Assembly (NCBI GenBank): GCA_031258965.1
Contig: JAIRMC010000033.1
Location: 982 to 64,981 of the forward strand
Origin: Azoarcus sp.
GTDB taxonomy: Bacteria > Pseudomonadota > Gammaproteobacteria > Burkholderiales > Rhodocyclaceae
Length of the DNA: 64,000 nucleotides
Direction of reading: 5' to 3'
Shown here piece after piece: positions 1-64,000 of this stretch. Position 1 is the first letter of the stretch. Every line of letters begins with the position of its first letter. A program made the position numbers and the translations under genes. The notes under the pieces were generated by a model. That model made no database searches. It saw only the letters and a list, made by a program, of their open reading frames with translations, and had not been told where the DNA came from.

Positions 1-67
1 GAACGAAGGCCAGGATGATGCCAGCCGAGATGGCGTGCCGCCAGCGGCGGAACCTGTTGCCGTTCAT
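1..67 (-). CDS. 5' end of a membrane protein running off the window, probably NapC (tetraheme quinol dehydrogenase)
   Basis: ATG at 67-65 preceded by GAGGGG. Reads MNGNRFRRWRHAISAGIILAFV (basic N-terminus then hydrophobic stretch). Its position after napB matches the napFDAGHBC order. Only 22 codons are visible and it is not in the ORF track. Confidence 0.5.
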   Translation of the reverse strand, partial: MNGNRFRRWRHAISAGIILAFV

Positions 68-86
68 GTGTAGCCCCTCGCGGTTT

Positions 87-551
87 TCAGCGCGCGCCTG
101 TCGGGCGCTGGTAGGTATTGGCGATCAGGGGTCTGGCATCGACTTGCGGGACGTGGCATTGCAGGCAGAAGTAGCGCCGAGGCGAGACGTTGGGGAGTTC
201 CTGCCCGTCGGCGGCCTGGAAATGGCTTTGCGAAACTTTGGTGGCTTTTTCCTTGCGGTAGTTTTCCCAGGAATGGCAGTCCAGGCATTTGTTGAAGTTC
301 CGGGTAACGGGGTAATCGTCTACCGCGTGCGACACCAGGGGCGGCTGTTGCGTGAAGTCGCGGTCCAGCGGCGCGCTTTCGATGGCTTTCTTGAGCGCAT
401 CGCCGCCGCTGGAGGTGGATGTCGGGATGGGCGCGCCGCGCAGGGTGGCGAGGCCGCCGCTGTCGTCGTTGGCGGCGATGGATGTCGCACAGGAAAGCAG
501 CAGACCGGCCAGCATGGCAGCCGGGAAAGCGGTCAGGAGGCGGATTTTCAT
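87..551 (-). CDS. napB: Periplasmic nitrate reductase diheme cytochrome c subunit
   Basis: Signal peptide, two CxxCH motifs (CLDCH, CLQCH), typical PPLVSH and SPRRYFCLQCHVPQ motifs; nap context. Confidence 0.95.
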   Translation of the reverse strand: MKIRLLTAFPAAMLAGLLLSCATSIAANDDSGGLATLRGAPIPTSTSSGGDALKKAIESAPLDRDFTQQPPLVSHAVDDYPVTRNFNKCLDCHSWENYRKEKATKVSQSHFQAADGQELPNVSPRRYFCLQCHVPQVDARPLIANTYQRPTGAR

Positions 552-1423
552 GATGAACTCCTACGGTCGAAGCGGTGGGTGAACCTGAAGACCTTCTGGC
601 CGCAGATGTCGATGCAGCGGCCACAGGTCGTACAGAGGGCGTCGAGGATGACGGGACTTTCCTGCCCCGCTTTTTTGAGGGCGGGCCGGATGACGCGAGG
701 TTCGGGACAGACGGCGAAGCAGTCCATGCAGTCGTCGCAGGCGTCCCGCCTCGGAGCGGCCACGCGCGGGAGGGCGGTTTTGCCGATCAAGCTGTAGAAC
801 GCGCCCATCGGACAAAGATGCCCGCACCAGCCACGGCTGGCGACGAGCAGATCGTAGAAAAATACGGCGGCGAGAAACCATAGCCCCGCGCCCATGCCGA
901 AAAGCAGGCCGCGATGGGCGAGCGACACGGGGTTGACCCATTCCCATGCCAGCGCGCCGGTCGCGGCGGCGGCGGCGAGGGTGCCGGCCAGCAACCAATA
1001 GCGGGTGCGAGCGTCGGGGATGTGATTGGCTTTGACGGCAAGGCGGCGGCGCGTCCAGGCGGCGGCATCCGTGAGGATGTTGACCGGGCAAACCCAGGCG
1101 CAGAACACGCGCCCGCCGACAAGGAAGTAAAAAGCCGTCACGATGAGCGCGCCGGTGACAGCGGTGGCGGTGGGCATGAAGCCCGCCGCCAGCATTTGCA
1201 GCAACAAATAGGGGTCGGTGAGGGGCAGGATGTCGAGCGTGAGGCTGGAGGAAAGGTTGCCTTTGACGATCCAGACGCCGAACCACGGCCCGGCAAGGAA
1301 AAGACCGAGGATGCCCGCCTGGGAGATGCGGCGCAGCAACAGCCATTTGTGGGCCGCGAGCCAGCCTTTCCGGGCGATGGCGTCCTGTCCGGGCTGCGGG
1401 GCCGGGCGGCGGGCGGCGTTCAT
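548..1423 (-). CDS. napH: Quinol dehydrogenase membrane ferredoxin subunit
   Basis: [10 protein letters not shown] and RGWCGHLCP motifs, several TM segments, C-terminal CxxCxxCxxxCP and [11 protein letters not shown] clusters. Start placed at MNAARR (the ORF track starts 9 nt earlier). Confidence 0.93.
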
Positions 1424-2280
1424 GGCTTCCACCCGGAATCAATGCCGTCCAGGGCGGATCCGGCAGGGGGCGGGGGGGCGGTGTCGTCGACCCGCGAGTC
1501 GCCGTAAGGCTTGCCTTCCAGACCGCGCACGGGCAGTTCCAGTTGGTCGCCGATCAGGGAGCCGCCGTGTTTTTCCCGCTCTTCCCATCCCTTGCGGTAG
1601 TGCTCGCCGAGTTTGCCTTGCGCCAGCGGGGCAGGCAGTACCTTGATGGCCGCTTCGGCCAGCACGCAGGCGGCCTCGCATTTGCCGCAGCCGGTGCAAT
1701 GCGCCGAGTGTACGGTGGGCAACAGCATGGCGTGGCGATCCGAACGGACGTTGTGCTGTTTTTCCAAGGTGATGGCCTGGTCGATGACCGGGCAGACGCG
1801 ATAGCACACGTCGCAGCGCAGGCCAAGGAAGTTGAGGCAGGTTTCCTGGTCGATCAGCACGGCCAGCCCCATGCGGGCGTCGGCGATGTCGGTGAGGGCC
1901 GGGTCCAGCGCGCCTGTGGGGCACGGTTTGATGCAGGGAATGTCCTCGCACATTTCACAGGGAATGTTCCGGGCCGTGAAATAGGGTGTGCCGGTCGGGG
2001 CGGGGTCTCCCGGCGCGGCAAGTTTCAGGATGTCGTAGGGGCAGTCCCGCACGCACAGGCCGCAGCGCGTACAGGCGGCCAGGAACTGGTTTTCCGGCAG
2101 CGCGCCAGGGGGGCGCAGGGCCTGCGCGGCCAGCGCGCGGGACTGGGTAGCGTAAAGCCCCGCGCCCAGCGCCATGAGGCAGCCGCTCCCCGCCGCGCCC
2201 GCCAGCCCGGTCAGGAATCTGCGGCGCGCCGGAGAAGGATGGGTTTTCTCCGGCATGGCGGCAGGTTTTCCGGCGCTCAT
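1420..2280 (-). CDS. napG: Periplasmic ferredoxin (MauM/NapG family)
   Basis: Tat motif ARRRFL, LRPPGA motif and four 4Fe-4S Cys motifs. Confidence 0.95.
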
Positions 2281-2319
2281 TTTTCGGCGCTCCCAGGACG
2301 TTTCGTTACAGCAACGGAC

Positions 2320-4860
2320 TCAGGCCCGCACGACCTTGACGGCGCATTTCTTGAAGTCCGTTTCCTTGGAGAGCGGGCAGGTGGCATCCAGCGTGAGCTT
2401 GTTGACGAGCTTGGCTTCGTCGAAGAAGGGCACGAACACCAGCCCCCTGGGCGGTTTATTCCGGCCTTTCGTTTCGACCTGCAAGGTGATTTCGCCCCGG
2501 CGGGAGATGACTTTCACCTTCATGCCCCGTTGCAGCTTGCGCGCCTTGGCGTCGTCCGGATGCATGAACACGACCGCTTCCGGCACGGCGCGGTGCAGTT
2601 CGGGCACGCGCTGCGTCATGGAGCCGGTATGCCAGTGCTCCAGCACCCGGCCCGTGGACATCCACAGGTCGTATTCTTTGTCCGGCACTTCCACGGGCGG
2701 CTGGTAAGGCAGGGCGAAGATGACCGCCTTGCCGTCCTTGTGACCGTAGAACTTGACGCTTTCATTCTTGGCCACATAGGGGTCGTAGCCTTCGCGGAAG
2801 CGCCAGAGCGTTTCCTTGCCCTTGACGACCGGCCAGCGCAGGCCACGCGATTTGTGATAGGCGTCGAAATGCGCGAGGTCGTGATGGTGCTTCCTGCCAA
2901 AACCCGCGTATTCCTCGAACAGCCCTTTTTGCACGTAGAAACCAAAATGATCGGACTCGTCATTGGCGTAGTCCTTGATGGCGTGCGCATTGACCGTAGC
3001 GACTTCCGTCTTGGAGTATTTGGTGATGTCCTTGTTGGCGAAAAGCACGTCGTAGAGCGTCCTGCCCCGATACTCCGGCTTTTTGTCGACCAGCTCGGAA
3101 GGCCAGACCTCCTCGACCTTGAAGCGTTTGGCAAATTCCAAATATTGCCACAGGTCGGAACGGGCCTCGCCCGGCGCCTTGACCTGCTGGCGCCAGAACT
3201 GGGTGCGCCGTTCGGCATTGCCATACGCGCCTTCCTTTTCCGCCCACATGGCCGTGGGCAGGATCAGGTCGGCGGCCATGGCCGACACCGTGGGGTAGAC
3301 GTCGGAAACCACCACGAAGGCAGCGGGGTTGCGCCAGCCGGGGTAGATTTCATCGTTGATGTTCGGCCCAGCCTGCATGTTGTTGGTCGTGGACGTCCAG
3401 TAGCATTTCAGCTTGCCATCTTTCAGGGCGCGGCTTTGCGCCACGGCGTGCAGCCCCACCTTGGGGGGAATCGTGCCTTCGGGCAGTTGCCAGAGGGCTT
3501 CCGTCCGTTTCCGGTGTTCTGGATTGCCGACCACCATGTCGGCGGGCAGCCGGTGCGCGAAGGTGCCGACTTCCCGCGCCGTACCACAGGCGGACGGCTG
3601 GCCGGTAAGCGAGAAGGGGCCGCAGCCGGGTTTGGAAATCTTGCCGGTAAGCAGGTGCACGTTGTAGATCAGGTTGTTGACCCAGGTGCCGCGCGTGTGC
3701 TGGTTGACGCCCATCGTCCAGAAGGACACCACTTTCTTCGCCGGATCGGCGTACAACTCGGCCAGCCTTTTCAGGTTTTCGGCGGGCACGCCGGAGAGCG
3801 CGACGGTTTTCTCCAGGGTGTATTCGGAGACGAAGCTGGCGAATGCCTCGAAGCTGATGCCCTCGGCCTTGCCCGCGTCGCCCTTGGGCTTGCCATCCGG
3901 GCCGTCGTAGCCATTGCTGGTGGCCTTTTGCTCGACCGGGTTGTTCGGGCGCAGGCCATAGCCGATGTCGGTTGCGCCTTTCTTGAAGTTGACATGCTTG
4001 TTGACGAAGTGGGTGTCGACCTTCTTCGTCTGGATGATGTAGTTGCAGATGTAATTCAGGATCGCCAGATCGGTCTGCGGGTGGAAGATCATCGGGTTGT
4101 CGGCCAGCTCGAAGGAACGGTGCTCGAAGGTCGAGAGCACGTGGACTTCGCTTTTTTCATGCGTCAGGCGGCGATCGGTGACGCGCGACCAGAGTACCGG
4201 GTGCATTTCGGCCATGTTGGAACCCCAAAGCACGAAGGCGTCGGCGTTCTCGATGTCGTCGTAACAGCCCATCGGCTCGTCGATGCCGAACGTCCGCATG
4301 AAGCCGACCACGGCAGAGGCCATGCAGTGACGGGCATTCGGATCGAGATTGTTGGAGCGGAAGCCCGCCTTCATCAGCTTCGCGGCGGCGTAGCCTTCCC
4401 AGATCGTCCACTGCCCGGAGCCGAACATCGCAACGGAAGCCGGGCCGGAAGGAGACTTCAAGGCTTCCTTCCATTTTTCCGCCATGATGTCGAAAGCCTC
4501 GTTCCACGTGACGGGCGTGAACGCGCCTTCCTTGTCGTACTTGCCGTTTTTCTTGCGCAATAGCGGCTGTGTGAGGCGATCCTTGCCGTACATGATCTTG
4601 GACAGGAAATAGCCCTTGATACAGTTCAGGCCACGGTTTACCGGCGCGTCCGGGTCGCCCTGGGTAGCGACGAGCTTGCCGTTCTGCACCCCCGCCAGCA
4701 CCGAACAGCCGGTACCGCAGAAACGACAGGGGATTTTGTCCCATCGGATGACCTTGTCGGCGGCGGCGGGCGCGGCGGCCGCTGGAAGCGATATACCAGC
4801 GGTCGCGGCGGCCGCGGCAACTGCCTGGGTTTTCAGGAATTCACGACGATCCATGGACAT
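2320..4860 (-). CDS. napA: Periplasmic nitrate reductase catalytic molybdoprotein
   Basis: Start [10 protein letters not shown] (Tat signal) after a [17 protein letters not shown]...CIKG 4Fe-4S motif, NARHCMAS Mo-ligand motif, C-terminal DFKKCAVKV. Confidence 0.98.
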
Positions 4861-4861
4861 G

Positions 4862-5113
4862 TCAGGCCTCCTCGGGCGTAAGCATTTCATCTGAATATTC
4901 ATAGGAAAGGGTGACGGACATGAGGTGCGCCACCTGGTGGACTTGCAGGATAGAGTCGGAGACGGCATAACCGGGGCCGTCTTCCAGCAAGACGATCATT
5001 CGCCCGTCGCCGCTGTCGGCCGCGACGCTGGCGCCGGGCACTGCTTCCACCGCCTTTTTGACTTCGGCGGCGTGGCGGGGCGGAAACTTAAGCACGAGAC
5101 TGACGATTTTCAT
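4862..5113 (-). CDS. napD: NapA signal-peptide chaperone
   Basis: 83-aa protein (MKIVSLVL...GRMIVLLE...VTLSYEY) between napF and napA. True start at MKIVS, overlapping the napF stop. Confidence 0.88.
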
Positions 5114-5670
5114 GGGCGGTTTCCCGTCGAGGCGGCGGCGGCGGAAAGCCGTGAATCGCCCGTGCGCATGGAGATGGCCCGCGCCGGGCAGACCGCCACG
5201 CATTCGCCGCAGCCCGTGCATAGCGAGGCATCGACATCCGGCTGTGCCGGGCGGCCCGGACGCGGGGGAAAACGGATGGCGCCGACTTCGCAATGCTCAC
5301 CGCAGCTTCGACAGAGTACGCCCTGCCGAGGCAGGCAGGCCGCGCCGACGACGGCCACGAGCGGCCAGGGCGGGAGATCGGGGGAGAAACGCAGGGCGGG
5401 CGGGCGGCGGGCGGCGGTCTTGTGCGCCGCCATCGTACAGGCGCGGGCGCAATCCGCACAAAACGTACAGTGCCCCCGCGAGAAATCGGCCTCGGGAAAG
5501 CCCCCCGCGCCCTGCACGAGCAAACCCTTGGGACAGGCCGCGATGCAATCGCCGCAACGCTCGCAGGCTCGATGAAATACCGCCTCACTCACCGCCCAGG
5601 GCGGACGATATGGCGCTTCGAGCCGATACGGACGCTGGCCGAGCAAAAAGGCTCTGCGGCCAATATCCAT
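5110..5670 (-). CDS. napF: Ferredoxin-type protein
   Basis: RPPWA motif, CERCGDCIAACP, CTFCADC, CRSCGEHC, CTGCGECVAVCP; first gene of the nap operon. Confidence 0.92.
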   Translation of the reverse strand: MDIGRRAFLLGQRPYRLEAPYRPPWAVSEAVFHRACERCGDCIAACPKGLLVQGAGGFPEADFSRGHCTFCADCARACTMAAHKTAARRPPALRFSPDLPPWPLVAVVGAACLPRQGVLCRSCGEHCEVGAIRFPPRPGRPAQPDVDASLCTGCGECVAVCPARAISMRTGDSRLSAAAASTGNRP

Positions 5671-5985
5671 TATCCCTCCTGTCCGCTAATTTCGTGACAT
5701 GTTAATCGAAGCGCGATTTAGCGGCAACCGCCGAGGTAAGGATTTCTTATTGCCTGTTTTTATGGTGTTCCGGAACGACGGCGAACGTAGTGGCGTCCAT
5801 TGTCTTGAAGATGCTTATCTTGAACATACCGACTATCCAGTCTCATGACCGGGGCGCGGCGATATTTCATCCGGCGCGATGTTCTCGACGAATAGCGGTA
5901 CGTTTATTCTTTGTCCAGCTATTGCAGGACTTCGCCGCGATGGGAATTTCCGTGGCTATATAGCGCATCGCTGCCAAGAAATGCC

Positions 5986-6453
5986 TCAGGCCGTACGCTG
6001 GATGTCGACGACGACGGATGCCCGGTACTGTTTCCACTTCACGAGAATGACGTAAGAATGAGGCGAGACGACGGAGTTCAGCCAGTCGTGCTCGGTGACT
6101 TGCGTGACCGGCACCGAAATCTGCATGGCTTCCCCGAAGTGCTTGCGCGCGTTGCCGGAAATGGTATTGGCAATTTCGCCGACTGCGTCCAGCAGGCGAT
6201 CATCGTCGCGCTCCAGCTCGTGCATGGCGAGCAAAAGATGCGCGACCATGACGCGGGGGGCCGAAAAGTAGACGCGACCGGAAAAATCCCCGGAAAGCGT
6301 GATGTAGCTGGTCAGGTCGAACGTGGAAGCCTGGATTTCGCCTTCCACCAGATAAGCAGCCCGGATTTCCACCTTTTCGTTGGTGGTATGGAAAAAGAAG
6401 GAACCGACCGCATCCACGAAACTGCGAATATCGTTGTCGTTTATGCTTTTCAT
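5986..6453 (-). CDS. CheX-like phosphatase
   Basis: 155 aa with GEIANTISGN (ExxN CheC/CheX catalytic motif) and the ISVP strand; overlaps the receiver gene by 4 nt. Confidence 0.85.
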   Translation of the reverse strand: MKSINDNDIRSFVDAVGSFFFHTTNEKVEIRAAYLVEGEIQASTFDLTSYITLSGDFSGRVYFSAPRVMVAHLLLAMHELERDDDRLLDAVGEIANTISGNARKHFGEAMQISVPVTQVTEHDWLNSVVSPHSYVILVKWKQYRASVVVDIQRTA

Positions 6454-6830
6454 GAATTTGTAAGCTCCAGGAAGGCCGCTATCAATTCTTCGTCGGTAAA
6501 CGGCTTGTAAAGAAAGCCCTTTGCCCCTTTTTTAAGGGTTTTCAGGGCGGTGGCTTTGTCACTCAACGCGGAAATGACGAGGATGCTGCACTCCGGGCGC
6601 AGACTGATCATCTTCTCCGTGCAGTCGACGCCGTCCATTTCCGGCATGGTGATGTCCATCGTCACGATGTCCGGAGCCTGTTGCAGATAGAGCGTGATGG
6701 CTTCCACGCCGTTGCGGGCCATGCCGACCACGTTGATGTAGTTCAGTCGCGGATCGTTCAGGATGCGGGCGATACGGCTTCGGATAATCGCGGAGTCATC
6801 CACGATGAGGAGTTTCATATTTGTTTTCAT
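6450..6830 (-). CDS. Stand-alone CheY-like response regulator receiver
   Basis: LIVDDS, DIVTMDITMPEMDG (phospho-Asp), ISA and YKPF motifs; no output domain. Confidence 0.92.
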   Translation of the reverse strand: MKTNMKLLIVDDSAIIRSRIARILNDPRLNYINVVGMARNGVEAITLYLQQAPDIVTMDITMPEMDGVDCTEKMISLRPECSILVISALSDKATALKTLKKGAKGFLYKPFTDEELIAAFLELTNS

Positions 6831-8992
6831 CTCGCTGCGCTGAATTGGACGTGGAATTCTGTAAACATGCTCGGACTGCTCCTGACCCGCATGCGGCCAT
6901 GGATGGCCTTGACTTTTTCCATCACGGCGTCCAGTCCGACGCCATGTCCTGCATCCTTGTCCGCCACCGCCGCAGAGGATACACCCGGCTGGAAGATGAG
7001 TTTCGCAATTTCCGTATCGCTCAGCGCCGCCGCTTCCGTCATGCTCAAGCGACCGCTTTTCACCAGGCTGTTGCGCAGGCGTTCGGGCACGATGCCGCGC
7101 CCGTCGTCTCGCACGCTAAAGTCATAATCGCCATTGCCCAGGTATTTGCACCAGATGCACAGGGCGCCTATTTTTGGCTTGTTGTGGGCGACCCTTTCCT
7201 CCGGTATCTCGATGCCATGCGTCAGGGCATTGCGCACGAGCTGTATGGAAATGCCCTGTAATTCCTGGGTCACGTCCGGGGGCAGGGAGGAGAAGCCCTC
7301 GAGTTGGCAGGAGATTTCGATCTGCTTGCCGTGATCCGCGGCGATTCGCTGCGCCAGCGAGGTGATGTGGCCGACGAACGGATGCTGTGCCGGTTCCGCT
7401 GGCGTCAGGGTCTGCAAGACACTGTTTGTGTTTTCCGCGTACTTGTCGTCTTTCGCGCCATCCATGGGCGGCGGTTCCGCCTTTTTCATGCCCAGCGCGT
7501 CGGCGAGGCGCGTGACGATCGCGGCGAGCGAAGAATAGCGTTCGTAGAATCCTTCCAGCAACACGGCGATGCGCAATATCTGGTCGCCGCTCACGCCGTG
7601 GCCGCTTTCGCGCATGGCGACCAGTTCCTGTTCGCTCTCGTGCGCGTAATTTTCCAGGACATCGATGCCGAGCACCGCCGCTTCGCCCTTGATACCGTGG
7701 ATGATGCGCATGATGTAGTTTAGGGTGTGCAGGCGGGCGCGCTCGTCCTCCTGCGGCTGGCTCAGCTTTTCGTTGATTTGCGACAGGGATTGTCCTGTGT
7801 TGTCAATGAACTGCTGGAGCGAGGCGAAGTCGCTCCCCGCCAGGCGCAGCAGGGCCTCGATCTCGATCTTCGTCTTGCTCTTGGCTTGTTCGAGCTGCTG
7901 CATCAGCAGCACCTTGTCGGTCACGTCCTGTACCGTCACCAGCACATGGGAAATCGTGCCGTCCACAAGCGCGCGGTTGAAGAAAAAGGACAGGTAGCGG
8001 TTCTGGACAGTGCCGAATTTGTCCACCATGTTGACCGGCACATTGGTCAGCGGGTTGAGGCTGGTCACGAGAGACTCTTTCACCCGCTCGCCAAGCAGCA
8101 ATTCGATGTAATCCATCGCGGACTCGTAGATTTCCGGCGAAACCATGCTTTGAAGGATGGGCATGAAATCCATGCCAGGCTTGATTTCCCTGTGCAACAT
8201 TCTGGGCAGGGATTCCGAGAATTGCGTTCCCAGTTTTTTGTCTTTGCTTAAAAGAAACAACCCTTCGTGCACGGTGGCGAGGATTTCGACATTTTCGTTC
8301 CGCGATTCGGCCAGTTTCCTGTCGCCGCTCATCAGGTCGCGGATGGAAACAATGACAGTATACGTAAAATTCATGAACGCAATGACGAAACCCACGATCA
8401 GCACCATCCGGAGCATGTTCGCCCGTTTATTGGCGACGACCTCCAGATCGGTGGTCAAATCGTTCATCAGGCGCAGGACTTCCAAATTATTGTTCTGGGC
8501 ATAGGCAACCGCTTCTTCAAGCTGCGCGGCATTGTAATGTCGGCTGTTTTTCAGTAGCGGCTGTAATAGATCGAAATATCGGTCCCATATCGTGTAGGCA
8601 TCCGCCACAAGCTGGCGGGATATTTCCGTTTCGACCTGGGTCAGGAAAGCCGGTTTGCCGTCGCCGCCCGTCACCATGTCGCCATCGCGGAACCCTTTGA
8701 GGGTGGTGTTGAAAAGATTGACGGTCAGATCCAGCTCTTTCAGGTTGCGGACAATGCCCTCCTCGTCCTGCGCTTCCGTGCTGCGCTGTAGCAGCAACAA
8801 TACTTTGGTCATGCGCTGCGACAACATCCGTTGGCGTCCCGACAAATTGATCGAGACCGCGGATTCGTCCGCCTTGTAAGTGTTGTAGAAGTTGATGCCA
8901 ATTACTACCGAATCCGCAACAACAAACAGGATCACGGCGAGGATGATTTTGCGATATCTTGCAAAAATGCTTTGTCCGCTGTTCTTATCCAT
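6827..8992 (-). CDS. Membrane sensor kinase: periplasmic PilJ/NarX-type domain, PAS-like region, Hpt and CheA-type HATPase
   Basis: TM1 (IILAVILFVVADSVVIG), INLSGRQRMLSQRMTK motif, TM2, Hpt IIHGIKGEAAVLG, and CheA-like QLVRNALTHGIE, VRDDGRGI, IFQPGVSS, GHGVGLDAV boxes. No CheW domain at the C-terminus. Start placed at MDKNSG. Confidence 0.85.
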   Translation of the reverse strand: MDKNSGQSIFARYRKIILAVILFVVADSVVIGINFYNTYKADESAVSINLSGRQRMLSQRMTKVLLLLQRSTEAQDEEGIVRNLKELDLTVNLFNTTLKGFRDGDMVTGGDGKPAFLTQVETEISRQLVADAYTIWDRYFDLLQPLLKNSRHYNAAQLEEAVAYAQNNNLEVLRLMNDLTTDLEVVANKRANMLRMVLIVGFVIAFMNFTYTVIVSIRDLMSGDRKLAESRNENVEILATVHEGLFLLSKDKKLGTQFSESLPRMLHREIKPGMDFMPILQSMVSPEIYESAMDYIELLLGERVKESLVTSLNPLTNVPVNMVDKFGTVQNRYLSFFFNRALVDGTISHVLVTVQDVTDKVLLMQQLEQAKSKTKIEIEALLRLAGSDFASLQQFIDNTGQSLSQINEKLSQPQEDERARLHTLNYIMRIIHGIKGEAAVLGIDVLENYAHESEQELVAMRESGHGVSGDQILRIAVLLEGFYERYSSLAAIVTRLADALGMKKAEPPPMDGAKDDKYAENTNSVLQTLTPAEPAQHPFVGHITSLAQRIAADHGKQIEISCQLEGFSSLPPDVTQELQGISIQLVRNALTHGIEIPEERVAHNKPKIGALCIWCKYLGNGDYDFSVRDDGRGIVPERLRNSLVKSGRLSMTEAAALSDTEIAKLIFQPGVSSAAVADKDAGHGVGLDAVMEKVKAIHGRMRVRSSPSMFTEFHVQFSAAR

Positions 8993-9300
8993 GGAAAGCT
9001 CACGCGCGAAAAATTTGCCACTTATACGGAAACCGGCCAAAACAGCTTGCTCGGGGAAGGTCCGGTAATTTTAGTGTACGGGCAACTGTCGGAACGGAAG
9101 AAAATTGTACTGGTCGTTAAATTTACAGTGTATTGATTTGCCGTTCCCCCGAACCTGCGCGAATTCTCCCAACCAGGACAAACCTGACCAAGCGACTTCG
9201 CTCTTGGTAGCGCACTCGCCAGTCCGTGCCCTGCTTCGATGCCTGCCAGCCAGCCTTCCCGAGGCGCGCCGTTTCGCGCCGCCAAGGGCCGCGCGACGGT

Positions 9301-11874
9301 TCAAAGCTGGAGCCGCTCAAGCAGTTCGCGTTCGATCCTGATGGCGCGCGCTTCCTGCGCCAGCGCCCCACCCGTGAGGAGAAAGGTATCCTCCGCGCGT
9401 TCGCCCAGGGTGCTGATCCGGGCCGTTGCAACGTTGATGTCGTGGCGGGCCAATATTTCGGCGACGTCGAACAGCAGGCCGGGACGGTCGGCGGCGATGA
9501 TCGACAGGATATGGTGACGGCCCGCTTCATCGGCGCGCAGGCTGATTTCCGGCGTGATGGGGAAATGCTTCACTTGGCGTGAGAGCCGCCCCGGCGGCGG
9601 GCGCACGATTTTATCCGTGCGCAGCACGGCGCCGAGGTCGTGTTCTATTAAAGAGACGATGTCGCGGTAGTTATCCTCGTCGCCGGTATTTTGCAGGATG
9701 AAACTGTCCAGCGCGTAGCCGTGGCGGGTGGTGTGTACCTTGGCTTCGAGGATGGAAAAGCCCATGCGGCTGAAAAACCCGGTCAAGCACACGAACAGGT
9801 TCTTCTGGTCGGGGGCGTAGACCATCACTTGCATGCCCATGCCCATGCCCTCGTCCGGCAGGCGGGCCTTGACGACGGGTTCGGCGGCGTTGGACTGGAA
9901 GTAGAGTATCCGGGCGTGCCAGGCGATTTCGTCGGAGGAGTGGCGCATGAAATAAACAGCGTCGAGCTGTTCCCAGAGCGCGTCTTCGACGCCGGGGCGC
10001 AAACCATGATAGCGCAGGAGTTGCCGTGCGCGGTCGATGCGGCCGTCCTGGCGCAGCGCCTGTTGCGGGGTCGCGCCGCGCAACAGGCGCTGCGTGGCGA
10101 AAAAAAGGTCTTCCAGCAACTTGCCCTTCCAGCCATTCCACACTTTGGGGCTGGTGCCGCGGATATCGGCGTGGGTGAGGAGGTAGAGCGCCGCGAGCCG
10201 CCGTTCGTTGCCCACGGCGGCGGCGAATCGCTGGATGGTTTGCGGATCGCTGGTGTCTTCCTTTTGCGCGACCTGCGACATGGTGAGGTGGTGGCGCACC
10301 AGCCAGACGACGAGATCCGTATCCTGGGGTTCCAGACTGTGGGTTTCACAGAATTCTCGCGCGTCGGCCATGCCCAGGATTGAATGGTCGCCGCCGCGCC
10401 CCTTGGCGATGTCGTGGAAAAGCACGGCGATATAGAGCAGCCAGTGACGCTCGAAACCGAGGATCAACCGCGACATCAGCGGGTATTCGTGGGCATGTTC
10501 GCCCATCGTGAAGCGGCGCATGTTGCGCAATACCATGAGAGTGTGTTGATCCACGGTATAGGCATGGAACAGGTCGTACTGCATCTGGCAGAGGATCTTG
10601 CGCCAGGGCGGCAGGTAGCGGGAGAGGATGCCGTTCTGGTTCATCCAGCGGAAAGCATGCACGATGCCGCGTTTTTGCTGGAGGATCGCCAGGAATGTGG
10701 CGCGATTGATGGGGTCGGCCCGGAAGGCGGCGTTGACGCGAATCCGGTTCACCCAGAGCGCGCGCAGGGTGCGGGCGGTCATGGATTTGAGTTCGGAGCG
10801 TTGTTGCAACAGCAGGAAACATTCGAGCATCGCCGGGGGATAGCGCTCGAAAACCGTGTCCTCGCGAATGTCGAGCAACTCTCGCACGGCCTGGAAGCGA
10901 TCATTGATGATGATGGCGGGCGGGCGGGCGGGCAGGATCTCGCTGCCGTAGTTCAGGAGCAGGATGCCGTTGATCTGGGTGAGTTTCTTGGCCGTCAGAT
11001 AATAATGCTGCATCAGGATTTCAGCGGCGCGCTTGGCGGCGTTGGCATTGATGCCCATGGCACGGGCAAGGCGTTCCTGGTAGTCGAACAGAAGCCTGTC
11101 TTCGGTGCGGCCCGTGAGATAGTGCAGACCGATGCGTACATGTTGCAGGAAACGTTCGCAGCCGCGCAGGTCGCTGGCTTCGTTGCCGGTGATGAGGCGC
11201 CGGCGCGCCAGTTCACGCCAATTGTGGCCCAGCCCAGCGGCGCGGGCGATCCAGCCAAGCAATTGCAAATCGCGCAATCCGCCGGGGCTTTCCTTGCAAT
11301 TGGGTTCCAGTGCGTAAGGCGTATCGTCGTAGCGGGCATAGCGTTGCTCGCGTTCGAGGAGTTTGGCGCGGAAAAACGCCTGCACGTCGAGCTGTTCGCG
11401 GTAGCGCCGGATGAAGCGGCTATAGAGCGGGGCATCGCCGGCGAGCAAGCGCGCTTCGAGCAGATTGGTCTGCACGGTGATATCGGCCTGCGCCGCCTCC
11501 AGGCATTCGTCGAGAGTGCGCACGCTGTGACCGACGACCAGTCCGATGTCCCAAAGCGCGCTGACGAAGACCGACAGTTTCGCGCCTAGTTCATCGTCGG
11601 GCGGCGCGGGCAGGAGGATCAGCAGATCGACGTCGGAACAGGGGAACAGCTCGCCGCGCCCGTAGCCGCCGACGGCGGCCAGCGCCGCGCGGGCCGGGAT
11701 GCCGCAGTCCTCCCACAACCGGACGATGGCGGCGTCGACCAGCGCCGCGCGCCCATGCAACAAGGGGGTAGTCAGCGGGCGCGCTTCGTATGCGACGCGC
11801 AGGGCGGCGCGACCCGCCTCGACCTGGCCGCGCACGGCGGCGATGCTTTCTTGCAGGCGGGCGGCATCGCTCAT
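9301..11874 (-). CDS. glnD: PII uridylyltransferase/uridylyl-removing enzyme
   Basis: AVGGYGRGELFPCSDVDLLIL nucleotidyltransferase motif, CKESPGGLRD, HD domain (TVDQH...FHDIAKG) and two ACT domains; follows map as usual. Confidence 0.97.
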   Translation of the reverse strand: MSDAARLQESIAAVRGQVEAGRAALRVAYEARPLTTPLLHGRAALVDAAIVRLWEDCGIPARAALAAVGGYGRGELFPCSDVDLLILLPAPPDDELGAKLSVFVSALWDIGLVVGHSVRTLDECLEAAQADITVQTNLLEARLLAGDAPLYSRFIRRYREQLDVQAFFRAKLLEREQRYARYDDTPYALEPNCKESPGGLRDLQLLGWIARAAGLGHNWRELARRRLITGNEASDLRGCERFLQHVRIGLHYLTGRTEDRLLFDYQERLARAMGINANAAKRAAEILMQHYYLTAKKLTQINGILLLNYGSEILPARPPAIIINDRFQAVRELLDIREDTVFERYPPAMLECFLLLQQRSELKSMTARTLRALWVNRIRVNAAFRADPINRATFLAILQQKRGIVHAFRWMNQNGILSRYLPPWRKILCQMQYDLFHAYTVDQHTLMVLRNMRRFTMGEHAHEYPLMSRLILGFERHWLLYIAVLFHDIAKGRGGDHSILGMADAREFCETHSLEPQDTDLVVWLVRHHLTMSQVAQKEDTSDPQTIQRFAAAVGNERRLAALYLLTHADIRGTSPKVWNGWKGKLLEDLFFATQRLLRGATPQQALRQDGRIDRARQLLRYHGLRPGVEDALWEQLDAVYFMRHSSDEIAWHARILYFQSNAAEPVVKARLPDEGMGMGMQVMVYAPDQKNLFVCLTGFFSRMGFSILEAKVHTTRHGYALDSFILQNTGDEDNYRDIVSLIEHDLGAVLRTDKIVRPPPGRLSRQVKHFPITPEISLRADEAGRHHILSIIAADRPGLLFDVAEILARHDINVATARISTLGERAEDTFLLTGGALAQEARAIRIERELLERLQL

Positions 11875-11887
11875 AGGGGGAAGCCCT

Positions 11888-12751
11888 CTACGAAAGAGGC
11901 GCTGGGGGCAGCGCGGCGACGGCGGCGTTCGTGGCCGAGACAAGCGGACCGTCGATCAACTTGGGCGGCGGCGGGCAGCCCGCGGAGAGGGACAACACCT
12001 CCACGCCGTCCTCCGTGACGAGCACTGTATGCTCCCATTGCGCCGACAGGCTGCGATCCTTGGTGACAATCGTCCAGCCGTCGGAGAGTTCGGAGATCGC
12101 GGCCTTGCCCGCGTTGATCATCGGCTCGATGGTGAAGATCATGCCGGGACGCAATTCGCTGCCGCCGCCCCGCTGGCCATAGTGCAGCACCTGCGGTTCC
12201 TCGTGAAAGCGGCGTCCGATGCCATGCCCGCAGAACTCCCGCACAACCGAAAAACTATTACCTTCGGCATGGCGCTGGATAATGTGGCCGATATCTCCCA
12301 AATGCGCGCCGGGTCGCACGGCAGCGATGCCCAGCCACATGCATTCGTAAGTAACCTGGCACAGCCGTTTGGCGAGAATACTGGCGTTGCCGATGATGAA
12401 CATGCGGCTGGTATCGCCGTAAAACCCTTGCGGCGTGACGACGGTAACGTCGATATTGAGAATGTCGCCTTTCTTCAGCGACTTGGGGCCGGGAATGCCA
12501 TGGCATATCTGGTGGTTGAGCGACGTGCAGACCGAAGCCGGATAGGGCGGGTAGCCGGGCGGCGCGTAGTTGAGCGTTGCCGAGGTAGTGTGCTGCACGT
12601 TTACCATGTAGTCGCTGCACAGACGGTCAATCTCGGCGGTCGAAATACCGGGCTTGACGAAGGGCGCTATGTAATCAAGCACTTCTGCCGCAAGACGGCA
12701 GGCGGTGCGCATCTCTCGGATTTCTTCGGGGGTTTTCAGGGCAATACTCAT
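11888..12751 (-). CDS. map: Methionine aminopeptidase type I
   Basis: ICHGIP, DVTV, GDTSRMF, FCGHGIG, FTIEP and QWEHT motifs. Start at MSIALKT. Confidence 0.97.
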   Translation of the reverse strand: MSIALKTPEEIREMRTACRLAAEVLDYIAPFVKPGISTAEIDRLCSDYMVNVQHTTSATLNYAPPGYPPYPASVCTSLNHQICHGIPGPKSLKKGDILNIDVTVVTPQGFYGDTSRMFIIGNASILAKRLCQVTYECMWLGIAAVRPGAHLGDIGHIIQRHAEGNSFSVVREFCGHGIGRRFHEEPQVLHYGQRGGGSELRPGMIFTIEPMINAGKAAISELSDGWTIVTKDRSLSAQWEHTVLVTEDGVEVLSLSAGCPPPPKLIDGPLVSATNAAVAALPPAPLS

Positions 12752-12874
12752 CGTGGCGTGCTCGCGGCCAAAAATATGCAGACTAACGCATACCGCCCGG
12801 ACGGGCAAATGGCGTGGACTTTCGGGGAGCAGAATCAGCCCGCGGGCGCTCGCCCAACGTATATGACTGGAATC

Positions 12875-14140
12875 TCAAGATGCCGTGAGGATCACGTCTT
12901 CCGCCCAGCCGGAATAGGCGGGCAGCCGGGAGGCAAGGCGCGGCAGTTTGCTGGCGCAATGCACGGGCAAGCCGCCGGAGCAAGACACGGGCTGCTCGCC
13001 CGCGATGAGCGGAGCAAGGTAGCGGCGTCCGGTTTCGCTGATTTGCATGCCGTCGCCGGTGATGAAAGAAAGGGGCAGGCGGCGTTCGAGGTTGGCCACC
13101 GACGCAGCCTCTACCGGAGCGATGTCCCAGCGGTAGGGATCGTCGCCCAAGCGCCGGATGGCGGCCAGCATGCCGTCGCGGCCCGCCAGCGCGTAGTTGA
13201 CCGCCGCGCGGCCCACGGCCAGAGCCTGGGCATGGTCGACGGCGGATACCCAGTGAGCGGCGCTGCGTTGCAGGTAATCGGGCGCGGCATAGTGGCGGTG
13301 GCAATCGAAGGTTTCGCTGAGCAGGCGGGCGATCTCCCCGCCCGCGCCGCCGAAGCGCATGTGCCCGTCGCCGCGCGAGCGCGCCATGACCGGACTGCCG
13401 TTGGCATGCCTGATGCCTTCGGCAACCGTGATGGCACAGTAGCCAAGGCGCGAGAGCTGGATTTCCGCGCGCGCCAGCAGGGCCGCTTCGTCGAAAGGCG
13501 TTTCCGGGCACAGCACGATGTGCGGCGCTTCGTCGGGGTCGCGCGCCGCCAGGGCGGTGGCCGCCGCCAGCCAACCGACGTTGCGGCCCATGACTTCCAT
13601 GACGAATACGCGCCCCTTGCGGCTGGTCATCGAGGCCAGGTCGCGGCAGACCTCGCGCATCGAGGTCGCAAGGTATTTCGCCGCCGAGCCGTAGCCTGGA
13701 CAGCAGTCGCAGCCTTCGATGTCGTTGTCGATAGTCTTGGGAATGCCGACGCAGATGAGCGGGTATCCGCGCCGACGCGCCGACGCCGAGATTTTGACGA
13801 CGACCTCCAGCGAACCGTTGCCGCCGTTGTAGAGCAAGGCGTCGATGTGGTGAGCGTCCAACACGGCGAAAAGGCGTTCGTAAAGGGCGGGCTGTTCCGC
13901 TTCCGTCGGCATGGTGAAGCGGCAGGAGCCGAAAATGCCGCCGGGCGTGGCGGCGAGCGCGTCGAGATCGATGCCGCCACAGTCATGGAAGGACTCGGCC
14001 AGTATTCCAAGGATGCCGCGCCGGGCCGCCAGAACTTTGCCGACACGCGGCCCTTGCGCGCGCGCTTCGGCAAGAACGCCAGCCGCGCTGGCATTGATAA
14101 CCGCCGTCATGCCGCCCGCCTGTGCGTACAACAGGTTCAT
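12875..14140 (-). CDS. pfk: 6-phosphofructokinase (PfkA family, ~420-aa clade)
   Basis: YAQAGGMTAVINAS, GGNGS, PKTIDND and MEVMGRNVGWLA motifs. Confidence 0.9.
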   Translation of the reverse strand: MNLLYAQAGGMTAVINASAAGVLAEARAQGPRVGKVLAARRGILGILAESFHDCGGIDLDALAATPGGIFGSCRFTMPTEAEQPALYERLFAVLDAHHIDALLYNGGNGSLEVVVKISASARRRGYPLICVGIPKTIDNDIEGCDCCPGYGSAAKYLATSMREVCRDLASMTSRKGRVFVMEVMGRNVGWLAAATALAARDPDEAPHIVLCPETPFDEAALLARAEIQLSRLGYCAITVAEGIRHANGSPVMARSRGDGHMRFGGAGGEIARLLSETFDCHRHYAAPDYLQRSAAHWVSAVDHAQALAVGRAAVNYALAGRDGMLAAIRRLGDDPYRWDIAPVEAASVANLERRLPLSFITGDGMQISETGRRYLAPLIAGEQPVSCSGGLPVHCASKLPRLASRLPAYSGWAEDVILTAS

Positions 14141-14173
14141 GGCCATTGCGCGCGCTGCCGGGCGGCGATGCCG

Positions 14174-14827
14174 CTAACGTAGCGCGGTGAAGATTCGCGC
14201 CGTGATTTCACTCACCGAGCCAAGCCCCATGATCTTGCGCATGTGCGGCGCGCGAGGCGAATCGTTCGCCGCCCATTTACGGTAGAACTCGACCAGCGGT
14301 TCAGTCTGGGCGTGGTAGACCTCCAGCCGCTTGCGCACGGTTTCCTCGCGGTCGTCGTCGCGCTGCACCAACGGCTCGCCGGTCACATCGTCCCGGTTTT
14401 CGGTCTTGGGCGGGTTGTAGCGGGTGTGGTAAGTGCGGCCAGATGCCGGATGGGTTCGCCGTCCGCTGATGCGGTCGATGATTTCCGCGTCGGGCACGCA
14501 AATTTCGAGCACGATGTCGATCTGCACCCTGGCGTCCTTGAGCGCCTCGGCCTGCGGAATGGTGCGAGGAAAGCCGTCGAACAGATAACCGGCCTTGCAG
14601 TCATCCCGTTCCAGTCTATCCCTGACCAACCCGATGATAATGTCGTCGGAAACGAGCTGGCCCGCGTCCATGACTTTTTGCGCTTCCAACCCCAGGGGGC
14701 TGCCTTCCCGCACCGCCGCGCGCAGCATATCCCCAGTGGAAATCTGCGGAATGCTGAACTTTTCCTTGATGTAACTCGCCTGTGTGCCCTTGCCCGCGCC
14801 CGGCGGCCCCAACAAAATCAATCGCAT
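14174..14827 (-). CDS. adk: Adenylate kinase
   Basis: [12 protein letters not shown]-loop, [15 protein letters not shown] and QRDDD motifs. Confidence 0.98.
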
Positions 14828-14935
14828 CTCTACTCCAAAAACAATAACGCCGCTACCACGGCAAAAGTGGAAACTTAAACCTTTCGTGTGGCTGCGGTCA
14901 AACTTGCACGGCTGGCCCGTGCCGCCGCATGAAAC

Positions 14936-15853
14936 TCAGGCGGCCGTCGCGGCCCGGATCTGGAATCGCTTGGCGTATTCGGCGCAGCGTTCGAGATAAT
15001 CCCTGGTGCTATGGGGCATGGTGACACGGGCGCGGCTGAGATAGGTGATGAGCGCGCGCCCCTGTTTGATGAGGCGGATGCCATCGGCGGCGTGCCGCAT
15101 CAGGGCCACATCCGGCTGTGCGGGCATCTGCGGGGCGTAAGCGCCGAGCTGCTCCGAAGCGACCACGAAACCGGCCCAGACATCGAAGATGTTGCTGTCG
15201 GTACGCAAGGTTTCACACTTGTTCTTGGCCTCGTCCGTGAAACGCCGGATCAGCGGCGCCGCGCCGGTAAAGAGCGGATCGTTTGCGAAAGTGCCAACCA
15301 TGGCCGTGGAAAGGCGGTCGATGTCGCGCAAGGTCTGGGCAATCTTGATGTAGCGGCTTTCGTAGAACGCCTCCACCGGAATCGAAAAGGCGCGGAAGGG
15401 TTCCCCCCACAACTCATCGATGCCTTCCTCGCCGCTGCGGTGCAGAACCATCTTGCCCAGCGACAACGCCTCTTGCAGACAGTTGCCGCATTCCTGCATC
15501 AAGGCGTTGTCCTCGTGGATTTCCACGCCTTGCTCCTGCAACTCCACCAGCTTGGTGAAGATGTCGGTTGCGCGGTTGAAGAGCGTCCCGGCCAGCATGG
15601 CGCCTTTTATGCGCTTGCGCGCCGGGATTTGTTCCGTCTCGAAAGCGTGGCGGGCTTCGTTCAGGCGCTTGCCGGGGATATTGATGCCGTGCTCGACGTG
15701 GTTGAACAGACGCCGGGTGAGCGCCTGGATCAGAACCTTCTTGGTGTGCAGTGAGTCGGCGGGCGGATCATAGGCTTTGATCCAGTAGCCATCGTAATAA
15801 ATGCGCTTGATGCCGTCGACGATGCGCAAAGTACCGTTGGGGATAGTTGTCAT
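14936..15853 (-). CDS. Hypothetical protein, function unknown
   Basis: Long ORF with protein-like composition (YYDGYWIKAY...LTRRLFNHVEHGINIPG...ELWGEPFRAF). Start placed at MTTIPNG; no family recognised. Confidence 0.75.
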   Translation of the reverse strand: MTTIPNGTLRIVDGIKRIYYDGYWIKAYDPPADSLHTKKVLIQALTRRLFNHVEHGINIPGKRLNEARHAFETEQIPARKRIKGAMLAGTLFNRATDIFTKLVELQEQGVEIHEDNALMQECGNCLQEALSLGKMVLHRSGEEGIDELWGEPFRAFSIPVEAFYESRYIKIAQTLRDIDRLSTAMVGTFANDPLFTGAAPLIRRFTDEAKNKCETLRTDSNIFDVWAGFVVASEQLGAYAPQMPAQPDVALMRHAADGIRLIKQGRALITYLSRARVTMPHSTRDYLERCAEYAKRFQIRAATAA

Positions 15854-16076
15854 TTTCTGCTCTCGGCTGGTCTCGGTAACAGACATGGACACCATAGTGG
15901 AGGGATGCGTGAGGATACGCCCACCGTTAACGACATAAAAGCGCGCGTTCGCATGGATCGGCGCACTAATGACGAGGGCAATCGTCACGGTGGGTGTCAC
16001 GCCTTTGCGGCCATGGGGTTTCGCTGCAATAGAAAAAATCTATGGAATTGGATGAAAGTACGTGGCTCCGGGTATT

Positions 16077-16685
16077 TTAGAGGCGTAGCGGCAACAATCC
16101 GTAGCCGCGTTCGGCCTTGGAAACGTCCTCGGGGATGAGCGGCAAGTCTTTTTGCAGCATATCGGCGAGGCGGCGCAGATCGCCGGTTTCGCCAGCGGCC
16201 AGTTCCAGTTCGACCTCGGAAATCACCGCCGTGCGTACACCGGCTGTTACGACACCTGTATCAATCATGATGAGGATGCGCGCGCCATTGCGCGGATGGA
16301 AGCGTCGGATGTCACGCTTGAAACATGTGTTGAAAACCGGCACAAGATCGTCACGCACCTGTTCGAGCAAGGCGGCGGCCTTGGGGTCGTCGATGCCGGA
16401 AAAGTCGAATTGCCCCTGCCATGGCTCCTCCCATTCAGTGCGTTGCGTCAGCCCGCCGCTGGACTCGGCCCCGCCTTTGACCGTTTGCAAGGTTTCCCCG
16501 CCCTGGCTGCGCAGGCGCAGGGCGATGCGGTTCGCCTTGAGCGTGAGTGCGGGGGTATCGAAGTAAGTGTTGTCCAGCACACCGGGTTCGCCTTCGCGCG
16601 GCGCAACGGCGATGAGCGGGTGGCACAGCAGGGCGGGCAGTGCTTGTTCGGGGAAGGCGAGTTTGAGTTCGATTTCGAGTGGCAT
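16077..16685 (-). CDS. CYTH-domain protein (triphosphate tunnel metalloenzyme)
   Basis: N-terminal EIELK motif, NTYFDTP, LRLR, QTVK, EVELEL and SKAERGY motifs; no CHAD domain. Confidence 0.9.
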   Translation of the reverse strand: MPLEIELKLAFPEQALPALLCHPLIAVAPREGEPGVLDNTYFDTPALTLKANRIALRLRSQGGETLQTVKGGAESSGGLTQRTEWEEPWQGQFDFSGIDDPKAAALLEQVRDDLVPVFNTCFKRDIRRFHPRNGARILIMIDTGVVTAGVRTAVISEVELELAAGETGDLRRLADMLQKDLPLIPEDVSKAERGYGLLPLRL

Positions 16686-16834
16686 GGCGCAATGGTTTCG
16701 TCCGTTTTTTCGTCCGCCCGGGCGCTTGCTTGCGGCCCGGAGGGCTTTTGTCGGATCGAAAAATACGCCTTATGCGGTTTCGACGCTACCGCGAGACGAC
16801 GCGGTAATGAACCCGCAGAATGCGCTTGCCTGCT

Positions 16835-17581
16835 TTATTTTCTCCAGAGGTTTGCGGGGATGCATACCACGGAGACAACGACCAGACCCAGCCAAGCATA
16901 GCGAACCCTGATTTTCGTGCCGACACGCCAGCAGGCGTTCCAATCGTGCGTCAACCGAAGCACCACCGACCCAACATCGAATTCACATAACTCGGCGGCG
17001 TGAAAGTCCTTGAACTGGCCTACTAACGGGAATAGCGCCTTGTACAGCGCCTCCTTCGCTGAAAAGAGCAGCGTCAATGATCGAACCTGGCATGGCATGT
17101 GTTTTTCCATGCCGATCAACTCTTCGTTGCAGCAAATGCATTGCTGTATCTCCAAGGCAACGTTAGGGGCGATCAACGGCTCCACGTCGATACCCAACGC
17201 ACAGTAGCGGGTTTTCCTTGCCGTCATTGCCACGGCCATCGTGGCGCAGTGGCTGATACTGCCCAGTACATCAGATGGCCAGACAGGCAGGCGATCCTTC
17301 ACGGGCAAGGGAAACTCCGCGCCGACGCCCATCTCCCGTAAAGACCGGGCGGCGCAGATCCGTCCCGCCATGAACTCGATTCGACGCCTGGCGCTCATAT
17401 CTTTGGGCACAAACTGCAGAAACGCGTTGGAAGACAACGGTTTTTCCATCGCCGCCCGCACTACTGGAATCGAGATTCTCGACAGCACTACGTGTTTAGT
17501 CCCGTCATTCGATGGTCTGGATCCATAGCAAAGCGTTGGGCATGTTATCCAGAGACTGAGCGGGGAAAGTGGCGGGATCAT
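16835..17581 (-). CDS. 4'-phosphopantetheinyl transferase (EntD-like); true start uncertain
   Basis: RRIEFMAGRICA, GSISHC, LGIDVE and FSAKEALYKA motifs; last gene of the NRPS/PKS array. Confidence 0.88.
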   Translation of the reverse strand: MIPPLSPLSLWITCPTLCYGSRPSNDGTKHVVLSRISIPVVRAAMEKPLSSNAFLQFVPKDMSARRRIEFMAGRICAARSLREMGVGAEFPLPVKDRLPVWPSDVLGSISHCATMAVAMTARKTRYCALGIDVEPLIAPNVALEIQQCICCNEELIGMEKHMPCQVRSLTLLFSAKEALYKALFPLVGQFKDFHAAELCEFDVGSVVLRLTHDWNACWRVGTKIRVRYAWLGLVVVSVVCIPANLWRK

Positions 17582-19960
17582 GGACGCGCTCCGCCGCCAC
17601 GACCTTCACTTGCAGGCATCCTTCCGCGGCATTGGCACGTGCATCAACCTGCCGCACGCCTTCCTGCCGACGAACGACGTCTTCGACCTCGCGCAAATCG
17701 ACCGTAGCGCCGACGAGGGTGGCGGGCCATACACGACGCTCGAAACGCCGTGGGTCGCATTGGCCTTCAGTGAGTTTCCACAGCCCATCTCGCCCCATCA
17801 AATCCGGGCACATCGCCACGGCATGCAAGACCGAGCGGAAATCCTCGAACATGGTCTGCGCCGCGCCATCGGCCAGCACTTCGTCCATGCAATACCAACT
17901 GAATACAAGCTCACCGTCGATTTCCATGACCTGGTGATCCAGCCAGACCTGCGGCGTCTGCGTGAACACATGCACGGGATCGCCCAGCAGACGGGTCATC
18001 GCCTGATCGATCGCCATGCCATCCAGTGTCATACCCAGCATGCTGGTGAACACGACTGGCATCAGTGGCTGGCGGGACTGCCCGCGGATATGACCAATCT
18101 CTCGCAGCAGTTCCACCCCGTTCACCTGACTGTTCGCCAGGTGTTGCCACAAGCGCTGCTGTGTCTGCTCAATGGACTGGCGCAAGGTGCGGGATGGATC
18201 GCCCAGTTCAAAGTCGACCAACAGCACCGAGGTGAAGTCACCGATCAACTGGCGTATTTGCGGATGAACCGGGCGTCGGTTGAAGAATGTCAGGTTCAGC
18301 GTAAAGGCCGGCCAGCGTGCCCAACGTTCCAGCACCCAGGCGAACAGCGTCATCAGGGCTGCCGAAGGCGTTACACCCCAGGACTGCCACTCGCGCTTGA
18401 GCCGAGTCCAGCGCTCGCGTTCCAGTACCGCTTGGTGGGTGGTGAAATGCGGCTGCACGCCTGTTTGCCGGCATCCGGACAGCGGCAATCTGGGCGCAGG
18501 CGGCAAGTCCGCCAGGCGTTCCTGCCAATAGCACCAGGCTTTCAGCCATGCCGGTTCCAGGCGGTGCGCCTGCTCATCGAGCACATAATCGCGGAACGTA
18601 ATCTGTAGCGGCGCCAAGGCCTCGCCCCGGTAGAGGGCGGCCATGTCGTCCATCATGACCTTGAAGCTCTGCACATCGAACAGCAACAGATCCAGATTCA
18701 TGTGCAGCCGGTAGCGACCGTCTCCCAGTTCGCTGGCAATCAACTCGAACAGCGGCCAGCGGTCTGTAGGCGGGACACGGTAAGACAATTCCTGCCGAGT
18801 CTTGTCCAATATTCGCTCGCGCTCATTGGCCGGCAGGGCTGACAGGTTGCACTGCCTGATCCGGTAATCCTCTACCTTGGCCAGAATGCGCTGTTGTCCG
18901 TCCTCGCCAATCACCATGCGCAGCATGTCGTGCCGCTTCACCAAGGCGTTCCAGGCTCGCTCGAAACGATTCAGGTCGAACTGCTCATGGCGTAGATCCC
19001 ACTCGAACAGTACATGGCAGGCCACGCCGCCATAGTCGATCAGAGGCGTTCGACCCACCCAATAAGCATGCTGAATCGGGGTTAGCGGGAATGGTTGGTA
19101 GCGTCCCTTTGCATCGTGCGACAACATCAGGGGTTGCGGCGATTGGTTCGTAATCTGGGCCGCCTGCGTCACAATAAGGCGGCTCAGGCCGTCGATGCTC
19201 AAGTCTTTATAGGCTTTGCCCGCGTCGATACGAACACCAAGGCGGCGCTGGATCGTGCTGCTCAGTTCCAGGAACAGCAGCGAATCCAGGCCCAACTGCA
19301 CCAGGTCACGCCTTGGCGACAAACGGGCCGGATCGTCCAAGCGCAATTGCGCGGCAATCTGTGCCGTCAGCCATTGCGCCACGGCATCGACATTGCCCAG
19401 CTTGTCAGGCGACAGATCAGTCACCGCCGGGCCATGCTGCGCTTCGGTTGGCGATGTCGCAGTAGCTGAAGACGTCACGGCAGAGTGAAGGGGTGGCAGT
19501 GGCTTCAAGCCCAGCAAGCGGCCGCGGGCGGCATCCAGGCGCTCGGGCAGTACCCGCATCGCCAGGCGATAGGGGGCCGCGCGCGAAACCGCCTGTTCCA
19601 GATGCCACAGTCCTTCGGCGTCGCTCAACACGCCCATGCCATCTTCAGCGAGGCGCTCCCGCAAGTCGGCATTCGCGGCCCGCCCAGTCTCACCCCAAGC
19701 GCCCCAGCCGATGGCAACCACGGTTACTGCCTTCCGGCCACCATCCGCCGTTGCAGCCTGATACGCTAGACCGTCCAAATAGGCGCTTGCCAGCGCATGG
19801 GCCGCTTGTCCCGCACTGCCCAGCGCCGCGGCCGCCGAGGAATAGAGCAACAAATAAGAATGCGCGTCAGCTTCGAGCAGTCGCTCATAAGTCCGCCAGG
19901 CCGCATGTGCCTTGACGGCGAGCACCGGCGCTAGCCGATTGCCGTCCAGCGCCGTGACGA
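17505..19960 (-). pseudogene. HMWP1-like PKS/NRPS fragment 3: C-terminal half of KR, ACP and cyclization (Cy) domain, then truncated
   Basis: LAPVLAVK...YSSAAAALGSAGQAAH (KR), LGLDSLLF (ACP Ser), TPIQHAYWVGR and DLLLFDVQSF (Cy DxxxxD). Stops about 75 aa after the Cy domain without MT, PCP or TE. Confidence 0.85.
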
Positions 19961-22002
19961 ACCGCGACCCAATGTTCCCCTTGGGCCGCCGCTTGCAGTC
20001 CCGTGACCAGATCCCGCCAATCCGAAGCAACCCCCAGATCCACCACGGCGATGGTACGTTTCGCATCCTGTGCGGCAAACTCGACCGCGGCGGTACGTGC
20101 CAGGCCCCAGACGGCGTGTTGAACGGCATTGACGGTATCTTCCGGCGCCACGGCCCAAGCGGCTCGCGTGACAACAACGATATCGCCGCCATCAGCATCC
20201 GCGATTACCCCCAGCGACGATGTGGCCACGGCATCCAATGCCATGACGCTTGGATCAATGACAAGCAATGTCCTGCCTGCATCCATATCCAGTGCGACGC
20301 CAGCAGCCAACAGCGCCGTTTCAAGCGCCGAGCCGACAGGATCGCTCAAACGGAATCCGCCACTGACCGCCTTGCCCTGGATTGCGCCAAGCGCCATGCG
20401 CTCCCATGACCAGTCATAATGCGTTTCGGGAACCGCCGGCAATACTAGCGTATCGTCATCACCAACGATCTCCATGCCGCTGAACCCATGCCATGTTCCA
20501 TCCGAGGAGCAGGCGCTCAATTCGACCCATGCCGGTTCCAGCGGCTTGGCATGCCATTGCAGTCGCACCAAGTTCAGCCAGTCCGGTGCGCGGGCGGGCA
20601 CATCCGGCAACGGCACAGTACGACCATTGCCATGGCGGTTCGCCATTTCCGCGCAGGCCTCGCCGACGCGGGCCTGCCATTCGGCCTCCTGTCCCGCGCA
20701 ATCCGACCAGTCCGCGAGATAGCTGCCATCATTTGCCAGCGCCTGTCCCAGCAAGCCGCTACCCAGCCCCGGCCGTGGGCTGACAAGCCTCCCTGACTTG
20801 CCTGGCGCCGTAGCCAACACGATATGCTCGCTCATGTCCGAAGTAGCCGTACCGTCATCCGGCAGCCATTCAATCCGCACAAACCCGGCCGCCAGACATT
20901 GCTCGCGCCAACGCGATGCCGTCAGAAACAGTTCGCCGCCGCGCGCATCTTCGTCGCGCAAGGGCAATACCAGCGGCCCGAACACAAAATCGAACAAGCG
21001 CATGGGTTGCGTGATCTCGCGCATCAGCAACTTGCCGCTCGGCTTGAGCAAAGGCAGCAGGTTGGCAAGCGTCTCGCCGACATGCTGTGTGGCGTGGATG
21101 ACGTTGGCCGCCACGATCAGATCGTAGTCACCCGCCGCGAAGCCTTGGGTCTCGGCGCTTTTCTGCAAGTCGAACTCGCGGTATTCGATGAAATCGAAAG
21201 CGGCAAACTTTTGTTCGGCCCGCCGTGTAAAAATCGGGGAAACATCGGTAAACACATAGCGCACCCCTGGCTGACCGGACAGCGTCGGCAGCAGCCACGA
21301 AGTCGTTCCGCCTGTGCCGCCACCGACTTCCAACACCCGATACGCCGGCAGATCCCCGCCTGATGTGCTCCTGCTGCGCAAAAGATCGGTCACGACACCC
21401 GCGGCAATTTGATTGAAATAGCGCCCAAAGCTGAAATCCTGGTACAGCACCTCCACGCCACTGGAAGCGCCTTCCGGAAAAATGACAGCAACCGGCTCGA
21501 CCTCGCCGTTCATCATCGCATACAGGTTGGCGCCAGCGCGTTGCACCGTCTCCGCGATCACGTCCAGGCCTTCGCAATATCCCCTCAGTTCATCGAGCAA
21601 GTCGTCATGCGCATCACGAGGAGCGGCAGTGTGGGTAGAGTAGCGCCCATCCTGCACCTGAAGGTAGCCATCTTCGACGCAGGCGTTAAGCAGACGCACC
21701 AGCAACTGCCGATGACGCGGCAACAACCGACCGCCTCGCAGGATGTCCAACGCCGTTACGCCATGGTCAATACCATTGCCCACGCAACGCCGCACCAGCT
21801 GATCAACGTATATGGCATGCAATTTGATGACACAGACGTATAGAGCCTTCAAACGAGGAAGATCCAGCTCGCGCGCCTGCCGAGCCAGCACATTGCGCGC
21901 TGTCGGCAGGTTCATTGCCATGCACACCGGCTCGTCCACCGCCGTAACGGGCGCTTCGCGCCAGTAGCGTTGCAAATCGAACGGATAAAGCGGGGCATGC
22001 AT
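19885..22002 (-). pseudogene. HMWP1-like fragment 2: post-AT linker, C-methyltransferase and KR structural half
   Basis: PLYPFDLQRYW linker, LEVGGGTGGT SAM-binding motif, YDLIVAANVIHAT, VWGLART; out of frame with both neighbouring fragments. Confidence 0.85.
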
Positions 22003-24605
22003 TTACGGCCCGAACCAGACAGCAGCGAGGGCCATGGCAGATCGGCCCCAGCGGCATAAAGCCGCATCAATGCCTGCTGGATCTGACGACTTGCGGACTG
22101 GTTGCGCTTGGCGCAGGCGATCCAGTGAGCCGCGCCTGGCAGTTCCCTTTGCCCGATGCCGGTCAAGGGCATATCCGGCCCCATCTCCAGAAACAGTCCC
22201 GCGCCGCTTTCCACGGCTTTGCGTAAACACTGGATGAAGCGTACCGGACTGCGCATGTGGCGTTGCCAGAAATCCGGCGCGTTTAGTTGTTCGGCATCCA
22301 CCGCTTCACCGGTCAGCCCGGAAATGAATGTTATCGAACTATCCCGTGCGAGCAGAGTGGCCGTTGCTTGCTGGAACTCGTCCAATATGGGATCCAGCAT
22401 TCGTGAATGCGCAGCTCCCGTCACGGTCAGCGGATTGCTGCGTATGCCTGTTTCCTCCAGCGCTACCGCCATCTTCGCCACACATTCGCGTTCGCCGGAA
22501 AAGACCAAGTGCCGTTCGCCGTTGTATGCGGCCAGATCCAACCCCAGCCGCAGGGCAATGGGCAAAGCCTCCGCCTCGCCGGAAAAGACTGATAGCATGG
22601 CGCCGCCACTGCAACGATCCATCAGCGCGCCACGCAGCCGCACCAGCGGCATGATGTACTCATGAGAGTAATACCCGGCCGCCACGGCTGCCGCAAACTC
22701 ACCCACCGAATGGCCTAATACCATGTCTGGCGCCAGACCCAGCGCCCGCCAATGCGCCGCCATCGCCAACTCAAAGGCAACAATGGCGGGCTGGGCGTAT
22801 TCCATGCGATGCAACAGCGTGGGTTCCGGCTCCATCAGCGCCTTGCGCAGCCCCTCGGAGAAATCCCTGTCTGTCGCGGCGAACACCGCCAAGCAACGCT
22901 CCAGGCAGTCCGCGAACGCCGGAGAATGGACACACCATGTCAACGCCATGCCCGGCCATTGCGCCCCTTGACCGGTGAACAACCAGACCCGCTTACCCGT
23001 TGCGCCATGCCCTGATTGGATCAGGATATCGTCTTCCCCTTGGGCAAAGGCCTCCAGGGCATCCGCTGTCTCATCGCACACCGGTACCGCCAAGCGGCAA
23101 GGCAGATCAAGCAAGCGGCCATGCAGCGCCGTATAGGCGACGTCGGCGGCTGGCAACTTTCGCAATGCTTGCACATAGGCGCCTGCCAGACGTTGCAACG
23201 CGCCTTTGCTGTTGGCACTGAGCAGCAGCACATCCTCAACCGGGCCGTTTTTCTCTTCGCCGGGACCTGGATGACACTGCAATTCGCGCGGCAGCGAAGC
23301 CACCACCATGTGACAATTGGTGCCGCCGATACCGAAAGAAGATACACCCGCCGTTCGCGCCGCCGTATCCCATGGCCGTGCGCTGGCCGGTACATAAAAC
23401 GGCCCGTCATTCAAATGTAATTCAGGATTGGCTTGGCTGAAATTCACACAAGGCGGAATAACACCATGCTCCACCGCCAGCACGGCTTTGAGGAACCCGG
23501 CAATGCCCGCGGCGGTATCCAGGTGCCCCATGTTGCCCTTGACCGAACCCAGCGCGCAGGCCGGGCCTTGCCCAAGCGTATGGAAAACCCGATGTAACGC
23601 CTGAAGCTCGATCGAATCGCCCAATGGCGTGGCCGTGCCATGCGCCTCGATCATGCCGATCCGCTGACTCCGCACACCGGCCAAGGACAATGCCCCGGCA
23701 ATCGCTTCGCACTGGCCCGAAACCGACGGCGCTGTGTAACCCACTTTATGGCCGCCATCGTTGTTGATGGCGCTGCCCAGCACTACCGCGGCCACAGGAT
23801 CGCCATCGCGCAAGGCATCCGACAGGCGTCGTAGTACCACTGCCGCCACCCCGTTGCCGGAATACGTTCCTTGCGCTTGGGCATCGAATGGACGGCAATG
23901 CCCATCCGGCGAGAAAATCATACCTTGTTGGTATAGGTACCCGCTCACCTGCGGGAAAGATACCGCCACGCCGCCCGCAATAGCCATATTGCATTCACCG
24001 GCGCGCAGGCTCTCGCAAGCCATGTGGGTGGCCACCAGTGAACTCGAACACGCCGTCTGCACCGTGACGGCGGGGCCATGCACATCCAGCTTGTAGGCCA
24101 CGCGCGTCGCCACATAGTCCTTGTCGTTGCCCATCAGTGATTGCAGGCTTCGGACATGTGCAACCTCGGCCAAGTTGATCGCTTCCCGGCCTGGATAGGT
24201 ACTGATTCGGGCCGCGCTGAATACGCCCGTCTTGTGCGGCACAGCCCTGGGTGCATACCCGGCGTGCTCCAGCGCGTGCCATGCGATTTGCAGGAACAGG
24301 CGCTGCTGCGGGTCGATCAATTCGGCTTCCTGCCGCGAATAGCCGAATAGATCCGCATCGAAGGCATCAGCATCTTTCAACACTGTTCCTCGGGGCACAT
24401 AGGCCGGATCGTCAAGGATAGCCAACGGGACGCCGACATCCAGCAATTCCTGGCGGGAAAACCGCCGATTGCACTCGCGCCCGGCTACCAGATTAGCCCA
24501 GTAAGCATTGCTGTCCTCGGCCTCGGGAAAACGGCAGGCATAACCGATCACGGCGATCGGCTCTACATCCGGGTAATACTGGTTCAACAGTTCTTCGATA
24601 TTCAC
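21912..24605 (-). pseudogene. HMWP1 (Irp1)-like fragment 1: ketosynthase and acyltransferase
   Basis: VQTACSSSLVA, EAHGTAT and GHLDTAAG (KS triad), GHSVGE and AAHS (AT). GTG start overlaps the NRPS stop (GTGA); the frame breaks near 22003. Confidence 0.88.
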
Positions 24606-26960
24606 AACGCACTCCCGCGACGGCGCTGCGCCCGTGCCTTGCGCCGCGCGAGCAGTTCCTGACGCGCTTCATTGATGTTGGCGATGCTGCTAGCAGCAGC
24701 CGGCATACCATGTAAATGTGCGGCCAAGGCCAGTGGCGTTGCATGGGTAAACAGATCGGTCACTTGCAGATTGTCATGGCCGGTCCGCTTCAGGTGCACA
24801 TGCAACTGAACCAGTTTCAGGGATGTGGCGCCGACGTCGAAGAAGGACTGGCGCGGCTGGATCGGCAACCCGACTACTTGTTTGAAATACCGGCACAGCG
24901 CCTGCACCAACACATCATCGGTGCGCAACGTGGCAGACTCCGACGCGGCGTCAGGCAAAAACGACTTGGGCAATGCAGGCAGCGAGCGATGCGCGCCTTC
25001 CAGGCGCGGCACCAGCGCATCCAACGGCAAACCCCATGCCGCCTCATCTTCCGCCAGCCGCTGTAGCAGGGCCACGTAACGGTCGAACATGATCCGCGCC
25101 TGCGCCGGCTCGAACAGTTCCTGCACATAATCCCAGTTGAAATGCAGCTCGCCCTCCGACTCATATACCTGATGGTCGAGCCAGATCTGCGGCGTCTGCG
25201 AAATCCCCCAACGCGGTTTCATCCAGGAGGCGTGAGCCAGAAAGCGATCCCGCTCAAAGCCCAGCGCGCTGGTAAAAACTATCGGCATGGTTGCCGATGC
25301 CTGTCCGGCACGTTGGGCAAGCTGGCGCATTACCTGGATGGCCGACACATCTCGATGTAGCAGATCCTGTCGCAGACGCTGCTGAAGCCGACGGGCGCTG
25401 TCGCGCCAGTTACCGACCGGTTGCCAAGCCAGCAGCAACAAGGTCGTGAAGTCGCCCAGTACCTGCTCGATCTGTGGATGCAACGGCTGGCGATCGAACA
25501 GCGTCAGGTTCAGGCACAAATCATCGCGCGCGGCCCAGGCCGACAGGGTGGTCGCGTAAGCGGCCAACAGCAGGGCCGAGGGCGTCAGATCTTCTTCGCG
25601 CGCCCGCGTTTTGAGTGCGGCCCATTGCGCGGAGGAGAAATGGGCCGAGAACCGCGCGAAATGCGGCGCCCCGACATCGGCTGGATCGCAGCGTAACGGC
25701 AGGCGCGGCGCTGGCGGCAGACTATCCAGACGGCGCGCCCAGTACGCCAGCGACACGGCGTTGGTCTCGCGCTGGCGTACATGCTCCAGATAATCCCGGA
25801 AACTGATATCCAGTTTGGGCAACACCGACTCCAGATCCATATAGAGCCGCTCCAGTTCCGCCAGCAGGATCCGCATGCTGAGTCCGTCCAGCATCAGATT
25901 GTCCAGGCATACGAACAAGCGCGCCTGCCGGCCATCCGCCCGCGCCGCCTGGATATCGAATACGGGCCAGCGGGACGGGTTCAACACCTGCCTGGCCAGG
26001 CGCTCGCGCAAGGCAGCCGTTTCCCCGCCCTCCAGGTCGGCCACCCGATGACAATGCAGCGTGAATCCCGGCACTTCTTCCAATACCTGCTGCATGCCAT
26101 CCCGCACTACCGCCCGCAGCGTATCGTGGCGTTCGATCAGCCGGTTCATCGCATGCTCGAAGCGCGCCACGTCCAGGTCGGCAACCTCGAAATCGACGAA
26201 AAAATGCGAACCGACCCCGCCCAGCGCAAACCCCGGCTGACGACCGACCAGATAAGCCTGTTGGACATCGGTCAACGCGAACGGCGCATGGCGGGTGGCC
26301 GGATCGTGGCGCAGGCTGTCCTCGCCATGTGCGCCGCCACGATGTACGGTCGCGGCAAAAGCAGTCAGCGTCGGGAAATCGAACAGATCGCCCAACCCAG
26401 CCACATAACCTCGCCGACCCAGTTCGCCCATCAGGCGCGTCGCCAACAGGCTGTCTCCGCCCAACTGGAAAAAATGACTATCCCGGTAGATGTTGGGCGC
26501 TTTCAGCAAATCGCGCCATAAGGCCGCCACGACCTGTTCCGTGTTTCCTTGCGGCACTTCGCGTTCAGCTTGGGTTTCCTGCCGCTGGCTGGCGCAGCGT
26601 TGCGCCAGGGCGCGATGATCCACCTTTCCGTTGGCGGTCAGCGGCAAGGCCTCAAGAAAGAACAGTCGCTGCGGCGTCATATAGCCGGGGAGTAGTTTGC
26701 GCAGAGCGGCGGACAGCTTGCCGTTATCAGGCCTGAGCGCCTCGCACGGCGCGCGCAAGATCAACCATTGCACATTGCCCGCCAATCCGCAGGCTTCATT
26801 GCGCATGCCATGTGAAGCCAACATTGATTGCCACCACGGCATTTCGTGCAAGCGATCCGGTATGCCGCCATGACCATCAGCCGCCAGCAGCTCAGCGGAA
26901 ACCATCGCCAGGCTGGATACCCGGAACAACTCATGAACGCAGACCAACGCCGAAGGGGCG
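24602..26960 (-). pseudogene. HMWP2-like NRPS fragment 2: end of inserted MT-like domain, A-subdomain, PCP, Cy2, PCP
   Basis: LPLTANGKVD, LGGDSLLA (PCP), DNLMLDGLS (Cy), VGATSLKL (PCP). Continues fragment 1 in a different frame. Confidence 0.87.
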
Positions 26961-29900
26961 GAAGGCCAGCGCCGCCCGCACACCGGCATCGCCCAGCCGG
27001 TGCAAGGCATTGTTGGCCCAGACCACATCGGCCTGGTGTAATTCCTCATACGGAACATCAATGTGCCAACGCCGCGCCTCGGCACACGCATACCGTTGCA
27101 GATTCGCCGTGGCGCGCAACGCCATCTCTGGCGATTCATCCCACGCGATATATTCCACCCGCACGCCATCCAGACGCCGCAAAAGCTGTTGCGCGGCCAG
27201 GCCGCTGCGAGCGCCCACTTCATGCAGGCGCACCGACCGCCCCAGCGCCTGTTCCAGCGCCCGCACCATGTCGGCCAGCGCCTCGATGGCCGCTGCCGTA
27301 CCGTGCGTGTGCAGCAGCAAATACTCCGGCGTCCAGAATGGATGGTTCAGCAGAGTCTGCGCCGACCGCTCGCCGCGAAGAATCTGCGCGAGCGGCGCGT
27401 GGTGCGTCAGCAGCGCATCCGCGGTCTCCCGCAACGGATGCCCGCTAGGCGGCTGCCAGGGTCGAAGCGGAACGTCGGACACAGGCGCATAGCGTCCGTC
27501 TGGCATATGCTCTAAGAATCCTTCGGCGGATAGATGCTCCAACCATCGACTTATCGACCCGGCCCGGCGATGCTGTGCGCCATACTGGCGAACTGCCTCA
27601 TCCGCCGTAATGTCCGTGGTCAAGTCCACGCCCTGTCGACCCAGATGATCGTGCAGGAAGCCGGCCAGCAACCGCGCCATGTCGATTTCATTATCCGGTT
27701 CGGACTGACTCTCGTCCGGAATCCCATGTGGCGCCAGCGCCGCATAATCATTAGGCAGCGCAGGATCGGCAGGGAGGGCACTGTACAGCGCCGTCCCTTG
27801 CGGCGCCACGAAGGCGGCCAGCGATTTCTCCCGCTCGCCCACCGCGATTGCCACAGCGCTCTTGACGCCAGACACCCGCAACAAAGCCGCCTCGATCTCG
27901 CCCAGCTCGATGCGATAGCCGCCAATCTTGACCTGTGTGTCGCGCCGTCCCAGGAATTCCAGCCGGCCATCCGGCCAGTAGCAGCCCGTGTCCCCGGAGC
28001 GATACCAGCGTTCGCCATCTACCGTCACGAACTGCCGCGCCGTGCGCTCAGGGTCGTTGAAATAGCCCAGCGCCACGCCTTCGCCGCCAATCCACAGTTC
28101 CCCCGGCACCCAGTCCGGGCAATCACGGCCCCGCGCGTCGACCACGCGATACTTTTGCCGTGCCAGCGGATAGCCGTAGGGGATCGAACGCCAGCCTGGC
28201 GGCACATCCTCCACATCATGGATATTGGACCAGATGGAAGCCTCCGTCGCGCCGCCCATCGCCACGAACCGGCCATCCGACCGAAAGCGCCGGTAGCGCG
28301 CTGGCAAATCCAGACCGATCCAGTCGCCTGACAGCATCACCGTCCGCAGCGTGACCGGCGCACGCAGCCCGAGTCCTTCGCTGTAAGTCAATAGCATGTC
28401 GAACAGCGCTGGCACTGTGTTCCACAATGTTACGCCATGCCGTTCCATGGCCTCGCACCACGCGGCGGGGTCGCGCCGCTGGCTTTCATCCACCAGCACC
28501 AATGCGCCGCCCGCCGACAACAAGCCAAAAATGTCGTACACCGACAGATCGAAATGCAACGCCGACAACGCCAGCACCCTGTCACCCGCCGTAACCGCGT
28601 AGCGGCGGTTCAGCTCCGCGCACGTATTCAGCGCGCTCCGGTGGGAAATGACCACGCCTTTCGGCGTACCGGTGGATCCGGATGTGTAAATGATGTATGC
28701 CGACTTACGGGCATCGATCACGCGAGGGGCAGGCAGGGCTTCATATCCGATAGCGTCCCGCCAGTCCAGGAACGTCACGCCGTCCACCATGTCATCCGTG
28801 GAGCCGCCGGCATCGTCGCGGCCCGCCAATACCAGCGCTATGCCCGCACCCCGGTAAATCGTTCGCTGGCGTTCTTGTGGTTGATCCGGCGAAACCGGCA
28901 CATATACCGCGCCCGCGTACAATATCCCCAGCACCGCGACGATCTGCCCGACGCCCTTGGACAGAGTGATCGCCACCCGATCTTCCGGCCGCACGCCCCG
29001 CGCGACCAGCGCCCCGGCGCAGCGCCGCGCCTGTTCCGCCAGTTCGCCATAGGTCAAATGGCGATTGCCGTGAATCAATGCCACCGCATCCGGACACTCG
29101 CGCGCCTGGCGCCAGAACTTTTCATGCAGCAACCCCTCGGGGGCTGGCGCGTCGTCATAGGCGTTGATCCGCGCCCTCACGGCATACTGTGCCCGTGGCA
29201 TCAGATCCGGCGCGTCTTCACGCCAGGCTTGCGGCCGATCCATCAGATGCCTTACCTGACGCACATAGGCATGGAACATGGCATCCAGCAGCCCCGGCGG
29301 GAACAGCGCATCGTTACAGTCCCACTGCAAGAACACCGAAGCGCCATGCTCGTAGGCCAGATGATCTATCCAGACCTGCGGCGTCTGCGAAATCCCCCAG
29401 CCCGGCACACCCAATGTGCGCTCCACGTCCCGGCCAAACAACGGGCGGCCCAGATTGCTGGTGAATACCACCGGTGCGCCATGTGGATAAGCGCCCGGCG
29501 TCTTGCGCAACTCGCGCAGCCATTCCACGCCCGACCAGTGCCTGTGCTCGTAGGCTTCCGCGAAAGTTTGCTGATTGGCCTGCGCCAGCGCGCCGAAACG
29601 CGCGCCTTCGCCCGCAATGTCCAGCAGCAGGATGTTGGTGAAGTCGGCAATCATGTTTTTCACCGCGGCATGCAGCGGCTGACGGTCGAACAGGGTCAGG
29701 TTCAACAGCAACCGGGGCTGGCCGCACCAGCGCGACAGCACCGCGCCAAAGCAAGTGGCCAGCGCCATTGTCGGCGTCACGCCGTACTCTCCCGCGCATG
29801 TCCTGAAGCGCGTCCAGTCCTCGGCCTGGATTTCCACGCGCCTGCGTGAGATGCATACCTGCTTGATTTGCTCCGGCTCGCATGCCAACGGCAGATGCGG

Positions 29901-30842
29901 CGTATCGGGCAAACTGTCCCGGCGCGCCATCCAGAACTGTCGCGCCCGCTGCCGGGACGTCTCGTTTTCCTGTGCGGCCTGGGCCAGATAGCTCCTGAAA
30001 TCGTAACCCGCGTCCACCGCCGGCAGGCGTTCGCCGCGCGCCAATGCAGCCAATTCATCAAACATCAGGCTGAAGCTCGCGGCATCCAGTACCAGCAGGT
30101 CGATGTTTACGTGCAGCCTGTTGCGGCCATTGGGCAACAGCGTGAGTTGGAAATCAAAGTTCTCGCCTCGCTCAACGGCCAGCACACGGTGGCCGTGACG
30201 TTCGCGCATTGCCCGCATGTGCGCCTCGCAATCGTCCGGCAAGGCCGCGCGCATATCGTGAAGCGTCAGTCCGCGCCAGCGGACGCCGGGCCGACATTGC
30301 TGACGACCATCATCTAGGAACGTCACCGTCAGCATCGGATGGCGTTCGATCAAAGCGCCAATAGCCTGCTCCAGCGTATCGGCGTCCAGCCCCGCGCCAT
30401 CGAATTCCTGATACAAATGGCAACCCACGCCGCCCAACGTCTGATGCGGCGCGCGGCCCGCCAGATAAGCATGCTGTACGGGCGTCAGCGCGAACGGCTC
30501 GCCGTTCGCCATAGTCGGCCAGGGAGAAGAAAGGGCCTGTTTCGCAACCAGGTTCGGCGCATCTCGCGCAACCGCCGGATACTCGCGCAATAGACGGCTC
30601 CAGCCCCTCAAAGTGGGTTGCCGGTACAAATCCTGTAGCTTCACCCTGTGGCCACGCTTGCGCAAACGATGCATCCAAGCCATGAACCGCATCGAATCCA
30701 GGCCCAGCGCCAGGAAACTGGCATCGGCATCCAACTGTTGCGCGGGTATCCCGAAATCGGCGGCGACCTCTTCGCGCAATGTCTCATCCACCCATCCCAT
30801 CTCTTCTTCCTTGATCTGCGCCAACTTCGTCATCTGATCCAC
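26931..30842 (-). pseudogene. HMWP2 (Irp2)-like NRPS fragment 1: aryl carrier protein, Cy1, Cys-type adenylation domain, inserted MT-like domain
   Basis: LGLDSMR (ArCP), DLLVLDAASF (Cy), YTSGSTGTPKG, HFDLSVYD, GGATEASIWS, YRSGD and QVKIGGYRIE (A domain). The frame is lost near 26960. The start may be the ATG at 30833. Confidence 0.88.
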
Positions 30843-30845
30843 CCC

Positions 30846-32318
30846 TTAGCGCATTTCCACCGCTAGCTGCCGGTTCAGCGCCAGCACGTCTTCTTCGGAA
30901 AACCGTCCTGCGTAGAACCGCATCTTGGCGTAGGCCTGGAACCATTCCACGCAGGTTCGCAGCAATTCCAGCCGCGCCTGGTAGGCTTGCCGCTCGGCGT
31001 GCAGGGCGTCCGTGTTGGTGCGCTCACCGCCCGCCACGCTCCAGCGCATCGCCTCCACCAACCCGACGCTGTCCGCCACGTTCTGGCGCAGCGTCCGCAC
31101 GCGCTCCTCACTGCTGGCGCAAACGCGGAAATATTTCTCCAGCATCGTCCGCGCGGTCTCGACCGCGTGATCCAGCTCGTGGCGCGCCTGTTCCAGCCGC
31201 TCGCGCGACTGGCGCACCGTGTAATAGCTACCGCCGCCGCTAAACAGCGGCAGCGACGCCGACAAGCCCACCGTGTTGGCTTTGTAGTCGCGCCCCTTGT
31301 TGTTGATAGTGTCCGACGCGACCCGCTCGTGCGCCGCATAGACTGAGACCTTGGCCAGGAACTGCCCCTTCTCGCGCTCGACCGCCAGATCGTTGTACTT
31401 GACGGCCAGGCGCGTCGCCTGCAATTCCGGGTTCTGCCGCAAGGCGTCGCTGAGCAGGCCGTCCAGATCCGCTTCCCCCAACGGAATCCGCGCTTCTTCC
31501 AGATCGATGCCCAGCAACTGCGCCGCTTCCACCGGCTCGCCCACGATCGCGGAGAGTTCCCGCAAGCGGTCGGCCAGTTCGTTCTCCTGCGCCAGCAGTC
31601 CGGAGCGGGTCGCGCCCGCCTGGGTGCGCGTCTCCAGAACGTCGATCCGGGTGCCTTCGCCTTGCGCCATCATCCGCTCGTTGCCGCGCAGCATGTCTTC
31701 ATAGACGCGCAACTGCTGCCGCGCCAACGCCAACGTCTCGCGCGCCAGGACGGCGTTCAGGTAGATGTCGATCATGCCCAACGCCACTTGCTGGGTTTCC
31801 AGCCGGTACTGCACCTCGGCATGTTCGGATTGTGTCCGGCCCATCCGGTAGGCGCTGATGGCGGAATAATCGAACAGCGGCTGTTCGATGCTCACGTCGG
31901 TGCGCCGCCCGGAGAAGGCGTCCTTGACGGTGACGCGCTCTCCCGGCGACCCCGACTGCGTCACTTCCTCCGCCAGCCGCGTGCGGCTGCGCCGGTAATT
32001 GACCGAGGCCCGGGGCAGCAGCCCGGCGCGGGCAATGTCCTTCGCTTCCCGCCCCGCCGCCCGCGCCGCCCGCGCCGCGTGCAGTTCCGGCGCGTTCAGC
32101 AGCATCCGCCGATAAGCCCGCGCCAAATCCAGCGTCCGCGGATGGGATTGCGCCTGCGCCCGCGGCGGCGTCTCCAAGAGGTCGGCCCGCACGGGCGCAA
32201 TCCCGCCGAAGAACAGCGGCAACGCCGCCACCGCAACCGGAAGCCAGCGCCCCGCCCTGCCGGCCCCGCGCAAGCGCCGCCGCATGGCAGCGCATTCTCG
32301 TCTACCGCGCGCCGTCAT
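30846..32318 (-). CDS. Type I secretion outer membrane factor (TolC/HasF/AprF family)
   Basis: Signal-like N-terminus, EQPLFD, NPEL, LSASLPLFSGG and YQARL motifs. ATG abuts the MFP stop (TGAATG) and the gene ends 3 nt before the NRPS start. Confidence 0.92.
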   Translation of the reverse strand: MTARGRRECAAMRRRLRGAGRAGRWLPVAVAALPLFFGGIAPVRADLLETPPRAQAQSHPRTLDLARAYRRMLLNAPELHAARAARAAGREAKDIARAGLLPRASVNYRRSRTRLAEEVTQSGSPGERVTVKDAFSGRRTDVSIEQPLFDYSAISAYRMGRTQSEHAEVQYRLETQQVALGMIDIYLNAVLARETLALARQQLRVYEDMLRGNERMMAQGEGTRIDVLETRTQAGATRSGLLAQENELADRLRELSAIVGEPVEAAQLLGIDLEEARIPLGEADLDGLLSDALRQNPELQATRLAVKYNDLAVEREKGQFLAKVSVYAAHERVASDTINNKGRDYKANTVGLSASLPLFSGGGSYYTVRQSRERLEQARHELDHAVETARTMLEKYFRVCASSEERVRTLRQNVADSVGLVEAMRWSVAGGERTNTDALHAERQAYQARLELLRTCVEWFQAYAKMRFYAGRFSEEDVLALNRQLAVEMR

Positions 32319-33671
32319 TCAGTCCTCCGTCAGCGCCAGCCGGGCGCGGTCGCGCAGCGGCTTGAACAGATAACTCATCAGCGTGCGCTCCCCCGTCTTG
32401 ACGAAGGCCGTCACCGGCATGCCCGGCTGTAACAACAGCCCCGGCAGCGCCTCGCGCCCCCGCAAGTCGTCCACATCGATTTCCACGTGGTAATAAGGCA
32501 TGCCCTGCGGGTCTTCCAGCCGGTCTGCCGAAACCGTCCTCACCGTGCCCGGCAGCCTGGGCGTGGACGCGCGATTGAAGGCCGCGAATTCCAGCTCCAC
32601 CGGCTGCCCGGCATGCACCTTGTCTACCGACTGCACGGCCAACTTGCCTTCCACCCGCAGCGGCTGATCCGACGGTACGATCTCCATCAGCGTCTGCCCG
32701 GCGCTGACCACGCCGCCCTGGGTAAACACCGCCAGCCCGGCCACCACGCCCGCCGACGGCGCCGCGATTTGAGTGTTCGCCACCTCGTATTGGGCGCTGT
32801 CCAGCCTCGAAAGCAAATCCGCCGTGCGCGTGCGCGTTTCCGCCAGCGCTGTGCGCAGCTCCTTCTGGTAATCCTCGCGCTGCCGGGTCAGGCGCAGCCG
32901 GTATTCCCGCACCTGTTCTTGCAGCAAGCCCAAACGGCCTTCGTCATCGGCAATGGAAGCGTCCAATTGCAAGAACTGCCGCTCCGATTCGAACAAGCGG
33001 TTGCGCGCCAACAGTTCGTCATCGGCCAGGGAACGCTGGCCCGCAAGCTGGCGCTCGAAAGTCACGCGCTGCTCGCGCCGCGATTGCAAGATGCGTTGCA
33101 GGCTGTCGCGCTGCTCGCGCGCGCCGCCCAAGGCGGCCTCCATCCCGCCCAGCGTGGCCTGCTGGGCGCTGCGGCGGCTGTCGAACAACTGCTGTTGCGA
33201 CTGGACGATCTCGACCGCCTGCGGGCTGCCCTCGCGCTCGGCCCGCAACAGCCGTTCATCGAAACGGATATGCGCCAGCCCATCGCGCTCGGCCGCCAGA
33301 CGGTTTTCCGCCGCCAAGCTGCTCAAGTACTGGAAGCGCAACGAATCGAGCTGGTTGGCCGCCACCGTCGGCTCCAACTCCACCAGCACCTGGCCTTCCC
33401 GCACCGCCTCGCCCTCGACCGCCAAGATGCGCCGCACCTTGCCGCCCGCGACCGGCTGCACCGCCTTCCGGTTGCCGCTCACCACCACCTTGGCGTCCAC
33501 CGGCACGCCCGCATCCAGCGGCGCCAGCGCCGCCCAGGCCGTGAAGCCCGCCACCCCCGCCAGCACGACCAGCCAGCCCAGGCGCACGTAATGCCCCTCG
33601 TCCACCGACAGCGGATCGCCCCGCGCGCCGCCGTCCAACGACTGCCTATCCAGGCTCAGTTCCGCACCCAT
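32319..33671 (-). CDS. Type I secretion membrane fusion protein (HlyD/HasE/PrtE family)
   Basis: WAALAPLDAGV, GNRKAVQPVAGG, IAAPSAGVV, LQPGMPV and ERTLMSYLFKP motifs. True start at MGAELS; the ORF-track N-terminal extension overlaps the ABC gene. Confidence 0.93.
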   Translation of the reverse strand: MGAELSLDRQSLDGGARGDPLSVDEGHYVRLGWLVVLAGVAGFTAWAALAPLDAGVPVDAKVVVSGNRKAVQPVAGGKVRRILAVEGEAVREGQVLVELEPTVAANQLDSLRFQYLSSLAAENRLAAERDGLAHIRFDERLLRAEREGSPQAVEIVQSQQQLFDSRRSAQQATLGGMEAALGGAREQRDSLQRILQSRREQRVTFERQLAGQRSLADDELLARNRLFESERQFLQLDASIADDEGRLGLLQEQVREYRLRLTRQREDYQKELRTALAETRTRTADLLSRLDSAQYEVANTQIAAPSAGVVAGLAVFTQGGVVSAGQTLMEIVPSDQPLRVEGKLAVQSVDKVHAGQPVELEFAAFNRASTPRLPGTVRTVSADRLEDPQGMPYYHVEIDVDDLRGREALPGLLLQPGMPVTAFVKTGERTLMSYLFKPLRDRARLALTED

Positions 33672-35443
33672 GTTCCCTCCCTGCGCTGCGCAAGATTCAT
33701 TGCCGGCAAGGGCATGATCCGGTTCGGCGGCGGCTGGGGCGCGGCCGCGCGCTGCATGCGTTGCAGCATCTCGGCCAGCGGGCCGAAATCGACCTGCGTC
33801 CCGGCATGGAGCGTCAGCAACTTGTCCGCTTGTTGCAGAATATTGGGCTTGTGCGTAATCACCACCAGCGTAATGCCCGCCTGCTTGACGCGGCCAATGG
33901 CTTGCGCCAGCGCCGCCTCGCCCGCCTCGTCCAGATTGGCGTTGGGTTCGTCCAGCACCACCAGGCACGGCTCGCCGAACAACGCCCGCGCCAGCCCCAC
34001 GCGCTGCCGCTGCCCGCCCGAGAGGCCCATGCCGTTCTCGCCCAGACGGCTCTGGTACCCCTCGGGCAATTGCAGGATCAACTCATGTACCCCCGCCATC
34101 CGCGCGGCGGCGATCACTTTCCGCTCGTCCATCTCGCCGAAGCGGGCGATGTTCTCGGCCACCGTGCCCGCGAACAATTGCACCTCCTGCGGCAGATAGC
34201 CGACCAGTGCGCCGAGCGCCCCAGGCCGCCATTGATCCAGCGGCGCGCCGTCGAGCCGCACCTTGCCGCGCAACGGCGGCCAAGCATTGACCAGGCAGCG
34301 CGCCAGCGTAGTCTTGCCCGCGCCCGAAGGGCCGATCACCGCCAGCGTCTCGCCCGCGTCCAGCCGGAAGTCGATGCCGTGCAACACCGGCTGGGTCTGG
34401 CTGGGCGGGGCGGCCAGCAACTGCTCCACCGCCAGCGCGCCGCTAGGCCGGGGGAAATCCATGCCCTGGGCCAACGGCGGAAAATCCGCCAGCAGCAGGC
34501 TCAGGCGGCGTTCCGCCTCCTTCACGTTCGTCCATTGGCGCAAGGCGCTGATCACCTGGTCGATGGGGGCCAGCGCCCGGCCCAGCAGAATGGAACCGGC
34601 GATCATCATGCCCGCCGTCATCTCGTGGCGCAGCGTCAGCCAAGCGCCCAGCCCCAGCGTGAGCGACTGCACCGCCAGGCGCAGCGCCTTGTTCCCGCCC
34701 TGGATTTTCGCCATGCGGGCGCTGGCCAGGTTCTGCTCGCGCACATAGGCCAAATGCTGCCCGGCCCAGCGTTGGCGCAGGCTGCCCAGCATGCCCATGG
34801 CCGCGATGGCCTCGGCATTGCGCAGGTTGGCGCTGGCATCGCGGCGCGAGGCGATGGCAAGCTCCCCCGCCTTTTGCAGATGCGGGCGGCTCACCCGCTC
34901 GTTGAACCAGCCCACGCCCATCAGCAGCAGCGTACCGCCCAGGGCGAACCAACCCAGCAGCGGATGAAAATAAAACATCACGAGCAGATAGACCGGAAAC
35001 CATGGCGCGTCGAACAGCGCGAACAGCGCGCTCCCCGTGGCGAACTGGCGCAATTGCTGCAAATCCTCCAACGGCTGGGCGGCGTTCAACTGGCCTGTCT
35101 TGAGGTTCGCGCTGAAAGCGGCGTCGAACACCCTCGGCGCCAGCCTGCGGTCGAACCCCGTGCTCAAGCGCAGCAACACCAGGCTGCGCACCCACTCCAG
35201 CCCGCCCAGGAAGACATACAACATCAGCAGGATGAGCGTGAGCATCAGCAGCGTCATTTCGTTGCCGGAAGCCAGCACGCGGTCGTAGACCTGCAACATG
35301 TAGAGCGCCGGGGCGAGCATCAGCAAGTTGACGACGCCCGAGAACACGCCGATGTGCGCGAAACCGCGCTTGTAGGCCAGCAGGGCGCGGGCCAGCTCGC
35401 CGCGCGCGTCCCCCGCCGGACGGGGTTCATCCATCGTCGCCAC
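33656..35443 (-). CDS. Type I secretion ABC transporter (PrtD/HasD/AprD family)
   Basis: NLLMLAPALYMLQVYDRVL family signature, LFDAPWFP, Walker A GPSGAGKT, LSGGQRQR and LDEPNANLD; no C39 peptidase domain. Confidence 0.95.
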   Translation of the reverse strand: MATMDEPRPAGDARGELARALLAYKRGFAHIGVFSGVVNLLMLAPALYMLQVYDRVLASGNEMTLLMLTLILLMLYVFLGGLEWVRSLVLLRLSTGFDRRLAPRVFDAAFSANLKTGQLNAAQPLEDLQQLRQFATGSALFALFDAPWFPVYLLVMFYFHPLLGWFALGGTLLLMGVGWFNERVSRPHLQKAGELAIASRRDASANLRNAEAIAAMGMLGSLRQRWAGQHLAYVREQNLASARMAKIQGGNKALRLAVQSLTLGLGAWLTLRHEMTAGMMIAGSILLGRALAPIDQVISALRQWTNVKEAERRLSLLLADFPPLAQGMDFPRPSGALAVEQLLAAPPSQTQPVLHGIDFRLDAGETLAVIGPSGAGKTTLARCLVNAWPPLRGKVRLDGAPLDQWRPGALGALVGYLPQEVQLFAGTVAENIARFGEMDERKVIAAARMAGVHELILQLPEGYQSRLGENGMGLSGGQRQRVGLARALFGEPCLVVLDEPNANLDEAGEAALAQAIGRVKQAGITLVVITHKPNILQQADKLLTLHAGTQVDFGPLAEMLQRMQRAAAPQPPPNRIMPLPAMNLAQRREGTWVRN

Positions 35444-35664
35444 TTTTCCAGCCCTCCACGGAAAAAACCTTTCACCCCCCGCTTGGGCGGGGAATGTGGA
35501 AAACCCGCATTTGCGGGCGCTTCCGGGAGTCGCTAGAATGCGCGGCTTCCGGAAAGGGGGGACTGGCGTGAAGCCATGCCAGCCCCGGGAAAATCCGGTC
35601 GAAGCGGCGATCTCTCTTGCCAGGAAACACCGCCTCGCCGGATGAACTGCTTATTTCTGGAACG

Positions 35665-35696
35665 CCAGCGTCATGCTGATTCCAGAATGACGCTGG
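35665..35696. other. 10-bp perfect stem-loop just downstream of the HasA-like gene
   Basis: CCAGCGTCAT-N12-ATGACGCTGG, starting 3 nt past the stop codon; no U-tract on the coding strand. Confidence 0.6.
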
Positions 35697-35699
35697 TTG

Positions 35700-36527
35700 T
35701 CACGCTGCCAGCAGATCGTTGCAACCGCAATCGCAGCAAGGGCAGCAAGCGATGACACCGTCTGCGACATAATCACCGGCCTCGTTGTAGTAAGTGATCG
35801 ACACGCCAGTACCAACCAACGCGGCATTGATGCTCGCCCAAGGGTCAGTAATATCGGAACCACGCGATTCCAGATACTTGTCCAGCACGAACTCGAAGGC
35901 TTGGACGGTGGTGTTGTCGAACGCCAACCCGTAAAGCACGGCGGAGTTCAGCGTGGCTGCGGCATAGATGCCCGCATTCGCCAGGATGCTGTTACCGTTA
36001 TCGTCTACCAGCAACGAAGCAGCGATGGCGCTATTGCCGTCGGTCACGCTGAACTCGCTGACCGCCACCGCATCCACCGCGATGTTGAAGCCAGTGACTA
36101 CCAGCAGGGACTCATAAGCGTCGAACGTCGCCAGGGTTGCGCACTTCGGGGACGGGTTATAGTCGCCGACCGGCGTGTAACCGAGATACAGGGTATCCAG
36201 ATCGCCGGTGGTCACGAACGTATACAACTCAGCTACATTGTCGTAGGTCGTATCCCAAGAAAATCCTTCGGCAGAATTCACCAGGAACTTCCCACCGCCA
36301 TTTCCAGGCGTGACGTGATCCACCCCTTGGCCCGCATACCAGTTGAAATCATAGATTTCATAGGTGGGCGGCGTTGCAGTGGGATCGTAGATGCCGCTAC
36401 CGGAGTGATAGCCGCAATCCTCAACGCCAGCCGCCCAAATGGAGCCGATGTAGTCCGAGTTATAAGCGTTGATCTCGGTTTGGTCGTAAATACCCCGCCA
36501 CGCGGTGGTATCAGTTTGCAAAGACAT
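35700..36527 (-). CDS. Divergent HasA (hemophore)-like secreted protein, 275 aa, with a Cys-rich tail; probable T1SS substrate
   Basis: No signal peptide; acidic and rich in Gly/Thr/Tyr. GDLDTLYLG and VLYGLAF resemble HasA GQLDSLSFG and VVYGLMSG. C-terminal DLLAA resembles the HasA ELLAA export motif. Strong AGGAG RBS; lies between receptor and T1SS genes as in has operons. Confidence 0.7.
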   Translation of the reverse strand: MSLQTDTTAWRGIYDQTEINAYNSDYIGSIWAAGVEDCGYHSGSGIYDPTATPPTYEIYDFNWYAGQGVDHVTPGNGGGKFLVNSAEGFSWDTTYDNVAELYTFVTTGDLDTLYLGYTPVGDYNPSPKCATLATFDAYESLLVVTGFNIAVDAVAVSEFSVTDGNSAIAASLLVDDNGNSILANAGIYAAATLNSAVLYGLAFDNTTVQAFEFVLDKYLESRGSDITDPWASINAALVGTGVSITYYNEAGDYVADGVIACCPCCDCGCNDLLAA

Positions 36528-36606
36528 GACGTCTTCTCCTTGTTACGAGCCGGACGCCACTCCGGCCAATAGTTGCTCCAACCCCCATGGCTGAAGCGGC
36601 AAAAAC

Positions 36607-39486
36607 TCAGAACCGGTATTCCAGACTGGCCGTAAAGGTACGACCCGGATAGAAGTTGTAACCGAACGTGGTTGGCGTGGCCTCCATCTGGTCGGTGAGG
36701 TTGGCCAGATAGACGCCAATTTTCAACTGATCGTTGAATCGGTAATTGGCGAACAAATCCAGCTTGATGACCCGGGGCCAGAGCTTGGCGACAAGAAAAT
36801 CGTCCTCGTCCGGCAACGAATCTAAAGAACTATTGGCGGCATTGTTGCCAGACTGATATTTCGGGACATACCAATAAGAGGCGCGCTGCCTGCCGCGATA
36901 ATGTACGGTACCGCCCATCTCCAGTCTTCCTGCATAGGGCGTCAGCGCGGCGGTCAGGCTGGCGCGGACAGGCTCGATCAGACTGGTTTCCATCCAGTTC
37001 CAGCCGGAATAGCATATCTTCTGGCCCTTGCCTATCGATGTTGTAGTGGTAGTGCCATCGGCTGTGGTTGAGGTATAAGCCCCGCCGGGCGCCTGCCAAC
37101 TGCACATCTTGTTGTCGTGGCGCAGCGGCACGGTCAGATTGCCGCGCACATAAAACAGCGGCTGGCGATAGGCTAGGTTCAACTCGAAGCCCTGGCGGAT
37201 CACCGGTTCCAGATTATTGACATTGGCGACACTGCCATGACTCTCCACTACGCCATCGGCCAGAATGATGGGGCCGTAAGCAATGTAATTACGGATGCGG
37301 TTGCGGTAGAAATTGATGCCCAGATCAAATTGATCATTCCGCGCCAGCCAGTTCTCGCGTTTGTAATTCAGGCCAAGCTGGAAAGACAGGTTTTTTTCCG
37401 GCTCCAGATCAGGATTGGCAAAGAAAGTTTGTCTCATCCATGCGCCGTTGATGTACATTTCGTTGCTGGTGGGCGCTCTTTCATCATAGGCGACACTGCC
37501 ATAGACGCTCGCACCGCTGCCCGGATGAGTGTATTGCAACGCGAAATTGGCCGATTTCAGATCGTAGCGGTGCTTCTGGTCGTCGAAAATCCAGCGTGTA
37601 TTACCACTATTGGGGTCGATATAAAAGTCATGGGAGTGTTCGGCTGCCATCTCCTGGGCCTTTACCCTGATTGTAGTGGATGAAGAACACCATGCATGTT
37701 TGGGCTCCGGCATCTGCAAGCATTCCGCTCTCAAAATCTCACGATAATGTGCCCAACTATATACACTGCCCTCTCCGGAGATATTCCCGGTTCTGTACCT
37801 CGGCGAAAGGATGTCCATCGACACGCGCTGCCAGCCAATACCCACGCTGGCCTGCCAGGGGGCATTGCCCTCGGTGCTCAACGCCAGCGCCAAGCCCATG
37901 GTGTCGCTGCGGGAGTTCGGGTCCCATTCCATTTTTGTATACGACAACCCTTGATCTGCCAGATGTTGCTGATACCATTCCTCCTCGGTCAGGCTATCGA
38001 CATCTTTCTTGGCACGCCGTAATTCCAGCCCGGCATCCAGGCGCAAAGGGCCGATTGCTGGCACATCGAAATGACTGGCGTTGGCGAGTTTCAAGCCGCT
38101 GGAACCATTCTCGACGTCATAATGCAGATCCTCTCCCATGGCGTAAGATCCCGGTATGCCTGTCCAGCCTTGTTTGCGCGTCTGCTTTTCGTGATAGAGC
38201 TGTACTTCCGGGTTGAGCCATTTTGAAAAGGCCGCCTTGTATTTCAGGCTGATTACCTGGCTATCAAGTTCCGTTCTGACATTCCATCTGTGCTTACCCC
38301 AGTAAGCATTCCCGCCATCCGCTGGCACCCATATCGACGGCTCCTGATCGGTCTGGAAGCGGGCGCGGCTGGCCGTGGCGAAAAATTCCAGGCTCTGCTC
38401 GTAAGCGTCGTTGAAGTAATGGCGCAGACGCAGCATCTGGGATTCGTTTTTCTTCTCCGTGCCCACCAGAGGGGATTTGCTGGCATCTTTCAGCCATTTC
38501 AACTGCTCCGCGGTGAACTGACAATTGTTGAAACCATCCTGAAATCCTCTTGAAGCGCCTAATATCCCCAGATAACGGCAATTACTTTGCTCTTGTTGCT
38601 GTGTTTTACCATCGTTTAAGAAATAATTAATCTTCCGTGAATGGGCATCGCGTAACATTTCCTTGCTGTTCATATTACTGCCAATACGGTAAGGATCATT
38701 TTCACTGCTGGCTGCTCCCAGCATGAAATCCCATCTCTCGGAGCGCCCTCCCACAAAGACCGAGCCGGAAGGTTTGTGCCCGTTCGCGTATTTACTGAAG
38801 CCAGTGGAAAGGCGGATCATGCCGCCCAGGTTCTTGCCGGGGCGCAGGACGTCATCCAGGTCGAGATACCGGAAGTTGACCGAACTGCCCAGGCTGCCCA
38901 AGACGCCTGTCCCGGTACTCGTTCCTCTTGTGACATCAATGTTTCTCAAAAACTGCGGATCGATGAGCAAGGAGCCGGTTTGTCCAATGTCTTTTGTAAA
39001 GGCGTGGAAATTCTGCGTAATCCCTTCCAGTTGCTGCGACACCCGCCCATGCCCGGCGATGCCCTGCACGCCGACGGACACTTCCGGGCGGGCATAGAGG
39101 CTGTTCATGGATGTGCCGGAAATCTGGTCGATCACGTCGCTCATGTGGCTGGCGTTGCGCCGCTCGATGTCTTCCTTGCTCGCCCCGCTGGCGTTGCCGA
39201 TGGCTTTCTTTTTTTCTTCTTCCGCCGCGCCGCTCACTTCCACGCCTTCAAGGATCGTCTCATCGCCAGAGGCCGCTTCATCGACGGCGGCTGGCCGCGA
39301 GGCGTTTTCTTGTTCCACCGCCGCCGGAACTTCCTGCGCCAGCGCCTGCTGCCCGCCCAGTATCAGGGCCACCGCAAGCCACGAACCCGCCCGGCCAAAG
39401 CGCGCGTTTCCCGCCTTCCGGGCGCTTTCCGTTGCTGAAAAAGAACATGCCCTTGCCCATCGCCAACCCCCATCTTTCCCGAACAT
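36607..39486 (-). CDS. TonB-dependent outer membrane receptor, HasR/heme-receptor-like
   Basis: Signal peptide ending QQALA, TonB box ETILEGVEV, plug GRV...QNF...IDP, ERAP...NPDLEPE (FRAP/NPNL-like) and C-terminal Phe (LEYRF). Start at MFGKDG after a GAGG RBS. Confidence 0.92.
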   Translation of the reverse strand: MFGKDGGWRWARACSFSATESARKAGNARFGRAGSWLAVALILGGQQALAQEVPAAVEQENASRPAAVDEAASGDETILEGVEVSGAAEEEKKKAIGNASGASKEDIERRNASHMSDVIDQISGTSMNSLYARPEVSVGVQGIAGHGRVSQQLEGITQNFHAFTKDIGQTGSLLIDPQFLRNIDVTRGTSTGTGVLGSLGSSVNFRYLDLDDVLRPGKNLGGMIRLSTGFSKYANGHKPSGSVFVGGRSERWDFMLGAASSENDPYRIGSNMNSKEMLRDAHSRKINYFLNDGKTQQQEQSNCRYLGILGASRGFQDGFNNCQFTAEQLKWLKDASKSPLVGTEKKNESQMLRLRHYFNDAYEQSLEFFATASRARFQTDQEPSIWVPADGGNAYWGKHRWNVRTELDSQVISLKYKAAFSKWLNPEVQLYHEKQTRKQGWTGIPGSYAMGEDLHYDVENGSSGLKLANASHFDVPAIGPLRLDAGLELRRAKKDVDSLTEEEWYQQHLADQGLSYTKMEWDPNSRSDTMGLALALSTEGNAPWQASVGIGWQRVSMDILSPRYRTGNISGEGSVYSWAHYREILRAECLQMPEPKHAWCSSSTTIRVKAQEMAAEHSHDFYIDPNSGNTRWIFDDQKHRYDLKSANFALQYTHPGSGASVYGSVAYDERAPTSNEMYINGAWMRQTFFANPDLEPEKNLSFQLGLNYKRENWLARNDQFDLGINFYRNRIRNYIAYGPIILADGVVESHGSVANVNNLEPVIRQGFELNLAYRQPLFYVRGNLTVPLRHDNKMCSWQAPGGAYTSTTADGTTTTTSIGKGQKICYSGWNWMETSLIEPVRASLTAALTPYAGRLEMGGTVHYRGRQRASYWYVPKYQSGNNAANSSLDSLPDEDDFLVAKLWPRVIKLDLFANYRFNDQLKIGVYLANLTDQMEATPTTFGYNFYPGRTFTASLEYRF

Positions 39487-39741
39487 CAGTTTGACCTCAT
39501 CCATGAGTACGAACGTAAATGCCAATGAGAGGCAATTACCTGATTGAACAAAACCCCTACCCCGATGGCTGCGATAGATCAATGTCAGCCGATGGCAAGC
39601 TTGACGGAAATTTGTCAACCTCGCTAACGGTTTCCGGGAAAAACTTGACTATTCGGGAATTTTTATTTCAGTATTGGCAATATCACGAGTCATCGCCGCC
39701 GAAGGCGCGGCGGCGGGCTTGGAACGGTGCAATGAGCCGCT

Positions 39742-41544
39742 TCACGAAATCGCGGTCTTCCACGGGCTTTCTTCTTCTTGTCTGCCCGCGCGCCAAGCCT
39801 TGACGCTTTGTTGCGCGCGCCACATGCGCGCATAGCGGCCCGCGCGCGCCAGCAGCTCGGCGTGCCGGCCCGCTTCGACAATCCGTCCGCCATCGATGAC
39901 TAGTATCTGGTCGGCGGCGGCGATGGTGGACAGCCGGTGCGCGATGACGATTACCGTGCGATCACGCACCAGCGCGTCGATGGCCGCCTGCACGGCGACT
40001 TCGCTTTCGCTGTCCAGCGCGGCGGTCGGCTCGTCCAGGATCACAATGGGCGCATTCTTGAGCATGGCGCGGGCGATGCTGATGCGTTGACGCTCGCCGC
40101 CCGACAGACGAGCGCCGATGTCGCCGGCGCGGGTCTGGTATCCCTCGGGCAGGCGAGCGATGAACTCATGACAATGGGCAGCGCGCGCGGCGGCTTCTAT
40201 TTCTTCATCCGTTGCTTCGGGACAGGCCATGCGGATGTTGGCGAGGATGCTGTCGTCGAACAGGTATACGTCCTGGAACACCACGGAGATCAACGCATCG
40301 AGCCGTTCGGCGGGTATGGCGCGTACATCCACGCCGCCGATGGTGACGCGCCCGGCCTGCGGGTCGGCATGGCGCATCAGTAAACGCGCCGCCGTGGTCT
40401 TGCCCGACCCCGAAGGCCCCACCAGCGCGGTCAGGCTGCGCGCGGGCAGCTTGGCGCACAAATCATGCAGCGTGGGTTCGCCGGCCCTGGCATAGCGGAA
40501 GCTCACGCCCTCGAAGGCCACATCGAAAGCCTGCGGCGCCTGGATCGGCGTCTGGCGCGGCAAGGGGGCAATGACCAACATGGCGTTGATCTTGCCCAAC
40601 GCCGCTTCGATCGAGTCGATGACTTTGGTGTACAGCACGAAGCAACCCAGCGGTTCGCCAAAACGCACTGCGATCACCATCAACGCGGCCAGGACGGCAA
40701 TGTCCAGCGTGCCCCGCACGACAAACAGGGCGCCCGCGAACACGACTAGCAGGATCGCCAGCTCCATCACCGTGGCCAGCGCCAGATTGGGCTTGGCCCC
40801 CTTTTTCTGGCCGATGGTCTGGACGGTTTCCAGATGCTTGAAACCCGCTTGCAGTTTCATGGCCTGCTCGCCGACACAACAGGCGGCGCGCAACACCGGC
40901 AGGCCCTGGGTGTATTCCAGGATGTCGCTGGCGGTGCGTTCGTTGGCATCAGCCAGCATGCGCATGCCGCGCCCAAACGCGGGACGACGCCAGCGGTACA
41001 GCGGAATCAGCAGCGGGAACGCCAGCAACAGGATCAGGCCCATGCGCCAATCAAAGTACAGCGCCGCCAAGGCCGCCGCCACGGGTGTTATCAAGGCGGT
41101 AGCCATCATGTTGGCGATGGTCAGGATATAGCTCAGCGTTTCGTCCACGTTGCCCAGCAGCGTCGCGTTGACGCCGCCCGCGCGCTTGTCCTGTAGCACT
41201 TCCAGCGGAATGCGGCGCAACTGCTCGCCAAGTTCGGTGCGCAGTTCGTGCGTGTTGTGCACCATGTCGCCCCGGTAATCGAACCCCTGCGCCCACCAGC
41301 GGATGGCCGTGCTCGCCAGCATCATCGCCGTCATCGCCAGCAGCCAGGGCAGCGCGGCGCGCCCATCCGGCGCCGGAATCCGCGCCTGGAACAGCGGTAT
41401 CAGGCAGGCCAGCGCTAAACCCTGCACGGCGGCTGCCACGGCCAGGCCAGCCAGGCTGGCGCGCAGCCGGGGCGCGCGGCCGCGCGCGATCTTCATCAAC
41501 CGATGCCAGGTCTCGCGCAGCGGGGTAATGCGTGTTTCGTTCAT
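39742..41544 (-). CDS. Siderophore import ABC half-transporter (YbtQ/IrtB-like)
   Basis: Fused TMD and NBD, GPSGSGKT, LSGGERQR and LDEPTAALD; paired with a second half-transporter. Confidence 0.9.
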   Translation of the reverse strand: MNETRITPLRETWHRLMKIARGRAPRLRASLAGLAVAAAVQGLALACLIPLFQARIPAPDGRAALPWLLAMTAMMLASTAIRWWAQGFDYRGDMVHNTHELRTELGEQLRRIPLEVLQDKRAGGVNATLLGNVDETLSYILTIANMMATALITPVAAALAALYFDWRMGLILLLAFPLLIPLYRWRRPAFGRGMRMLADANERTASDILEYTQGLPVLRAACCVGEQAMKLQAGFKHLETVQTIGQKKGAKPNLALATVMELAILLVVFAGALFVVRGTLDIAVLAALMVIAVRFGEPLGCFVLYTKVIDSIEAALGKINAMLVIAPLPRQTPIQAPQAFDVAFEGVSFRYARAGEPTLHDLCAKLPARSLTALVGPSGSGKTTAARLLMRHADPQAGRVTIGGVDVRAIPAERLDALISVVFQDVYLFDDSILANIRMACPEATDEEIEAAARAAHCHEFIARLPEGYQTRAGDIGARLSGGERQRISIARAMLKNAPIVILDEPTAALDSESEVAVQAAIDALVRDRTVIVIAHRLSTIAAADQILVIDGGRIVEAGRHAELLARAGRYARMWRAQQSVKAWRAGRQEEESPWKTAIS

Positions 41545-43310
41545 GCTCGCTCTCCGGCCAAGGCCCAGTTTCGCGCCTGCTCAAAGTTGCGCCACAACCG
41601 GGCGTAGACGCCGCCTTGCGCCACCAGCGCATCGTGGCGGCCTTGCTCGGCGAGTCGCCCCTGGTCGAACACCAGAATCTGATCGGCGTCACTGACGGTG
41701 GACAGCCGGTGCGCCACCATTAGCACGGTCTTGCCGCGCATCAGGTTGGAGAGCGCCGCCACCAGTGCGGCCTCGTTCTCCGGGTCGGCAAAGGCCGTGG
41801 CTTCGTCCAGCACCAGGATGGGCCGGTTTTGCAAGATCGCGCGGGCGATGGTGATGCGCTGGCGCTGACCGCCGGAAAGAAACACGCCGCGCTCGCCCGC
41901 GGGCGTGTCGTAGCCTTGCGGCAGCGCCATGATGAAGTCGTGCGCCTGGGCTGCGCGGGCGGCGGCAATGACCTCGTCCATCGTTGCCCCTGGCGCGCCC
42001 AGGCGGATGTTGTTGGCAATGGTATCGGCAAACAGGAAGGTGTCCTGGAACACAAAGGCTACCTGCCGCATCAGCGTCTCGGGCGGCATTTCCCGCACGT
42101 CCACGCCGCCAATCCGGATGCGGCCCGCGCTCGCGTCCCAGAAACGCGGAATCAGCCGCGCCACTGTGGTCTTGCCCGCGCCGGAAGGGCCAACCAGCGC
42201 CGTCACGCCGCCTCGCGGCGCCTCGAAGCTCACGTCCCGCAATACCCATGGCCCATCGTCCGTGTAGCGGAAATCCACGTGCTCGAAGCAGACATTGGCA
42301 TCCAGCGGTTCTTTGCCCTGCGTCGCGTCCGGCGCTGACAGTGGCGGCTCGGCCATCACCTCGTGAATACGGTGAATGCTCATTTGTGTCTTGGCTACCA
42401 AATGCCTGAGCGACATCAGCGGCAATAGGGATTCGGCCATGCCCGTACCCACCAGCAGCGCCGCCAGCCAGGTGGCGGCGTCCAGCGCGTCGCGGTCGAT
42501 CAGCCAGCCGCCAAGCCACACCAGCGCGGCCAGCGTCGGCAGCGGGCTGAGAATGGCGACCGACATGCGCGACGAAAAGCCCGCCATGCGATACCACTGC
42601 AATACGACTTCCACGAATGCATCGAGCGCGCGCTGGTAGCGTTGGAAGGTGCTCGCGCCGGTATCGAAGGTGCGCACTACGGGCATGGCCTGTACATACT
42701 CCACCACCGCCTTGCTGACGTTCTCGCTGGCGGCGTTGTAGCGCGATGCCATCTCGCCTGCGCCGCGCATGCCCAGCGACACCACCGCCATGCCCGCCGC
42801 CAGCACCGCCGTCGCGGCCAGCGCCAGACGCCAGTCCAGCAAGCACAGCAGCGCGAAGGTCAGCACTGGGGAGACGTAGGCGCGCGCATACAACGGCGTG
42901 CTGTCGGCCACGAATATGTGCAGCGCCTTCACGTCGTCCATCATCACTTTGGAGAGCGCTCCGGAACCTGTCTGCTGCACATAGCCTAGCGGCAGGCGCG
43001 CCAGATGCCCGGCAAGATCGGTGCGCAACCGCGTCTCCAGGCGAAAAGCCGCGTAATGTGACTGATTGAATCCGGCCAGCCGCAGCACATGGGCCAGCAT
43101 CGTCAGCACCACGGCCAACACGAGGGAAAACCACGGCCATTGCCCCGGCAACGCAAGCAGGGCATGCATCGCCCATGCCAGCGCGCACAATGCCCCCAGC
43201 GTGACCGCGCTCGCCAGCGCCGCCAGCAGCATGGCAAAGCGAATCTGGCCACGCACGGGCCGCATGATGTCCCAAACGCTAGGCGCACAGCCCGCTCCAT
43301 TACCGCGCAT
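41541..43310 (-). CDS. Siderophore import ABC half-transporter (YbtP-like)
   Basis: SHYAAFRLE, FVADSTP, GPSGAGKT, LSGGQRQR and LDEATAFAD. Start placed at MRGNGA. Confidence 0.9.
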   Translation of the reverse strand: MRGNGAGCAPSVWDIMRPVRGQIRFAMLLAALASAVTLGALCALAWAMHALLALPGQWPWFSLVLAVVLTMLAHVLRLAGFNQSHYAAFRLETRLRTDLAGHLARLPLGYVQQTGSGALSKVMMDDVKALHIFVADSTPLYARAYVSPVLTFALLCLLDWRLALAATAVLAAGMAVVSLGMRGAGEMASRYNAASENVSKAVVEYVQAMPVVRTFDTGASTFQRYQRALDAFVEVVLQWYRMAGFSSRMSVAILSPLPTLAALVWLGGWLIDRDALDAATWLAALLVGTGMAESLLPLMSLRHLVAKTQMSIHRIHEVMAEPPLSAPDATQGKEPLDANVCFEHVDFRYTDDGPWVLRDVSFEAPRGGVTALVGPSGAGKTTVARLIPRFWDASAGRIRIGGVDVREMPPETLMRQVAFVFQDTFLFADTIANNIRLGAPGATMDEVIAAARAAQAHDFIMALPQGYDTPAGERGVFLSGGQRQRITIARAILQNRPILVLDEATAFADPENEAALVAALSNLMRGKTVLMVAHRLSTVSDADQILVFDQGRLAEQGRHDALVAQGGVYARLWRNFEQARNWALAGERA

Positions 43311-44577
43311 GCGTGCCCCCCCCCCGGATTGCGGGAACATCCCGTCCGGCGTATCGCCGAATCACCGCTGTTGCCGCCGCCATCAGCGCCGCGGCGATGC
43401 CAAAACAAACCCCATACCCCCATTGCCCGGCCAGCCAGCCGCCCGCCACGCCGCTGGCGGCGGCCAGCAAGGCATCGGCGCTTTGGAAGATCGTGAAATC
43501 CACCCCCGCCTGTTGCGGCGAGGCAATATCCATCAGCACCGAATACAGCGCCACCCAGGCGCAGCCCATTGCGCCGAACATCAAGCCCACTAGCGCAATC
43601 AGAACCTGTTGCGGCACATTGCCGACGGCGGCGGCTCCCGCCAGCGCGGCCAGCACGCCGGCCTCCAGCCCTACCGCCAGCCATACCGCCCGCCAGCCCG
43701 GCGCGCGCCGCACCAGCGCCCCGCCCAGGAAAGCGCCCGTCAGCCCGGCAAAGACGCTGAATGTACCAAACAGCCAACCCAGCCTTTCAATGCTCACGCC
43801 ATGATCCAGCAGCAACGGCCCCATCATGCTCAAGGTCAGGCGAACGCCGATGCTGCCCAGCAACAGCAGCAACAGGCCGTGCACCACCTGTGGACGCCGC
43901 AAGGCATGCAGCAGGCTGGGCTGGTGCTGGCCGGTCTCTCCCGGGCTGCGGGCCGGCTCGCGTATTGCCAGCATCGGCAAACCCAGCGCCACGATGACCA
44001 GCGCGGTAGCCAGCAACGCCTGCGGCAGCCCAGCTTGGCTGGCAATCAGCAGAAAACCGCCACCGCCCAGCATCGCGCCAACATAACTGCCGCCCACCTG
44101 CGCCACATTGCCCCAACCGCGCTGCTGGCTGGCAAGCTGCTCCACGGTGAAACCGTCACAAGCAATATCCGTCGTTGCCGCGACCAGGGCACTGAGCAGC
44201 AACAAGGTCAGAATCCAGCTACCATGCGTTTGCAGCGGCAGCAGGCCATTGAGGCCCGCCGCTCCCATGCCCAGTAAGATGCCCGCCAGCAGCCACTGCC
44301 CGGCCAGCAGCAGCGTCCGCGAGCGTCGTCGCGGATCATGTGCCGGCAGACGCCAACGCTCCACCATCGGCGCCCAGAGGAATTTCAGCCCCCAGGGCAG
44401 CCACCACAGCGCGGCTAGTCCGGCCATCTGCAAGGTGGCGCCCGCATCGCGCAACAGACTGGGCAGGGACTGTGTGGTGATCGCCGTCAACAAGGTCTGG
44501 CTGATATAAATGCCCGCAATCGCGGGCAAGACCTGCCGCGCACTCAAACGCGGCGAAACATGTGTGGATATCGACAT
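43300..44577 (-). CDS. MFS transporter (YbtX/RhtX/FptX-like)
   Basis: LPWGLKFLWAP, ATTDIACDG and QAGVDFTIFQSAD motifs; about 12 hydrophobic segments. Start at MSISTH. Confidence 0.88.
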   Translation of the reverse strand: MSISTHVSPRLSARQVLPAIAGIYISQTLLTAITTQSLPSLLRDAGATLQMAGLAALWWLPWGLKFLWAPMVERWRLPAHDPRRRSRTLLLAGQWLLAGILLGMGAAGLNGLLPLQTHGSWILTLLLLSALVAATTDIACDGFTVEQLASQQRGWGNVAQVGGSYVGAMLGGGGFLLIASQAGLPQALLATALVIVALGLPMLAIREPARSPGETGQHQPSLLHALRRPQVVHGLLLLLLGSIGVRLTLSMMGPLLLDHGVSIERLGWLFGTFSVFAGLTGAFLGGALVRRAPGWRAVWLAVGLEAGVLAALAGAAAVGNVPQQVLIALVGLMFGAMGCAWVALYSVLMDIASPQQAGVDFTIFQSADALLAAASGVAGGWLAGQWGYGVCFGIAAALMAAATAVIRRYAGRDVPAIRGGGTHAR

Positions 44578-44653
44578 GGGCAAGAACGCTCCAAGGCTTG
44601 GCAACGGCCCGGAGTCATGAATTGTTTGCGGGTAAACCACAAGATGGCGCCAA

Positions 44654-44672
44654 TATTGCTGCATCAGCAATA
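44654..44672. promoter_or_regulatory. 8-bp perfect inverted repeat in the divergent promoter
   Basis: TATTGCTG-CAT-CAGCAATA between the MFS and araC starts; binding partner unknown. Confidence 0.45.
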
Positions 44673-44691
44673 ATCTGAACACAACAACAAC

Positions 44692-44710
44692 GAGCATCAT
44701 TATCATTACA
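44692..44710. promoter_or_regulatory. Fur box
   Basis: Minus strand TGTAATGATAATGATGCTC matches 14/19 to GATAATGATAATCATTATC, in the divergent promoter of an iron-uptake cluster. Confidence 0.8.
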
Positions 44711-44767
44711 ATAAGAAAGGGGCGCTAACGGTTTACGGAAAAAATTTGACGTTTTCAGGAAAAAATT

Positions 44768-45754
44768 ATGGCAGGGACGACAGAGACGGCATCCGACCAG
44801 TTGGTGCTCGAACCATGCAAACTGCAAGAAACCGGGCTGGAAGGCGTGCCGGAAAAATGGCAACTTGCCATGCACATGCACCAGCCCTGCGAAGGGCTGT
44901 ATATCAGTTGTATCAATGGCCGCCCTGGCAGCGACTGGATTTTCCGGGCCGAAGGGCCGCATGCCTTCAGCATAAACATCCTGCTCGAAGGGCGCATGCA
45001 GACCGCCTTCGATGACGGCGACGTGCTCGATGCCCAGGCGGGTTCCGCTACCCTGATGGCCACGTGTCAAGACACCACCGGCTGGGATGCGCTCAATGGC
45101 AAATCCGGGAGCGTCTTTCGCATGGTCAGTATCCATATGCCGCAAACCGTCATGAGCGGCCTTACCGGGCTACAGATGGATGACTTGCGCAGCCGGACGC
45201 GCGCCAGCCTCGGCAACCAGCAGCATATCGACGCCTTCCTCGGCATCATGCCCGCCTCCAGCAGCCTGCAACGCGTAGCTTGCGACCTCATCGACTTCGG
45301 CTGCGCCTACTTCGGCCCCCGCCTCTCGCACAATTTGTACCTGCACGCCAAGGCGTTGGAAGCCATTGCCTGCTTCCTGAGGGAGAACCTGACACAGCGG
45401 GAGGCCGACTTGCCCGTGCCCACCGACTGCCCCCGTTTACTCGAAGCGCACGCCCTGCTAGAGCAGACCTATAGCGAGGACTGGAATGTGCTGTCCCTGG
45501 CGCGGATCGTCGGACTCAACGAGAAACGTCTGCAATCGGGCTTCCGGGCCTTGTTCGGCTGCTCGGTCTACGCATGCCTGACGCGCATCCGCATCAACGC
45601 CGCCGTCGCCTTGTTGCAGCGCGGCGCCAGCGTGACCGAAACTGCCGCCAGTTGCGGCTTCGCCAGCCTCAGCCACTTCAGCCGGATATTCCGCAACCAC
45701 ACAGGCGTCTCGCCCAAGCAATGCGCCCTGGGCATCAAGCCGCCAACGCCCTGA
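44768..45754 (+). CDS. AraC-family activator (YbtA/PchR-like)
   Basis: LHAKALE, C-terminal double HTH (LARIVGLNEKRLQSGF...CGFASLSHFSRIF); divergent from the siderophore transport genes. Confidence 0.92.
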   Translation: MAGTTETASDQLVLEPCKLQETGLEGVPEKWQLAMHMHQPCEGLYISCINGRPGSDWIFRAEGPHAFSINILLEGRMQTAFDDGDVLDAQAGSATLMATCQDTTGWDALNGKSGSVFRMVSIHMPQTVMSGLTGLQMDDLRSRTRASLGNQQHIDAFLGIMPASSSLQRVACDLIDFGCAYFGPRLSHNLYLHAKALEAIACFLRENLTQREADLPVPTDCPRLLEAHALLEQTYSEDWNVLSLARIVGLNEKRLQSGFRALFGCSVYACLTRIRINAAVALLQRGASVTETAASCGFASLSHFSRIFRNHTGVSPKQCALGIKPPTP

Positions 45755-45764
45755 TGGTTGTTTT

Positions 45765-45797
45765 GTCTGTCTCCGGACGCCCAGAGCGCGGACAGAC
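45765..45797. terminator. Possible stem-loop between the convergent araC and hslO genes
   Basis: GTCTGTC...GACAGAC inverted repeat with TTTT on its left; long loop, weak case. Confidence 0.3.
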
Positions 45798-45905
45798 CAT
45801 ACAAGCAGCATCCTCGCCCCATGTCGCGCTTGCCCGAATTGGAAAGCGGCAAGCCGCTCGGGCGGAAATTCAAGCGTTACCCCATCGGGTATCGAATACG
45901 GCGTT

Positions 45906-46790
45906 TCAGTGCAAGGTTCGCAACTGGAAAATCGCGTCGATGTCCTTGCTGCCGAAGCGGTAGGTGTGATTCGACAACTCATCGCGGATCACGAGTTCGC
46001 CGCGTTCGGCCAGCGCGGCGCGGATTTCCTTCTCACCCACGGTGCGCAGCATGGCGGCGACCTTTTCCGGCTCGGGCGGCCAATGGTGGGTCACGGCGCG
46101 AGCGGCGTAAAGACGTACGTCTTCTTCGGTGAAAAGCCGGTGGAGCAAGGCGGGAGAGGTGAGAACGAGCAACTCGCCAGGCTTCACCGTGTCGGCCAGG
46201 GTCGTGATGCGCGTCCAGCCGTCGGCATCCCGTGCGTCGGCACCGGGGAGTTTTTGCAGGAATAGCGCGGCGCTGGCGGTTTCATCGCAGGCGAGCCACA
46301 GCCTAGCGGGCTGCTGTCCGGATTGTTCGAGATAGCATGTGAATATATCGGCGATGCTGCCCCCCGCAAGCGGCACGAAGCTTTGGTAAGGCTGTCCCAG
46401 GCCTTCCGTTTCCAGGCTCAGTTGCAGGCGGCCACCGCCAACCAGCGACAGTGAATCCCCGTCCGCGATACCGGCCCCTGGCCCGGCCTTGGCGTAGCCG
46501 CGCAAATTGAGCGACGCCGTACAATCGACCACAAGCAGGCTCACCGGGCCGCTTCCCTGTATCTGGAAGGTAAGCCGTCCCGATTGTTTGAGATTACCGG
46601 CAATCACGGCGGAGACGGCTGCCATCTCGCCAAGCAGTTTCGCCACGGCAGCCGGATAGGCGCGGTTGTGCAACAAAGCCCGCCACACGCCGGTAAGGCG
46701 CACGATGCTGCCGCGAATGTCGAGGTTTTCCAGCAAAAAACACTGAATGAAACTGGCAGGGTTCATCGGGCGGCACTCATACCACGACAC
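45906..46790 (-). CDS. hslO: Hsp33 family chaperone, variant lacking the C-terminal CxC/CxxC motifs
   Basis: [52 protein letters not shown] and LQKLP motifs. Confidence 0.9.
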
Positions 46791-46838
46791 GCTGTACGTT
46801 CATGCGGCGAAAAGGCTCCCCGCCCCATGGCAAAACGC

Positions 46839-48245
46839 TCAGACATTCGCCTTTCCAGGCGGGTTGTTTTCAGGCGGGCTGAAATACTCCCGCGCCAGTT
46901 TGAACACGACCGGGCTGAGCAGCAACAGGGCGATCAGGTTGGGAATCGCCATCAGGCCATTGAAAAGGTCGGCGAGATCCCACACCAGGCTCAGCTTGGC
47001 AGTGGCCCCGACGGGAACGATCAATGTGAAGACGACCCGGTAAGGCAGCGCCGCCTTGTGACCAAAAAGGTAGATCACGCACCGCTCGCCATACACGCAC
47101 CACCCGAGGATGGTGGAAAAAGCGAACAGCACCAGCCCGATAGTGACCAGCCAGGAACCAAACTCGCCCATGGCGGCGCTGAACGCCTGGGAAGTCAGTA
47201 TGCCCGCTCCGGCATCCCCGATGCCGGGAGCCATCCATTGCCCGGAGATCAGGATGACGAGCGCGGAAATCGTACAAACGATGATCGTGTCGATGAACGG
47301 ATCGAGCATCCCGAGCAGGCCCTGCTTGACCGGGTTATCGACAATGGCCGTGGCATGCGCGATCGGCGCGCTGCCCAGGCCGGCTTCATTGGAAAACAGG
47401 CCGCGCGCCACCCCGAACCGGATAGCCGCCGCGATGCTTGCCCCGGCGAAACCGCCGACTGCCGCATGACCGTACAGCGCGCTCTCGAAAATCAGGCGGA
47501 ACGCGCCCGGTACTTTCTCGATATTGACCGCGAGCACGATCAGCCCGCCGGCGACATAGATCAACGCCATCGCGGGCACCAGCGTGCCCGCGACCAGGCC
47601 GATGCGCTTGACGCCGCCGATCAGCACCGCGCCCGCCAGTACCAGCAGTACAACGGCAATGACCCACGGCTCCAGGACCAGCCCGTAGTCGGCGCCCAGC
47701 TTGACTACGTTTGCCGCGACCGAGTTGGCCTGCGTCATGTTGCCGATCCCGAAGGAGGCCACCATACCGAAAATGGCGAACAAGGCCGCCAGCCACTGCC
47801 AGCGCGCGCCCAGCCCGTTCTTGATGTAGTACATCGGTCCGCCGACGAATTTGCCGTCCGGCGTCACCTCGCGGAACTTGACCGCCAGCGTGGCCTCGCA
47901 GAACTTGGTGGCCATCCCCACGAGCGCCGTCACCCACATCCAGAACACCGCTCCCGGCCCGCCCATGAGGATGGCGGTCGCGACCCCGACGATATTGCCG
48001 GTGCCTATCGTGCCCGCCAGTGAGGTCATCAGCGCGCGGAAGGGCGTCAACTCGCCCTCGTGGCCGGGATGGCCTCGCCGTCCCCGCCACATCGTGGCGA
48101 ACGCATGGGGCAACTCCCGCCATGGCATGAAACGAAGGCCGATAGTCAGCGCCACCCCGACAACCAACAGCAAGGGAATCAATACATACGGCCCCCAGAC
48201 AACGCTATCGATGTCGCCCACCAGCTTGGCGAATGATTCCAGCAT
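46839..48245 (-). CDS. Alanine/glycine:cation symporter (AGCS family)
   Basis: LAGTIGTGNIVGVA, GGPGAVFWMW, GGPMYYI, RGLFSNEAGLGSAPIAHA, FIDTIIVC. Start at MLESFA after GGAGG. Confidence 0.95.
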   Translation of the reverse strand: MLESFAKLVGDIDSVVWGPYVLIPLLLVVGVALTIGLRFMPWRELPHAFATMWRGRRGHPGHEGELTPFRALMTSLAGTIGTGNIVGVATAILMGGPGAVFWMWVTALVGMATKFCEATLAVKFREVTPDGKFVGGPMYYIKNGLGARWQWLAALFAIFGMVASFGIGNMTQANSVAANVVKLGADYGLVLEPWVIAVVLLVLAGAVLIGGVKRIGLVAGTLVPAMALIYVAGGLIVLAVNIEKVPGAFRLIFESALYGHAAVGGFAGASIAAAIRFGVARGLFSNEAGLGSAPIAHATAIVDNPVKQGLLGMLDPFIDTIIVCTISALVILISGQWMAPGIGDAGAGILTSQAFSAAMGEFGSWLVTIGLVLFAFSTILGWCVYGERCVIYLFGHKAALPYRVVFTLIVPVGATAKLSLVWDLADLFNGLMAIPNLIALLLLSPVVFKLAREYFSPPENNPPGKANV

Positions 48246-48530
48246 TACCGGTCCCTCCAATGAGATAGGGTGTGATTGGCAAGACCGTGTAAGGGTACGA
48301 TATCTTGCGCCGCGTGTGTCAATATGTGGAACGGTTTCCTGCCGCCGTGCGAAGCCGGCTCTCGGCATCCCCGCTCGTCCAGGTCCGCCGTCAATGACAA
48401 TTGACTCAACCGGCGCGTCCTTGGACGGCGGCAGCCATACATATCGCTTTGGCGCTAGAATCTGCGCCTGTTCTGTCCCCCAGGCGGGGGCTTTTCCGAC
48501 TGACCTTTCAACCGCGGGAGAATCCGAAAA

Positions 48531-49451
48531 ATGTCAATGGCTGATCGTGACGGCTTCATCTGGAAAGACGGCAAGCTCGTCCCATGGCGTGAGGCAACCA
48601 CGCACATACTGACCCATTCCCTGCACTACGGCCTTGCGGTATTCGAGGGCGTGCGCGCTTACGACACCGCCAACGGCACGGCGATCTTCCGATTGGTCGA
48701 ACACACCCTTCGGCTGCTCAACTCCTGCCGCATCTACATGATGGACATTCCCTATTCGCAGCAAGACCTGATGGAAGCGCAAAAAGAAGTCGTGCGCGTC
48801 AACAAGCTCAAGGAATGCTATATCCGCCCCATCGTGTTCTACGGTTCGGAAAAAATGGGCGTCTCCACCGTGGGGGCCTCGGTACATGTGGCGATCGCCG
48901 CCTGGCCCTGGGGCGCTTATCTTGGCGAGGAAGCCATCGAGCACGGCATCCGCGTCAAGGTGTCTTCATTCGCCCGGCATCACGTCAACGTCACTATGCC
49001 GCGCGCCAAGCTCGCGGGCGCCTATACCAATTCCATCCTTGCCAATCTCGAAGTCACCCGCGACGGCTACGATGAGGCGCTGCTGCTCGACACGCAAGGC
49101 TTCGTCGCCGAAGGCTCGGGCGAGAACCTTTTCATTGTCAAGAACGGGGTGCTGATCGAGCCGGAAATTGCTTCGGCGCTCACCGGCATCACCCGCGAAT
49201 CGGTCATCCAGATCGCGCACGACCTGGGCCTCGAAGTGCAATCGCACCGCCTGACCCGCGACGACATCTATCTCGCCGACGAAGCTTTCTTCACCGGCAC
49301 CGCCGCCGAGATCACGCCGATCCGGGAACTCGACAACCGCCCCATCGGCGGCGGCAGGCGCGGTCCGATCACCACGAAATTGCAGGCTAAGTTCTTCGAC
49401 ATCGTCAGCGGCCAAGCGCCCAAATACAAACACTGGCTAACCAGGGTCTAA
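48531..49451 (+). CDS. ilvE: Branched-chain amino acid aminotransferase
   Basis: HSLHYGLAVFEG, YIRP, AKLAGAY (PLP Lys), EGSGENLF, FFTGTAAEITP. Confidence 0.97.
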   Translation: MSMADRDGFIWKDGKLVPWREATTHILTHSLHYGLAVFEGVRAYDTANGTAIFRLVEHTLRLLNSCRIYMMDIPYSQQDLMEAQKEVVRVNKLKECYIRPIVFYGSEKMGVSTVGASVHVAIAAWPWGAYLGEEAIEHGIRVKVSSFARHHVNVTMPRAKLAGAYTNSILANLEVTRDGYDEALLLDTQGFVAEGSGENLFIVKNGVLIEPEIASALTGITRESVIQIAHDLGLEVQSHRLTRDDIYLADEAFFTGTAAEITPIRELDNRPIGGGRRGPITTKLQAKFFDIVSGQAPKYKHWLTRV

Positions 49452-49458
49452 GCGCGCC

Positions 49459-49665
49459 ATGACAATGCCGGGTACCGAAACACCTCCCGAGGCGATCCCG
49501 GTCGGCATCGCCGACTTGCCGCTCGTCTGTCCGCGCCCTGGCGAACCGCTGTGGGCGCGGCATCCGCGCGTTGTTCTCGATGTGCTAACGGAGGGGCATG
49601 TCGCCTGTCCCTACTGCGGCACGCGCTACGTCTTTACTGGCGAACGCCCGAAAGGGCATTACTGA
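49459..49665 (+). CDS. Small zinc-finger (zf-CHCC) protein
   Basis: CP...HPRV...CPYCGTRY pattern; typical position after ilvE. Confidence 0.85.
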   Translation: MTMPGTETPPEAIPVGIADLPLVCPRPGEPLWARHPRVVLDVLTEGHVACPYCGTRYVFTGERPKGHY

Positions 49666-49679
49666 ACTGAACCGAACGC

Positions 49680-51065
49680 ATGGCAACCCATACGCTCCCC
49701 GCCGCTGAAATCTTCAAGGCTTACGACATCCGCGGCATCGTCGGCAAGACCCTTACCCCTGAATCCGTGCGCGCCATCGGCCACGCCCTGGGCAGCGAGG
49801 CCGCCGCGCGCGGCCAACGAGCCATCGTCATCGGACGCGACGGGCGGCTTTCCGGCCCCGAACTGGCTGGCGCGCTCGCCGAAGGCATTCGCGCCGCAGG
49901 TATCGACATCATCGACATCGGCTGCGCGCCCACGCCGGTAACCTATTTTGCCGCGCATCACCTCGGCGTTCATTCCTGCGTTTCCGTCACGGGCAGCCAT
50001 AACCCGCCCGATTACAACGGCCTCAAGATGGTGCTCGGCGGCGAAACGCTGCATGGCGGCAAAATCCTTGCCCTGCGCCAGCGCATCGCCGACGGCGATC
50101 TCAGCCACGGCGCGGGCGCGGCCAGCAGGGCAGAGGTACTCGACGACTACATCGCCCGCATCGCCGGCGACATCCGGCTCGCGCGCCCGATGAAAATCGT
50201 CATCGACTGCGGCAACGGCGTGGCCGGCGCGCTTGCTCCGGCGCTATTCCGCCGCCTGGGCTGCGAGGTGGGCGCGCTCTATTGCGAGGTCGACGGGCGC
50301 TTTCCCAACCACCATCCCGACCCGTCCAAGCCGGAAAATCTCCGCGACCTCATCCGCATACTTGCCGAAGGCGATGCCGAACTCGGCTTGGCTTTCGACG
50401 GCGATGGCGACCGGCTCGGCGTTGTCGCCCAAGACGGCGAAATCATCTACCCCGACCGTCAACTGATGCTGTTCGCCGCCGACGTACTCGAAAGGGCGCC
50501 GGGCGGCGAAATCATCTACGACGTCAAATGCACCCGCAATCTCGCGGGCTGGATACGCGCGCGCGGCGGCAAACCGACGATGTGGAACACCGGCCACGCC
50601 TTGGTAAAAGCCAAGCTCAAGGAAACCGGCGCGCCGCTCGCGGGCGAGATGAGCGGCCACATGTTTTTCAAGGAACGCTGGTACGGGTTCGACGATGGTC
50701 TTTACGCCGGAGCGCGGCTGCTCGAAATCCTCTCGAAAACCGCCGACGGCAACACTACGCTCAAGGCGCTGCCCAACGCGGTGTGCACGCCGGAACTCAA
50801 CATCGAAATGAACGAGGGCGAGCCGTTCGAGCTTGTGCGGCGGTTGCGTGAGCAGGCCGGATTCGACGGTGCGACGGAAATCATCACGCTGGACGGCGTG
50901 CGCACGGAGTATGCCGACGGATTCGGACTCGCCCGTCCTTCCAATACCACGCCGGTCGTCGTGCTGCGTTTCGAGGCCGACAGCGCCGCCGCGCTCGCCC
51001 GCATCCAGCAAGCGTTCCGCGCCGCCATCGAGGGCGTGTGGCCGGGTTTGGCGCTGCCGTTTTAG
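49680..51065 (+). CDS. Phosphomannomutase/phosphoglucomutase (AlgC-like)
   Basis: FKAYDIRG, TGSHNP (phospho-Ser), FDGDGDR, GEMSGH and RPSNT motifs. Confidence 0.97.
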   Translation: MATHTLPAAEIFKAYDIRGIVGKTLTPESVRAIGHALGSEAAARGQRAIVIGRDGRLSGPELAGALAEGIRAAGIDIIDIGCAPTPVTYFAAHHLGVHSCVSVTGSHNPPDYNGLKMVLGGETLHGGKILALRQRIADGDLSHGAGAASRAEVLDDYIARIAGDIRLARPMKIVIDCGNGVAGALAPALFRRLGCEVGALYCEVDGRFPNHHPDPSKPENLRDLIRILAEGDAELGLAFDGDGDRLGVVAQDGEIIYPDRQLMLFAADVLERAPGGEIIYDVKCTRNLAGWIRARGGKPTMWNTGHALVKAKLKETGAPLAGEMSGHMFFKERWYGFDDGLYAGARLLEILSKTADGNTTLKALPNAVCTPELNIEMNEGEPFELVRRLREQAGFDGATEIITLDGVRTEYADGFGLARPSNTTPVVVLRFEADSAAALARIQQAFRAAIEGVWPGLALPF

Positions 51066-51121
51066 AATCCGGGACTGGACACGCGGCGCGGCGCGGCCTG
51101 AAGGCGCGCGTCCCGCAAGCG

Positions 51122-52615
51122 TCAGACCGCCGGAGCCGGGCGGCGCAGATGCCAATCAGTGATTTGCTGGAAGCGATGCGCGGCGGTGAGCAGGCGCGCT
51201 TCGGAGAAGTAGTCGCCGATCAGTTGCAGTCCGACCGGCAGCCCATCGGCGTCGAATCCGCAGGGGTGGGAAAGCCCCGGCAGCCCGGCGAGATTGACCG
51301 GCGTGGTGTAGATGTCGGCAAGATACATCTGCGCCGGATCGCCGCTCATCGCGCCCATCGCCCAGGCCGTCACTGGCGAAGTGGGGCCGGCCATCAGATC
51401 GCATTCGCCGAAGGCGCGCTGGAAATCCCCGGCAATCAGGCGGCGCAGTTTCTGCGCTTGCAGGTAATAGGCATCGTAGTAGCCGTGCGATAGTACGTAG
51501 GTGCCCACCAGGATGCGGCGCTGGACTTCCGCGCCGAAGCCTTCGCCGCGGCTTTTGCAATACATGTCGGCGAGGTCGGCGAATTCGGCGGCGCGGTGGC
51601 CGTAGCGCACGCCGTCGAAGCGGGAAAGGTTGCTCGACGCCTCTGCCATGGCAATGACGTAATAGGCGGGGATCGCCAGCCTGGCGTTGGGAAGTTCCAC
51701 TTCGCGGGTCGTCGCGCCCAAGGCGCGGTATTGCGAGAGCGCGGCGTCAACGGCGGCGCGGATGTCGCCACTCATACCGTCGCCGAAAAATTCGCGCGGC
51801 AGGCCAATGACGAGTCCGGCAAGCGGCTTGGCGGCATTGGCGGGCGGCGCGGCGAGCGCGGCGGCGTAATCTTCCGCCGGGCGGTCGAGGCTGGTCGAGT
51901 CGCGCGCGTCGAACCCGGTCATGGCCGCGAGCAGAAGCGCACAGTCTTCGGCGGACGCGCCGAAAGCGCCGCCCTGGTCGAGCGAGGAGGCGTAGGCGAT
52001 GAGGCCGTAGCGGCTCACAAGGCCGTAAGTCGGCTTGATGCCGGTGACGCCGCAGAAGGAGGCGGGCTGGCGCACGGAGCCGCCGGTGTCTGTGCCGGTG
52101 GCAATGGGCGCCAGCCGCGCCGCGACCGCCGCCGCCGAACCGCCGGAGGAGCCGCCGGGCACGTGACCGGTTTCCCATGGGTTCCTGACCGGGCCGAAAT
52201 ACGATGTTTCGTTCGACGAACCCATGGCGAATTCGTCCATGTTGGTCTTGCCCAGACTGACCGCTCCAGCTTTTTTCAACAGGGTGACGACGTGCGCGTC
52301 ATAGGGGCCGACGAAATTGGACAGCATTTTCGAGGCGCAGGTGGTAAGCATGCCCTCGGTGCAGAATACGTCTTTATGAGCGAGCGGGATGCCGGTGAGC
52401 GGCCCTGCTTCGCCGCTGGCGATACGCGCGTCGGCGGCGCGCGCCTCAATGATCGTCCGTTCGCGTTCAACGGTAATGAAGGCATTGAGCGCCGAATTGC
52501 GCGCGCTGATGCGATCAAGGAAAAGAGTGGCAAGTTCGACGCTGGAGATGTCTTTCGCGTCCAGCGCGCGGCGCAAGACAGAAACAGGGGCGTCGACAAG
52601 TGGCGCAGTGCTCAT
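51122..52615 (-). CDS. gatA: Glu/Asp-tRNA amidotransferase subunit A
   Basis: [25 protein letters not shown] and [11 protein letters not shown] amidase signature. Confidence 0.97.
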
Positions 52616-52660
52616 TTGGGGAGGAGATGGCGGATTGAAGTAGAACGAAATGAAGTATTT

Positions 52661-52948
52661 TTATTCAATGACCTTGGGCACCAGATAAAGCCCTGCCTCG
52701 GCTTGCGGCGCGACTGCCTGGAAAGCGGCGCGCCGATCTGTTTCGGTAACAATATCGTCGCGCAGCCGGGCCGACAGTTCCTGAGGATGGCTCATGGGTT
52801 CGATGCCACTTGTATCTACAGTCCGCATTTGGGCGATAATGTCGAAAATGCTGTCGAGCTGGATACGCGTCGCATCGACGGCATCGTCCGGCAACGCCAG
52901 CCGGGCCAGCCGGGCCAACCGTTCTATTTGTTCGCTGGAGAGCGCCAT
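52661..52948 (-). CDS. gatC: Glu/Asp-tRNA amidotransferase subunit C
   Basis: LARLARL, VDTSGIEPMSHP, LRDD and YLVPKVIE motifs. Confidence 0.97.
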   Translation of the reverse strand: MALSSEQIERLARLARLALPDDAVDATRIQLDSIFDIIAQMRTVDTSGIEPMSHPQELSARLRDDIVTETDRRAAFQAVAPQAEAGLYLVPKVIE

Positions 52949-52983
52949 GTGATAAACGTGCCAGGTTTCAAAGAGAATTGTAG

Positions 52984-54117
<1,134 letters not shown>

Positions 54118-54173
54118 GGCCGTGCCGCTTGCGTTTTAGACATCCCTGAACGCCGTCGTCCGGGAATTGCTGA

Positions 54174-55097
54174 ATGCCTTCCGCTGATTTTCAGGCACAC
54201 CCCGTATTCAAGCGGGGCGTGTTACCGCATATTCGCTTACTGATATACATCACTATTTGCGTGGTGATGCTGGTGGCCGACCTGCGTTTTCAGTATCTCG
54301 AATCCTTGCGCGAGTACCTGGCGACCCTCACCTATCCCCTGCGGGCGGCGGCGGCCGAGCCGGTCAAGCTGGTCGGCAGCGCCGCCAAGTATTTTTCCGA
54401 TCTGGCGGATTCACAATTCAAATACGCCGATTTCGAGCGCCGCCAAATTGAGAACGCCCAACGCCTGCTGCGCTTCGAGTATCTCGAAAAGGAAAACGAA
54501 CATCTGCGTAAACTGCTCGGCATGAACGAGCGGGTGCGGACGCACAGTGTCGCCGCCGAAGTGCTCTACAGCGTGCCCGATCCGTATTCCCGCAAGGTCA
54601 TCCTCGACCAGGGCAAGCAAAAAGGCGTGGAACCCGGTCTGGCGGTGGTCGATGCCGAAGGGTTGATCGGGCAGATCACCAGGGTTTATCCGATCCAGTC
54701 CGAAGTCACGCTCATCACCGACCGCAACCAGTCGGTGCCGGTACAGGTCGAACGCAACGGCCAGCTCGGGATCATGTCCGGAACGGGGCAAGGCAGTCTC
54801 GAATTGCGCTTCGTGCTTGCCGACGCCGATATAAAGACCGGAGATCGCCTGATGACCTCGGGACTCGACGGCACATTCGTCCCCGGCCTGCCCGTGGCGA
54901 AGATCGAAAGCATCGAACGCGATACCGGCGCTTTTGCCCGCATCATCTGCCAGCCCCTGGGCGGCGTCGAACAGAGTACCCGTGTCCTGGTGCTGAGCCG
55001 CGCGGAACTGCCGCCCCCGCCGCCAGACCCGAAAACCGGCGAACCGCCCCCCCCCCCGCCCCTGGCGGCGAAGCGCGAACCCGGAGATGGGGATTAG
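54174..55097 (+). CDS. mreC: Rod shape-determining protein
   Basis: N-terminal TM, coiled coil (ENEHLRKLL), GLIGQI and TSGLDG motifs; Pro-rich tail. Confidence 0.95.
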   Translation: MPSADFQAHPVFKRGVLPHIRLLIYITICVVMLVADLRFQYLESLREYLATLTYPLRAAAAEPVKLVGSAAKYFSDLADSQFKYADFERRQIENAQRLLRFEYLEKENEHLRKLLGMNERVRTHSVAAEVLYSVPDPYSRKVILDQGKQKGVEPGLAVVDAEGLIGQITRVYPIQSEVTLITDRNQSVPVQVERNGQLGIMSGTGQGSLELRFVLADADIKTGDRLMTSGLDGTFVPGLPVAKIESIERDTGAFARIICQPLGGVEQSTRVLVLSRAELPPPPPDPKTGEPPPPPPLAAKREPGDGD

Positions 55098-55099
55098 CC

Positions 55100-55624
55100 A
55101 TGCAAATCACCAATCGTTCCACCCGCATCCTGCAACCGACAAAACCCTGGTTCGTTTACCTGAGCCTCTTCATCGCCCTCTTGCTGGACTATATCCCCGC
55201 TGGAGAGATGTCCCGCGTTCTTCCGGACTGGGTGGCGCTGGTGCTGGCTTTTTGGTGTATCCGCGAGCCTTTGTACATCAGCATGGGCACGGGTTTCATT
55301 CTCGGCCTGCTGGTCGACGTCGGCAGCGGCGGGCCAATGGCCCAGCACGCCCTCGCCTACGTGGCGCTCGCTTTCATGGCCAACAGCCTGGCAAGAAGAG
55401 TGATGTGGTTTCCGGCCCTGTTGCAGGCATTGCATGTATTGCCGATGCTCCTGATTGCCCAGGCGCTGATGGTCGGGGTACGGATGCTTGCCGGAGAAGA
55501 ATTCCCCGGCTGGCAGTATTTCCTTTCCAGCGCAACTGGCGTGGCGCTCTGGCTGCCGCTCACCTATCTCTTGCTGCTGCCACAGTTCCAGCCAGTCGAC
55601 CGGGATGAAAACCGACCGATCTGA
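55100..55624 (+). CDS. mreD: Rod shape-determining membrane protein
   Basis: PDWVALVLAFW, GLLVDV and LAQHAL-type motifs; operon position. Confidence 0.93.
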   Translation: MQITNRSTRILQPTKPWFVYLSLFIALLLDYIPAGEMSRVLPDWVALVLAFWCIREPLYISMGTGFILGLLVDVGSGGPMAQHALAYVALAFMANSLARRVMWFPALLQALHVLPMLLIAQALMVGVRMLAGEEFPGWQYFLSSATGVALWLPLTYLLLLPQFQPVDRDENRPI

Positions 55625-55633
55625 TATAGCGGA

Positions 55634-57580
55634 ATGAACACTTTCAACGAACCCGACGAGAACACGGGAGGCTTCCTGTTGCGCCTGCTCGTGGCCGCGT
55701 TGCTCGCGTTCGGCGGTTGTTTCCTGCTGGCACTGAGGCTTTATACCCTGCAAGTGAAGTATCACGGTCATTACCACACGCTTGCCGAGGACAACCGCAT
55801 TTCCCTGCTGCCGGTCGTGCCCCAGCGCGGAAACATCGTGGACCGAAACGGCGTCGTGCTGGCGCGCAATTTCGTCGCCTACACGCTGGAAATCTCCTCG
55901 GAGGTCACGGATCCGGAAAAAACGATCAGTGAACTCGCCTCGTTCGTCGCCATCGAACCCAGGGACAAGCGCCGTTTCTACAAATTCCGCTCGGAAAACC
56001 GCCGCCTGGGCAGCGCGCCGATCCGCACCCATCTCAGCGACGAAGAAGTCGCGCGTTTCATCGGACAACGCTACCGTTTCGCGGGCGTCGACGTGCAGGC
56101 GCGGCTGTTCCGCGACTATCCGCACGGACAACTGGCCTCGCACCTGATCGGCTACATCAGCCGCATCAACGACAAGGAGATGGAGGAGATCGAAGAACGC
56201 GGCGACGCCAACAATTACCGCGGCAGCGAACACATCGGCAAGCTGGGCGTGGAAGCTACTTACGAAATCGACCTCCACGGCATCACCGGCGCCGAACACG
56301 TCGAAGTCAACGCCGATGGCAGGGCCGTGCGGCGGCTGAAAAACGAACCCGCGACGGCGGGCAACGACATCGAACTCAGCATCGACATCGCCTTGCAGAA
56401 AGTCGCCGAAGATGCCTTCGGCAACCGCCGCGGCGCCATGGTGGCGATCAACCCGACGAACGGCGAAGTGCTCGCCCTGGTATCGATGCCGACGTTCGAT
56501 CCTAACCTCTTCGTCGACGGCATTTCCACCCGGGACTGGCGGATGCTCAACGAATCAATCGACAAGCCCCTGCTCAACCGCGCCATCTACAGCGCCTATC
56601 CGCCCGGTTCGACATTCAAGCCCTTCATGGCCCTGGCCGGGTTGACCTACGAAAAACGCAAATGGACGCAAAAAGTCTCCGATCCCGGCTTTTTCTGGTT
56701 CGGCGGCCATCAGTTCATGGATGACAAAAAAGGCGGCCACGGCGCGGTCGACATGTATAAATCACTGGTGGTGTCGTGCAACACCTATTACTACATGCTG
56801 GCCAACGACCTGCAAATCGACCGGATCGCCAACTTCATGCCGCAATTCGGCTTCGGCGCCCGCTCGGGAATCGACCTGCCCGGAGAAGCGGACGGCGTGC
56901 TGCCATCCCCGGCGTGGAAACGCAAGCGTTTCAAAACCCGTGAACAGCAGAAATGGTATGCCGGCGAAACCATTTCAGTGGGAATCGGCCAGGGGTACAA
57001 CGCCTACACCCCGCTCCAGATGGCGCAGGCGATGGCAACCCTCGCCAACAACGGCCAGCGCATGCGCCCGCACGTGCTGAAGACGGTCATCGACAACCAG
57101 GGCCAGCGCCAGGAGTTTCCGCCTGAACAAGTCGTGGATATCGACGTCAAACCCGAATACATTGCCCAGGTGCGGCAGGCGCTCGAAGATGTCACCCGTT
57201 TCGGCACCGGTGCGCGGGCTTTTGCGGGCGCGCCCTACCGCTCAGGAGGCAAGACCGGCACCGCGCAGGTGTATTCGCTCAAAGGCGGCAAATACGACAA
57301 AAGCAATGAGCGCATGCGCGACCACTCCTGGTTCATCGCCTATGCCCCCGCCGAAGCGCCGACAATCGCGCTCGCGGTCCTGGTGGAAAACGGCGGCTTT
57401 GGCGCGGCCTCGGCGGCCCCCATCGCGCGGCAGGTCATCGACTTCCATCTGCTCGAAAAACGCGCCAACGAATCCGCGCCAGAAGATTCCGGCGCGAGCG
57501 ACGATGAAGTCGGAAACGGATCAAACCCGCCCATGGCGCAAGCGACTGGAACAGGGGATCGCCCGAATGGCCAACCATAA
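55634..57580 (+). CDS. mrdA: Penicillin-binding protein 2
   Basis: RGNIVDRNG, YPPGSTFK (SxxK), SCN (SxN) and GKTGTAQ (KTG). Confidence 0.97.
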   Translation: MNTFNEPDENTGGFLLRLLVAALLAFGGCFLLALRLYTLQVKYHGHYHTLAEDNRISLLPVVPQRGNIVDRNGVVLARNFVAYTLEISSEVTDPEKTISELASFVAIEPRDKRRFYKFRSENRRLGSAPIRTHLSDEEVARFIGQRYRFAGVDVQARLFRDYPHGQLASHLIGYISRINDKEMEEIEERGDANNYRGSEHIGKLGVEATYEIDLHGITGAEHVEVNADGRAVRRLKNEPATAGNDIELSIDIALQKVAEDAFGNRRGAMVAINPTNGEVLALVSMPTFDPNLFVDGISTRDWRMLNESIDKPLLNRAIYSAYPPGSTFKPFMALAGLTYEKRKWTQKVSDPGFFWFGGHQFMDDKKGGHGAVDMYKSLVVSCNTYYYMLANDLQIDRIANFMPQFGFGARSGIDLPGEADGVLPSPAWKRKRFKTREQQKWYAGETISVGIGQGYNAYTPLQMAQAMATLANNGQRMRPHVLKTVIDNQGQRQEFPPEQVVDIDVKPEYIAQVRQALEDVTRFGTGARAFAGAPYRSGGKTGTAQVYSLKGGKYDKSNERMRDHSWFIAYAPAEAPTIALAVLVENGGFGAASAAPIARQVIDFHLLEKRANESAPEDSGASDDEVGNGSNPPMAQATGTGDRPNGQP

Positions 57581-58745
57581 ACCCCATTCCCGCATCATAA
57601 AACTAGCCGAAGTCATCTTGCGCCCGCTCGACCCGATCCTGGGCCTGCTTCTCGCCTGCCTGCTGGCTTACGCCATCATTATCATGATGAGCGCCTCGCC
57701 AGGGCGTGTCCTTCCCACGCTGGACTATCCCCCTGGCAGCATTATTTCCGCGCAACTCGTCCAGATATTCCTGGCTTTGGGATTGATGTGGCTCGTCGCC
57801 AACATTCCCGCCCAACGCCTGCTGTCGCTCGCGCCAACGCTCTACATCGCCGGGGTGACGCTGCTGGTCTTGGTTCTCCAATTCGGCGTGGTTGTCAAAG
57901 GCGCGCAACGCTGGCTCGACCTCGGCGGCACGCGCTTCCAACCCTCCGAGTTGATGAAAATCGCCATGCCGATGGCGCTGGCATGGTTCTTCCAAAAGCG
58001 CGACGGCTTCATTGGCTGGAAGGAATTCCTGCTCAGCGCCTTGCTGCTGGGCGTGCCGGTGGCATTGATCGCCAAACAGCCCGACCTCGGCACCGCCCTG
58101 CTGGTGGCCGCCGCGGGGATATACGTGATTTTCTTCGCTGGCCTGTCCTGGAAGCTGATCGTGCCGGTAGCCGTCATCGGCGTGGCGGGCATCGGCATTT
58201 TCGCCATTTTCGGCGACCAATGGTGCCAACCGGACGTGCAATGGCCCTTCCTGAAAGAATACCAAAGGGATCGCGTCTGCACGCTGCTCGACCCGACCCG
58301 CGACCCGCTCGGTAAAGGTTTCCACATCATCCAGTCGACAATCGCCATCGGCTCCGGCGGCCTGACCGGCAGGGGATGGATGCTCGGGACGCAGACACAC
58401 GGCGGTTTCCTGCCGGAACGCCATACCGACTTCATTTTCGCCGTACTCGCGGAAGAACTGGGCCTTGCCGGTGTGCTGCTCTTACTGGCGCTTTACCTGG
58501 CCATACTGATGCGCGGCCTATTCATCACCGCCGCCGCGCCGAGCCTCGGCGCGAAACTGCTGGCCGGGTCGATGACGATGATCCTTTTCACCTATTTGTT
58601 CGTCAATATCGGCATGGTCAGCGGCATCCTGCCGGTCGTGGGCGTGCCCCTGCCCTTCATCAGTTACGGCGGCACCGCGCTCATCACCCTTTGCGTGGGC
58701 ATCGGCATCCTGATGAGCATCCGCCGCGGCGGGCGGGAACACTGA
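57567..58745 (+). CDS. mrdB: SEDS peptidoglycan glycosyltransferase RodA
   Basis: GAQRWL, FQPSELMK, QPDLGT, PERHTDFIF and GVPLPFISYGGT. True start at MANHKP; the ORF-track start is too far upstream. Confidence 0.96.
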   Translation: MANHKPHSRIIKLAEVILRPLDPILGLLLACLLAYAIIIMMSASPGRVLPTLDYPPGSIISAQLVQIFLALGLMWLVANIPAQRLLSLAPTLYIAGVTLLVLVLQFGVVVKGAQRWLDLGGTRFQPSELMKIAMPMALAWFFQKRDGFIGWKEFLLSALLLGVPVALIAKQPDLGTALLVAAAGIYVIFFAGLSWKLIVPVAVIGVAGIGIFAIFGDQWCQPDVQWPFLKEYQRDRVCTLLDPTRDPLGKGFHIIQSTIAIGSGGLTGRGWMLGTQTHGGFLPERHTDFIFAVLAEELGLAGVLLLLALYLAILMRGLFITAAAPSLGAKLLAGSMTMILFTYLFVNIGMVSGILPVVGVPLPFISYGGTALITLCVGIGILMSIRRGGREH

Positions 58746-58758
58746 AGGCCGCGCGCCC

Positions 58759-59916
58759 ATGAATGTCCATGGCGCGGACTTGCGGCGTCTGGGCGCAATC
58801 ATCGCGGCAGCCTTGATACTGGCGGCCTGCCACAACACCCCGCTCCGCAAGCCGCCCGCCAAAAAAACCGCCGCCTCCCGGCCCGCCGCAAAACCCCGCC
58901 CAGCGCCTACGGCGCGTCCGCCCGCCCCGTCACGGCAAAACAGCGGCGCTTACTACAAGGACGACGGCCCCGGCAACAATCCGCCCGACAACCTGGCTTC
59001 CCTGCCCGATGCCGAACTGCGCGCGGAACCGCTTCATCCTCGCGCCAACCGGCCTTATCGCGTACTCGGCAAGCAATATGTGCCGCGTACCCGGCTGGAG
59101 CCGTACCGCCAGCGCGGCACGGCAAGCTGGTATGGACGCCGTTTCCACGGACTGCCCACCTCCAGCGGCGAGCCTTACGACATGTACGCGATGACCGCCG
59201 CACATCCGGCCCTGCCGATTCCGAGTTACGCGCGAGTCACGCACCTCGGCAATGGCCGCTCGGTCGTGGTGAGAATCAATGACCGCGGCCCGTTCCTGCA
59301 TGGGCGAATCATCGACCTCTCTTATACCGCCGCCCTGAAACTCGGTTACATCAATACGGGCAGCGCGGCAGTCGAAGTCGAACAACTCCTGCCGGGCAGC
59401 ATGCCCCCCCGCAAGGAAGCGCAAGCGGAACCGGCGCCGCCGCCCATGCCGGAGCCAGTAACGGCCCCGACGCCAGCGCCGGAACCAGGGCCGCCCATGG
59501 CGCCAATACCCATGCCATCCCCGTGGAACGGGAAGATCGCGCCGGATGCCGGCCCGCCCGCGCCCGCCATGATAGAGGCGGACGAGCCAATGCATGTAGA
59601 TACGCTGGGCGCATCAAAACCAGAAAATACGCCAGATGATGTGAAAAATGCAAGCGTCCTTGCACCGGAATCCGGACAAAATCTCTTCCTGCAACTGGGG
59701 CTATTTACCTCTCGTGAAAATGCTGAAAGTTTTCGAGACCGCGCCATGACACGGCTCGCCGGACTGTCCGGGCAAATCGAACTGAGCGCCGAGGAGGGAT
59801 ATTTCCGGCTTTTCATCGGGCCTTATCCATCCCTCGACGCCGCGCACGCGGCGGCGGCGCGCATCGGCGAATTGCTGGACATTCAGCCTTTCACAATCTG
59901 GCGCGACCATCCCTGA
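58759..59916 (+). CDS. rlpA: Septal ring lytic transglycosylase lipoprotein
   Basis: Lipobox LAAC, GTASWYG, TAAHP, RINDRGPF and IIDLS; Pro-rich linker; C-terminal SPOR-like domain (LQLGLF). Confidence 0.95.
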   Translation: MNVHGADLRRLGAIIAAALILAACHNTPLRKPPAKKTAASRPAAKPRPAPTARPPAPSRQNSGAYYKDDGPGNNPPDNLASLPDAELRAEPLHPRANRPYRVLGKQYVPRTRLEPYRQRGTASWYGRRFHGLPTSSGEPYDMYAMTAAHPALPIPSYARVTHLGNGRSVVVRINDRGPFLHGRIIDLSYTAALKLGYINTGSAAVEVEQLLPGSMPPRKEAQAEPAPPPMPEPVTAPTPAPEPGPPMAPIPMPSPWNGKIAPDAGPPAPAMIEADEPMHVDTLGASKPENTPDDVKNASVLAPESGQNLFLQLGLFTSRENAESFRDRAMTRLAGLSGQIELSAEEGYFRLFIGPYPSLDAAHAAAARIGELLDIQPFTIWRDHP

Positions 59917-59977
59917 CCCCAGATCGGGGCTGGCGCGCGTGGTGACGCGCCAATCGCCGTTCTCTTGGGAAGGGGCT

Positions 59978-62900
59978 GTGGATTTCTGGCTAAAACTCTC
60001 CGTCCGCGTTCGCCTGATCCTGCTTTTCATAGCGATCAAGGTCGTACCGCTCATCGCGCTGGTGTGGATCGCCTGGAGCCAGACGCAAGAGACAGCCGTC
60101 CACCTCGGCGAGCGGATCGACGAACTGGTCGATACCGCCAACCGGGCCATCCACGAAGTGGGCGACAAAGCCATCGAGGACGCCGTCAACGCGCTCGACA
60201 ACCGCGCCCGCGACGAAATCGAACGCCTGACCACCGACACCGCCATCCGGGTGGCGAATTTCCTCTACGCCCGCGATGCAGACATCCTCTATGCCGCCAC
60301 GCTCGCCCCTAGCGAGGCCGCATACCGCAATTTTGCCGAGAAACAGCGCCGCGACCTGATCGTGCATGGAAAATGGCGATTGACCGCGGACGGCGCCGAC
60401 TGGGAACCCGAAGACACGCCGCCGGTCGACCCCTACCACGCCAAACCGGGCAGCCGCGACAATGCCACGAAATTCCATTACCGCCCGCCATCGGTCATGC
60501 AAAAAAACAACCTCCCCATCTACCTGGAAATGACCTTCATCGGGCTGGACGGCAAGGAAACAATAAAAGTCACCACCTCGCCCGCCCTCTCCCCGGAACT
60601 CAAAGACATCTCGCAGCGCCGCAACACCTACGCCAAGGCGGAAACCTATTTCGCGGCGCTGAAACGGCTCAAACCTGGCGAAATCTACGTCTCCGACGTC
60701 ATCGGCGCCTACGTCGGATCAAAAATCATCGGTAAATTCACCCCGCAGGCCGCCAGCGCGCGCGGCATTGCGTTCGAGCCGGAAAAACACGCCTATGCGG
60801 GCAAGGAAAACCCGGTCGGCAAACGCTTCCGGGGCATCGTGCGCTGGGCAACGCCCGTGAGCCGGGGCGGCAAGATCGTGGGCTGGGTCTCGCTGGCGCT
60901 GAACCACGACCACCTGATGTCGTTTACCGACCACATCGTCCCCTCCGACAAACGTTACCGCGACATCAACGACGCCTTCGATGGCAACTATGCCTTCATC
61001 TGGGACTACAAAGGCCGCAGCATCGTCCATCCCCGCCACCACTCCATCGTCGGCTACGACGAAAACGGCGAGCCGGAAATCCCCTGGCTCGAAGACACGG
61101 TCTATGAAGACTTCAAGAAAAGCGGCAAAAGCTGGCGCGAATACATGCTGACGGCCCCGACTTTCGTCGACCAATTGCAGAGCCGCAAATCGGCAAAAGC
61201 GCTGACCGACAAAGGCAATGTCGGTCTCGACTGCCGCTGGCTCAACTTCGCCCCGCAGTGCGTGGGCTGGTACAACCTTGCCGACCAGGGCGGCTCCGGC
61301 TCCTTCCTCATCTTGTGGAGCGGCCTGTACAAATTGACCACCACCGCGGCCATCCCCTACTACACCGGACAATACAGCCCCGAAGCGGCGGGCAACAAAC
61401 GCGGCTTCGGCATCGTCACCATTGGCGCCAACGTCAACGACTTCCACCGCGCCGCCAACGAATCCAAGGAACGCCTCGACGGCATCATCAAAGCGGCCAA
61501 CGCCGACATGCTGGCGAGCGGCGCCGACGCCGACCACGCCCTGCGCGACGACCTCGCTCGCGCGGCTTCCCGGCTGACCGTCTCGACCCTCATCCTGATC
61601 GTGCTCGTCATCATTATCGCCATATGGATGGCCTCCTTCCTGTCGAAGAAAATCAGCTGGCTGGACGTCGGCTTCAACCGCTACCGGCTTGGCGAAAAAG
61701 ATTTTCGCTTCCAGTTCAAATACGAGGACGAAATCACCACCCTCGCCGCCTCCTTCAACGACATGGCGGACACCCTGAACAACAACGTCGCCAAACTGGA
61801 AAAGGAAATCTCCGACCGCACCCGCGCCGAAAAAGACCTGCGCGACATCCGGGACAACCTGGAAGAAATCGTCGAAGAACGCACGCACGAACTCTCGGAA
61901 GCCAATCGCCAGCTTTCCGACGAAATCAACATCCGCCGCCTCGCCGAAGAAGAAGCGCAATACCTGGCCGGGCACGACCCCCTCACCGGCCTCGCCAACC
62001 GCATGTTGTTCAATGAACAACTGCAAACGTCCATCGGCCTGAGCGAACGCTCCGGCAAATACGGCGCATTGCTGTTTTTCGACCTCGACCGCTTCAAGCA
62101 CGTCAACGACACACTCGGGCATTCGACGGGCGACGCCCTGCTCGTTCACATGGCGACGACCCTGCAAAGCCGTTCGCGCAAAACGGATACCGTGGCGCGG
62201 CTGGGCGGCGACGAATTCGCCATCATCATGACCGGACTCGAAAAACAGGAATGGGCCGCCATCCTGGCGCAAGACATCCTGGACAAGCTCCAGGCCCCGG
62301 TCACACTTGCCGGGCACGAACTGGCGGTTCGCACCAGCATCGGCATCGCCACCTTCCGGGGCGAAAAAGACGGCAAGGATCCCGAGGAAATCATCAAGAA
62401 CGCCGACATGGCCATGTACATGTCCAAGACGGAAGGCGGGATGCGCTACAGGTTTTTCGACGCGCAAATACAAGACAAACTGTCCGCCGCCGCCCGTCTG
62501 GAAAAGGAACTGCACATTGCGCTGGACAAACGCCAGTTCGTGCCCTGGTTCCAACCCCTCTACCACACCGCCGAACACCGTGTGCTGTATCTCGAAGTGC
62601 TGGCGCGCTGGATACATCCCGCGAAAGGTACGCTGCTGCCGGGCGATTTCATCGAAACCGCCTGGCAATGTGGCCTGACGCAAGAAATCGACACGCAAAT
62701 CATGAGCATGGCGAGCGAACTTGCGCGGGAATGGCTGACGGACGAGCTATTCGACGGACGGCTCTCGATCAACCTCTCGCCCAGATATCTGGAACAGGAC
62801 GATTTCGCCGCGCGTCTGCGCAAACTCCTGGATATTCACCGGCTCGATGCGCGGCGCCTCGCCGTCGAAATATCGGAACACTCCCTCCTGCAAGGCTCAT

Positions 62901-63277
62901 CCCAGTCCGTGGAAACGCTCCAGGCCCTGCGCGAGATGGGCATCGAAGTCGTCATCGACCGCCTGGTGCTCGAACGCGCGGCGCTGGGCAGCCTGTTCGA
63001 CTACCCGATCGACGCCATCAAGATCGACCGCTTCTTCACCGCCAGGATTGGCGAAGTCAAGGCGGACTCCATGATCGCCGCCATTGCCGGTATGGCGCGT
63101 GTCATGAACCTGCGCCTGATCGCCGAAGGGGTGGAAAACGAAACACAGTGGGAATACTTCCAGACCCTGCACTGCGAAATCATCCAGGGCTACAAGCATG
63201 CCCGCCCGATGAACGCGAAAGACACGCGCGACTATCTCGCCGGCATGGCCGCCACAAACACCAAAGCGAGAAATTAG
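59978..63277 (+). CDS. Membrane diguanylate cyclase / EAL protein: large periplasmic sensor, HAMP, GGDEF and a degenerate EAL domain
   Basis: GTG start after GGAAGGGG, two TM segments, HDPLTGLANR, DLDRFKHVND, RKTD...RLGGDEF, EVL, IKID, AEGVE and QGY motifs. Confidence 0.92.
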   Translation: MDFWLKLSVRVRLILLFIAIKVVPLIALVWIAWSQTQETAVHLGERIDELVDTANRAIHEVGDKAIEDAVNALDNRARDEIERLTTDTAIRVANFLYARDADILYAATLAPSEAAYRNFAEKQRRDLIVHGKWRLTADGADWEPEDTPPVDPYHAKPGSRDNATKFHYRPPSVMQKNNLPIYLEMTFIGLDGKETIKVTTSPALSPELKDISQRRNTYAKAETYFAALKRLKPGEIYVSDVIGAYVGSKIIGKFTPQAASARGIAFEPEKHAYAGKENPVGKRFRGIVRWATPVSRGGKIVGWVSLALNHDHLMSFTDHIVPSDKRYRDINDAFDGNYAFIWDYKGRSIVHPRHHSIVGYDENGEPEIPWLEDTVYEDFKKSGKSWREYMLTAPTFVDQLQSRKSAKALTDKGNVGLDCRWLNFAPQCVGWYNLADQGGSGSFLILWSGLYKLTTTAAIPYYTGQYSPEAAGNKRGFGIVTIGANVNDFHRAANESKERLDGIIKAANADMLASGADADHALRDDLARAASRLTVSTLILIVLVIIIAIWMASFLSKKISWLDVGFNRYRLGEKDFRFQFKYEDEITTLAASFNDMADTLNNNVAKLEKEISDRTRAEKDLRDIRDNLEEIVEERTHELSEANRQLSDEINIRRLAEEEAQYLAGHDPLTGLANRMLFNEQLQTSIGLSERSGKYGALLFFDLDRFKHVNDTLGHSTGDALLVHMATTLQSRSRKTDTVARLGGDEFAIIMTGLEKQEWAAILAQDILDKLQAPVTLAGHELAVRTSIGIATFRGEKDGKDPEEIIKNADMAMYMSKTEGGMRYRFFDAQIQDKLSAAARLEKELHIALDKRQFVPWFQPLYHTAEHRVLYLEVLARWIHPAKGTLLPGDFIETAWQCGLTQEIDTQIMSMASELAREWLTDELFDGRLSINLSPRYLEQDDFAARLRKLLDIHRLDARRLAVEISEHSLLQGSSQSVETLQALREMGIEVVIDRLVLERAALGSLFDYPIDAIKIDRFFTARIGEVKADSMIAAIAGMARVMNLRLIAEGVENETQWEYFQTLHCEIIQGYKHARPMNAKDTRDYLAGMAATNTKARN

Positions 63278-63592
63278 CGGCGGCACCGCCCTGGCCCCCG
63301 CGCCGTGCGGAGCCAACAGCATCGGCTCAGGCTGGCAAATCAATGGCTGCCGAGACGCACCAACGATCTGATCGGGTGTATCAACAAGCTGGTAAAAACT
63401 TTGTTATGCACGATCAGCCAAACTTCGATGAAGTGCCCAAAATCGGGAGTGCGAAAAGTATCAGCCATGACGCGCTGGACAAAATGGTTGTTGTCGGTTG
63501 TTGTCGCGGCGCTGGAACTGACGCGGAGCCGCTTACGCCGAATCACTCATGTTGAATTTTAGCGGCTGAGTTTTTGCGAAGGAGTGCTTACT

Positions 63593-64000
63593 GTGGCCCC
63601 TGCCGTGGAGACGCCACGACATCTTGTGCCTGGCCTCAAGGGGCGTCGTCCGCGTACCTTGGCGCAGGTCATCGAATGCGCGCAGAGATTCGGCCATTTC
63701 GATTTTTTCCTGCGGGAATTCTGCGACGAATTCTATATCGAGCAGGAAGCCGCCAAACGCGCGGCCATGCTGGAAGCTGAACCGCCCTTGAGCGATGATG
63801 AAAAGCACGATGCCTATCTTGCCGCTTCCGCCGAACACCTGGCGCGGCGTTACCATTTGCCGATTCCGGAATGGACAAATCAACCCGCGCGATTCCTGCA
63901 TCGTGCCTGGTTCCCTTGTGGCCTGGAATATCTGAAGGCCACGCTCTTGCGTGAAAGCCCCATCGCCTTCCGCCGCAGGATGATTTTCGTGGGTTGCGAC
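63593..64000 (+). CDS. Partial hypothetical protein running off the window
   Basis: GTG 8 nt after AAGGAG. Open frame MAPAVETP...FLREFCDEFY...DAYLAASAEHLA...LLRESPIAFRRRMIFV to the window end. Missed by the ORF track because it has no stop. Confidence 0.75.
   Translation, partial: MAPAVETPRHLVPGLKGRRPRTLAQVIECAQRFGHFDFFLREFCDEFYIEQEAAKRAAMLEAEPPLSDDEKHDAYLAASAEHLARRYHLPIPEWTNQPARFLHRAWFPCGLEYLKATLLRESPIAFRRRMIFVGCD

Follow-up and report, generated by a model that had tools for sequence, protein, structure and literature searches.

Three genes on the minus strand of the window, i.e., the whole stretch of 64,000 nucleotides of Azoarcus sp. DNA that was analysed, encode a sensor kinase, a CheY-like receiver and a CheX phosphatase between positions 5986 and 8992. 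With a probability of roughly 55%, the three proteins constitute a class III histidine kinase (HKIII) phosphorelay that probably uses periplasmic nitrate as its input. Judging by its sequence, the sensor domain of the kinase is homologous to McpN's nitrate-binding ligand-binding domain (LBD) and keeps the key arginine, the catalytic residues of all three proteins are conserved among relatives, and the genes are linked to nitrate genes in several lineages. HKIIIs were reportedly described computationally, by genome comparison, by Adebali, Petukh, Reznik, Tishkov, Upadhyay and Zhulin (J Bacteriol 2017, 199:e00218-17), who are said to have proposed, on the basis of gene co-occurrence, that such systems modulate type IV pilus motility, and to have named no ligand. 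The architecture found in the window presumably belongs to this class and would therefore have been known since 2017. No experimental study of HKIIIs was found in the literature and, as far as could be found, no signal or target has been assigned to any of them. As the subfamily described here carries the nitrate box of McpN and is located in nitrate assimilation clusters or beside nap, a single binding experiment could give the HKIII class its first ligand; it would also raise the mechanistic question of how a ligand bound at a dimer interface switches a kinase that lacks a dimerization domain.

Architecture of the three proteins

The open reading frames of the kinase, the receiver and CheX are located at positions 6827-9040, 6450-6830 and 5986-6453, respectively, and all features described below are encoded on the minus strand. 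The kinase stop and the receiver start, as well as the receiver stop and the cheX start, share 4-nt ATGA overlaps, in line with the translational coupling suggested earlier. The kinase gene most likely starts at 8992, which would result in a protein of 721 amino acids (6827..8992); this start is favoured because a 721-aa protein on record (P0001) is 100% identical. In the AlphaFold model of the kinase (pLDDT 86), a first transmembrane (TM) helix is followed by a four-helix bundle, a second TM helix, a PAS-like fold, an Hpt bundle, a disordered linker (aa 511-531) and a P4 domain, and the periplasmic sensor is flanked by the TM helices at about aa 13-35 and aa 196-218. The Pfam scan proposed in the sequence-only reading yielded all three expected domains above their gathering scores, namely PilJ (aa 54-126, E=3.8e-10), Hpt (aa 408-489, E=1.7e-8) and HATPase_c (aa 600-734, E=3.5e-10), and no match to CheW, H-kinase_dim, HisKA or HAMP at E<=0.01.

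The region between aa 241 and 356 (7925..8272) is predicted from the secondary structure of the AlphaFold model to be a PAS-like alpha/beta domain with a beta-alpha-beta fold, and contains the conserved blocks EILxTVxEGLFLL and ISHLLVTVQDVT; the PAS-like part that had been postulated is thus seen as a fold, but has no Pfam PAS match. The Hpt helical bundle (aa 389-499; 7496..7828) is recognised by Pfam and can be weakly aligned to CheA P1. Its predicted phospho-accepting residue, His432 in the motif HGIKGEAA, is encoded at 7697-7699, and H432, K435 and G436 are invariant across 74 sequences. The catalytic ATP-binding domain (aa 538-718; 6839..7381) is of the CheA P4 type, as indicated by its match to CheA P4 in the PDB (E~1e-23) and by Foldseek (TMt 0.83, rmsd 2.7), and N588 of the N box, D629, G631 and G633 of the G1 box and G682, G684 and G686 of the G2 box are invariant in 74 kinases, while D630 is present in at least 90% of them. 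According to both the sequence and the AlphaFold model, the kinase ends straight after the ATPase domain and lacks a P5 domain. The model also leaves no space for a P3 hairpin, as the last Hpt helix extends to aa 499 and P4 begins at aa 538, with only the disordered linker in between; since P3 is often missed by HMMs (PMC10782961), the absence of P3 rests mainly on this structural argument. The two-TM protein with Hpt, CheA-type ATPase and no CheW domain that had been described from the letters is thereby recovered by Pfam, AlphaFold and the CheA P4 matches.

The receiver (126 aa; 6450..6830) is a single-domain CheY-like protein (Pfam Response_reg, 2e-26), whose best NCBIfam matches are the CheB receiver and CheY. 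Its key residues are D11, D12, D59, S87, F106 and K109; across 78 sequences, the acidic pocket is conserved, as are Asp59, Ser87 and Lys109. The third protein (155 aa; 5986..6453) belongs to the CheX family of phosphatases (Pfam CheX, 4.5e-17), and its active-site motif D89-x3-E93-x2-N96, which follows the CheC/CheX pattern D/S-x3-E-x2-N, is conserved in 75 sequences. Domain searches support the earlier view of a self-contained receptor-kinase, CheY and CheX set without an MCP, CheW, methylation components or a DNA-binding output.

The module resembles the CheA-CheY-CheX chemotaxis pathways (with a CheX of the Thermotoga/Borrelia type) in its Hpt domain with H-x-x-K-G, its P4-type ATPase, its CheY-like receiver and its CheX protein with D-x3-E-x2-N. 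The CheA core, however, consists of Hpt, H-kinase_dim, HATPase_c and CheW, and every surveyed CheA homologue (100%) contained H-kinase_dim and CheW (PMC10782961); the kinase of the window has neither of them, carries its own transmembrane sensor and falls outside class II. With the HKIIIs it shares a sensory domain of its own fused to Hpt and ATPase domains of the CheA type, the lack of a dimerization domain (DHp/HisKA or P3) and of a CheW domain as judged from Pfam and the model, and the occurrence in Beta- and Gammaproteobacteria. A further likeness is the adjacent single-domain receiver and CheX, and this three-gene set is kept in about 74-76 of 80 related loci. To what was described for the HKIIIs, the present family adds a probable ligand, nitrate, and a frequent placement within nitrate assimilation clusters or beside nap; in the window, the locus has no neighbouring gene for a soluble MCP.

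The periplasmic sensor

The periplasmic sensor (aa 36-195; 8408..8887) is predicted to form a four-helix bundle (AlphaFold domain model, pLDDT 94.5). A search of the PDB with the sensor profile matched the LBD of McpN (PA2788 of Pseudomonas aeruginosa; 6GCV) over the whole domain (E=6.6e-9), and 6GCV was also the top Foldseek match of the sensor model; NarQ sensors were also listed. McpN senses nitrate with a four-helix-bundle PilJ domain that carries an N-box of the pattern [IVL][ND]xAGxQRML[ST]Q (PMC6381276). The stretch INLSGRQRMLSQRMTK, in which the sequence-only reading had recognised a likeness to this N-box with its conserved arginine, is located at aa 48-63, and the N-box-like motif itself, INLSGRQRMLSQ, at aa 48-59 (8816..8851). 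The motif, I-N-L-S-G-R-Q-R-M-L-S-Q, agrees with the N-box at 11 of 12 positions, failing the strict pattern by an exchange of Ala for Ser, and the alignment to 6GCV places Arg55 opposite Arg61, through which McpN binds nitrate. Among the relatives, the motif is kept in about 70 of 79 and matches the exact pattern in about 36 of 79. The nitrate-contact residues listed for McpN are G58, A59, R61 and M62 (PMC6381276); according to our mapping of the 6GCV alignment, the exchanged alanine corresponds to Ala57 of McpN and lies outside this list. The second position at which the motif differs from McpN does affect a contact residue, as Ala59 is replaced by an additional arginine, R53, which is invariant in the family, and the specificity could therefore differ (nitrite or another oxyanion). 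McpN further differs in being a methyl-accepting chemoreceptor that signals via CheW and CheA, whereas the sensor of the window is fused to a kinase core and has no MCP signalling domain.

The nitrate sensors NarX and NarQ (PMC8199190) likewise possess a periplasmic four-helix sensor with an Arg box on helix 1, located between two TM helices. They continue, however, with HAMP, S-helix, GAF-like, DHp (HisKA_3) and CA domains and act on the DNA-binding proteins NarL and NarP, none of which is found here; only the type of sensor is shared, and the partner of the kinase is a stand-alone receiver. About 6000 nitrate-sensing kinases were surveyed in 2021, all of them with architectures of the DHp type (PMC8199190), so that the present one is not covered.

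From these features, we infer how the binding of nitrate might be connected with phosphotransfer, with the direction in which the system is regulated and with a target. In analogy to McpN and NarX, one nitrate ion would be bound at the interface of two McpN-type PilJ domains through Arg55 of the two-TM kinase. The resulting change in dimer packing may then be passed on via TM2 to the PAS-like domain and alter the phosphorylation of His432 by the CheA-P4-type ATPase; as neither DHp nor P3 is present, dimerization has to be provided by the sensor, the TM helices or the PAS-like domain, and the kinase would have no built-in phosphatase activity. The phosphoryl group would be transferred from His432 to Asp59 of the co-translated receiver and be stripped from it by CheX, thereby resetting the signal. 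Without an output domain, the receiver must act by binding another protein. The motility machinery is the leading candidate for this partner, with a chance that falls just short of even, and within it type IV pili are the best family-wide option, while the flagellar motor is a further possibility here, the organism being flagellated. That the receiver directly controls the uptake or reduction of nitrate is unlikely, and a different kind of target is somewhat less probable again.

Nitrate genes around the module

According to the sequence-only reading, a random distribution of homologues with respect to nitrate genes would have argued against the nitrate sensor; this is not the case, as 27 of the 80 related loci are part of nitrate gene clusters (18 of the 47 that are flanked by 5 kb or more on either side). 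Most of these 27 loci (24) are associated with nrtABD, nasT, narK, nirB or nasA, and the remaining three with nap; TIGR01183 and TIGR01184, two models of nitrate ABC transporters, matched above their cut-offs in the neighbourhoods. Comamonadaceae and Sphaerotilaceae have the order nrtABD-HK-Y-X-narK..nirB..nasA, locus L083 and the closely related L016, labelled Thiobacillus, have the order nasT-hyp-HK-Y-X-nrtABD, and the clade of the window has the order HK-Y-X-napFDA. In the nas clusters, the module shares the strand of its neighbours and mostly follows nrtD at a distance of 130-200 nt (about 24 loci, at least three arrangements). About half of the loci with long flanks, among them every one from Cellvibrionaceae, keep the motif but have no nitrate gene nearby, and the motif is wholly missing from some members (Lysobacter, Nevskia, Steroidobacteraceae).

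In the window, the module has come to lie beside the periplasmic nitrate reductase operon napFDAGHB (87..5670). napF (5110-5670; NapF, TIGR00402, above cut-off), napD (4862-5113) and napA (2320-4860) were identified with Pfam and NCBIfam models, while napG (1420-2280; signal-peptide-like N-terminus, Cys clusters), napH (548-1432; membrane protein) and napB (87-551; two CxxCH motifs) were assigned by our reading of the translations. The distance between the cheX stop at 5986 and the napF start at 5670 is 315 nt, in line with the co-oriented position about 310 bp upstream of napF noted earlier, and no terminator-like or sigma-70-like site was detected on the minus strand of this spacer (5671..5985) in site scans. 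The proposed link to Nap respiration holds in so far as the module adjoins napF in the window; family-wide, however, the link is to nitrate assimilation and transport, and nap adjacency is confined to the Azoarcus-labelled clade of the window, which has eight members.

In its own genome, the kinase is the only N-box-type sensor found, and a PilJ chemoreceptor is the sole other PilJ-domain protein; neither a NarX-type sensor nor nas genes were found. Because no other N-box sensor was found and napFDAGHB is the only nitrate reductase found, the module is the best candidate for nitrate perception in this organism.

Alternative outputs and ligands

Carrier genomes were also searched for motility proteins. 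PilT (TIGR01420, above cut-off) is present in 26 of 26, which agrees with the HKIII pattern but says little, since PilT is nearly universal in these taxa. FliM was found in 17 of 25 carrier genomes and in that of the window, and is absent from eight of the 25, among them the isolates Ramlibacter sp. WS9, Ramlibacter sp. Leaf400 and Caenimonas sedimenti, whose kinases keep an N-box variant and are located in nas clusters. Carriers without flagellar chemotaxis are reportedly common among HKIII systems as well. Nitrate taxis or post-translational control had been proposed as output in the sequence-only reading; the lack of a transcriptional output domain stands, but flagellar taxis cannot be the general output, as follows from the FliM-less carriers.

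The strongest competitor of the preferred reading, though an unlikely one, is a metabolic function, in which the phosphorylated CheY-like protein would act on the nitrate-utilisation machinery by gating NrtABD or NarK, modulating a NasT-type antiterminator or, in the window, tuning the activity or expression of Nap. If this is true, a chemotaxis kinase core would have been repurposed from behaviour and rewired for metabolic control. The same-strand position within nas clusters argues for such a role, as does the shift to the only nitrate reductase found in the genome of the window. In addition, nasT is located directly upstream of nrtA in at least 15 loci, in which no NasS-like gene was detected beside nasT, and in Bradyrhizobium, both nap and nos are reported to be under the control of NasT (PMC6759348). 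The presence of CheX is by itself no evidence for motility, since a CheA-type kinase has no phosphatase activity. However, the genome of the window offers no such partner, as NasT, NrtA, NarK, NasA and NirB were not detected by tblastn. NasT-type receivers also appear to lack the canonical Lys and acidic pair (our reading of one sequence, L033), so that they are unlikely to be phosphorylated directly. Around half of the loci, nitrate genes are missing, nap has its own FNR-like box in two relatives (L002 and L005; spacer alignment), and nitrate-foraging behaviour would equally result in co-location with nas genes; chemotaxis to nitrate through McpN is described as being repressed when the chemoeffector is abundant (PMC6381276). 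The NasS-NasT system (PMC3795266) also senses nitrate or nitrite for assimilation, and nasT is often found near the module, but NasS is a cytoplasmic NrtA-like binding protein that sequesters NasT independently of phosphorylation, and neither nasT nor nasS was found in the genome of the window. It is rather doubtful that the module is the nitrate sensor of nitrate-utilisation clusters to the exclusion of motility, gating transport or partnering NasT where nasT lacks an adjacent NasS, and controlling Nap in the Azoarcus-like lineage.

The preferred reading of nitrate as the input also has to be weighed against some ligand besides nitrate and nitrite, or a protein partner, of the PilJ-type bundle, with the nitrate neighbourhood reflecting co-regulation only. 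P. aeruginosa PilJ, which also has PilJ domains, does not bind nitrate (PMC6381276), Arg53 and the Ala-to-Ser exchange set the family apart from McpN, and there are members without nitrate context (Cellvibrionaceae) or without the motif. However, the N-box is kept almost perfectly in the family and is missing in P. aeruginosa PilJ, nitrate-bound McpN-LBD is the best match in both sequence and fold, and the independent associations with nrt/nas and nap across lineages are hard to explain otherwise, making this alternative improbable.

Flagellar nitrate taxis, as raised in the sequence-only reading, in which the receiver would bind FliM and CheX would set the time constant, is the least probable option: all parts are derived from chemotaxis proteins, FliM is present in this genome and the receiver, by our reading, has retained an aromatic residue where the switch residue Tyr106 would be, but besides the FliM-less carriers, the closest matches of the receiver in its own genome are on contig C11 (30-32% identity), which we read from their positions as the ChpA receiver, PilG and PilH, and the match on contig C131 that we take to be the flagellar CheY is more distant (28% identity, E=6e-4).

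Architecture and class of the module

Three open reading frames lie on the minus strand of the window between positions 5986 and 9040. The first (6827-9040, 737 amino acids) encodes the kinase; its likely start is at 8992, giving 721 amino acids, since the recorded protein P0001 has this length and is 100% identical. The second gene (6450-6830, 126 amino acids) encodes a receiver and the third (5986-6453, 155 amino acids) a CheX protein, and both junctions are 4-nt overlaps (ATGA). On this strand the module is followed by napF (5110-5670), which starts 315 nt past the cheX stop codon. NapF (TIGR00402), NapD and NapA were confirmed downstream of cheX by Pfam/NCBIfam models, and the ORFs following napA are read from their translations as putative napG, napH and napB. 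All Pfam matches to the module proteins exceed the gathering scores: PilJ (residues 54-126, E=3.8e-10), Hpt (408-489, E=1.7e-8) and HATPase_c (600-734, E=3.5e-10) in the kinase, Response_reg (8-119, E=2e-26) in the receiver and CheX (48-117, E=4.5e-17) in the third protein. Every element of the locus described in the sequence-only reading was thereby found in its place, including the PilJ, Hpt and HATPase_c domains for which it had proposed a scan. No match to a sigma-54 promoter (TGG-N8-TTGC) was found near the upstream region of the kinase gene or the napF leader, and neither of these regions showed sigma-70-like or terminator-like sites on the minus strand. Upstream of the module, and separated from it by a 308-nt spacer, lies glnD (PII uridylyltransferase; 9301-11943, minus strand), which is preceded by map (11888-12808, minus strand); both are read as such from their translations. 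A 1006-aa ORF (1543-4563, plus strand) runs antisense across napA and napG and looks like a spurious frame of the type frequent in GC-rich DNA, not a gene.

An AlphaFold2 model of the kinase (74 homologues in the alignment, mean pLDDT 86) places a periplasmic four-helix bundle that includes a small beta-hairpin between the first transmembrane helix and the second, which is part of a helix spanning residues 155-230. A linker of low prediction quality (227-240) leads to an alpha/beta PAS-like fold (241-356), a helical bundle (358-499) whose HGIKGEAA motif contains His432, a disordered linker (511-531) and the ATPase domain (538-718), with which the protein terminates. The ATPase is of the CheA P4 type (PDB sequence matches at E~1e-23; Foldseek TM 0.83, rmsd 2.7 Å). 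Pfam detected no CheW, H-kinase_dim, HisKA or HAMP domain in the kinase, and in the model no segment between Hpt and P4 is able to form the two-helix hairpin of P3; the structural argument carries weight because P3 is frequently overlooked by HMMs (PMC10782961). Two of the four core domains of CheA (PMC10782961) are thus absent, and the kinase is not a CheA. Nor is it a NarX or NarQ, since it lacks HAMP, DHp and a NarL-type partner. His432, Asn588 in the N-box of the ATPase, D629-G631-G633 in G1 and G682-G684-G686 in G2 are invariant in 74 kinases, and D630 is kept in at least 90% of them. The receiver retains D11, D12, D59, S87 and K109, and CheX retains the CheC/CheX active-site motif D89-x3-E93-x2-N96, both conserved across 75-78 homologues. 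With these residues in place, all three proteins are predicted to be catalytically competent.

Class III histidine kinases (HKIII), described by Adebali et al., reportedly possess their own sensory domains, lack a dimerization domain and are accompanied by a single-domain response regulator and CheX. They are also said to occur often with a soluble chemoreceptor and in genomes without chemotaxis genes, and to co-occur universally with pilT. As each of these features that could be checked was found, the locus is filed as an HKIII system. It is a further member of a class described computationally, for which no experimental work on any member was found in the literature, and the architecture itself is not new. 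The structure of McpN, the nitrate chemoreceptor of Pseudomonas aeruginosa, dates from 2018-2019, so the nitrate reading is probably later than the 2017 description of the class. A survey of nitrate-sensing kinases from 2021 was confined to architectures of the DHp type. The link to nitrate renders the HKIII class directly testable. Overall, the observation made from the sequence is confirmed, and its interpretation is supported in part.

The periplasmic sensor and its candidate ligand

The kinase segment INLSGRQRMLSQ (residues 48-59) agrees at 11 of 12 positions with the nitrate-binding N-box of McpN, which has the pattern [IVL]-[ND]-x-A-G-x-Q-R-M-L-[ST]-Q (PMC6381276). The isolated sensor sequence found the McpN ligand-binding domain (6GCV) as its best PDB match through this motif, a marginal hit (E=0.48) in which Arg55 of the kinase is aligned to the nitrate-binding Arg61 of McpN. 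A profile of 53 sensor sequences matched 6GCV over its full length with E=6.6e-9, and its next match was the PilJ ligand-binding domain. In addition, 6GCV was the top Foldseek match of a separate AlphaFold model of the sensor domain (pLDDT 94.5), with fragments of the NarQ sensor lower down. Nitrate is therefore a well-supported candidate ligand. The family differs from McpN in having an invariant arginine (R53) at the position of the McpN contact residue Ala59, so the ligand could be nitrate, nitrite or another oxyanion.

Among 79 relatives, the motif is kept in about 70, with the exact pattern in about 36. It is absent in a few divergent members (Lysobacter, Nevskia, Steroidobacteraceae) and degenerate in Motilimonas and Uliginosibacterium. 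A variant, GRQRYVSQR[IV]AR instead of GRQRMLSQRMTK, occurs at loci L009, L011, L025, L026, L028, L031-L035, L039, L042, L043 and L069, chiefly in nas-linked kinases of the Ramlibacter and Polaromonas type, with the other variant present in some Polaromonas loci. The two variants could differ in ligand specificity.

Genomic neighbourhoods

More than 550 kinase homologues share the three Pfam domains and carry generic names only. With each species represented by one genome, a scan recovered at least 545 encoding loci in Beta- and Gammaproteobacteria, the best 80 of which were examined. The kinase-receiver-CheX order is preserved in about 74-76 of these 80, and the exceptions are mostly contigs ending shortly after the kinase gene. 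Linkage to nitrate genes was counted with strict markers, since a first NrtD neighbour cluster had taken in other ABC ATPases. Nitrate genes are present at 27 of the 80 loci and at 18 of the 47 whose flanks each extend for 5 kb or more. As a stretch of 20 kb is well below 1% of the carrier genomes, we infer a linkage far above chance.

In 24 of the 27 nitrate-linked loci, the module is hosted by a nitrate assimilation or transport cluster, typically in the order nasT-nrtA-nrtB-nrtD-kinase-receiver-cheX-narK-(Ser/Thr kinase/phosphatase)-nirB-nasA, and models of nitrate ABC transporters exceed their cut-offs. L083 and its close relative L016 (labelled Thiobacillus) have the order nasT-hypothetical-kinase-receiver-cheX-nrtABD. 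The hypothetical gene (L083:9493-9963; also L084:4261-4731) encodes a 156-aa protein without a Pfam match. A gene for a fused PP2C phosphatase/Ser-Thr kinase of about 590-615 amino acids is conserved in about 11 of the module-bearing assimilation clusters (L025, L026, L028, L031, L037, L040, L042, L043 and others). Lying about 2-5 kb beyond the sensor kinase gene, it is in most cases inserted in reverse orientation between narK and nirB. Bearing on the idea that the module replaces NasS, some loci contain a second ANTAR gene and one a second NrtA-like gene.

A maximum-likelihood tree groups most of the nas-linked loci in a single Comamonadaceae/Sphaerotilaceae clade, the others being scattered and labelled Methylotenera, Thiobacillus and Burkholderiaceae. 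Cellvibrionaceae and other gammaproteobacterial members retain the motif and have no conserved neighbours, and loci without nitrate genes show no further conserved neighbour beyond the three genes. The nap-linked loci (the window, L073, L002 and L005) are found solely inside one 8-member clade of Azoarcus-labelled MAGs with 100% support. Across the family the module is associated non-randomly with nitrate genes; adjacency to nap is lineage-specific.

The napF leaders of L005 (6730-6780) and of both nap copies in L002 (13150-13200 and 18010-18060) contain an FNR-like box (TTGAC/TTAAC-N4-ATCAA) about 70 nt ahead of the gene. This box is unrecognisable in the leader of the window (5671-5985) and in that of its closest relative L073, both of which are longer and different. 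L002 (12530-21415) apparently has two tandem nap copies, in which kinase, receiver and cheX are followed by a partial napF', napD, napA, a 56-aa cheX fragment (17684-17851) and a second napF-napD-napA. The order suggests that a segment comprising the cheX-nap junction was copied whole, but the tandem arrangement may be an assembly artefact of the MAG. At L005 (880-3222), moeB and modC, involved in molybdopterin synthesis and molybdate uptake, lie immediately upstream of the kinase gene, which fits Nap being a molybdoenzyme; a candidate nrtD at this position (probably also in L006) was rejected, as the gene is modC.

Output of the module

The receiver lacks an effector domain and must therefore work via protein contacts. 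Motility, with type IV pili as the most general candidate, is tentatively favoured as its target, at a little short of even odds. PilT was found in 26 of 26 tested carrier genomes, a result that carries little weight in these taxa. Control of metabolism comes second and is the less probable of the two; a target of some other kind is unlikely and ranks last. The placement in nas clusters fits control of nitrate uptake or assimilation, and also a nitrate-foraging behaviour that is co-expressed with assimilation genes. CheA-type kinases lack a DHp domain and have no intrinsic phosphatase activity, so the presence of CheX does not choose between the metabolic and the foraging reading. Chemotaxis mediated by McpN is repressed when nitrate is abundant (PMC6381276), in line with foraging. 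The flagellar motor, suggested from the sequence as a possible output via FliM, is ruled out as the general target, since 8 of 25 carrier genomes lack FliM, among them those of the isolates Ramlibacter sp. WS9, Ramlibacter sp. Leaf400 and Caenimonas sedimenti; in these three the kinase is located in a nas cluster and keeps an N-box variant.

The window's own genome (2.7 Mb, 93.7% complete) is small, as are those of its closest module-bearing relatives (2.6-2.7 Mb). Tblastn searches gave no match in it to NasT (query from related loci), NrtA, NarK, NasA or NirB, and the searches run found no NarX-type sensor. NapA is its sole NapA/NasA-like gene, and Nap would be its only nitrate reductase. Only two PilJ-domain proteins are encoded, this kinase and a chemoreceptor on contig C11 that is read as the PilJ of a Pil-Chp system. 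The genome also encodes FliM, PilT and two further CheA-like kinases. The best own-genome matches of the receiver are three receiver domains on the same contig C11 (30-32% identity), read from their positions as the ChpA receiver, PilG and PilH; a match on contig C131 (28% identity, E=6e-4) is taken to be the flagellar CheY.

Follow-up and report, generated by a model that had tools for sequence, protein, structure and literature searches.

The window, a stretch of 64,000 nucleotides from Azoarcus sp. (GCA_031258965.1, JAIRMC010000033.1:982-64981), carries an island that is best explained as a horizontally gained yersiniabactin-type (salicylate-thiazoline) siderophore locus whose biosynthetic half was recently inactivated by four independent indel events, namely two frameshifts, a 368-nt deletion and a 7.2-kb deletion; taken jointly, we consider these two propositions probable. 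Every biosynthetic gene is damaged or missing, and full-length ORFs of the YbtP/YbtQ, YbtX and YbtA-type regulator genes lie beside the synthetase remnants.

The nearest intact relative of the cluster is that of Pseudothauera nasutitermitis, at about 80% amino-acid identity, and relatives of the HMWP2-like gene bear the name yersiniabactin NRPS in several sources. Compared with the ybt locus of the High Pathogenicity Island (irp2/HMWP2, irp1/HMWP1, ybtU, ybtT, ybtE, ybtS, ybtPQX, ybtA, fyuA), the island matches in both megasynthase architectures as far as the break points and likewise has a divergent AraC regulator. Identities of the ybtP-, ybtQ- and ybtX-like genes to the corresponding positions of a Klebsiella oxytoca ybt locus are 58%, 51% and 44%, and the gene order is shared; the regulator matches that locus weakly, at 38% over the HTH only. 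Unlike the ybt locus, biosynthesis here is broken or deleted. The subfamily formed by Pseudothauera, Pollutimonas, Comamonas and the window further differs in that HMWP2 is preceded by a receptor of ~1000 aa, then a secreted protein and then a PrtD-type type I secretion system (T1SS), whereas in the canonical ybt locus fyuA is placed after the biosynthetic genes. In the intact loci of the relatives, the ligase and salicylate synthase are also fused and the PPTase lies within the cluster.

The entire island, transporters included, is missing from 21 genomes of the same genus, which argues for horizontal acquisition. For the three closest congeners, sequence downstream of hsp33 matches other contigs of the Azoarcus sp. 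genome, never the left flank of the window, and the insertion site is therefore not definable.

Lesions in the biosynthetic genes

The biosynthetic genes and their four lesions are as follows, all on the minus strand:

24602..30842, minus strand: HMWP2-like NRPS pseudogene, ArCP-Cy-A with MT insert-PCP-Cy-PCP (Pfam domains), in two ORF halves, 26931-30842 and 24602-27223 (81% and 80% identity to the Pseudothauera halves)
26959..26962, minus strand: lesion 1, a 2-nt deficit (frameshift) in the MT-like insert of the HMWP2 A domain (nucleotide and three-frame alignments with five relatives)
17505..24605, minus strand: HMWP1-like PKS/NRPS pseudogene, KS-AT / MT-(KR N-half lost) / KR C-half-ACP-Cy (Pfam), in three ORF pieces, 21912-24605, 19885-22002 and 17505-20198 (tblastn)
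21998..22002, minus strand: lesion 2, a 1-nt deficit (frameshift) in the HMWP1 post-AT linker, between residues 875 and 876 (alignments to relatives)
19957..19958, minus strand: lesion 3, junction of a 368-nt deletion in HMWP1 (alignment to intact relatives)
17492..17546, minus strand: lesion 4, the 55-nt filler between the ends of a ~7.2-kb deletion (comparison with the gene order of relatives)
16835..17581, minus strand: EntD/Sfp-type PPTase, ORF open, native 5' end lost (Pfam 4PPT_N and ACPS)

The initial annotation placed lesions near 26960, 22003, 19950 and 17510 and proposed a comparison with relatives carrying an intact cluster; mapped against a reference set of five such relatives, all four are present in the assembly within a few bases of those positions. 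When searched with tblastn, the intact 2110-aa Pseudothauera HMWP2 protein aligns in frame -3 at 30833-26961 (residues 34-1324) and carries straight on in frame -1 at 26962-24605 (residues 1325-2110). Every domain of an HMWP2-type single polypeptide is recognizable, the frame being interrupted inside the A-domain insert at about 26960, with a stop nine codons on, at 26931. The site of this first lesion lies outside any homopolymer, and the reading frame is continuous there in five of five relatives.

The intact 3247-aa HMWP1 protein is covered at residues 1-875, 876-1554 and 1675-2481, in three frames. The first break, lesion 2, again lies outside homopolymers; the piece downstream of it happens to start with an ATG at 22002. 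Lesion 3 takes out residues 1555-1674 and shifts the frame; its inferred ends share about 5 nt of microhomology. Its loss includes the GGxGxLG NADPH-binding (Rossmann) motif of the KR, for which the Pfam match is limited to profile positions 96-179 of 180. Set against the HMWP1-type order KS-AT-MT-KR-ACP-Cy-MT-PCP-TE, the remnant retains KS-AT, MT, half of the KR, ACP and Cy, spread over three frames, and the KR N-half and terminal MT-PCP-TE are missing. Programmed frameshifting and a synthetase that is split by nature were considered and ruled out, all five relatives being continuous at both small-indel sites and the out-of-frame tails having no homology.

Near 17510 a C-terminal truncation had been described, and the end of HMWP1 is indeed lost, but the event extends to accessory genes and to the 5' end of the PPTase. 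HMWP1 homology ends at 17547 (residue 2481 of 3247), with a stop codon at 17505, and residues 2482-3247 (MT2-PCP-TE) are gone. The order HMWP1-YbtU-TEII-YbtE::YbtS-PPTase is common to Pseudothauera, Pollutimonas and Comamonas, and in these three relatives the genes between HMWP1 and the PPTase (YbtU, TE-II and the YbtE::YbtS fusion) occupy about 4.9 kb. Homology to the PPTase resumes at 17491, after only the 55 nt of filler, and about 7.2 kb is therefore missing, including the YbtU-like reductase, the TE-II and the salicyl-AMP ligase::salicylate synthase fusion. The PPTase itself was clipped by about its first 18 codons; what remains is 69% identical to the Pseudothauera PPTase over residues 29-244, and its in-frame starts are limited to an upstream ATG (17581, inside the HMWP1 remnant) or an internal GTG.

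None of the four deleted functions (salicylate synthase, salicyl-AMP ligase, reductase, TE-II) has an orthologue elsewhere in the 93.7%-complete genome. The best whole-genome matches to YbtS and YbtE are paralogues of at most 36% identity, a tblastn search with the Comamonas YbtU gave zero matches in the genome, and the same search with the Comamonas TE-II (YbtT) gave a sole match of 27% on another contig.

If the assembly is right, these losses support the view that production of a yersiniabactin-type siderophore has been abolished. The assembly line would be unable to work because the cysteine-activating A domain of the HMWP2-like protein is split in two, the PKS module is severed after the AT, the KR is without its NADPH site, the final MT-PCP-TE, the reductase and the editing thioesterase are gone, and so are the enzymes that make and activate salicylate.

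Uptake and secretion genes and the age of the decay

The remaining nine genes of the island are the following:

30846..32318, minus strand: TolC-family outer-membrane protein (OEP) of a T1SS, full length (Pfam OEP; TIGR01844 score 244, above the NCBIfam cut-off of 225; coverage 0.94-0.98 against relatives)
32319..33750, minus strand: HlyD-family T1SS adaptor, full length (TIGR01843 score 377.5, above the NCBIfam cut-off of 208.7; 77-82% identity, coverage 0.99-1.0 against relatives)
33656..35443, minus strand: PrtD/HasD-type T1SS ABC permease/ATPase, full length (TIGR01842 score 722.8, above the NCBIfam cut-off of 510; 82-84% identity, coverage 0.99-1.0 against relatives)
35700..36527, minus strand: 275-aa putative secreted protein, ORF intact (conserved position in relatives; 42-56% identity to its positional counterparts in three of them)
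36607..39618, minus strand: 1003-aa TonB-dependent receptor, ORF intact (Pfam Plug and beta-barrel domains; 54-59% identity, coverage 0.92-0.98 against relatives)
39742-41544, minus strand: YbtQ-like fused permease/ATPase ABC gene, intact (Pfam)
41541-43340, minus strand: YbtP-like fused permease/ATPase ABC gene, intact (Pfam; the ABC pair is 88% identical to its Pseudothauera counterparts)
43303..44577, minus strand: YbtX-like MFS transporter, intact (Pfam MFS_1; 88% identity to Pseudothauera; a match to the RhtX/FptX subfamily falls under its cut-off)
44768..45754, plus strand: AraC-family regulator in YbtA-like position, divergent from the MFS gene, intact (Pfam HTH_18; 73% identity to the Pseudothauera regulator over 325 of 328 residues)

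The HlyD gene overlaps the end of the T1SS ABC gene, as it does in relatives, and its precise start is uncertain. All nine genes align to relatives at 0.92-1.0 of their length in one frame each, which bears out the claim of the initial annotation that the receptor, HasA-like, T1SS, ABC, MFS and AraC genes are free of frame breaks. The order of receptor, small secreted protein, PrtD-type ABC, HlyD and TolC is that of the Has hemophore system (hasR-hasA-hasDEF), and the T1SS parts pass NCBIfam cut-offs. Unlike in the Has system, the 275-aa protein that had been called HasA-like matches no HasA family, nor any other family in Pfam or NCBIfam, and the receptor falls below the curated heme-receptor cut-offs (TonB-hemin subfamily score 206.7 against 316.9).

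The five remnant pieces of the synthetases, 13,284 nt in total, contain no in-frame stop, which places neutral divergence since inactivation at no more than about 0.7% (95% bound). Inactivation is recent, and intact neighboring genes may therefore simply have escaped so far. The pairwise dN/dS of the synthetase pieces (0.16-0.20) shows purifying selection over most of their history; the first lesion would have freed the rest of the line from selection, and later lesions would have piled up there.

Clustering of the lesions in biosynthesis had been read as the mark of a possible cheater, a concept discussed in PMC5812596. On this reading, which we hold to be possible but doubtful, selection keeps the receptor, the Has-like module and the YbtPQX importer for a thiazoline siderophore made by co-resident producers, costly production having been dropped. 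The full length of all nine genes speaks for it, as does the probability that the other 15.6 kb would be lesion-free at the biosynthetic per-base rate (P = 0.009-0.05), although the pattern was chosen post hoc. A 28-nt motif is also kept upstream of both transport operons, and vibrios and pseudomonads that have lost synthesis but kept the receptor are well documented. A suitable habitat is suggested by names: that of P. nasutitermitis, carrier of the closest intact cluster, presumably points to a termite source, and the genomes nearest by NapA bear names that we take to be those of termite-gut bins. Intact versions of the cluster probably occur in bacteria of the same kind of habitat.

Against selective retention, intact genes are uninformative after so recent a decay, the island is missing from all congeners examined, such that uptake is no conserved trait of the lineage, and the ligand of the receptor is putative. 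Neither rates nor dN/dS separate the two classes of genes. Lineage-specific amino-acid changes were 165:71 in the synthetase and 188:63 in the transport genes (relative-rate test, Fisher p = 0.22), and dN/dS per gene, which had been proposed as a check, ran from 0.14 to 0.47 in the transport genes, with no contrast to the synthetase pieces. Of the earlier interpretation, then, the clustering stands, as does the loss of biosynthesis through four lesions and missing genes if the assembly is correct, and the selective keeping of uptake and secretion is at most suggested.

The same absence from 21 congeners means that the island may be decaying as a whole, useless after transfer and neutral in all its genes, with the synthetase struck first as the largest target. 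We think this unlikely, even though, within the genus, this species alone carries the island, the 5' end of the PPTase is likewise damaged, and lineage-specific acceleration in the transport genes is at least that of the synthetase. Had the four lesions fallen at random over the island, all would lie in biosynthesis with P = 0.045-0.11, a probability that is not especially small, but nine intact ORFs over 15.6 kb beside four lesions are somewhat unlikely. The acceleration, moreover, is nearly island-wide and may reflect the lineage or a post-transfer drift in base composition (GC is 61-63% in the remnants of the window and 69-72% in the same genes of Pseudothauera). Selective retention of uptake is thus argued for only weakly by these data; between transport genes still in use and genes merely spared so far, we lean slightly to continued use.

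The lesions and assembly noise

The lesions differ from general assembly noise, since the core orthologues and a second NRPS/PKS contig (17 kb) of the same genome carry no confirmed frame breaks. Against one genome of the same genus, 196 orthologues (67,058 aligned residues, about 200 kb) showed zero confirmed frameshifts and at most three doubtful partial genes; at this background, the Poisson probability of at least four lesions in 13.3 kb is 5e-8 to 6e-5, in line with the earlier argument that the clustering exceeds random error. A first pass of this screen, based on longest-ORF calls in the same-genus genome, had returned eight multi-HSP candidates with six frame changes. These were traced to antisense shadow ORFs and to reference N-termini called too long, and after a codon-position composition filter and inspection of the junctions all eight sit at gene boundaries. 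Core genes of the window had likewise been described as unbroken, and the nine that we checked (GlnD, Map, PFK, Adk, Hsp33, alanine symporter, GatA, PBP2 and NapA) have full-length Pfam matches. Region C136, at about 13.8-14.9 kb, is possibly a degraded gene.

That some or all lesions are short-read metagenome errors or a strain consensus over an intact cluster is improbable, given that the frame breaks are not genome-wide, that the small indels lie outside homopolymers, that the 368-nt and 7.2-kb losses are clean deletions without flanking repeats in an island with no long repeats able to collapse in assembly, and that the deleted genes are on no other contig. The genome is nevertheless a draft of 145 contigs that itself looks like a metagenome bin, as are its nearest relatives, so population-consensus error is conceivable, and NRPS/PKS genes are known trouble spots for assemblers. 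The collections searched hold no second copy of the island, and any single lesion could accordingly be an artefact: the exact lesion 3 junction had no match among metagenome contigs, a protein-guided scan reached a best identity of 74%, and the protein database a best identity of 82%.

Relation to known non-producers and implications

Recent inactivation of the biosynthetic half of a horizontally gained locus recalls the natural siderophore non-producers keeping the cognate receptor that are described for marine vibrios and pyoverdine-negative pseudomonads. As in those, synthesis is lost here and receptor and importer ORFs stand beside the remains of the pathway. The vibrio and pseudomonad cases draw on large numbers of isolates, on growth assays and on population frequencies, whereas the present one is a single draft genome, known from sequence alone, with recent lesions. 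We regard it as a real but ordinary instance of a known phenomenon, with no new mechanism.

Azoarcus sp. would no longer make a yersiniabactin-type compound and may still import that compound, or another iron source, from its neighbors. The same genome has a second, unbroken NRPS/PKS line on another contig, and if this makes a siderophore the organism would remain a producer. If the lesions are real, they represent a clean, datable case of a host-associated bacterium losing a public good, and an intact cluster in a related bacterium shows which genes went missing. The island could then be a test case of siderophore piracy in the guts of insects. It would also offer a way to ask what a receptor, a secreted protein and a T1SS do without a siderophore made in the same cell.

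A more speculative picture, which we would not ourselves expect to hold, is of a small-genome gut symbiont turning from producer to pirate, having taken up a Pseudothauera-like island, stopped production no more than ~0.7% of neutral divergence ago, and kept YbtPQX and a protein-assisted capture module, made up of receptor, secreted protein and T1SS, to harvest its neighbors' compound. Were it true, it would amount to a natural producer/cheater pair inside an insect gut.

A siderophore island and its intact relatives

A single gene island spans ~45.8 kb down to 16.8 kb of the window on the minus strand, apart from its divergent regulator:

44768–45754, plus strand: AraC regulator, divergent from the remainder of the island

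After this gene come an MFS transporter, two fused permease/ATPase ABC genes, a 1003-aa TonB-dependent receptor, a 275-aa protein, a type I secretion system (T1SS; ABC, HlyD adaptor, and TolC-like protein), NRPS and PKS/NRPS reading frames, and a phosphopantetheinyl transferase (PPTase). The 275-aa protein, initially annotated as HasA-like, has an intact ORF but no family match. Between neighbouring synthetase ORFs there are out-of-frame overlaps of 293, 91, and 314 nt. The receptor gene is closely preceded by one copy of a 28-nt direct repeat (39622–39649), whose other copy (44723–44750) sits in the promoter region between the divergent MFS and AraC genes; the two copies (CGCTAACGGTTTCCGGGAAAAACTTGAC / CGCTAACGGTTTACGGAAAAAATTTGAC; 89% identity) are candidates for a common operator of the YbtA-like regulator or of Fur.

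Leaving aside the window's own product, the first NRPS piece finds its best database match in Pseudothauera nasutitermitis, a recorded NRPS of 2070 aa (82% identity); the same HMWP2-like gene encodes 2110 aa when called from an upstream start (our own ORF call). Further matches of ~2050–2100 aa come from many proteobacteria, several labelled yersiniabactin NRPS. We fetched the relatives' loci and extended three outward. Pseudothauera, Pollutimonas bauzanensis, and an uncultured Comamonas share the gene order receptor, small protein, T1SS, HMWP2-like (~2100 aa), HMWP1-like (3232–3263 aa), YbtU-like reductase, type II thioesterase, fused salicyl-AMP ligase/salicylate synthase, and PPTase; the putative module of receptor, secreted protein, and T1SS is thus a recurrent one. 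The intact HMWP1-like protein has the domain order KS-AT-MT-KR-ACP-Cy-MT-PCP-TE.

The Pseudothauera locus carries ~9 kb of unrelated cargo between AraC and receptor (extracted locus 5054–12973; G041:C4 ~399–407 kb), including, from by-eye reading of translations, a 530-aa protein with an HPxxxGNGR motif taken for a Fic motif, a GNAT acetyltransferase-like protein, an AAA ATPase followed by an apparent subtilase, and an apparent transposase fragment. Its ybtPQX-araC block is also inverted relative to the window, and the two islands therefore differ in arrangement as well as in the lesions. In Azorhizophilus paspali (locus L027, 7776–9887) one 703-aa ORF matches two separate window proteins, first receptor residues 437–912 (46% identity) and then TolC-like C-terminus residues 294–490 (65% identity), looking as if the receptor had been fused to the T1SS outer-membrane gene by deletion of the secreted protein, ABC, and adaptor genes. 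If so, the same kind of island would be decaying there in its opposite half.

Lesions in the synthetase genes

Aligned to the window by tblastn, the intact Pseudothauera proteins fall into five collinear pieces of 76–81% identity between which the frame changes; nucleotide and three-frame alignments placed the break points.

Lesions in the siderophore synthetase genes
Near 26960, minus strand: lesion 1, 2 nt short relative to all five relatives, in the methyltransferase-like insert of the adenylation domain
Near 22000, minus strand: lesion 2, 1 nt short, in the post-AT linker
19957/19958, minus strand: lesion 3, 368 nt absent, equal to intact-protein residues 1555–1674
17547 and 17491, minus strand: lesion 4, HMWP1 homology stopping at 17547 (residue 2481 of 3247) and PPTase homology running from 17491, with 55 unrelated bases between

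The initial annotation had placed the first three near 26960, 22003, and 19950, and all are present. After lesion 1 the reading frame closes nine codons downstream. Lesion 3, with ~5 nt common to both inferred end points, takes out the glycine-rich NADPH-binding motif of the KR, and as a result the Pfam match is limited to KR model positions 96–179. The C-terminal truncation proposed near 17510 does remove the HMWP1 end but is not a simple truncation: the corresponding interval in three relatives holds ~4.9 kb with reductase, thioesterase, and ligase/synthase genes, so that lesion 4 amounts to a ~7.2-kb deletion, which also cost the PPTase roughly its first 18 codons. A search of the genome (2.71 Mb, 93.7% complete) found no orthologue of any gene lost in lesion 4. 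Neither small indel lies at a homopolymer, and no repeat >57 nt (at 65–82% identity) was found in the island. The initial observation is confirmed and extended: judged from gene content, production of this siderophore is dead in the assembled genome.

Assembly error and the age of decay

A same-genus genome, 99% complete, supplied 400 kb for a screen against the whole assembly. With ORF-call artefacts filtered out, the screen gave no confirmed frameshift in 196 orthologues (67,058 aligned residues at a mean identity of 73%) and at most three doubtful partial genes. Against this low background, four lesions in 13.3 kb have a Poisson P of 5e-8 to 6e-5; they are therefore something other than generic assembly noise, and the earlier view that their clustering exceeds random sequencing error holds. 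The 368-nt and ~7.2-kb deletions are also unlike products of sequencing error. No second assembly of the island was found in the collections searched, and some residual doubt over the lesions remains because it is known from a single one. On contig C136 (~13800–14950) just the last ~86 residues of a congener's YhdH/AcuI-like oxidoreductase align (56% identity) and a clear coding frame is absent, which may mark a gene remnant.

Assembly quality was checked internally on a second NRPS/PKS line, carried by an 18.9-kb contig, whose open frames of 1925, 2000, 1071, and >560 codons show no break. This line comprises (C87, locus L149, 608–18901) a TauD-like hydroxylase, FAAL-T-C-A-T (1925 aa), KS-AT-KR-T-C (2000 aa), another TauD-like gene, C-A-T (1071 aa), and C-A... 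reaching the contig end, a layout resembling that for acylated peptide siderophores that carry hydroxylated residues, a class to which its product may belong.

None of the five remnant pieces (13,284 nt in total) is interrupted by an in-frame stop; given that 3.3% of possible single-base changes in them would create one, this caps neutral divergence after inactivation at ~0.7% (95% bound). Pairwise dN/dS against Pseudothauera is 0.16–0.20 for synthetase pieces and 0.14–0.47 for other genes, and purifying selection acted on the synthetase through most of its history.

Origin and the retained transport genes

The PKS and YbtP-like gene are absent from all 21 same-genus genomes, where the best matches are FabF-like and MsbA-like paralogues; this species therefore gained the island horizontally. 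Among the three closest congeners (L162–L164) the DNA downstream of hsp33 matches the ends of other contigs of the window's genome (C98, C16, C28, C1), placing the island at a synteny break (window 45754–45906); the window's left flank (CYTH, adk, pfk) is not what follows hsp33 in those congeners. The closest genomes by NapA are metagenome bins (82–90% identity) bearing isolate names that we take to be those of termite-gut surveys, and the intact cluster nearest to the window's is that of P. nasutitermitis, a species name presumably pointing to a termite source. A habitat common to both organisms is thereby suggested, but no more than that. A termite-specific Rhodocyclaceae clade co-diversifying with termites has been reported (PMC10281810).

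Each of the nine genes for transport, secretion, and regulation aligns to the relatives in a single frame over 0.92–1.0 of its length, and window core genes have full-length domain matches; the initial annotation had likewise seen no frame breaks in them. The T1SS proteins exceed NCBIfam curated cut-offs; receptor and MFS score under theirs. Identity of the ABC pair and MFS to the genes at the ybtP, ybtQ, and ybtX positions in a Klebsiella oxytoca ybt locus is 58%, 51%, and 44%, with gene order shared. The receptor (36607–39618) and 275-aa protein (35700–36527) are only 54% and 42% identical to Pseudothauera versus 80–88% for flanking genes, are nearer to the Pollutimonas and Comamonas versions, and have a G+C of 55–56% versus 66–68% in neighbours, suggestive of a separate history or diversifying selection.

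Confinement of the lesions to biosynthesis is borne out by these nine genes. Were the four lesions placed randomly over the island, the chance that every one would hit biosynthesis is P = 0.045 with lengths as at present and 0.11 with ancestral lengths, and the other 15.6 kb would escape at the biosynthetic lesion rate with P = 0.009–0.05; for a pattern chosen post hoc, this leans weakly towards constrained transport genes. In relative-rate tests with outgroups the window branch outpaces that of Pseudothauera for biosynthesis (165:71) and for transport and regulation (188:63), with no contrast between classes (Fisher p = 0.22). The uptake and secretion genes could be intact merely because too little time has elapsed, the less favoured reading; we lean slightly towards their being intact because they are still used. 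Most likely, a first disabling hit on the assembly line would have been followed by further indels piling up neutrally along the useless remainder. Non-producers that keep their receptors are a known kind, and this case belongs to it.

Follow-up and report, generated by a model that had tools for sequence, protein, structure and literature searches.

A type I secretion and receptor module linked to yersiniabactin-type siderophore clusters, with a putative siderophore carrier

In a 64,000-nucleotide stretch of DNA from Azoarcus sp. (assembly GCA_031258965.1, contig JAIRMC010000033.1), referred to here as the window, genes laid out like a has operon lie within a yersiniabactin-type siderophore cluster. 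What would a secreted protein with its own receptor do in such a cluster? Our best reading, held tentatively, is that p275, the protein encoded next to the receptor gene, may be secreted as a carrier and bring a yersiniabactin-type metal complex to that receptor. A literature search found no paper describing this combination of genes.

Layout and control elements of the locus

The ORF list, Pfam and NCBIfam bore out the gene array given in the initial annotation. All genes are on the minus strand except the AraC regulator, in the order MFS-ABC-ABC-TBDR-p275-T1SS ABC-MFP-OMF-NRPS-PKS-PPTase. The has-like layout that it pointed out (receptor, secreted protein, ABC, MFP, OMF) is also real, and TBDR-p275-ABC-MFP-OMF matches hasR-hasA-hasD-hasE-hasF. 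The features are as follows.

44768-45754, plus strand: AraC-family regulator, divergent (Pfam HTH_18/HTH_AraC)
44724-44758, minus strand: 35-bp bipartite AraC box, CTGAAAACGTCAAATTTTTTCCGTAAACCGTTAGC, in the AraC / YbtX-P-Q divergent promoter
44692-44710, minus strand: Fur-box-like sequence, TGTAATGATAATGATGCTC, 14/19 consensus positions
43300-44706, minus strand: YbtX-like MFS (TIGR02718 RhtX/FptX, E 1.5e-43; 44% identity to E. coli YbtX)
41541-43340, minus strand: YbtP-like ABC half, inner-membrane importer (ABC_membrane and ABC_tran; 58% identity to E. coli YbtP)
39742-41544, minus strand: YbtQ-like ABC half, inner-membrane importer (ABC_membrane and ABC_tran; 50% identity to E. coli YbtQ)
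39623-39657, minus strand: second 35-bp AraC box, CCCGAATAGTCAAGTTTTTCCCGGAAACCGTTAGC, upstream of the receptor operon
36607-39486, minus strand: TonB-dependent receptor (TBDR), 959 aa, distantly HasR-like
35700-36527, minus strand: p275, 275 aa, presumed T1SS substrate of an undescribed family
35721-35747, minus strand: Cys-rich stretch CCPCCDCGC, read from the p275 translation
35473-35496, minus strand: strong hairpin and T-run, terminator-like, between the p275 and T1SS ABC genes
33656-35443, minus strand: T1SS ABC, PrtD/HasD type (TIGR01842, 723 bits)
32319-33968, minus strand: T1SS HlyD adaptor/membrane-fusion protein (MFP; TIGR01843, 377 bits)
30846-32318, minus strand: T1SS TolC-type outer-membrane factor (OMF; TIGR01844, 244 bits; Pfam OEP)
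24602-30842, minus strand: HMWP2-like NRPS, PCP-Cy-A(MT)-PCP-Cy-PCP (53% identity to E. coli Irp2)
about 17505-24605, minus strand: HMWP1-like PKS/NRPS remnant, KS-AT-MT-KR-ACP-Cy (tblastn segments)
16835-17581, minus strand: PPTase, the cluster's last gene (Pfam 4PPT_N and ACPS; 59% identity to the Pollutimonas cluster PPTase)

From the sequence around it, the true start of the YbtX-like gene is probably at about 44577, and the membrane-fusion gene likely starts at about 33671, overlapping the ABC stop. The YbtP- and YbtQ-like proteins are half-size ABC transporters with the exporter fold; characterised YbtPQ homologs import metal-siderophore complexes. The reported 3-nt gap between the OMF and NRPS genes is correct, with the OMF stop codon at 30846-30848 and the first start of the NRPS ORF at 30842. 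The window's contig has no ECF sigma gene, and the flanking ORFs of at least 200 aa include no gene for a TonB protein, a heme ABC importer or a heme oxygenase, as had been claimed. PF01126 heme oxygenase and PF06438 HasA are absent from the whole genome.

The regulator had been described as YbtA/PchR-like. It is divergent and its HTH is of that kind, but it is not a YbtA ortholog, since the 36% identity to E. coli YbtA spans 107 aa in the HTH domain only. PDB sequence matches are likewise confined to the HTH, and no relative could be recognised for the N-terminal domain; a sensor domain unrelated to that of YbtA counts against a siderophore-carrying role. Orthologs (42-71% identical) lie beside the receptor in the loci examined, apart from three with a truncated gene and one with none. 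The regulator belongs to the TBDR-p275-T1SS module, and it is found with modules standing alone in Erwinia and Pantoea too.

In all loci with MFS-P-Q, the 35-bp box is found 5' of the MFS gene. Before the receptor operon it was found in all related loci scanned but the Vibrio-labelled contig, stand-alone Erwinia and Pantoea modules included. Loci with both receptor and YbtX carry the identical box type before each gene, and sharing of one box by these two promoters argues for p275 as a siderophore carrier. No locus scanned has the box before the HMWP2/NRPS gene. A Fur box had been placed upstream of the array, and a Fur-like box is present there; its score of 14 was reached by 1 of 300 random 255-nt windows, and it is not within three mismatches of the Fur consensus.

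The secreted protein and its receptor

p275 is an acidic protein of 29 kDa (pI 4.05) with 20 Tyr residues, no Sec signal and no RTX repeats. It ends in DLLAA, as HasA does, and is presumed to be a T1SS substrate. Its homologs number about 45 clusters, every one adjoining the same receptor type and a T1SS. The region between the p275 and ABC genes also forms stable hairpins (-19 to -29 kcal/mol) in nine relatives.

The initial annotation called this protein HasA-like, a likeness that comes down to gene position and the DLLAA tail; sequence and fold searches with p275 found no HasA. p275 has no match in Pfam, NCBIfam or PDB sequence searches, none of 32 family members matches Pfam HasA at E<=10, and a PDB profile search did not find HasA either. 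The AF2 model (pLDDT 91.7) has no PDB match in Foldseek at E<=0.001. When the p275 family was compared by hhalign with a 26-sequence HasA profile, the probability was 68% (E 5e-5), but a different column setting lowered it to 30%, and trimming of the export tails left 0.8%. Homology of p275 to HasA is thus not supported.

The main rival to a siderophore carrier is a divergent hemophore. Here, p275 would carry heme or another tetrapyrrole to a HasR-derived receptor, and the siderophore genes would merely be co-regulated, giving the cell two iron sources at once. We consider this doubtful, though the has-like gene order, the export tail and the full-length hhalign result all favor it. The T1SS ABC is 52-57% identical to canonical HasD vs 42-44% to the genome's other T1SS. 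The receptor's best PDB sequence match is HasR (3CSL, E 2e-29), with PhuR second and no FyuA or FptA match, and its best NCBIfam match is TonB-hemin TIGR01785 (207 bits, under the cut-off of 317). That the closest characterised relatives of receptor (HasR, PhuR) and T1SS (HasD) are heme systems speaks against a siderophore carrier. So does p275 itself, in which a heme-type site is possible because position 41 is His or Tyr in every member and Tyr102, opposite HasA Tyr75 in the weak hhalign alignment, is kept in 27/32 members.

HasA His83, however, has no p275 counterpart in that alignment, and His32 is outside the aligned region. The receptor also differs from HasR, its nearest solved relative, to which it is 24-28% identical. 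In an alignment with four canonical HasR proteins it lacks the STN signalling domain, has DIGQTGS where HasR has G(H/Y)GQRNG, and has no conserved His/Tyr between the RAP and NPxL boxes. Both heme-ligand positions (PMC6981324) are His or Tyr in the four HasR proteins and neither in this receptor. The regulator is of the AraC type rather than an ECF sigma/anti-sigma pair, and in about 25 contexts no heme ABC, HemS, heme oxygenase or other heme-utilisation gene lies beside the module, whereas YbtPQX genes nearly always do, a further point against the hemophore. A receptor without these ligands or a signalling domain, with no ECF sigma or heme genes nearby, is better suited to p275 as a siderophore carrier.

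Many aromatic residues are invariant in the p275 family, and no His or Cys is. An aromatic or hydrophobic ligand would thus fit the invariant residues better than a bare metal ion. This bears on another explanation, which we consider unlikely: that p275 is a proteinaceous metallophore, binding Fe3+, Zn2+ or Cu, or stripping metal from host or environmental carriers, and delivering it to the receptor. Docking on TonB-dependent receptors has been reported for secreted effectors that bind metal. Many invariant Tyr and Asp/Glu residues could form a ferric site, and Fur-family, CDF transporter and PCuAC/SCO1 genes adjoin some of the clusters. The Cys-rich CxC tail of p275, directly before the export signal, is a further point in favor, but it occurs only in the closest relatives and not family-wide, and the lack of an invariant His or Cys counts against a metallophore. 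A metallophore would also leave the constant YbtPQ linkage unexplained.

Recurrence of the module in other genomes

AraC-TBDR-p275-ABC-MFP-OMF was found in 12/12 species-level loci and on further contigs, and AraC-TBDR-p275-T1SS is a conserved unit. At least eight lineages have it within or next to a yersiniabactin-type cluster. The initial annotation had proposed looking in other genomes for this gene order, especially with the NRPS/PKS genes intact. Such loci were found in Pollutimonas, Comamonas, Pseudothauera and Pseudomonas sp. FME51, and also on several metagenome contigs. HMWP2 is directly 3' of the OMF gene in the same four, in a 'Salmonella'-labelled assembly and in metagenome contigs. 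Further downstream, intact clusters encode a 3,250-aa HMWP1, YbtU, YbtT, a YbtE::YbtS fusion and a PPTase. In the Vibrio-labelled contig the module is convergent to an Irp3/PKS cluster.

The most constant neighbours of the module are the YbtX-P-Q importers, which are divergent from AraC even where the family member is the most distant one (38% identity), and also in NRPS-less copies. This conserved physical link to YbtX-P-Q and yersiniabactin-type clusters gives comparative support to p275 as a siderophore carrier, and recurrence of the combination in many unrelated bacteria suggests protein-assisted siderophore capture. Stand-alone modules occur in Erwinia, Pantoea and one Enterobacterales MAG. 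That a module can stand alone is a point for the hemophore, and the lack of YbtPQ genes beside the Erwinia and Pantoea modules is one against a siderophore carrier. A FyuA-type receptor is nevertheless encoded elsewhere in 5/5 stand-alone-module genomes vs 3/149 others of the family sample (Fisher p = 8e-8, phylogeny not corrected for), which again favors a siderophore. In Erwinia V71 a complete thiazoline NRPS/PKS cluster is encoded on a separate contig.

The module is mobile and patchy, being missing from 40 relatives, 21 genomes of the same genus among them, and in Erwinia it sits alone at the queG site. A has-like island could have inserted into a siderophore cluster by chance, functionally unrelated to it. 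We consider this highly improbable, since the linkage recurs, in differing arrangements, in Burkholderiales, Pseudomonas and the Vibrio-labelled contig, one box is common to the promoters, and FyuA co-occurs at the genome level.

The initial annotation had stated that the only receptor is HasR-like. This holds for the window's decayed copy but not for intact clusters (Pollutimonas, Comamonas, Pseudothauera and a Pseudomonas), where a true FyuA ortholog (PDB 4EPA match, E 1e-151) directly follows YbtQ. With FyuA already serving the siderophore, there is no obvious need for another route across the outer membrane, which argues against a siderophore carrier and for a hemophore. It would also suit roles outside import, which we think improbable: p275 may help to release or solubilise the hydrophobic siderophore, or p275 and its receptor may mainly sense for AraC. 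The module's own regulator now appears to control the whole cluster, Pseudomonas HasR acts mainly as a sensor, and we know of no exporter of yersiniabactin-type siderophores. The missing signalling domain, however, speaks against sensing, and retention of the module in genomes without biosynthesis speaks against export.

Decay of biosynthesis and the proposed uptake route

The initial annotation had hinted at broken NRPS/PKS genes, and tblastn with intact Pollutimonas proteins confirmed the decay. HMWP2 has one frameshift near 26961, with residues 7-1296 in frame -3 and 1297-2091 in frame -1. HMWP1 aligned in three segments (residues 1-874, 879-1556 and 1676-2492 of 3263), with a frameshift near 21995 and a deletion of about 119 codons plus a frame change near 19955. 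It is truncated at residue 2492, losing the C-terminal MT-PCP-TE, and the adjacent ybtU, ybtT and ybtE::S are deleted. No YbtU, YbtE/S or FyuA ortholog was found anywhere in the window's genome. By comparison with intact relatives, this genome has lost FyuA and, through frameshifts plus a deletion of roughly 7 kb, working biosynthesis.

For intact clusters, we infer the following route. The module would be self-contained, under Fur and AraC control, and wired into the siderophore cluster. In low iron, the AraC regulator would switch on the two promoters sharing the 35-bp box. The first would drive YbtX-YbtP-YbtQ, plus FyuA, and the second the receptor, p275 and T1SS, transcription continuing into the biosynthetic genes. 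p275 would leave the cell unfolded through the T1SS by its DLLAA signal, bind the metal-loaded aryl-thiazoline siderophore outside, dock on the large receptor and pass the complex on for TonB-driven import. YbtPQ and YbtX would then take it across the inner membrane.

In the window locus the genes for regulation, transport and secretion, nine in all, are intact. If p275 is a siderophore carrier, the window's copy would work only on foreign siderophore, since biosynthesis is dead and FyuA absent; it would be a kit for pirating or taking up siderophore from other cells. Kerstersia gyiorum likewise lacks FyuA and biosynthesis and has intact YbtX-P-Q, AraC, receptor, p275 and T1SS genes, and an uptake set kept in both genomes is consistent with such a carrier.

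The gene array and its decay

The initial annotation had described one array of MFS, ABC, ABC, receptor, secreted protein, T1SS, NRPS, PKS and PPTase genes, and this array was confirmed on the minus strand. In the list and the text, p275 is the 275-aa protein presumed to be the substrate of the type I secretion system (T1SS), and TBDR is the 959-aa receptor encoded next to it.

Genes of the array in the window. Array genes were identified from the ORF list and profile searches, p275 from the ORF list, and the T1SS components by the scores shown.
44768-45754, opposite to the array: AraC gene, divergent
43300-44706 (probable start 44577), minus: YbtX-like MFS transporter
41541-43340 and 39742-41544, minus: two YbtP/YbtQ-like ABC transporters
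36607-39486, minus: TonB-dependent receptor (TBDR)
35700-36527, minus: p275
33656-35443, minus: T1SS ABC, PrtD-type (TIGR01842, 723 bits, cut-off 510)
32319-33968, minus: T1SS MFP, HlyD (TIGR01843, 377 bits, cut-off 209)
30846-32318, minus: T1SS OMF, TolC-type (TIGR01844, 244 bits, cut-off 225)
24602-30842, minus: HMWP2-like NRPS
17505-24605, minus: HMWP1-like PKS/NRPS
16835-17581, minus: PPTase

The array is flanked by housekeeping genes. Its T1SS is complete and of the PrtD/HasD class, with all three components above curated cut-offs and beside the substrate gene. Several smaller claims of the annotation also held. The OMF stop codon lies 3 nt from the first NRPS start, as stated. The Fur box corresponds to a Fur-like site at 44692-44710, found by direct scoring (14/19 matches, a score attained by 1 in 300 random windows and so rarer than chance); a search with the Fur consensus allowing up to three mismatches gave no match there, and a sigma-70 promoter scan also returned none. 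No gene with sigma-70 region 2 occurs on the whole contig, in agreement with the reported lack of an ECF sigma factor, and neither HasA nor heme oxygenase was found in the whole genome. That genome has about a dozen TonB-dependent receptors in 2.7 Mb. Elsewhere it has ECF-sigma genes that adjoin other receptors of this kind (C111:6956-7159 with C111:9172, and C131:8145 with C131:10653), and one ECF-sigma-adjacent receptor is 929 aa long. An Hsp33 gene (45906-46790) now abuts the AraC gene.

Decay of the array was mapped by comparison with the intact genes of Pollutimonas. HMWP2 carries a single frameshift, near 26961. In HMWP1 a frameshift lies near 21995, and near 19955 about 119 codons are deleted with a change of frame; the sequence ends at residue 2492 of 3263. 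The stretch from there to the PPTase gene is deleted, and with it the remainder of HMWP1 (MT-PCP-TE), ybtU, ybtT and the ybtE::ybtS fusion. Neither second copies of the deleted genes nor a FyuA ortholog was found elsewhere in the genome. Of the yersiniabactin-type set, which is complete and includes FyuA in Pollutimonas and Pseudothauera, the window keeps only YbtX, YbtP, YbtQ and the broken HMWP2 and HMWP1. All nine regulatory, transport and secretion genes are intact. Judged from its sequence, the biosynthetic half of the cluster is dead. Assembly error is an unlikely source of the frameshifts, because the three frame breaks and both deletions are confined to biosynthetic genes, the nine upstream genes are intact, and a clean deletion joins the HMWP1 remnant to the PPTase.

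Distribution and context of the module

The AraC regulator, TBDR, p275 and T1SS genes, referred to here as the module, are kept in the order AraC-TBDR-p275-ABC-MFP-OMF in all 12 species-level loci in which p275 was found among 185,579 species, and on further contigs. The p275 family is small (about 45 clusters at 90% identity) and had no match on plasmids. The annotation had proposed looking for the same gene order in other genomes, and it occurs with a complete cluster in Pollutimonas, Comamonas sp., Pseudothauera, Pseudomonas sp. FME51 and metagenome contigs. The intact layout is FyuA<-YbtQ<-YbtP<-YbtX / AraC->TBDR->p275->T1SS->HMWP2->HMWP1->YbtU->YbtT->YbtE::S->PPTase. The FyuA ortholog in these clusters is unmistakable (PDB 4EPA, E 1e-151). 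The claim that the only receptor is HasR-like is thus right for the decayed copy in the window, and for Kerstersia, and wrong for the system in general.

The yersiniabactin locus of the high-pathogenicity island has the order ybtS-X-Q-P, ybtA, irp2, irp1, ybtU-T-E, fyuA. Compared with the island of Yersinia and E. coli, the window proteins are 58% (YbtP), 50% (YbtQ), 44% (YbtX), 53% (HMWP2) and 51-59% (HMWP1) identical, and those of intact relatives are 50% (YbtU), 48% (YbtT), 59% (YbtE), 41% (YbtS) and 40% (FyuA) identical. Both loci have divergent transporter and biosynthesis operons on either side of an AraC gene. The module-bearing clusters differ from the island in having five genes (those for the receptor, p275 and the three T1SS components) inserted behind the promoter and ahead of irp2, a regulator that is not a YbtA ortholog, the transporter order X-P-Q-FyuA, a fusion of YbtE with YbtS, and a PPTase. 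The window differs further by its pseudogenized biosynthesis and its loss of FyuA.

Other contexts lack part of this set. Uptake-only copies, with YbtX-P-Q and no NRPS, were found in Kerstersia gyiorum, a JGI contig and Comamonas kerstersii, where the module is rearranged. Three C. kerstersii-like loci (L011, L012, L024) have a module AraC shortened to about 100-140 residues; in these genomes a separate contig carries YbtX-P-Q-FyuA, and no NRPS/PKS is present. Erwinia and Pantoea have the module by itself at the queG locus, and a Vibrio-labelled contig has it in convergent orientation with an Irp3/PKS cluster. YbtX-P-Q and AraC adjoin even the most divergent family member (38% identity). Enterobacterales genomes with a stand-alone module carry a FyuA-type receptor elsewhere in 5/5 cases, compared with 3/149 of the other genomes in the family sample (Fisher's exact p = 8e-8, with phylogeny not corrected for). 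In Erwinia V71 this FyuA-type receptor belongs to a full thiazoline NRPS/PKS cluster, which has an AraC gene of its own.

The window copy has a history of its own. p275 is absent from 40 relatives of the window genome, 21 of them in the same genus, so the locus was acquired horizontally. The AraC and YbtX-P-Q block (39742-45754) is inverted relative to all relatives compared (L003-L006, L026, L039), and as a result the importer genes now lead into the receptor operon. FyuA, normally the next gene after YbtQ, is missing. Taken together, the module is very probably a real, conserved and mobile unit with a functional tie to yersiniabactin-type systems. The opposing explanation, that module and siderophore cluster lie together by chance, is extremely improbable given contexts such as these.

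Several loci carry additional genes. The complete cluster of Pseudothauera is broken up by an anti-phage island, with an IteA/IteS-like pair (L031 2577-6102) between the YbtX-P-Q-FyuA and receptor operons. The fusions of YbtE (salicyl-AMP ligase) and YbtS (salicylate synthase), about 1,150 aa long, in L013 (4102-7620, minus) and L014 (4804-8166, minus) belong to Pollutimonas and Pseudothauera. In Pseudomonas sp. FME51 (L039), YbtQ is separated from the FyuA-like receptor by a Fur-family gene (157-654), and the T1SS from HMWP2 by a dedicated ExbB-ExbD-TonB set (16006-18214). A Fur-family fragment is present in L026, and a CDF transporter adjoins YbtQ in L041. A DUF3368/UPF0175 toxin-antitoxin-like pair lies between the T1SS ABC and MFP genes in L025 (12895-13734) and L041 (12917-13756). 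A small SAM-dependent methyltransferase gene, which may tailor the siderophore, separates AraC from the receptor in L023 and L025 (5816-6571) and comes after FyuA in Pollutimonas (L029 2233-2985). In the most divergent locus, a 550-aa PKD-repeat protein is encoded first behind the AraC box, before the receptor (L043 5431-7083).

p275, its receptor and the Has system

The Has system of Serratia marcescens and Pseudomonas (hasR-hasA-hasD-hasE-hasF) resembles the module in its order of receptor, secreted protein, ABC, MFP and OMF, and in its PrtD/HasD-type T1SS. The module ABC is 52-57% identical to HasD, which is above its identity to the other T1SS of the window genome. p275 is acidic (pI 4.05, with 20 Tyr), has no Sec signal or N-terminal hydrophobic stretch, has no RTX repeats (GGxGxD motif), and ends in NDLLAA. 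The family consensus is DLLLAA, and (D/E)LLAA is the ending of canonical HasA proteins taken from genomes, so that an acidic protein without Sec signal or RTX repeats and with a D-LL(L)AA end is common to both systems. Also shared are a receptor of more than 900 aa whose nearest solved relative is HasR and a hairpin 3' of the substrate gene. In the window this hairpin lies at 35473-35496 on the minus strand, with a T-run after it; hairpins with stabilities of -19 to -29 kcal/mol are present between the p275 and ABC genes in every locus (nine relatives). They may act as an attenuator or mRNA-stabilizing element and in this way set the substrate-to-transporter ratio.

The description of p275 as HasA-like was not borne out by its sequence or predicted fold. 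There was no match to the family in Pfam or NCBIfam, and none of 32 members matched PF06438 (HasA), even at E<=10. Neither phmmer nor a profile search with p275 found the HasA chains in the PDB. The AlphaFold2 model of p275 is confident (pLDDT 91.7, pTM 0.90), and Foldseek with this model against a PDB library that included HasA structures gave no match at E<=0.001 (best E 0.56). hhalign of the p275 family gave 0.5% against 6 HasA sequences and 68% (E 5e-5) against 26. The latter was unstable, dropping to 30% with -M first and to 0.8% once the C-terminal export tails were cut. Since there is no sequence or fold match and the profile-profile result is unstable, homology to HasA is not established, and the likeness is one of position and export signal only. 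p275 is also about 90 residues longer than HasA.

HasA holds heme through His32, Tyr75 and the His83 partner (PMC6981324). The weak alignment of the two families sets Tyr102 of p275 opposite Tyr75, has a gap at His83 and does not extend to the His32 region; the p275 family has no counterpart of His32 or His83. Position 41 is His or Tyr in every member, and Tyr102 is kept in 27/32. Many aromatic residues are invariant in the family. No His or Cys is, which makes binding of bare metal less likely for the family; that p275 binds metal directly is a distinctly doubtful reading. A CCPCCDCGC stretch (35721-35747, minus) does lie between the folded part of p275 and the export signal. CxC-rich linkers of this kind are limited to the closest relatives (P0002-P0005, P0023, P0045), are missing from most of the family, and may be a lineage-specific soft-metal or disulfide feature.

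The best PDB match of the TBDR is HasR (E 2e-29), followed by PhuR, and neither FyuA nor FptA was matched in this search. Its best NCBIfam model is TIGR01785 (207 bits, below the cut-off of 317), and it is 24-28% identical to canonical HasR. Eight module receptors were aligned with four canonical HasR proteins from hasA-bearing genomes. The N-terminal signaling domain is present in 4/4 HasR and 0/8 module receptors. HasR binds heme through His189 on plug apex C and His603 on loop L7 (PMC6981324). Module receptors have neither residue: Ile (DIGQTGS) replaces the plug-apex His/Tyr (G(H/Y)GQRNG), and there is no conserved His/Tyr between the RAP and NPxL boxes, where His603 is located. They are 930-1,000 aa long with long Cys-containing loop insertions, features that would fit docking of a protein. 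An AlphaFold2 model of the receptor (8 sequences) was too poor to use (pLDDT 45.7). A role of p275 outside import appears very unlikely.

These data bear on whether p275 is a divergent hemophore that serves heme uptake. In its favor are a gene architecture like that of the Has system, the affinities to HasD and HasR, the FyuA already present in intact clusters, and the residues at positions 41 and 102. The lack of His32 and His83 counterparts in p275 and of both heme ligands in the receptor, a regulator with its own box in place of HasI/HasS, and neighbors that are YbtPQX and NRPS/PKS and never heme utilization genes are differences from the Has system. We consider heme uptake an unlikely role, if a serious one.

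The receptor and p275 genes have a GC content of 55-56%, compared with 66-68% in the adjoining T1SS and YbtPQ genes, and every relative checked (L002-L043) shows this dip, by 3-17 points. Divergence is also much faster in the two proteins (38-66% identity) than in the T1SS ABC or YbtP/Q (77-85%). This could reflect amino-acid composition or exchange of the receptor-p275 pair as a cassette.

Regulation and a possible carrier role

A 35-bp bipartite motif, C(C/T)nnAAnAnnCAAnTTTTnnCnGnAAnnCG(T/G)TAGC, referred to as the AraC box, occurs twice in the window, upstream of the receptor (39623-39657) and of YbtX (44724-44758). It is present 5' of the receptor in all scanned loci except one, including the stand-alone Erwinia and Pantoea modules. 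The exception is the Vibrio-labelled contig, which has no AraC gene. It is also found upstream of YbtX wherever YbtX-P-Q is present. HMWP2 has no box before it, and transcription of the biosynthetic genes therefore appears to start at the receptor promoter. The box had no match in E. coli genomes and is absent from the separate thiazoline cluster of Erwinia V71. In several relatives, Fur-like boxes come after the AraC box, with a score of 16/19 in Erwinia V71.

The regulator had been called YbtA-like. Its match to E. coli YbtA is confined to 107 residues of the HTH domain (36% identity), and its box (..CCGTTAGC) is only loosely like the E. coli repeats (..CGGGTAGC). Since the other proteins of the cluster are 40-59% identical to their counterparts, the regulator belongs to the module and has replaced YbtA. 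It would control the whole siderophore regulon.

We tentatively favor a role for p275 as a secreted carrier that binds a yersiniabactin-type metal complex and hands it to the TBDR. This preference is drawn from genomic patterns: the constant partners are YbtPQX and not heme utilization genes, one box is common to both promoters, the receptor lacks the heme ligands and signaling domain of HasR, the regulator is of the siderophore-responsive AraC type, and two genomes keep exactly the uptake genes after loss of FyuA and biosynthesis. Such a carrier route would run parallel to the classical FyuA route, or would replace FyuA in cheater genomes. It is conceivable, though still doubtful, that p275 represents a new family, perhaps with a new fold, of T1SS-secreted siderophore carriers that deliver Fe, Cu or Zn complexes of yersiniabactin type to a transporter resembling hemophore receptors.

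In the usual account of siderophore uptake in Gram-negative bacteria, the metal-chelate binds its receptor directly. Proteins secreted as shuttles are known for heme and, from more recent work, for bare metals. Full-text literature searches found no published description of the module. If p275 is a carrier, a protein shuttle encoded in an NRPS/PKS siderophore operon would add a step to the uptake model. It would also bear on the recovery of hydrophobic thiazoline siderophores, on selectivity among Fe, Cu and Zn, and on cheating and piracy in microbial communities. If the ligand is heme, the system would still be new, with a hemophore family without sequence kinship to HasA, a HasR-like receptor without the canonical histidines, and an AraC regulator in place of YbtA and the HasI/HasS pair.

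The same concept, in which an extracellular or surface protein captures a nutrient for a dedicated TonB-dependent receptor, is reported for Bacteroides xenosiderophore lipoproteins (PMC13142918), Slam-dependent HphA hemophores (bioRxiv 10.1101/2023.03.29.534853) and T6SS-secreted metal-binding effectors such as the Fe(II)-binding effector of Yersinia pseudotuberculosis (PMC13079257), all of which pass siderophores or metals to TonB-dependent transporters. As reported, these systems use lipoprotein export, Slam or T6SS in contrast to the T1SS of p275, their families are unrelated to p275, and none is encoded in an NRPS/PKS siderophore operon.

The question is directly testable, since culturable type strains carry the system. 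These are Pollutimonas bauzanensis CGMCC 1.10190, Pseudothauera nasutitermitis CC-YHH838 and Kerstersia gyiorum DSM 16618, the last of which is a natural case of uptake only.
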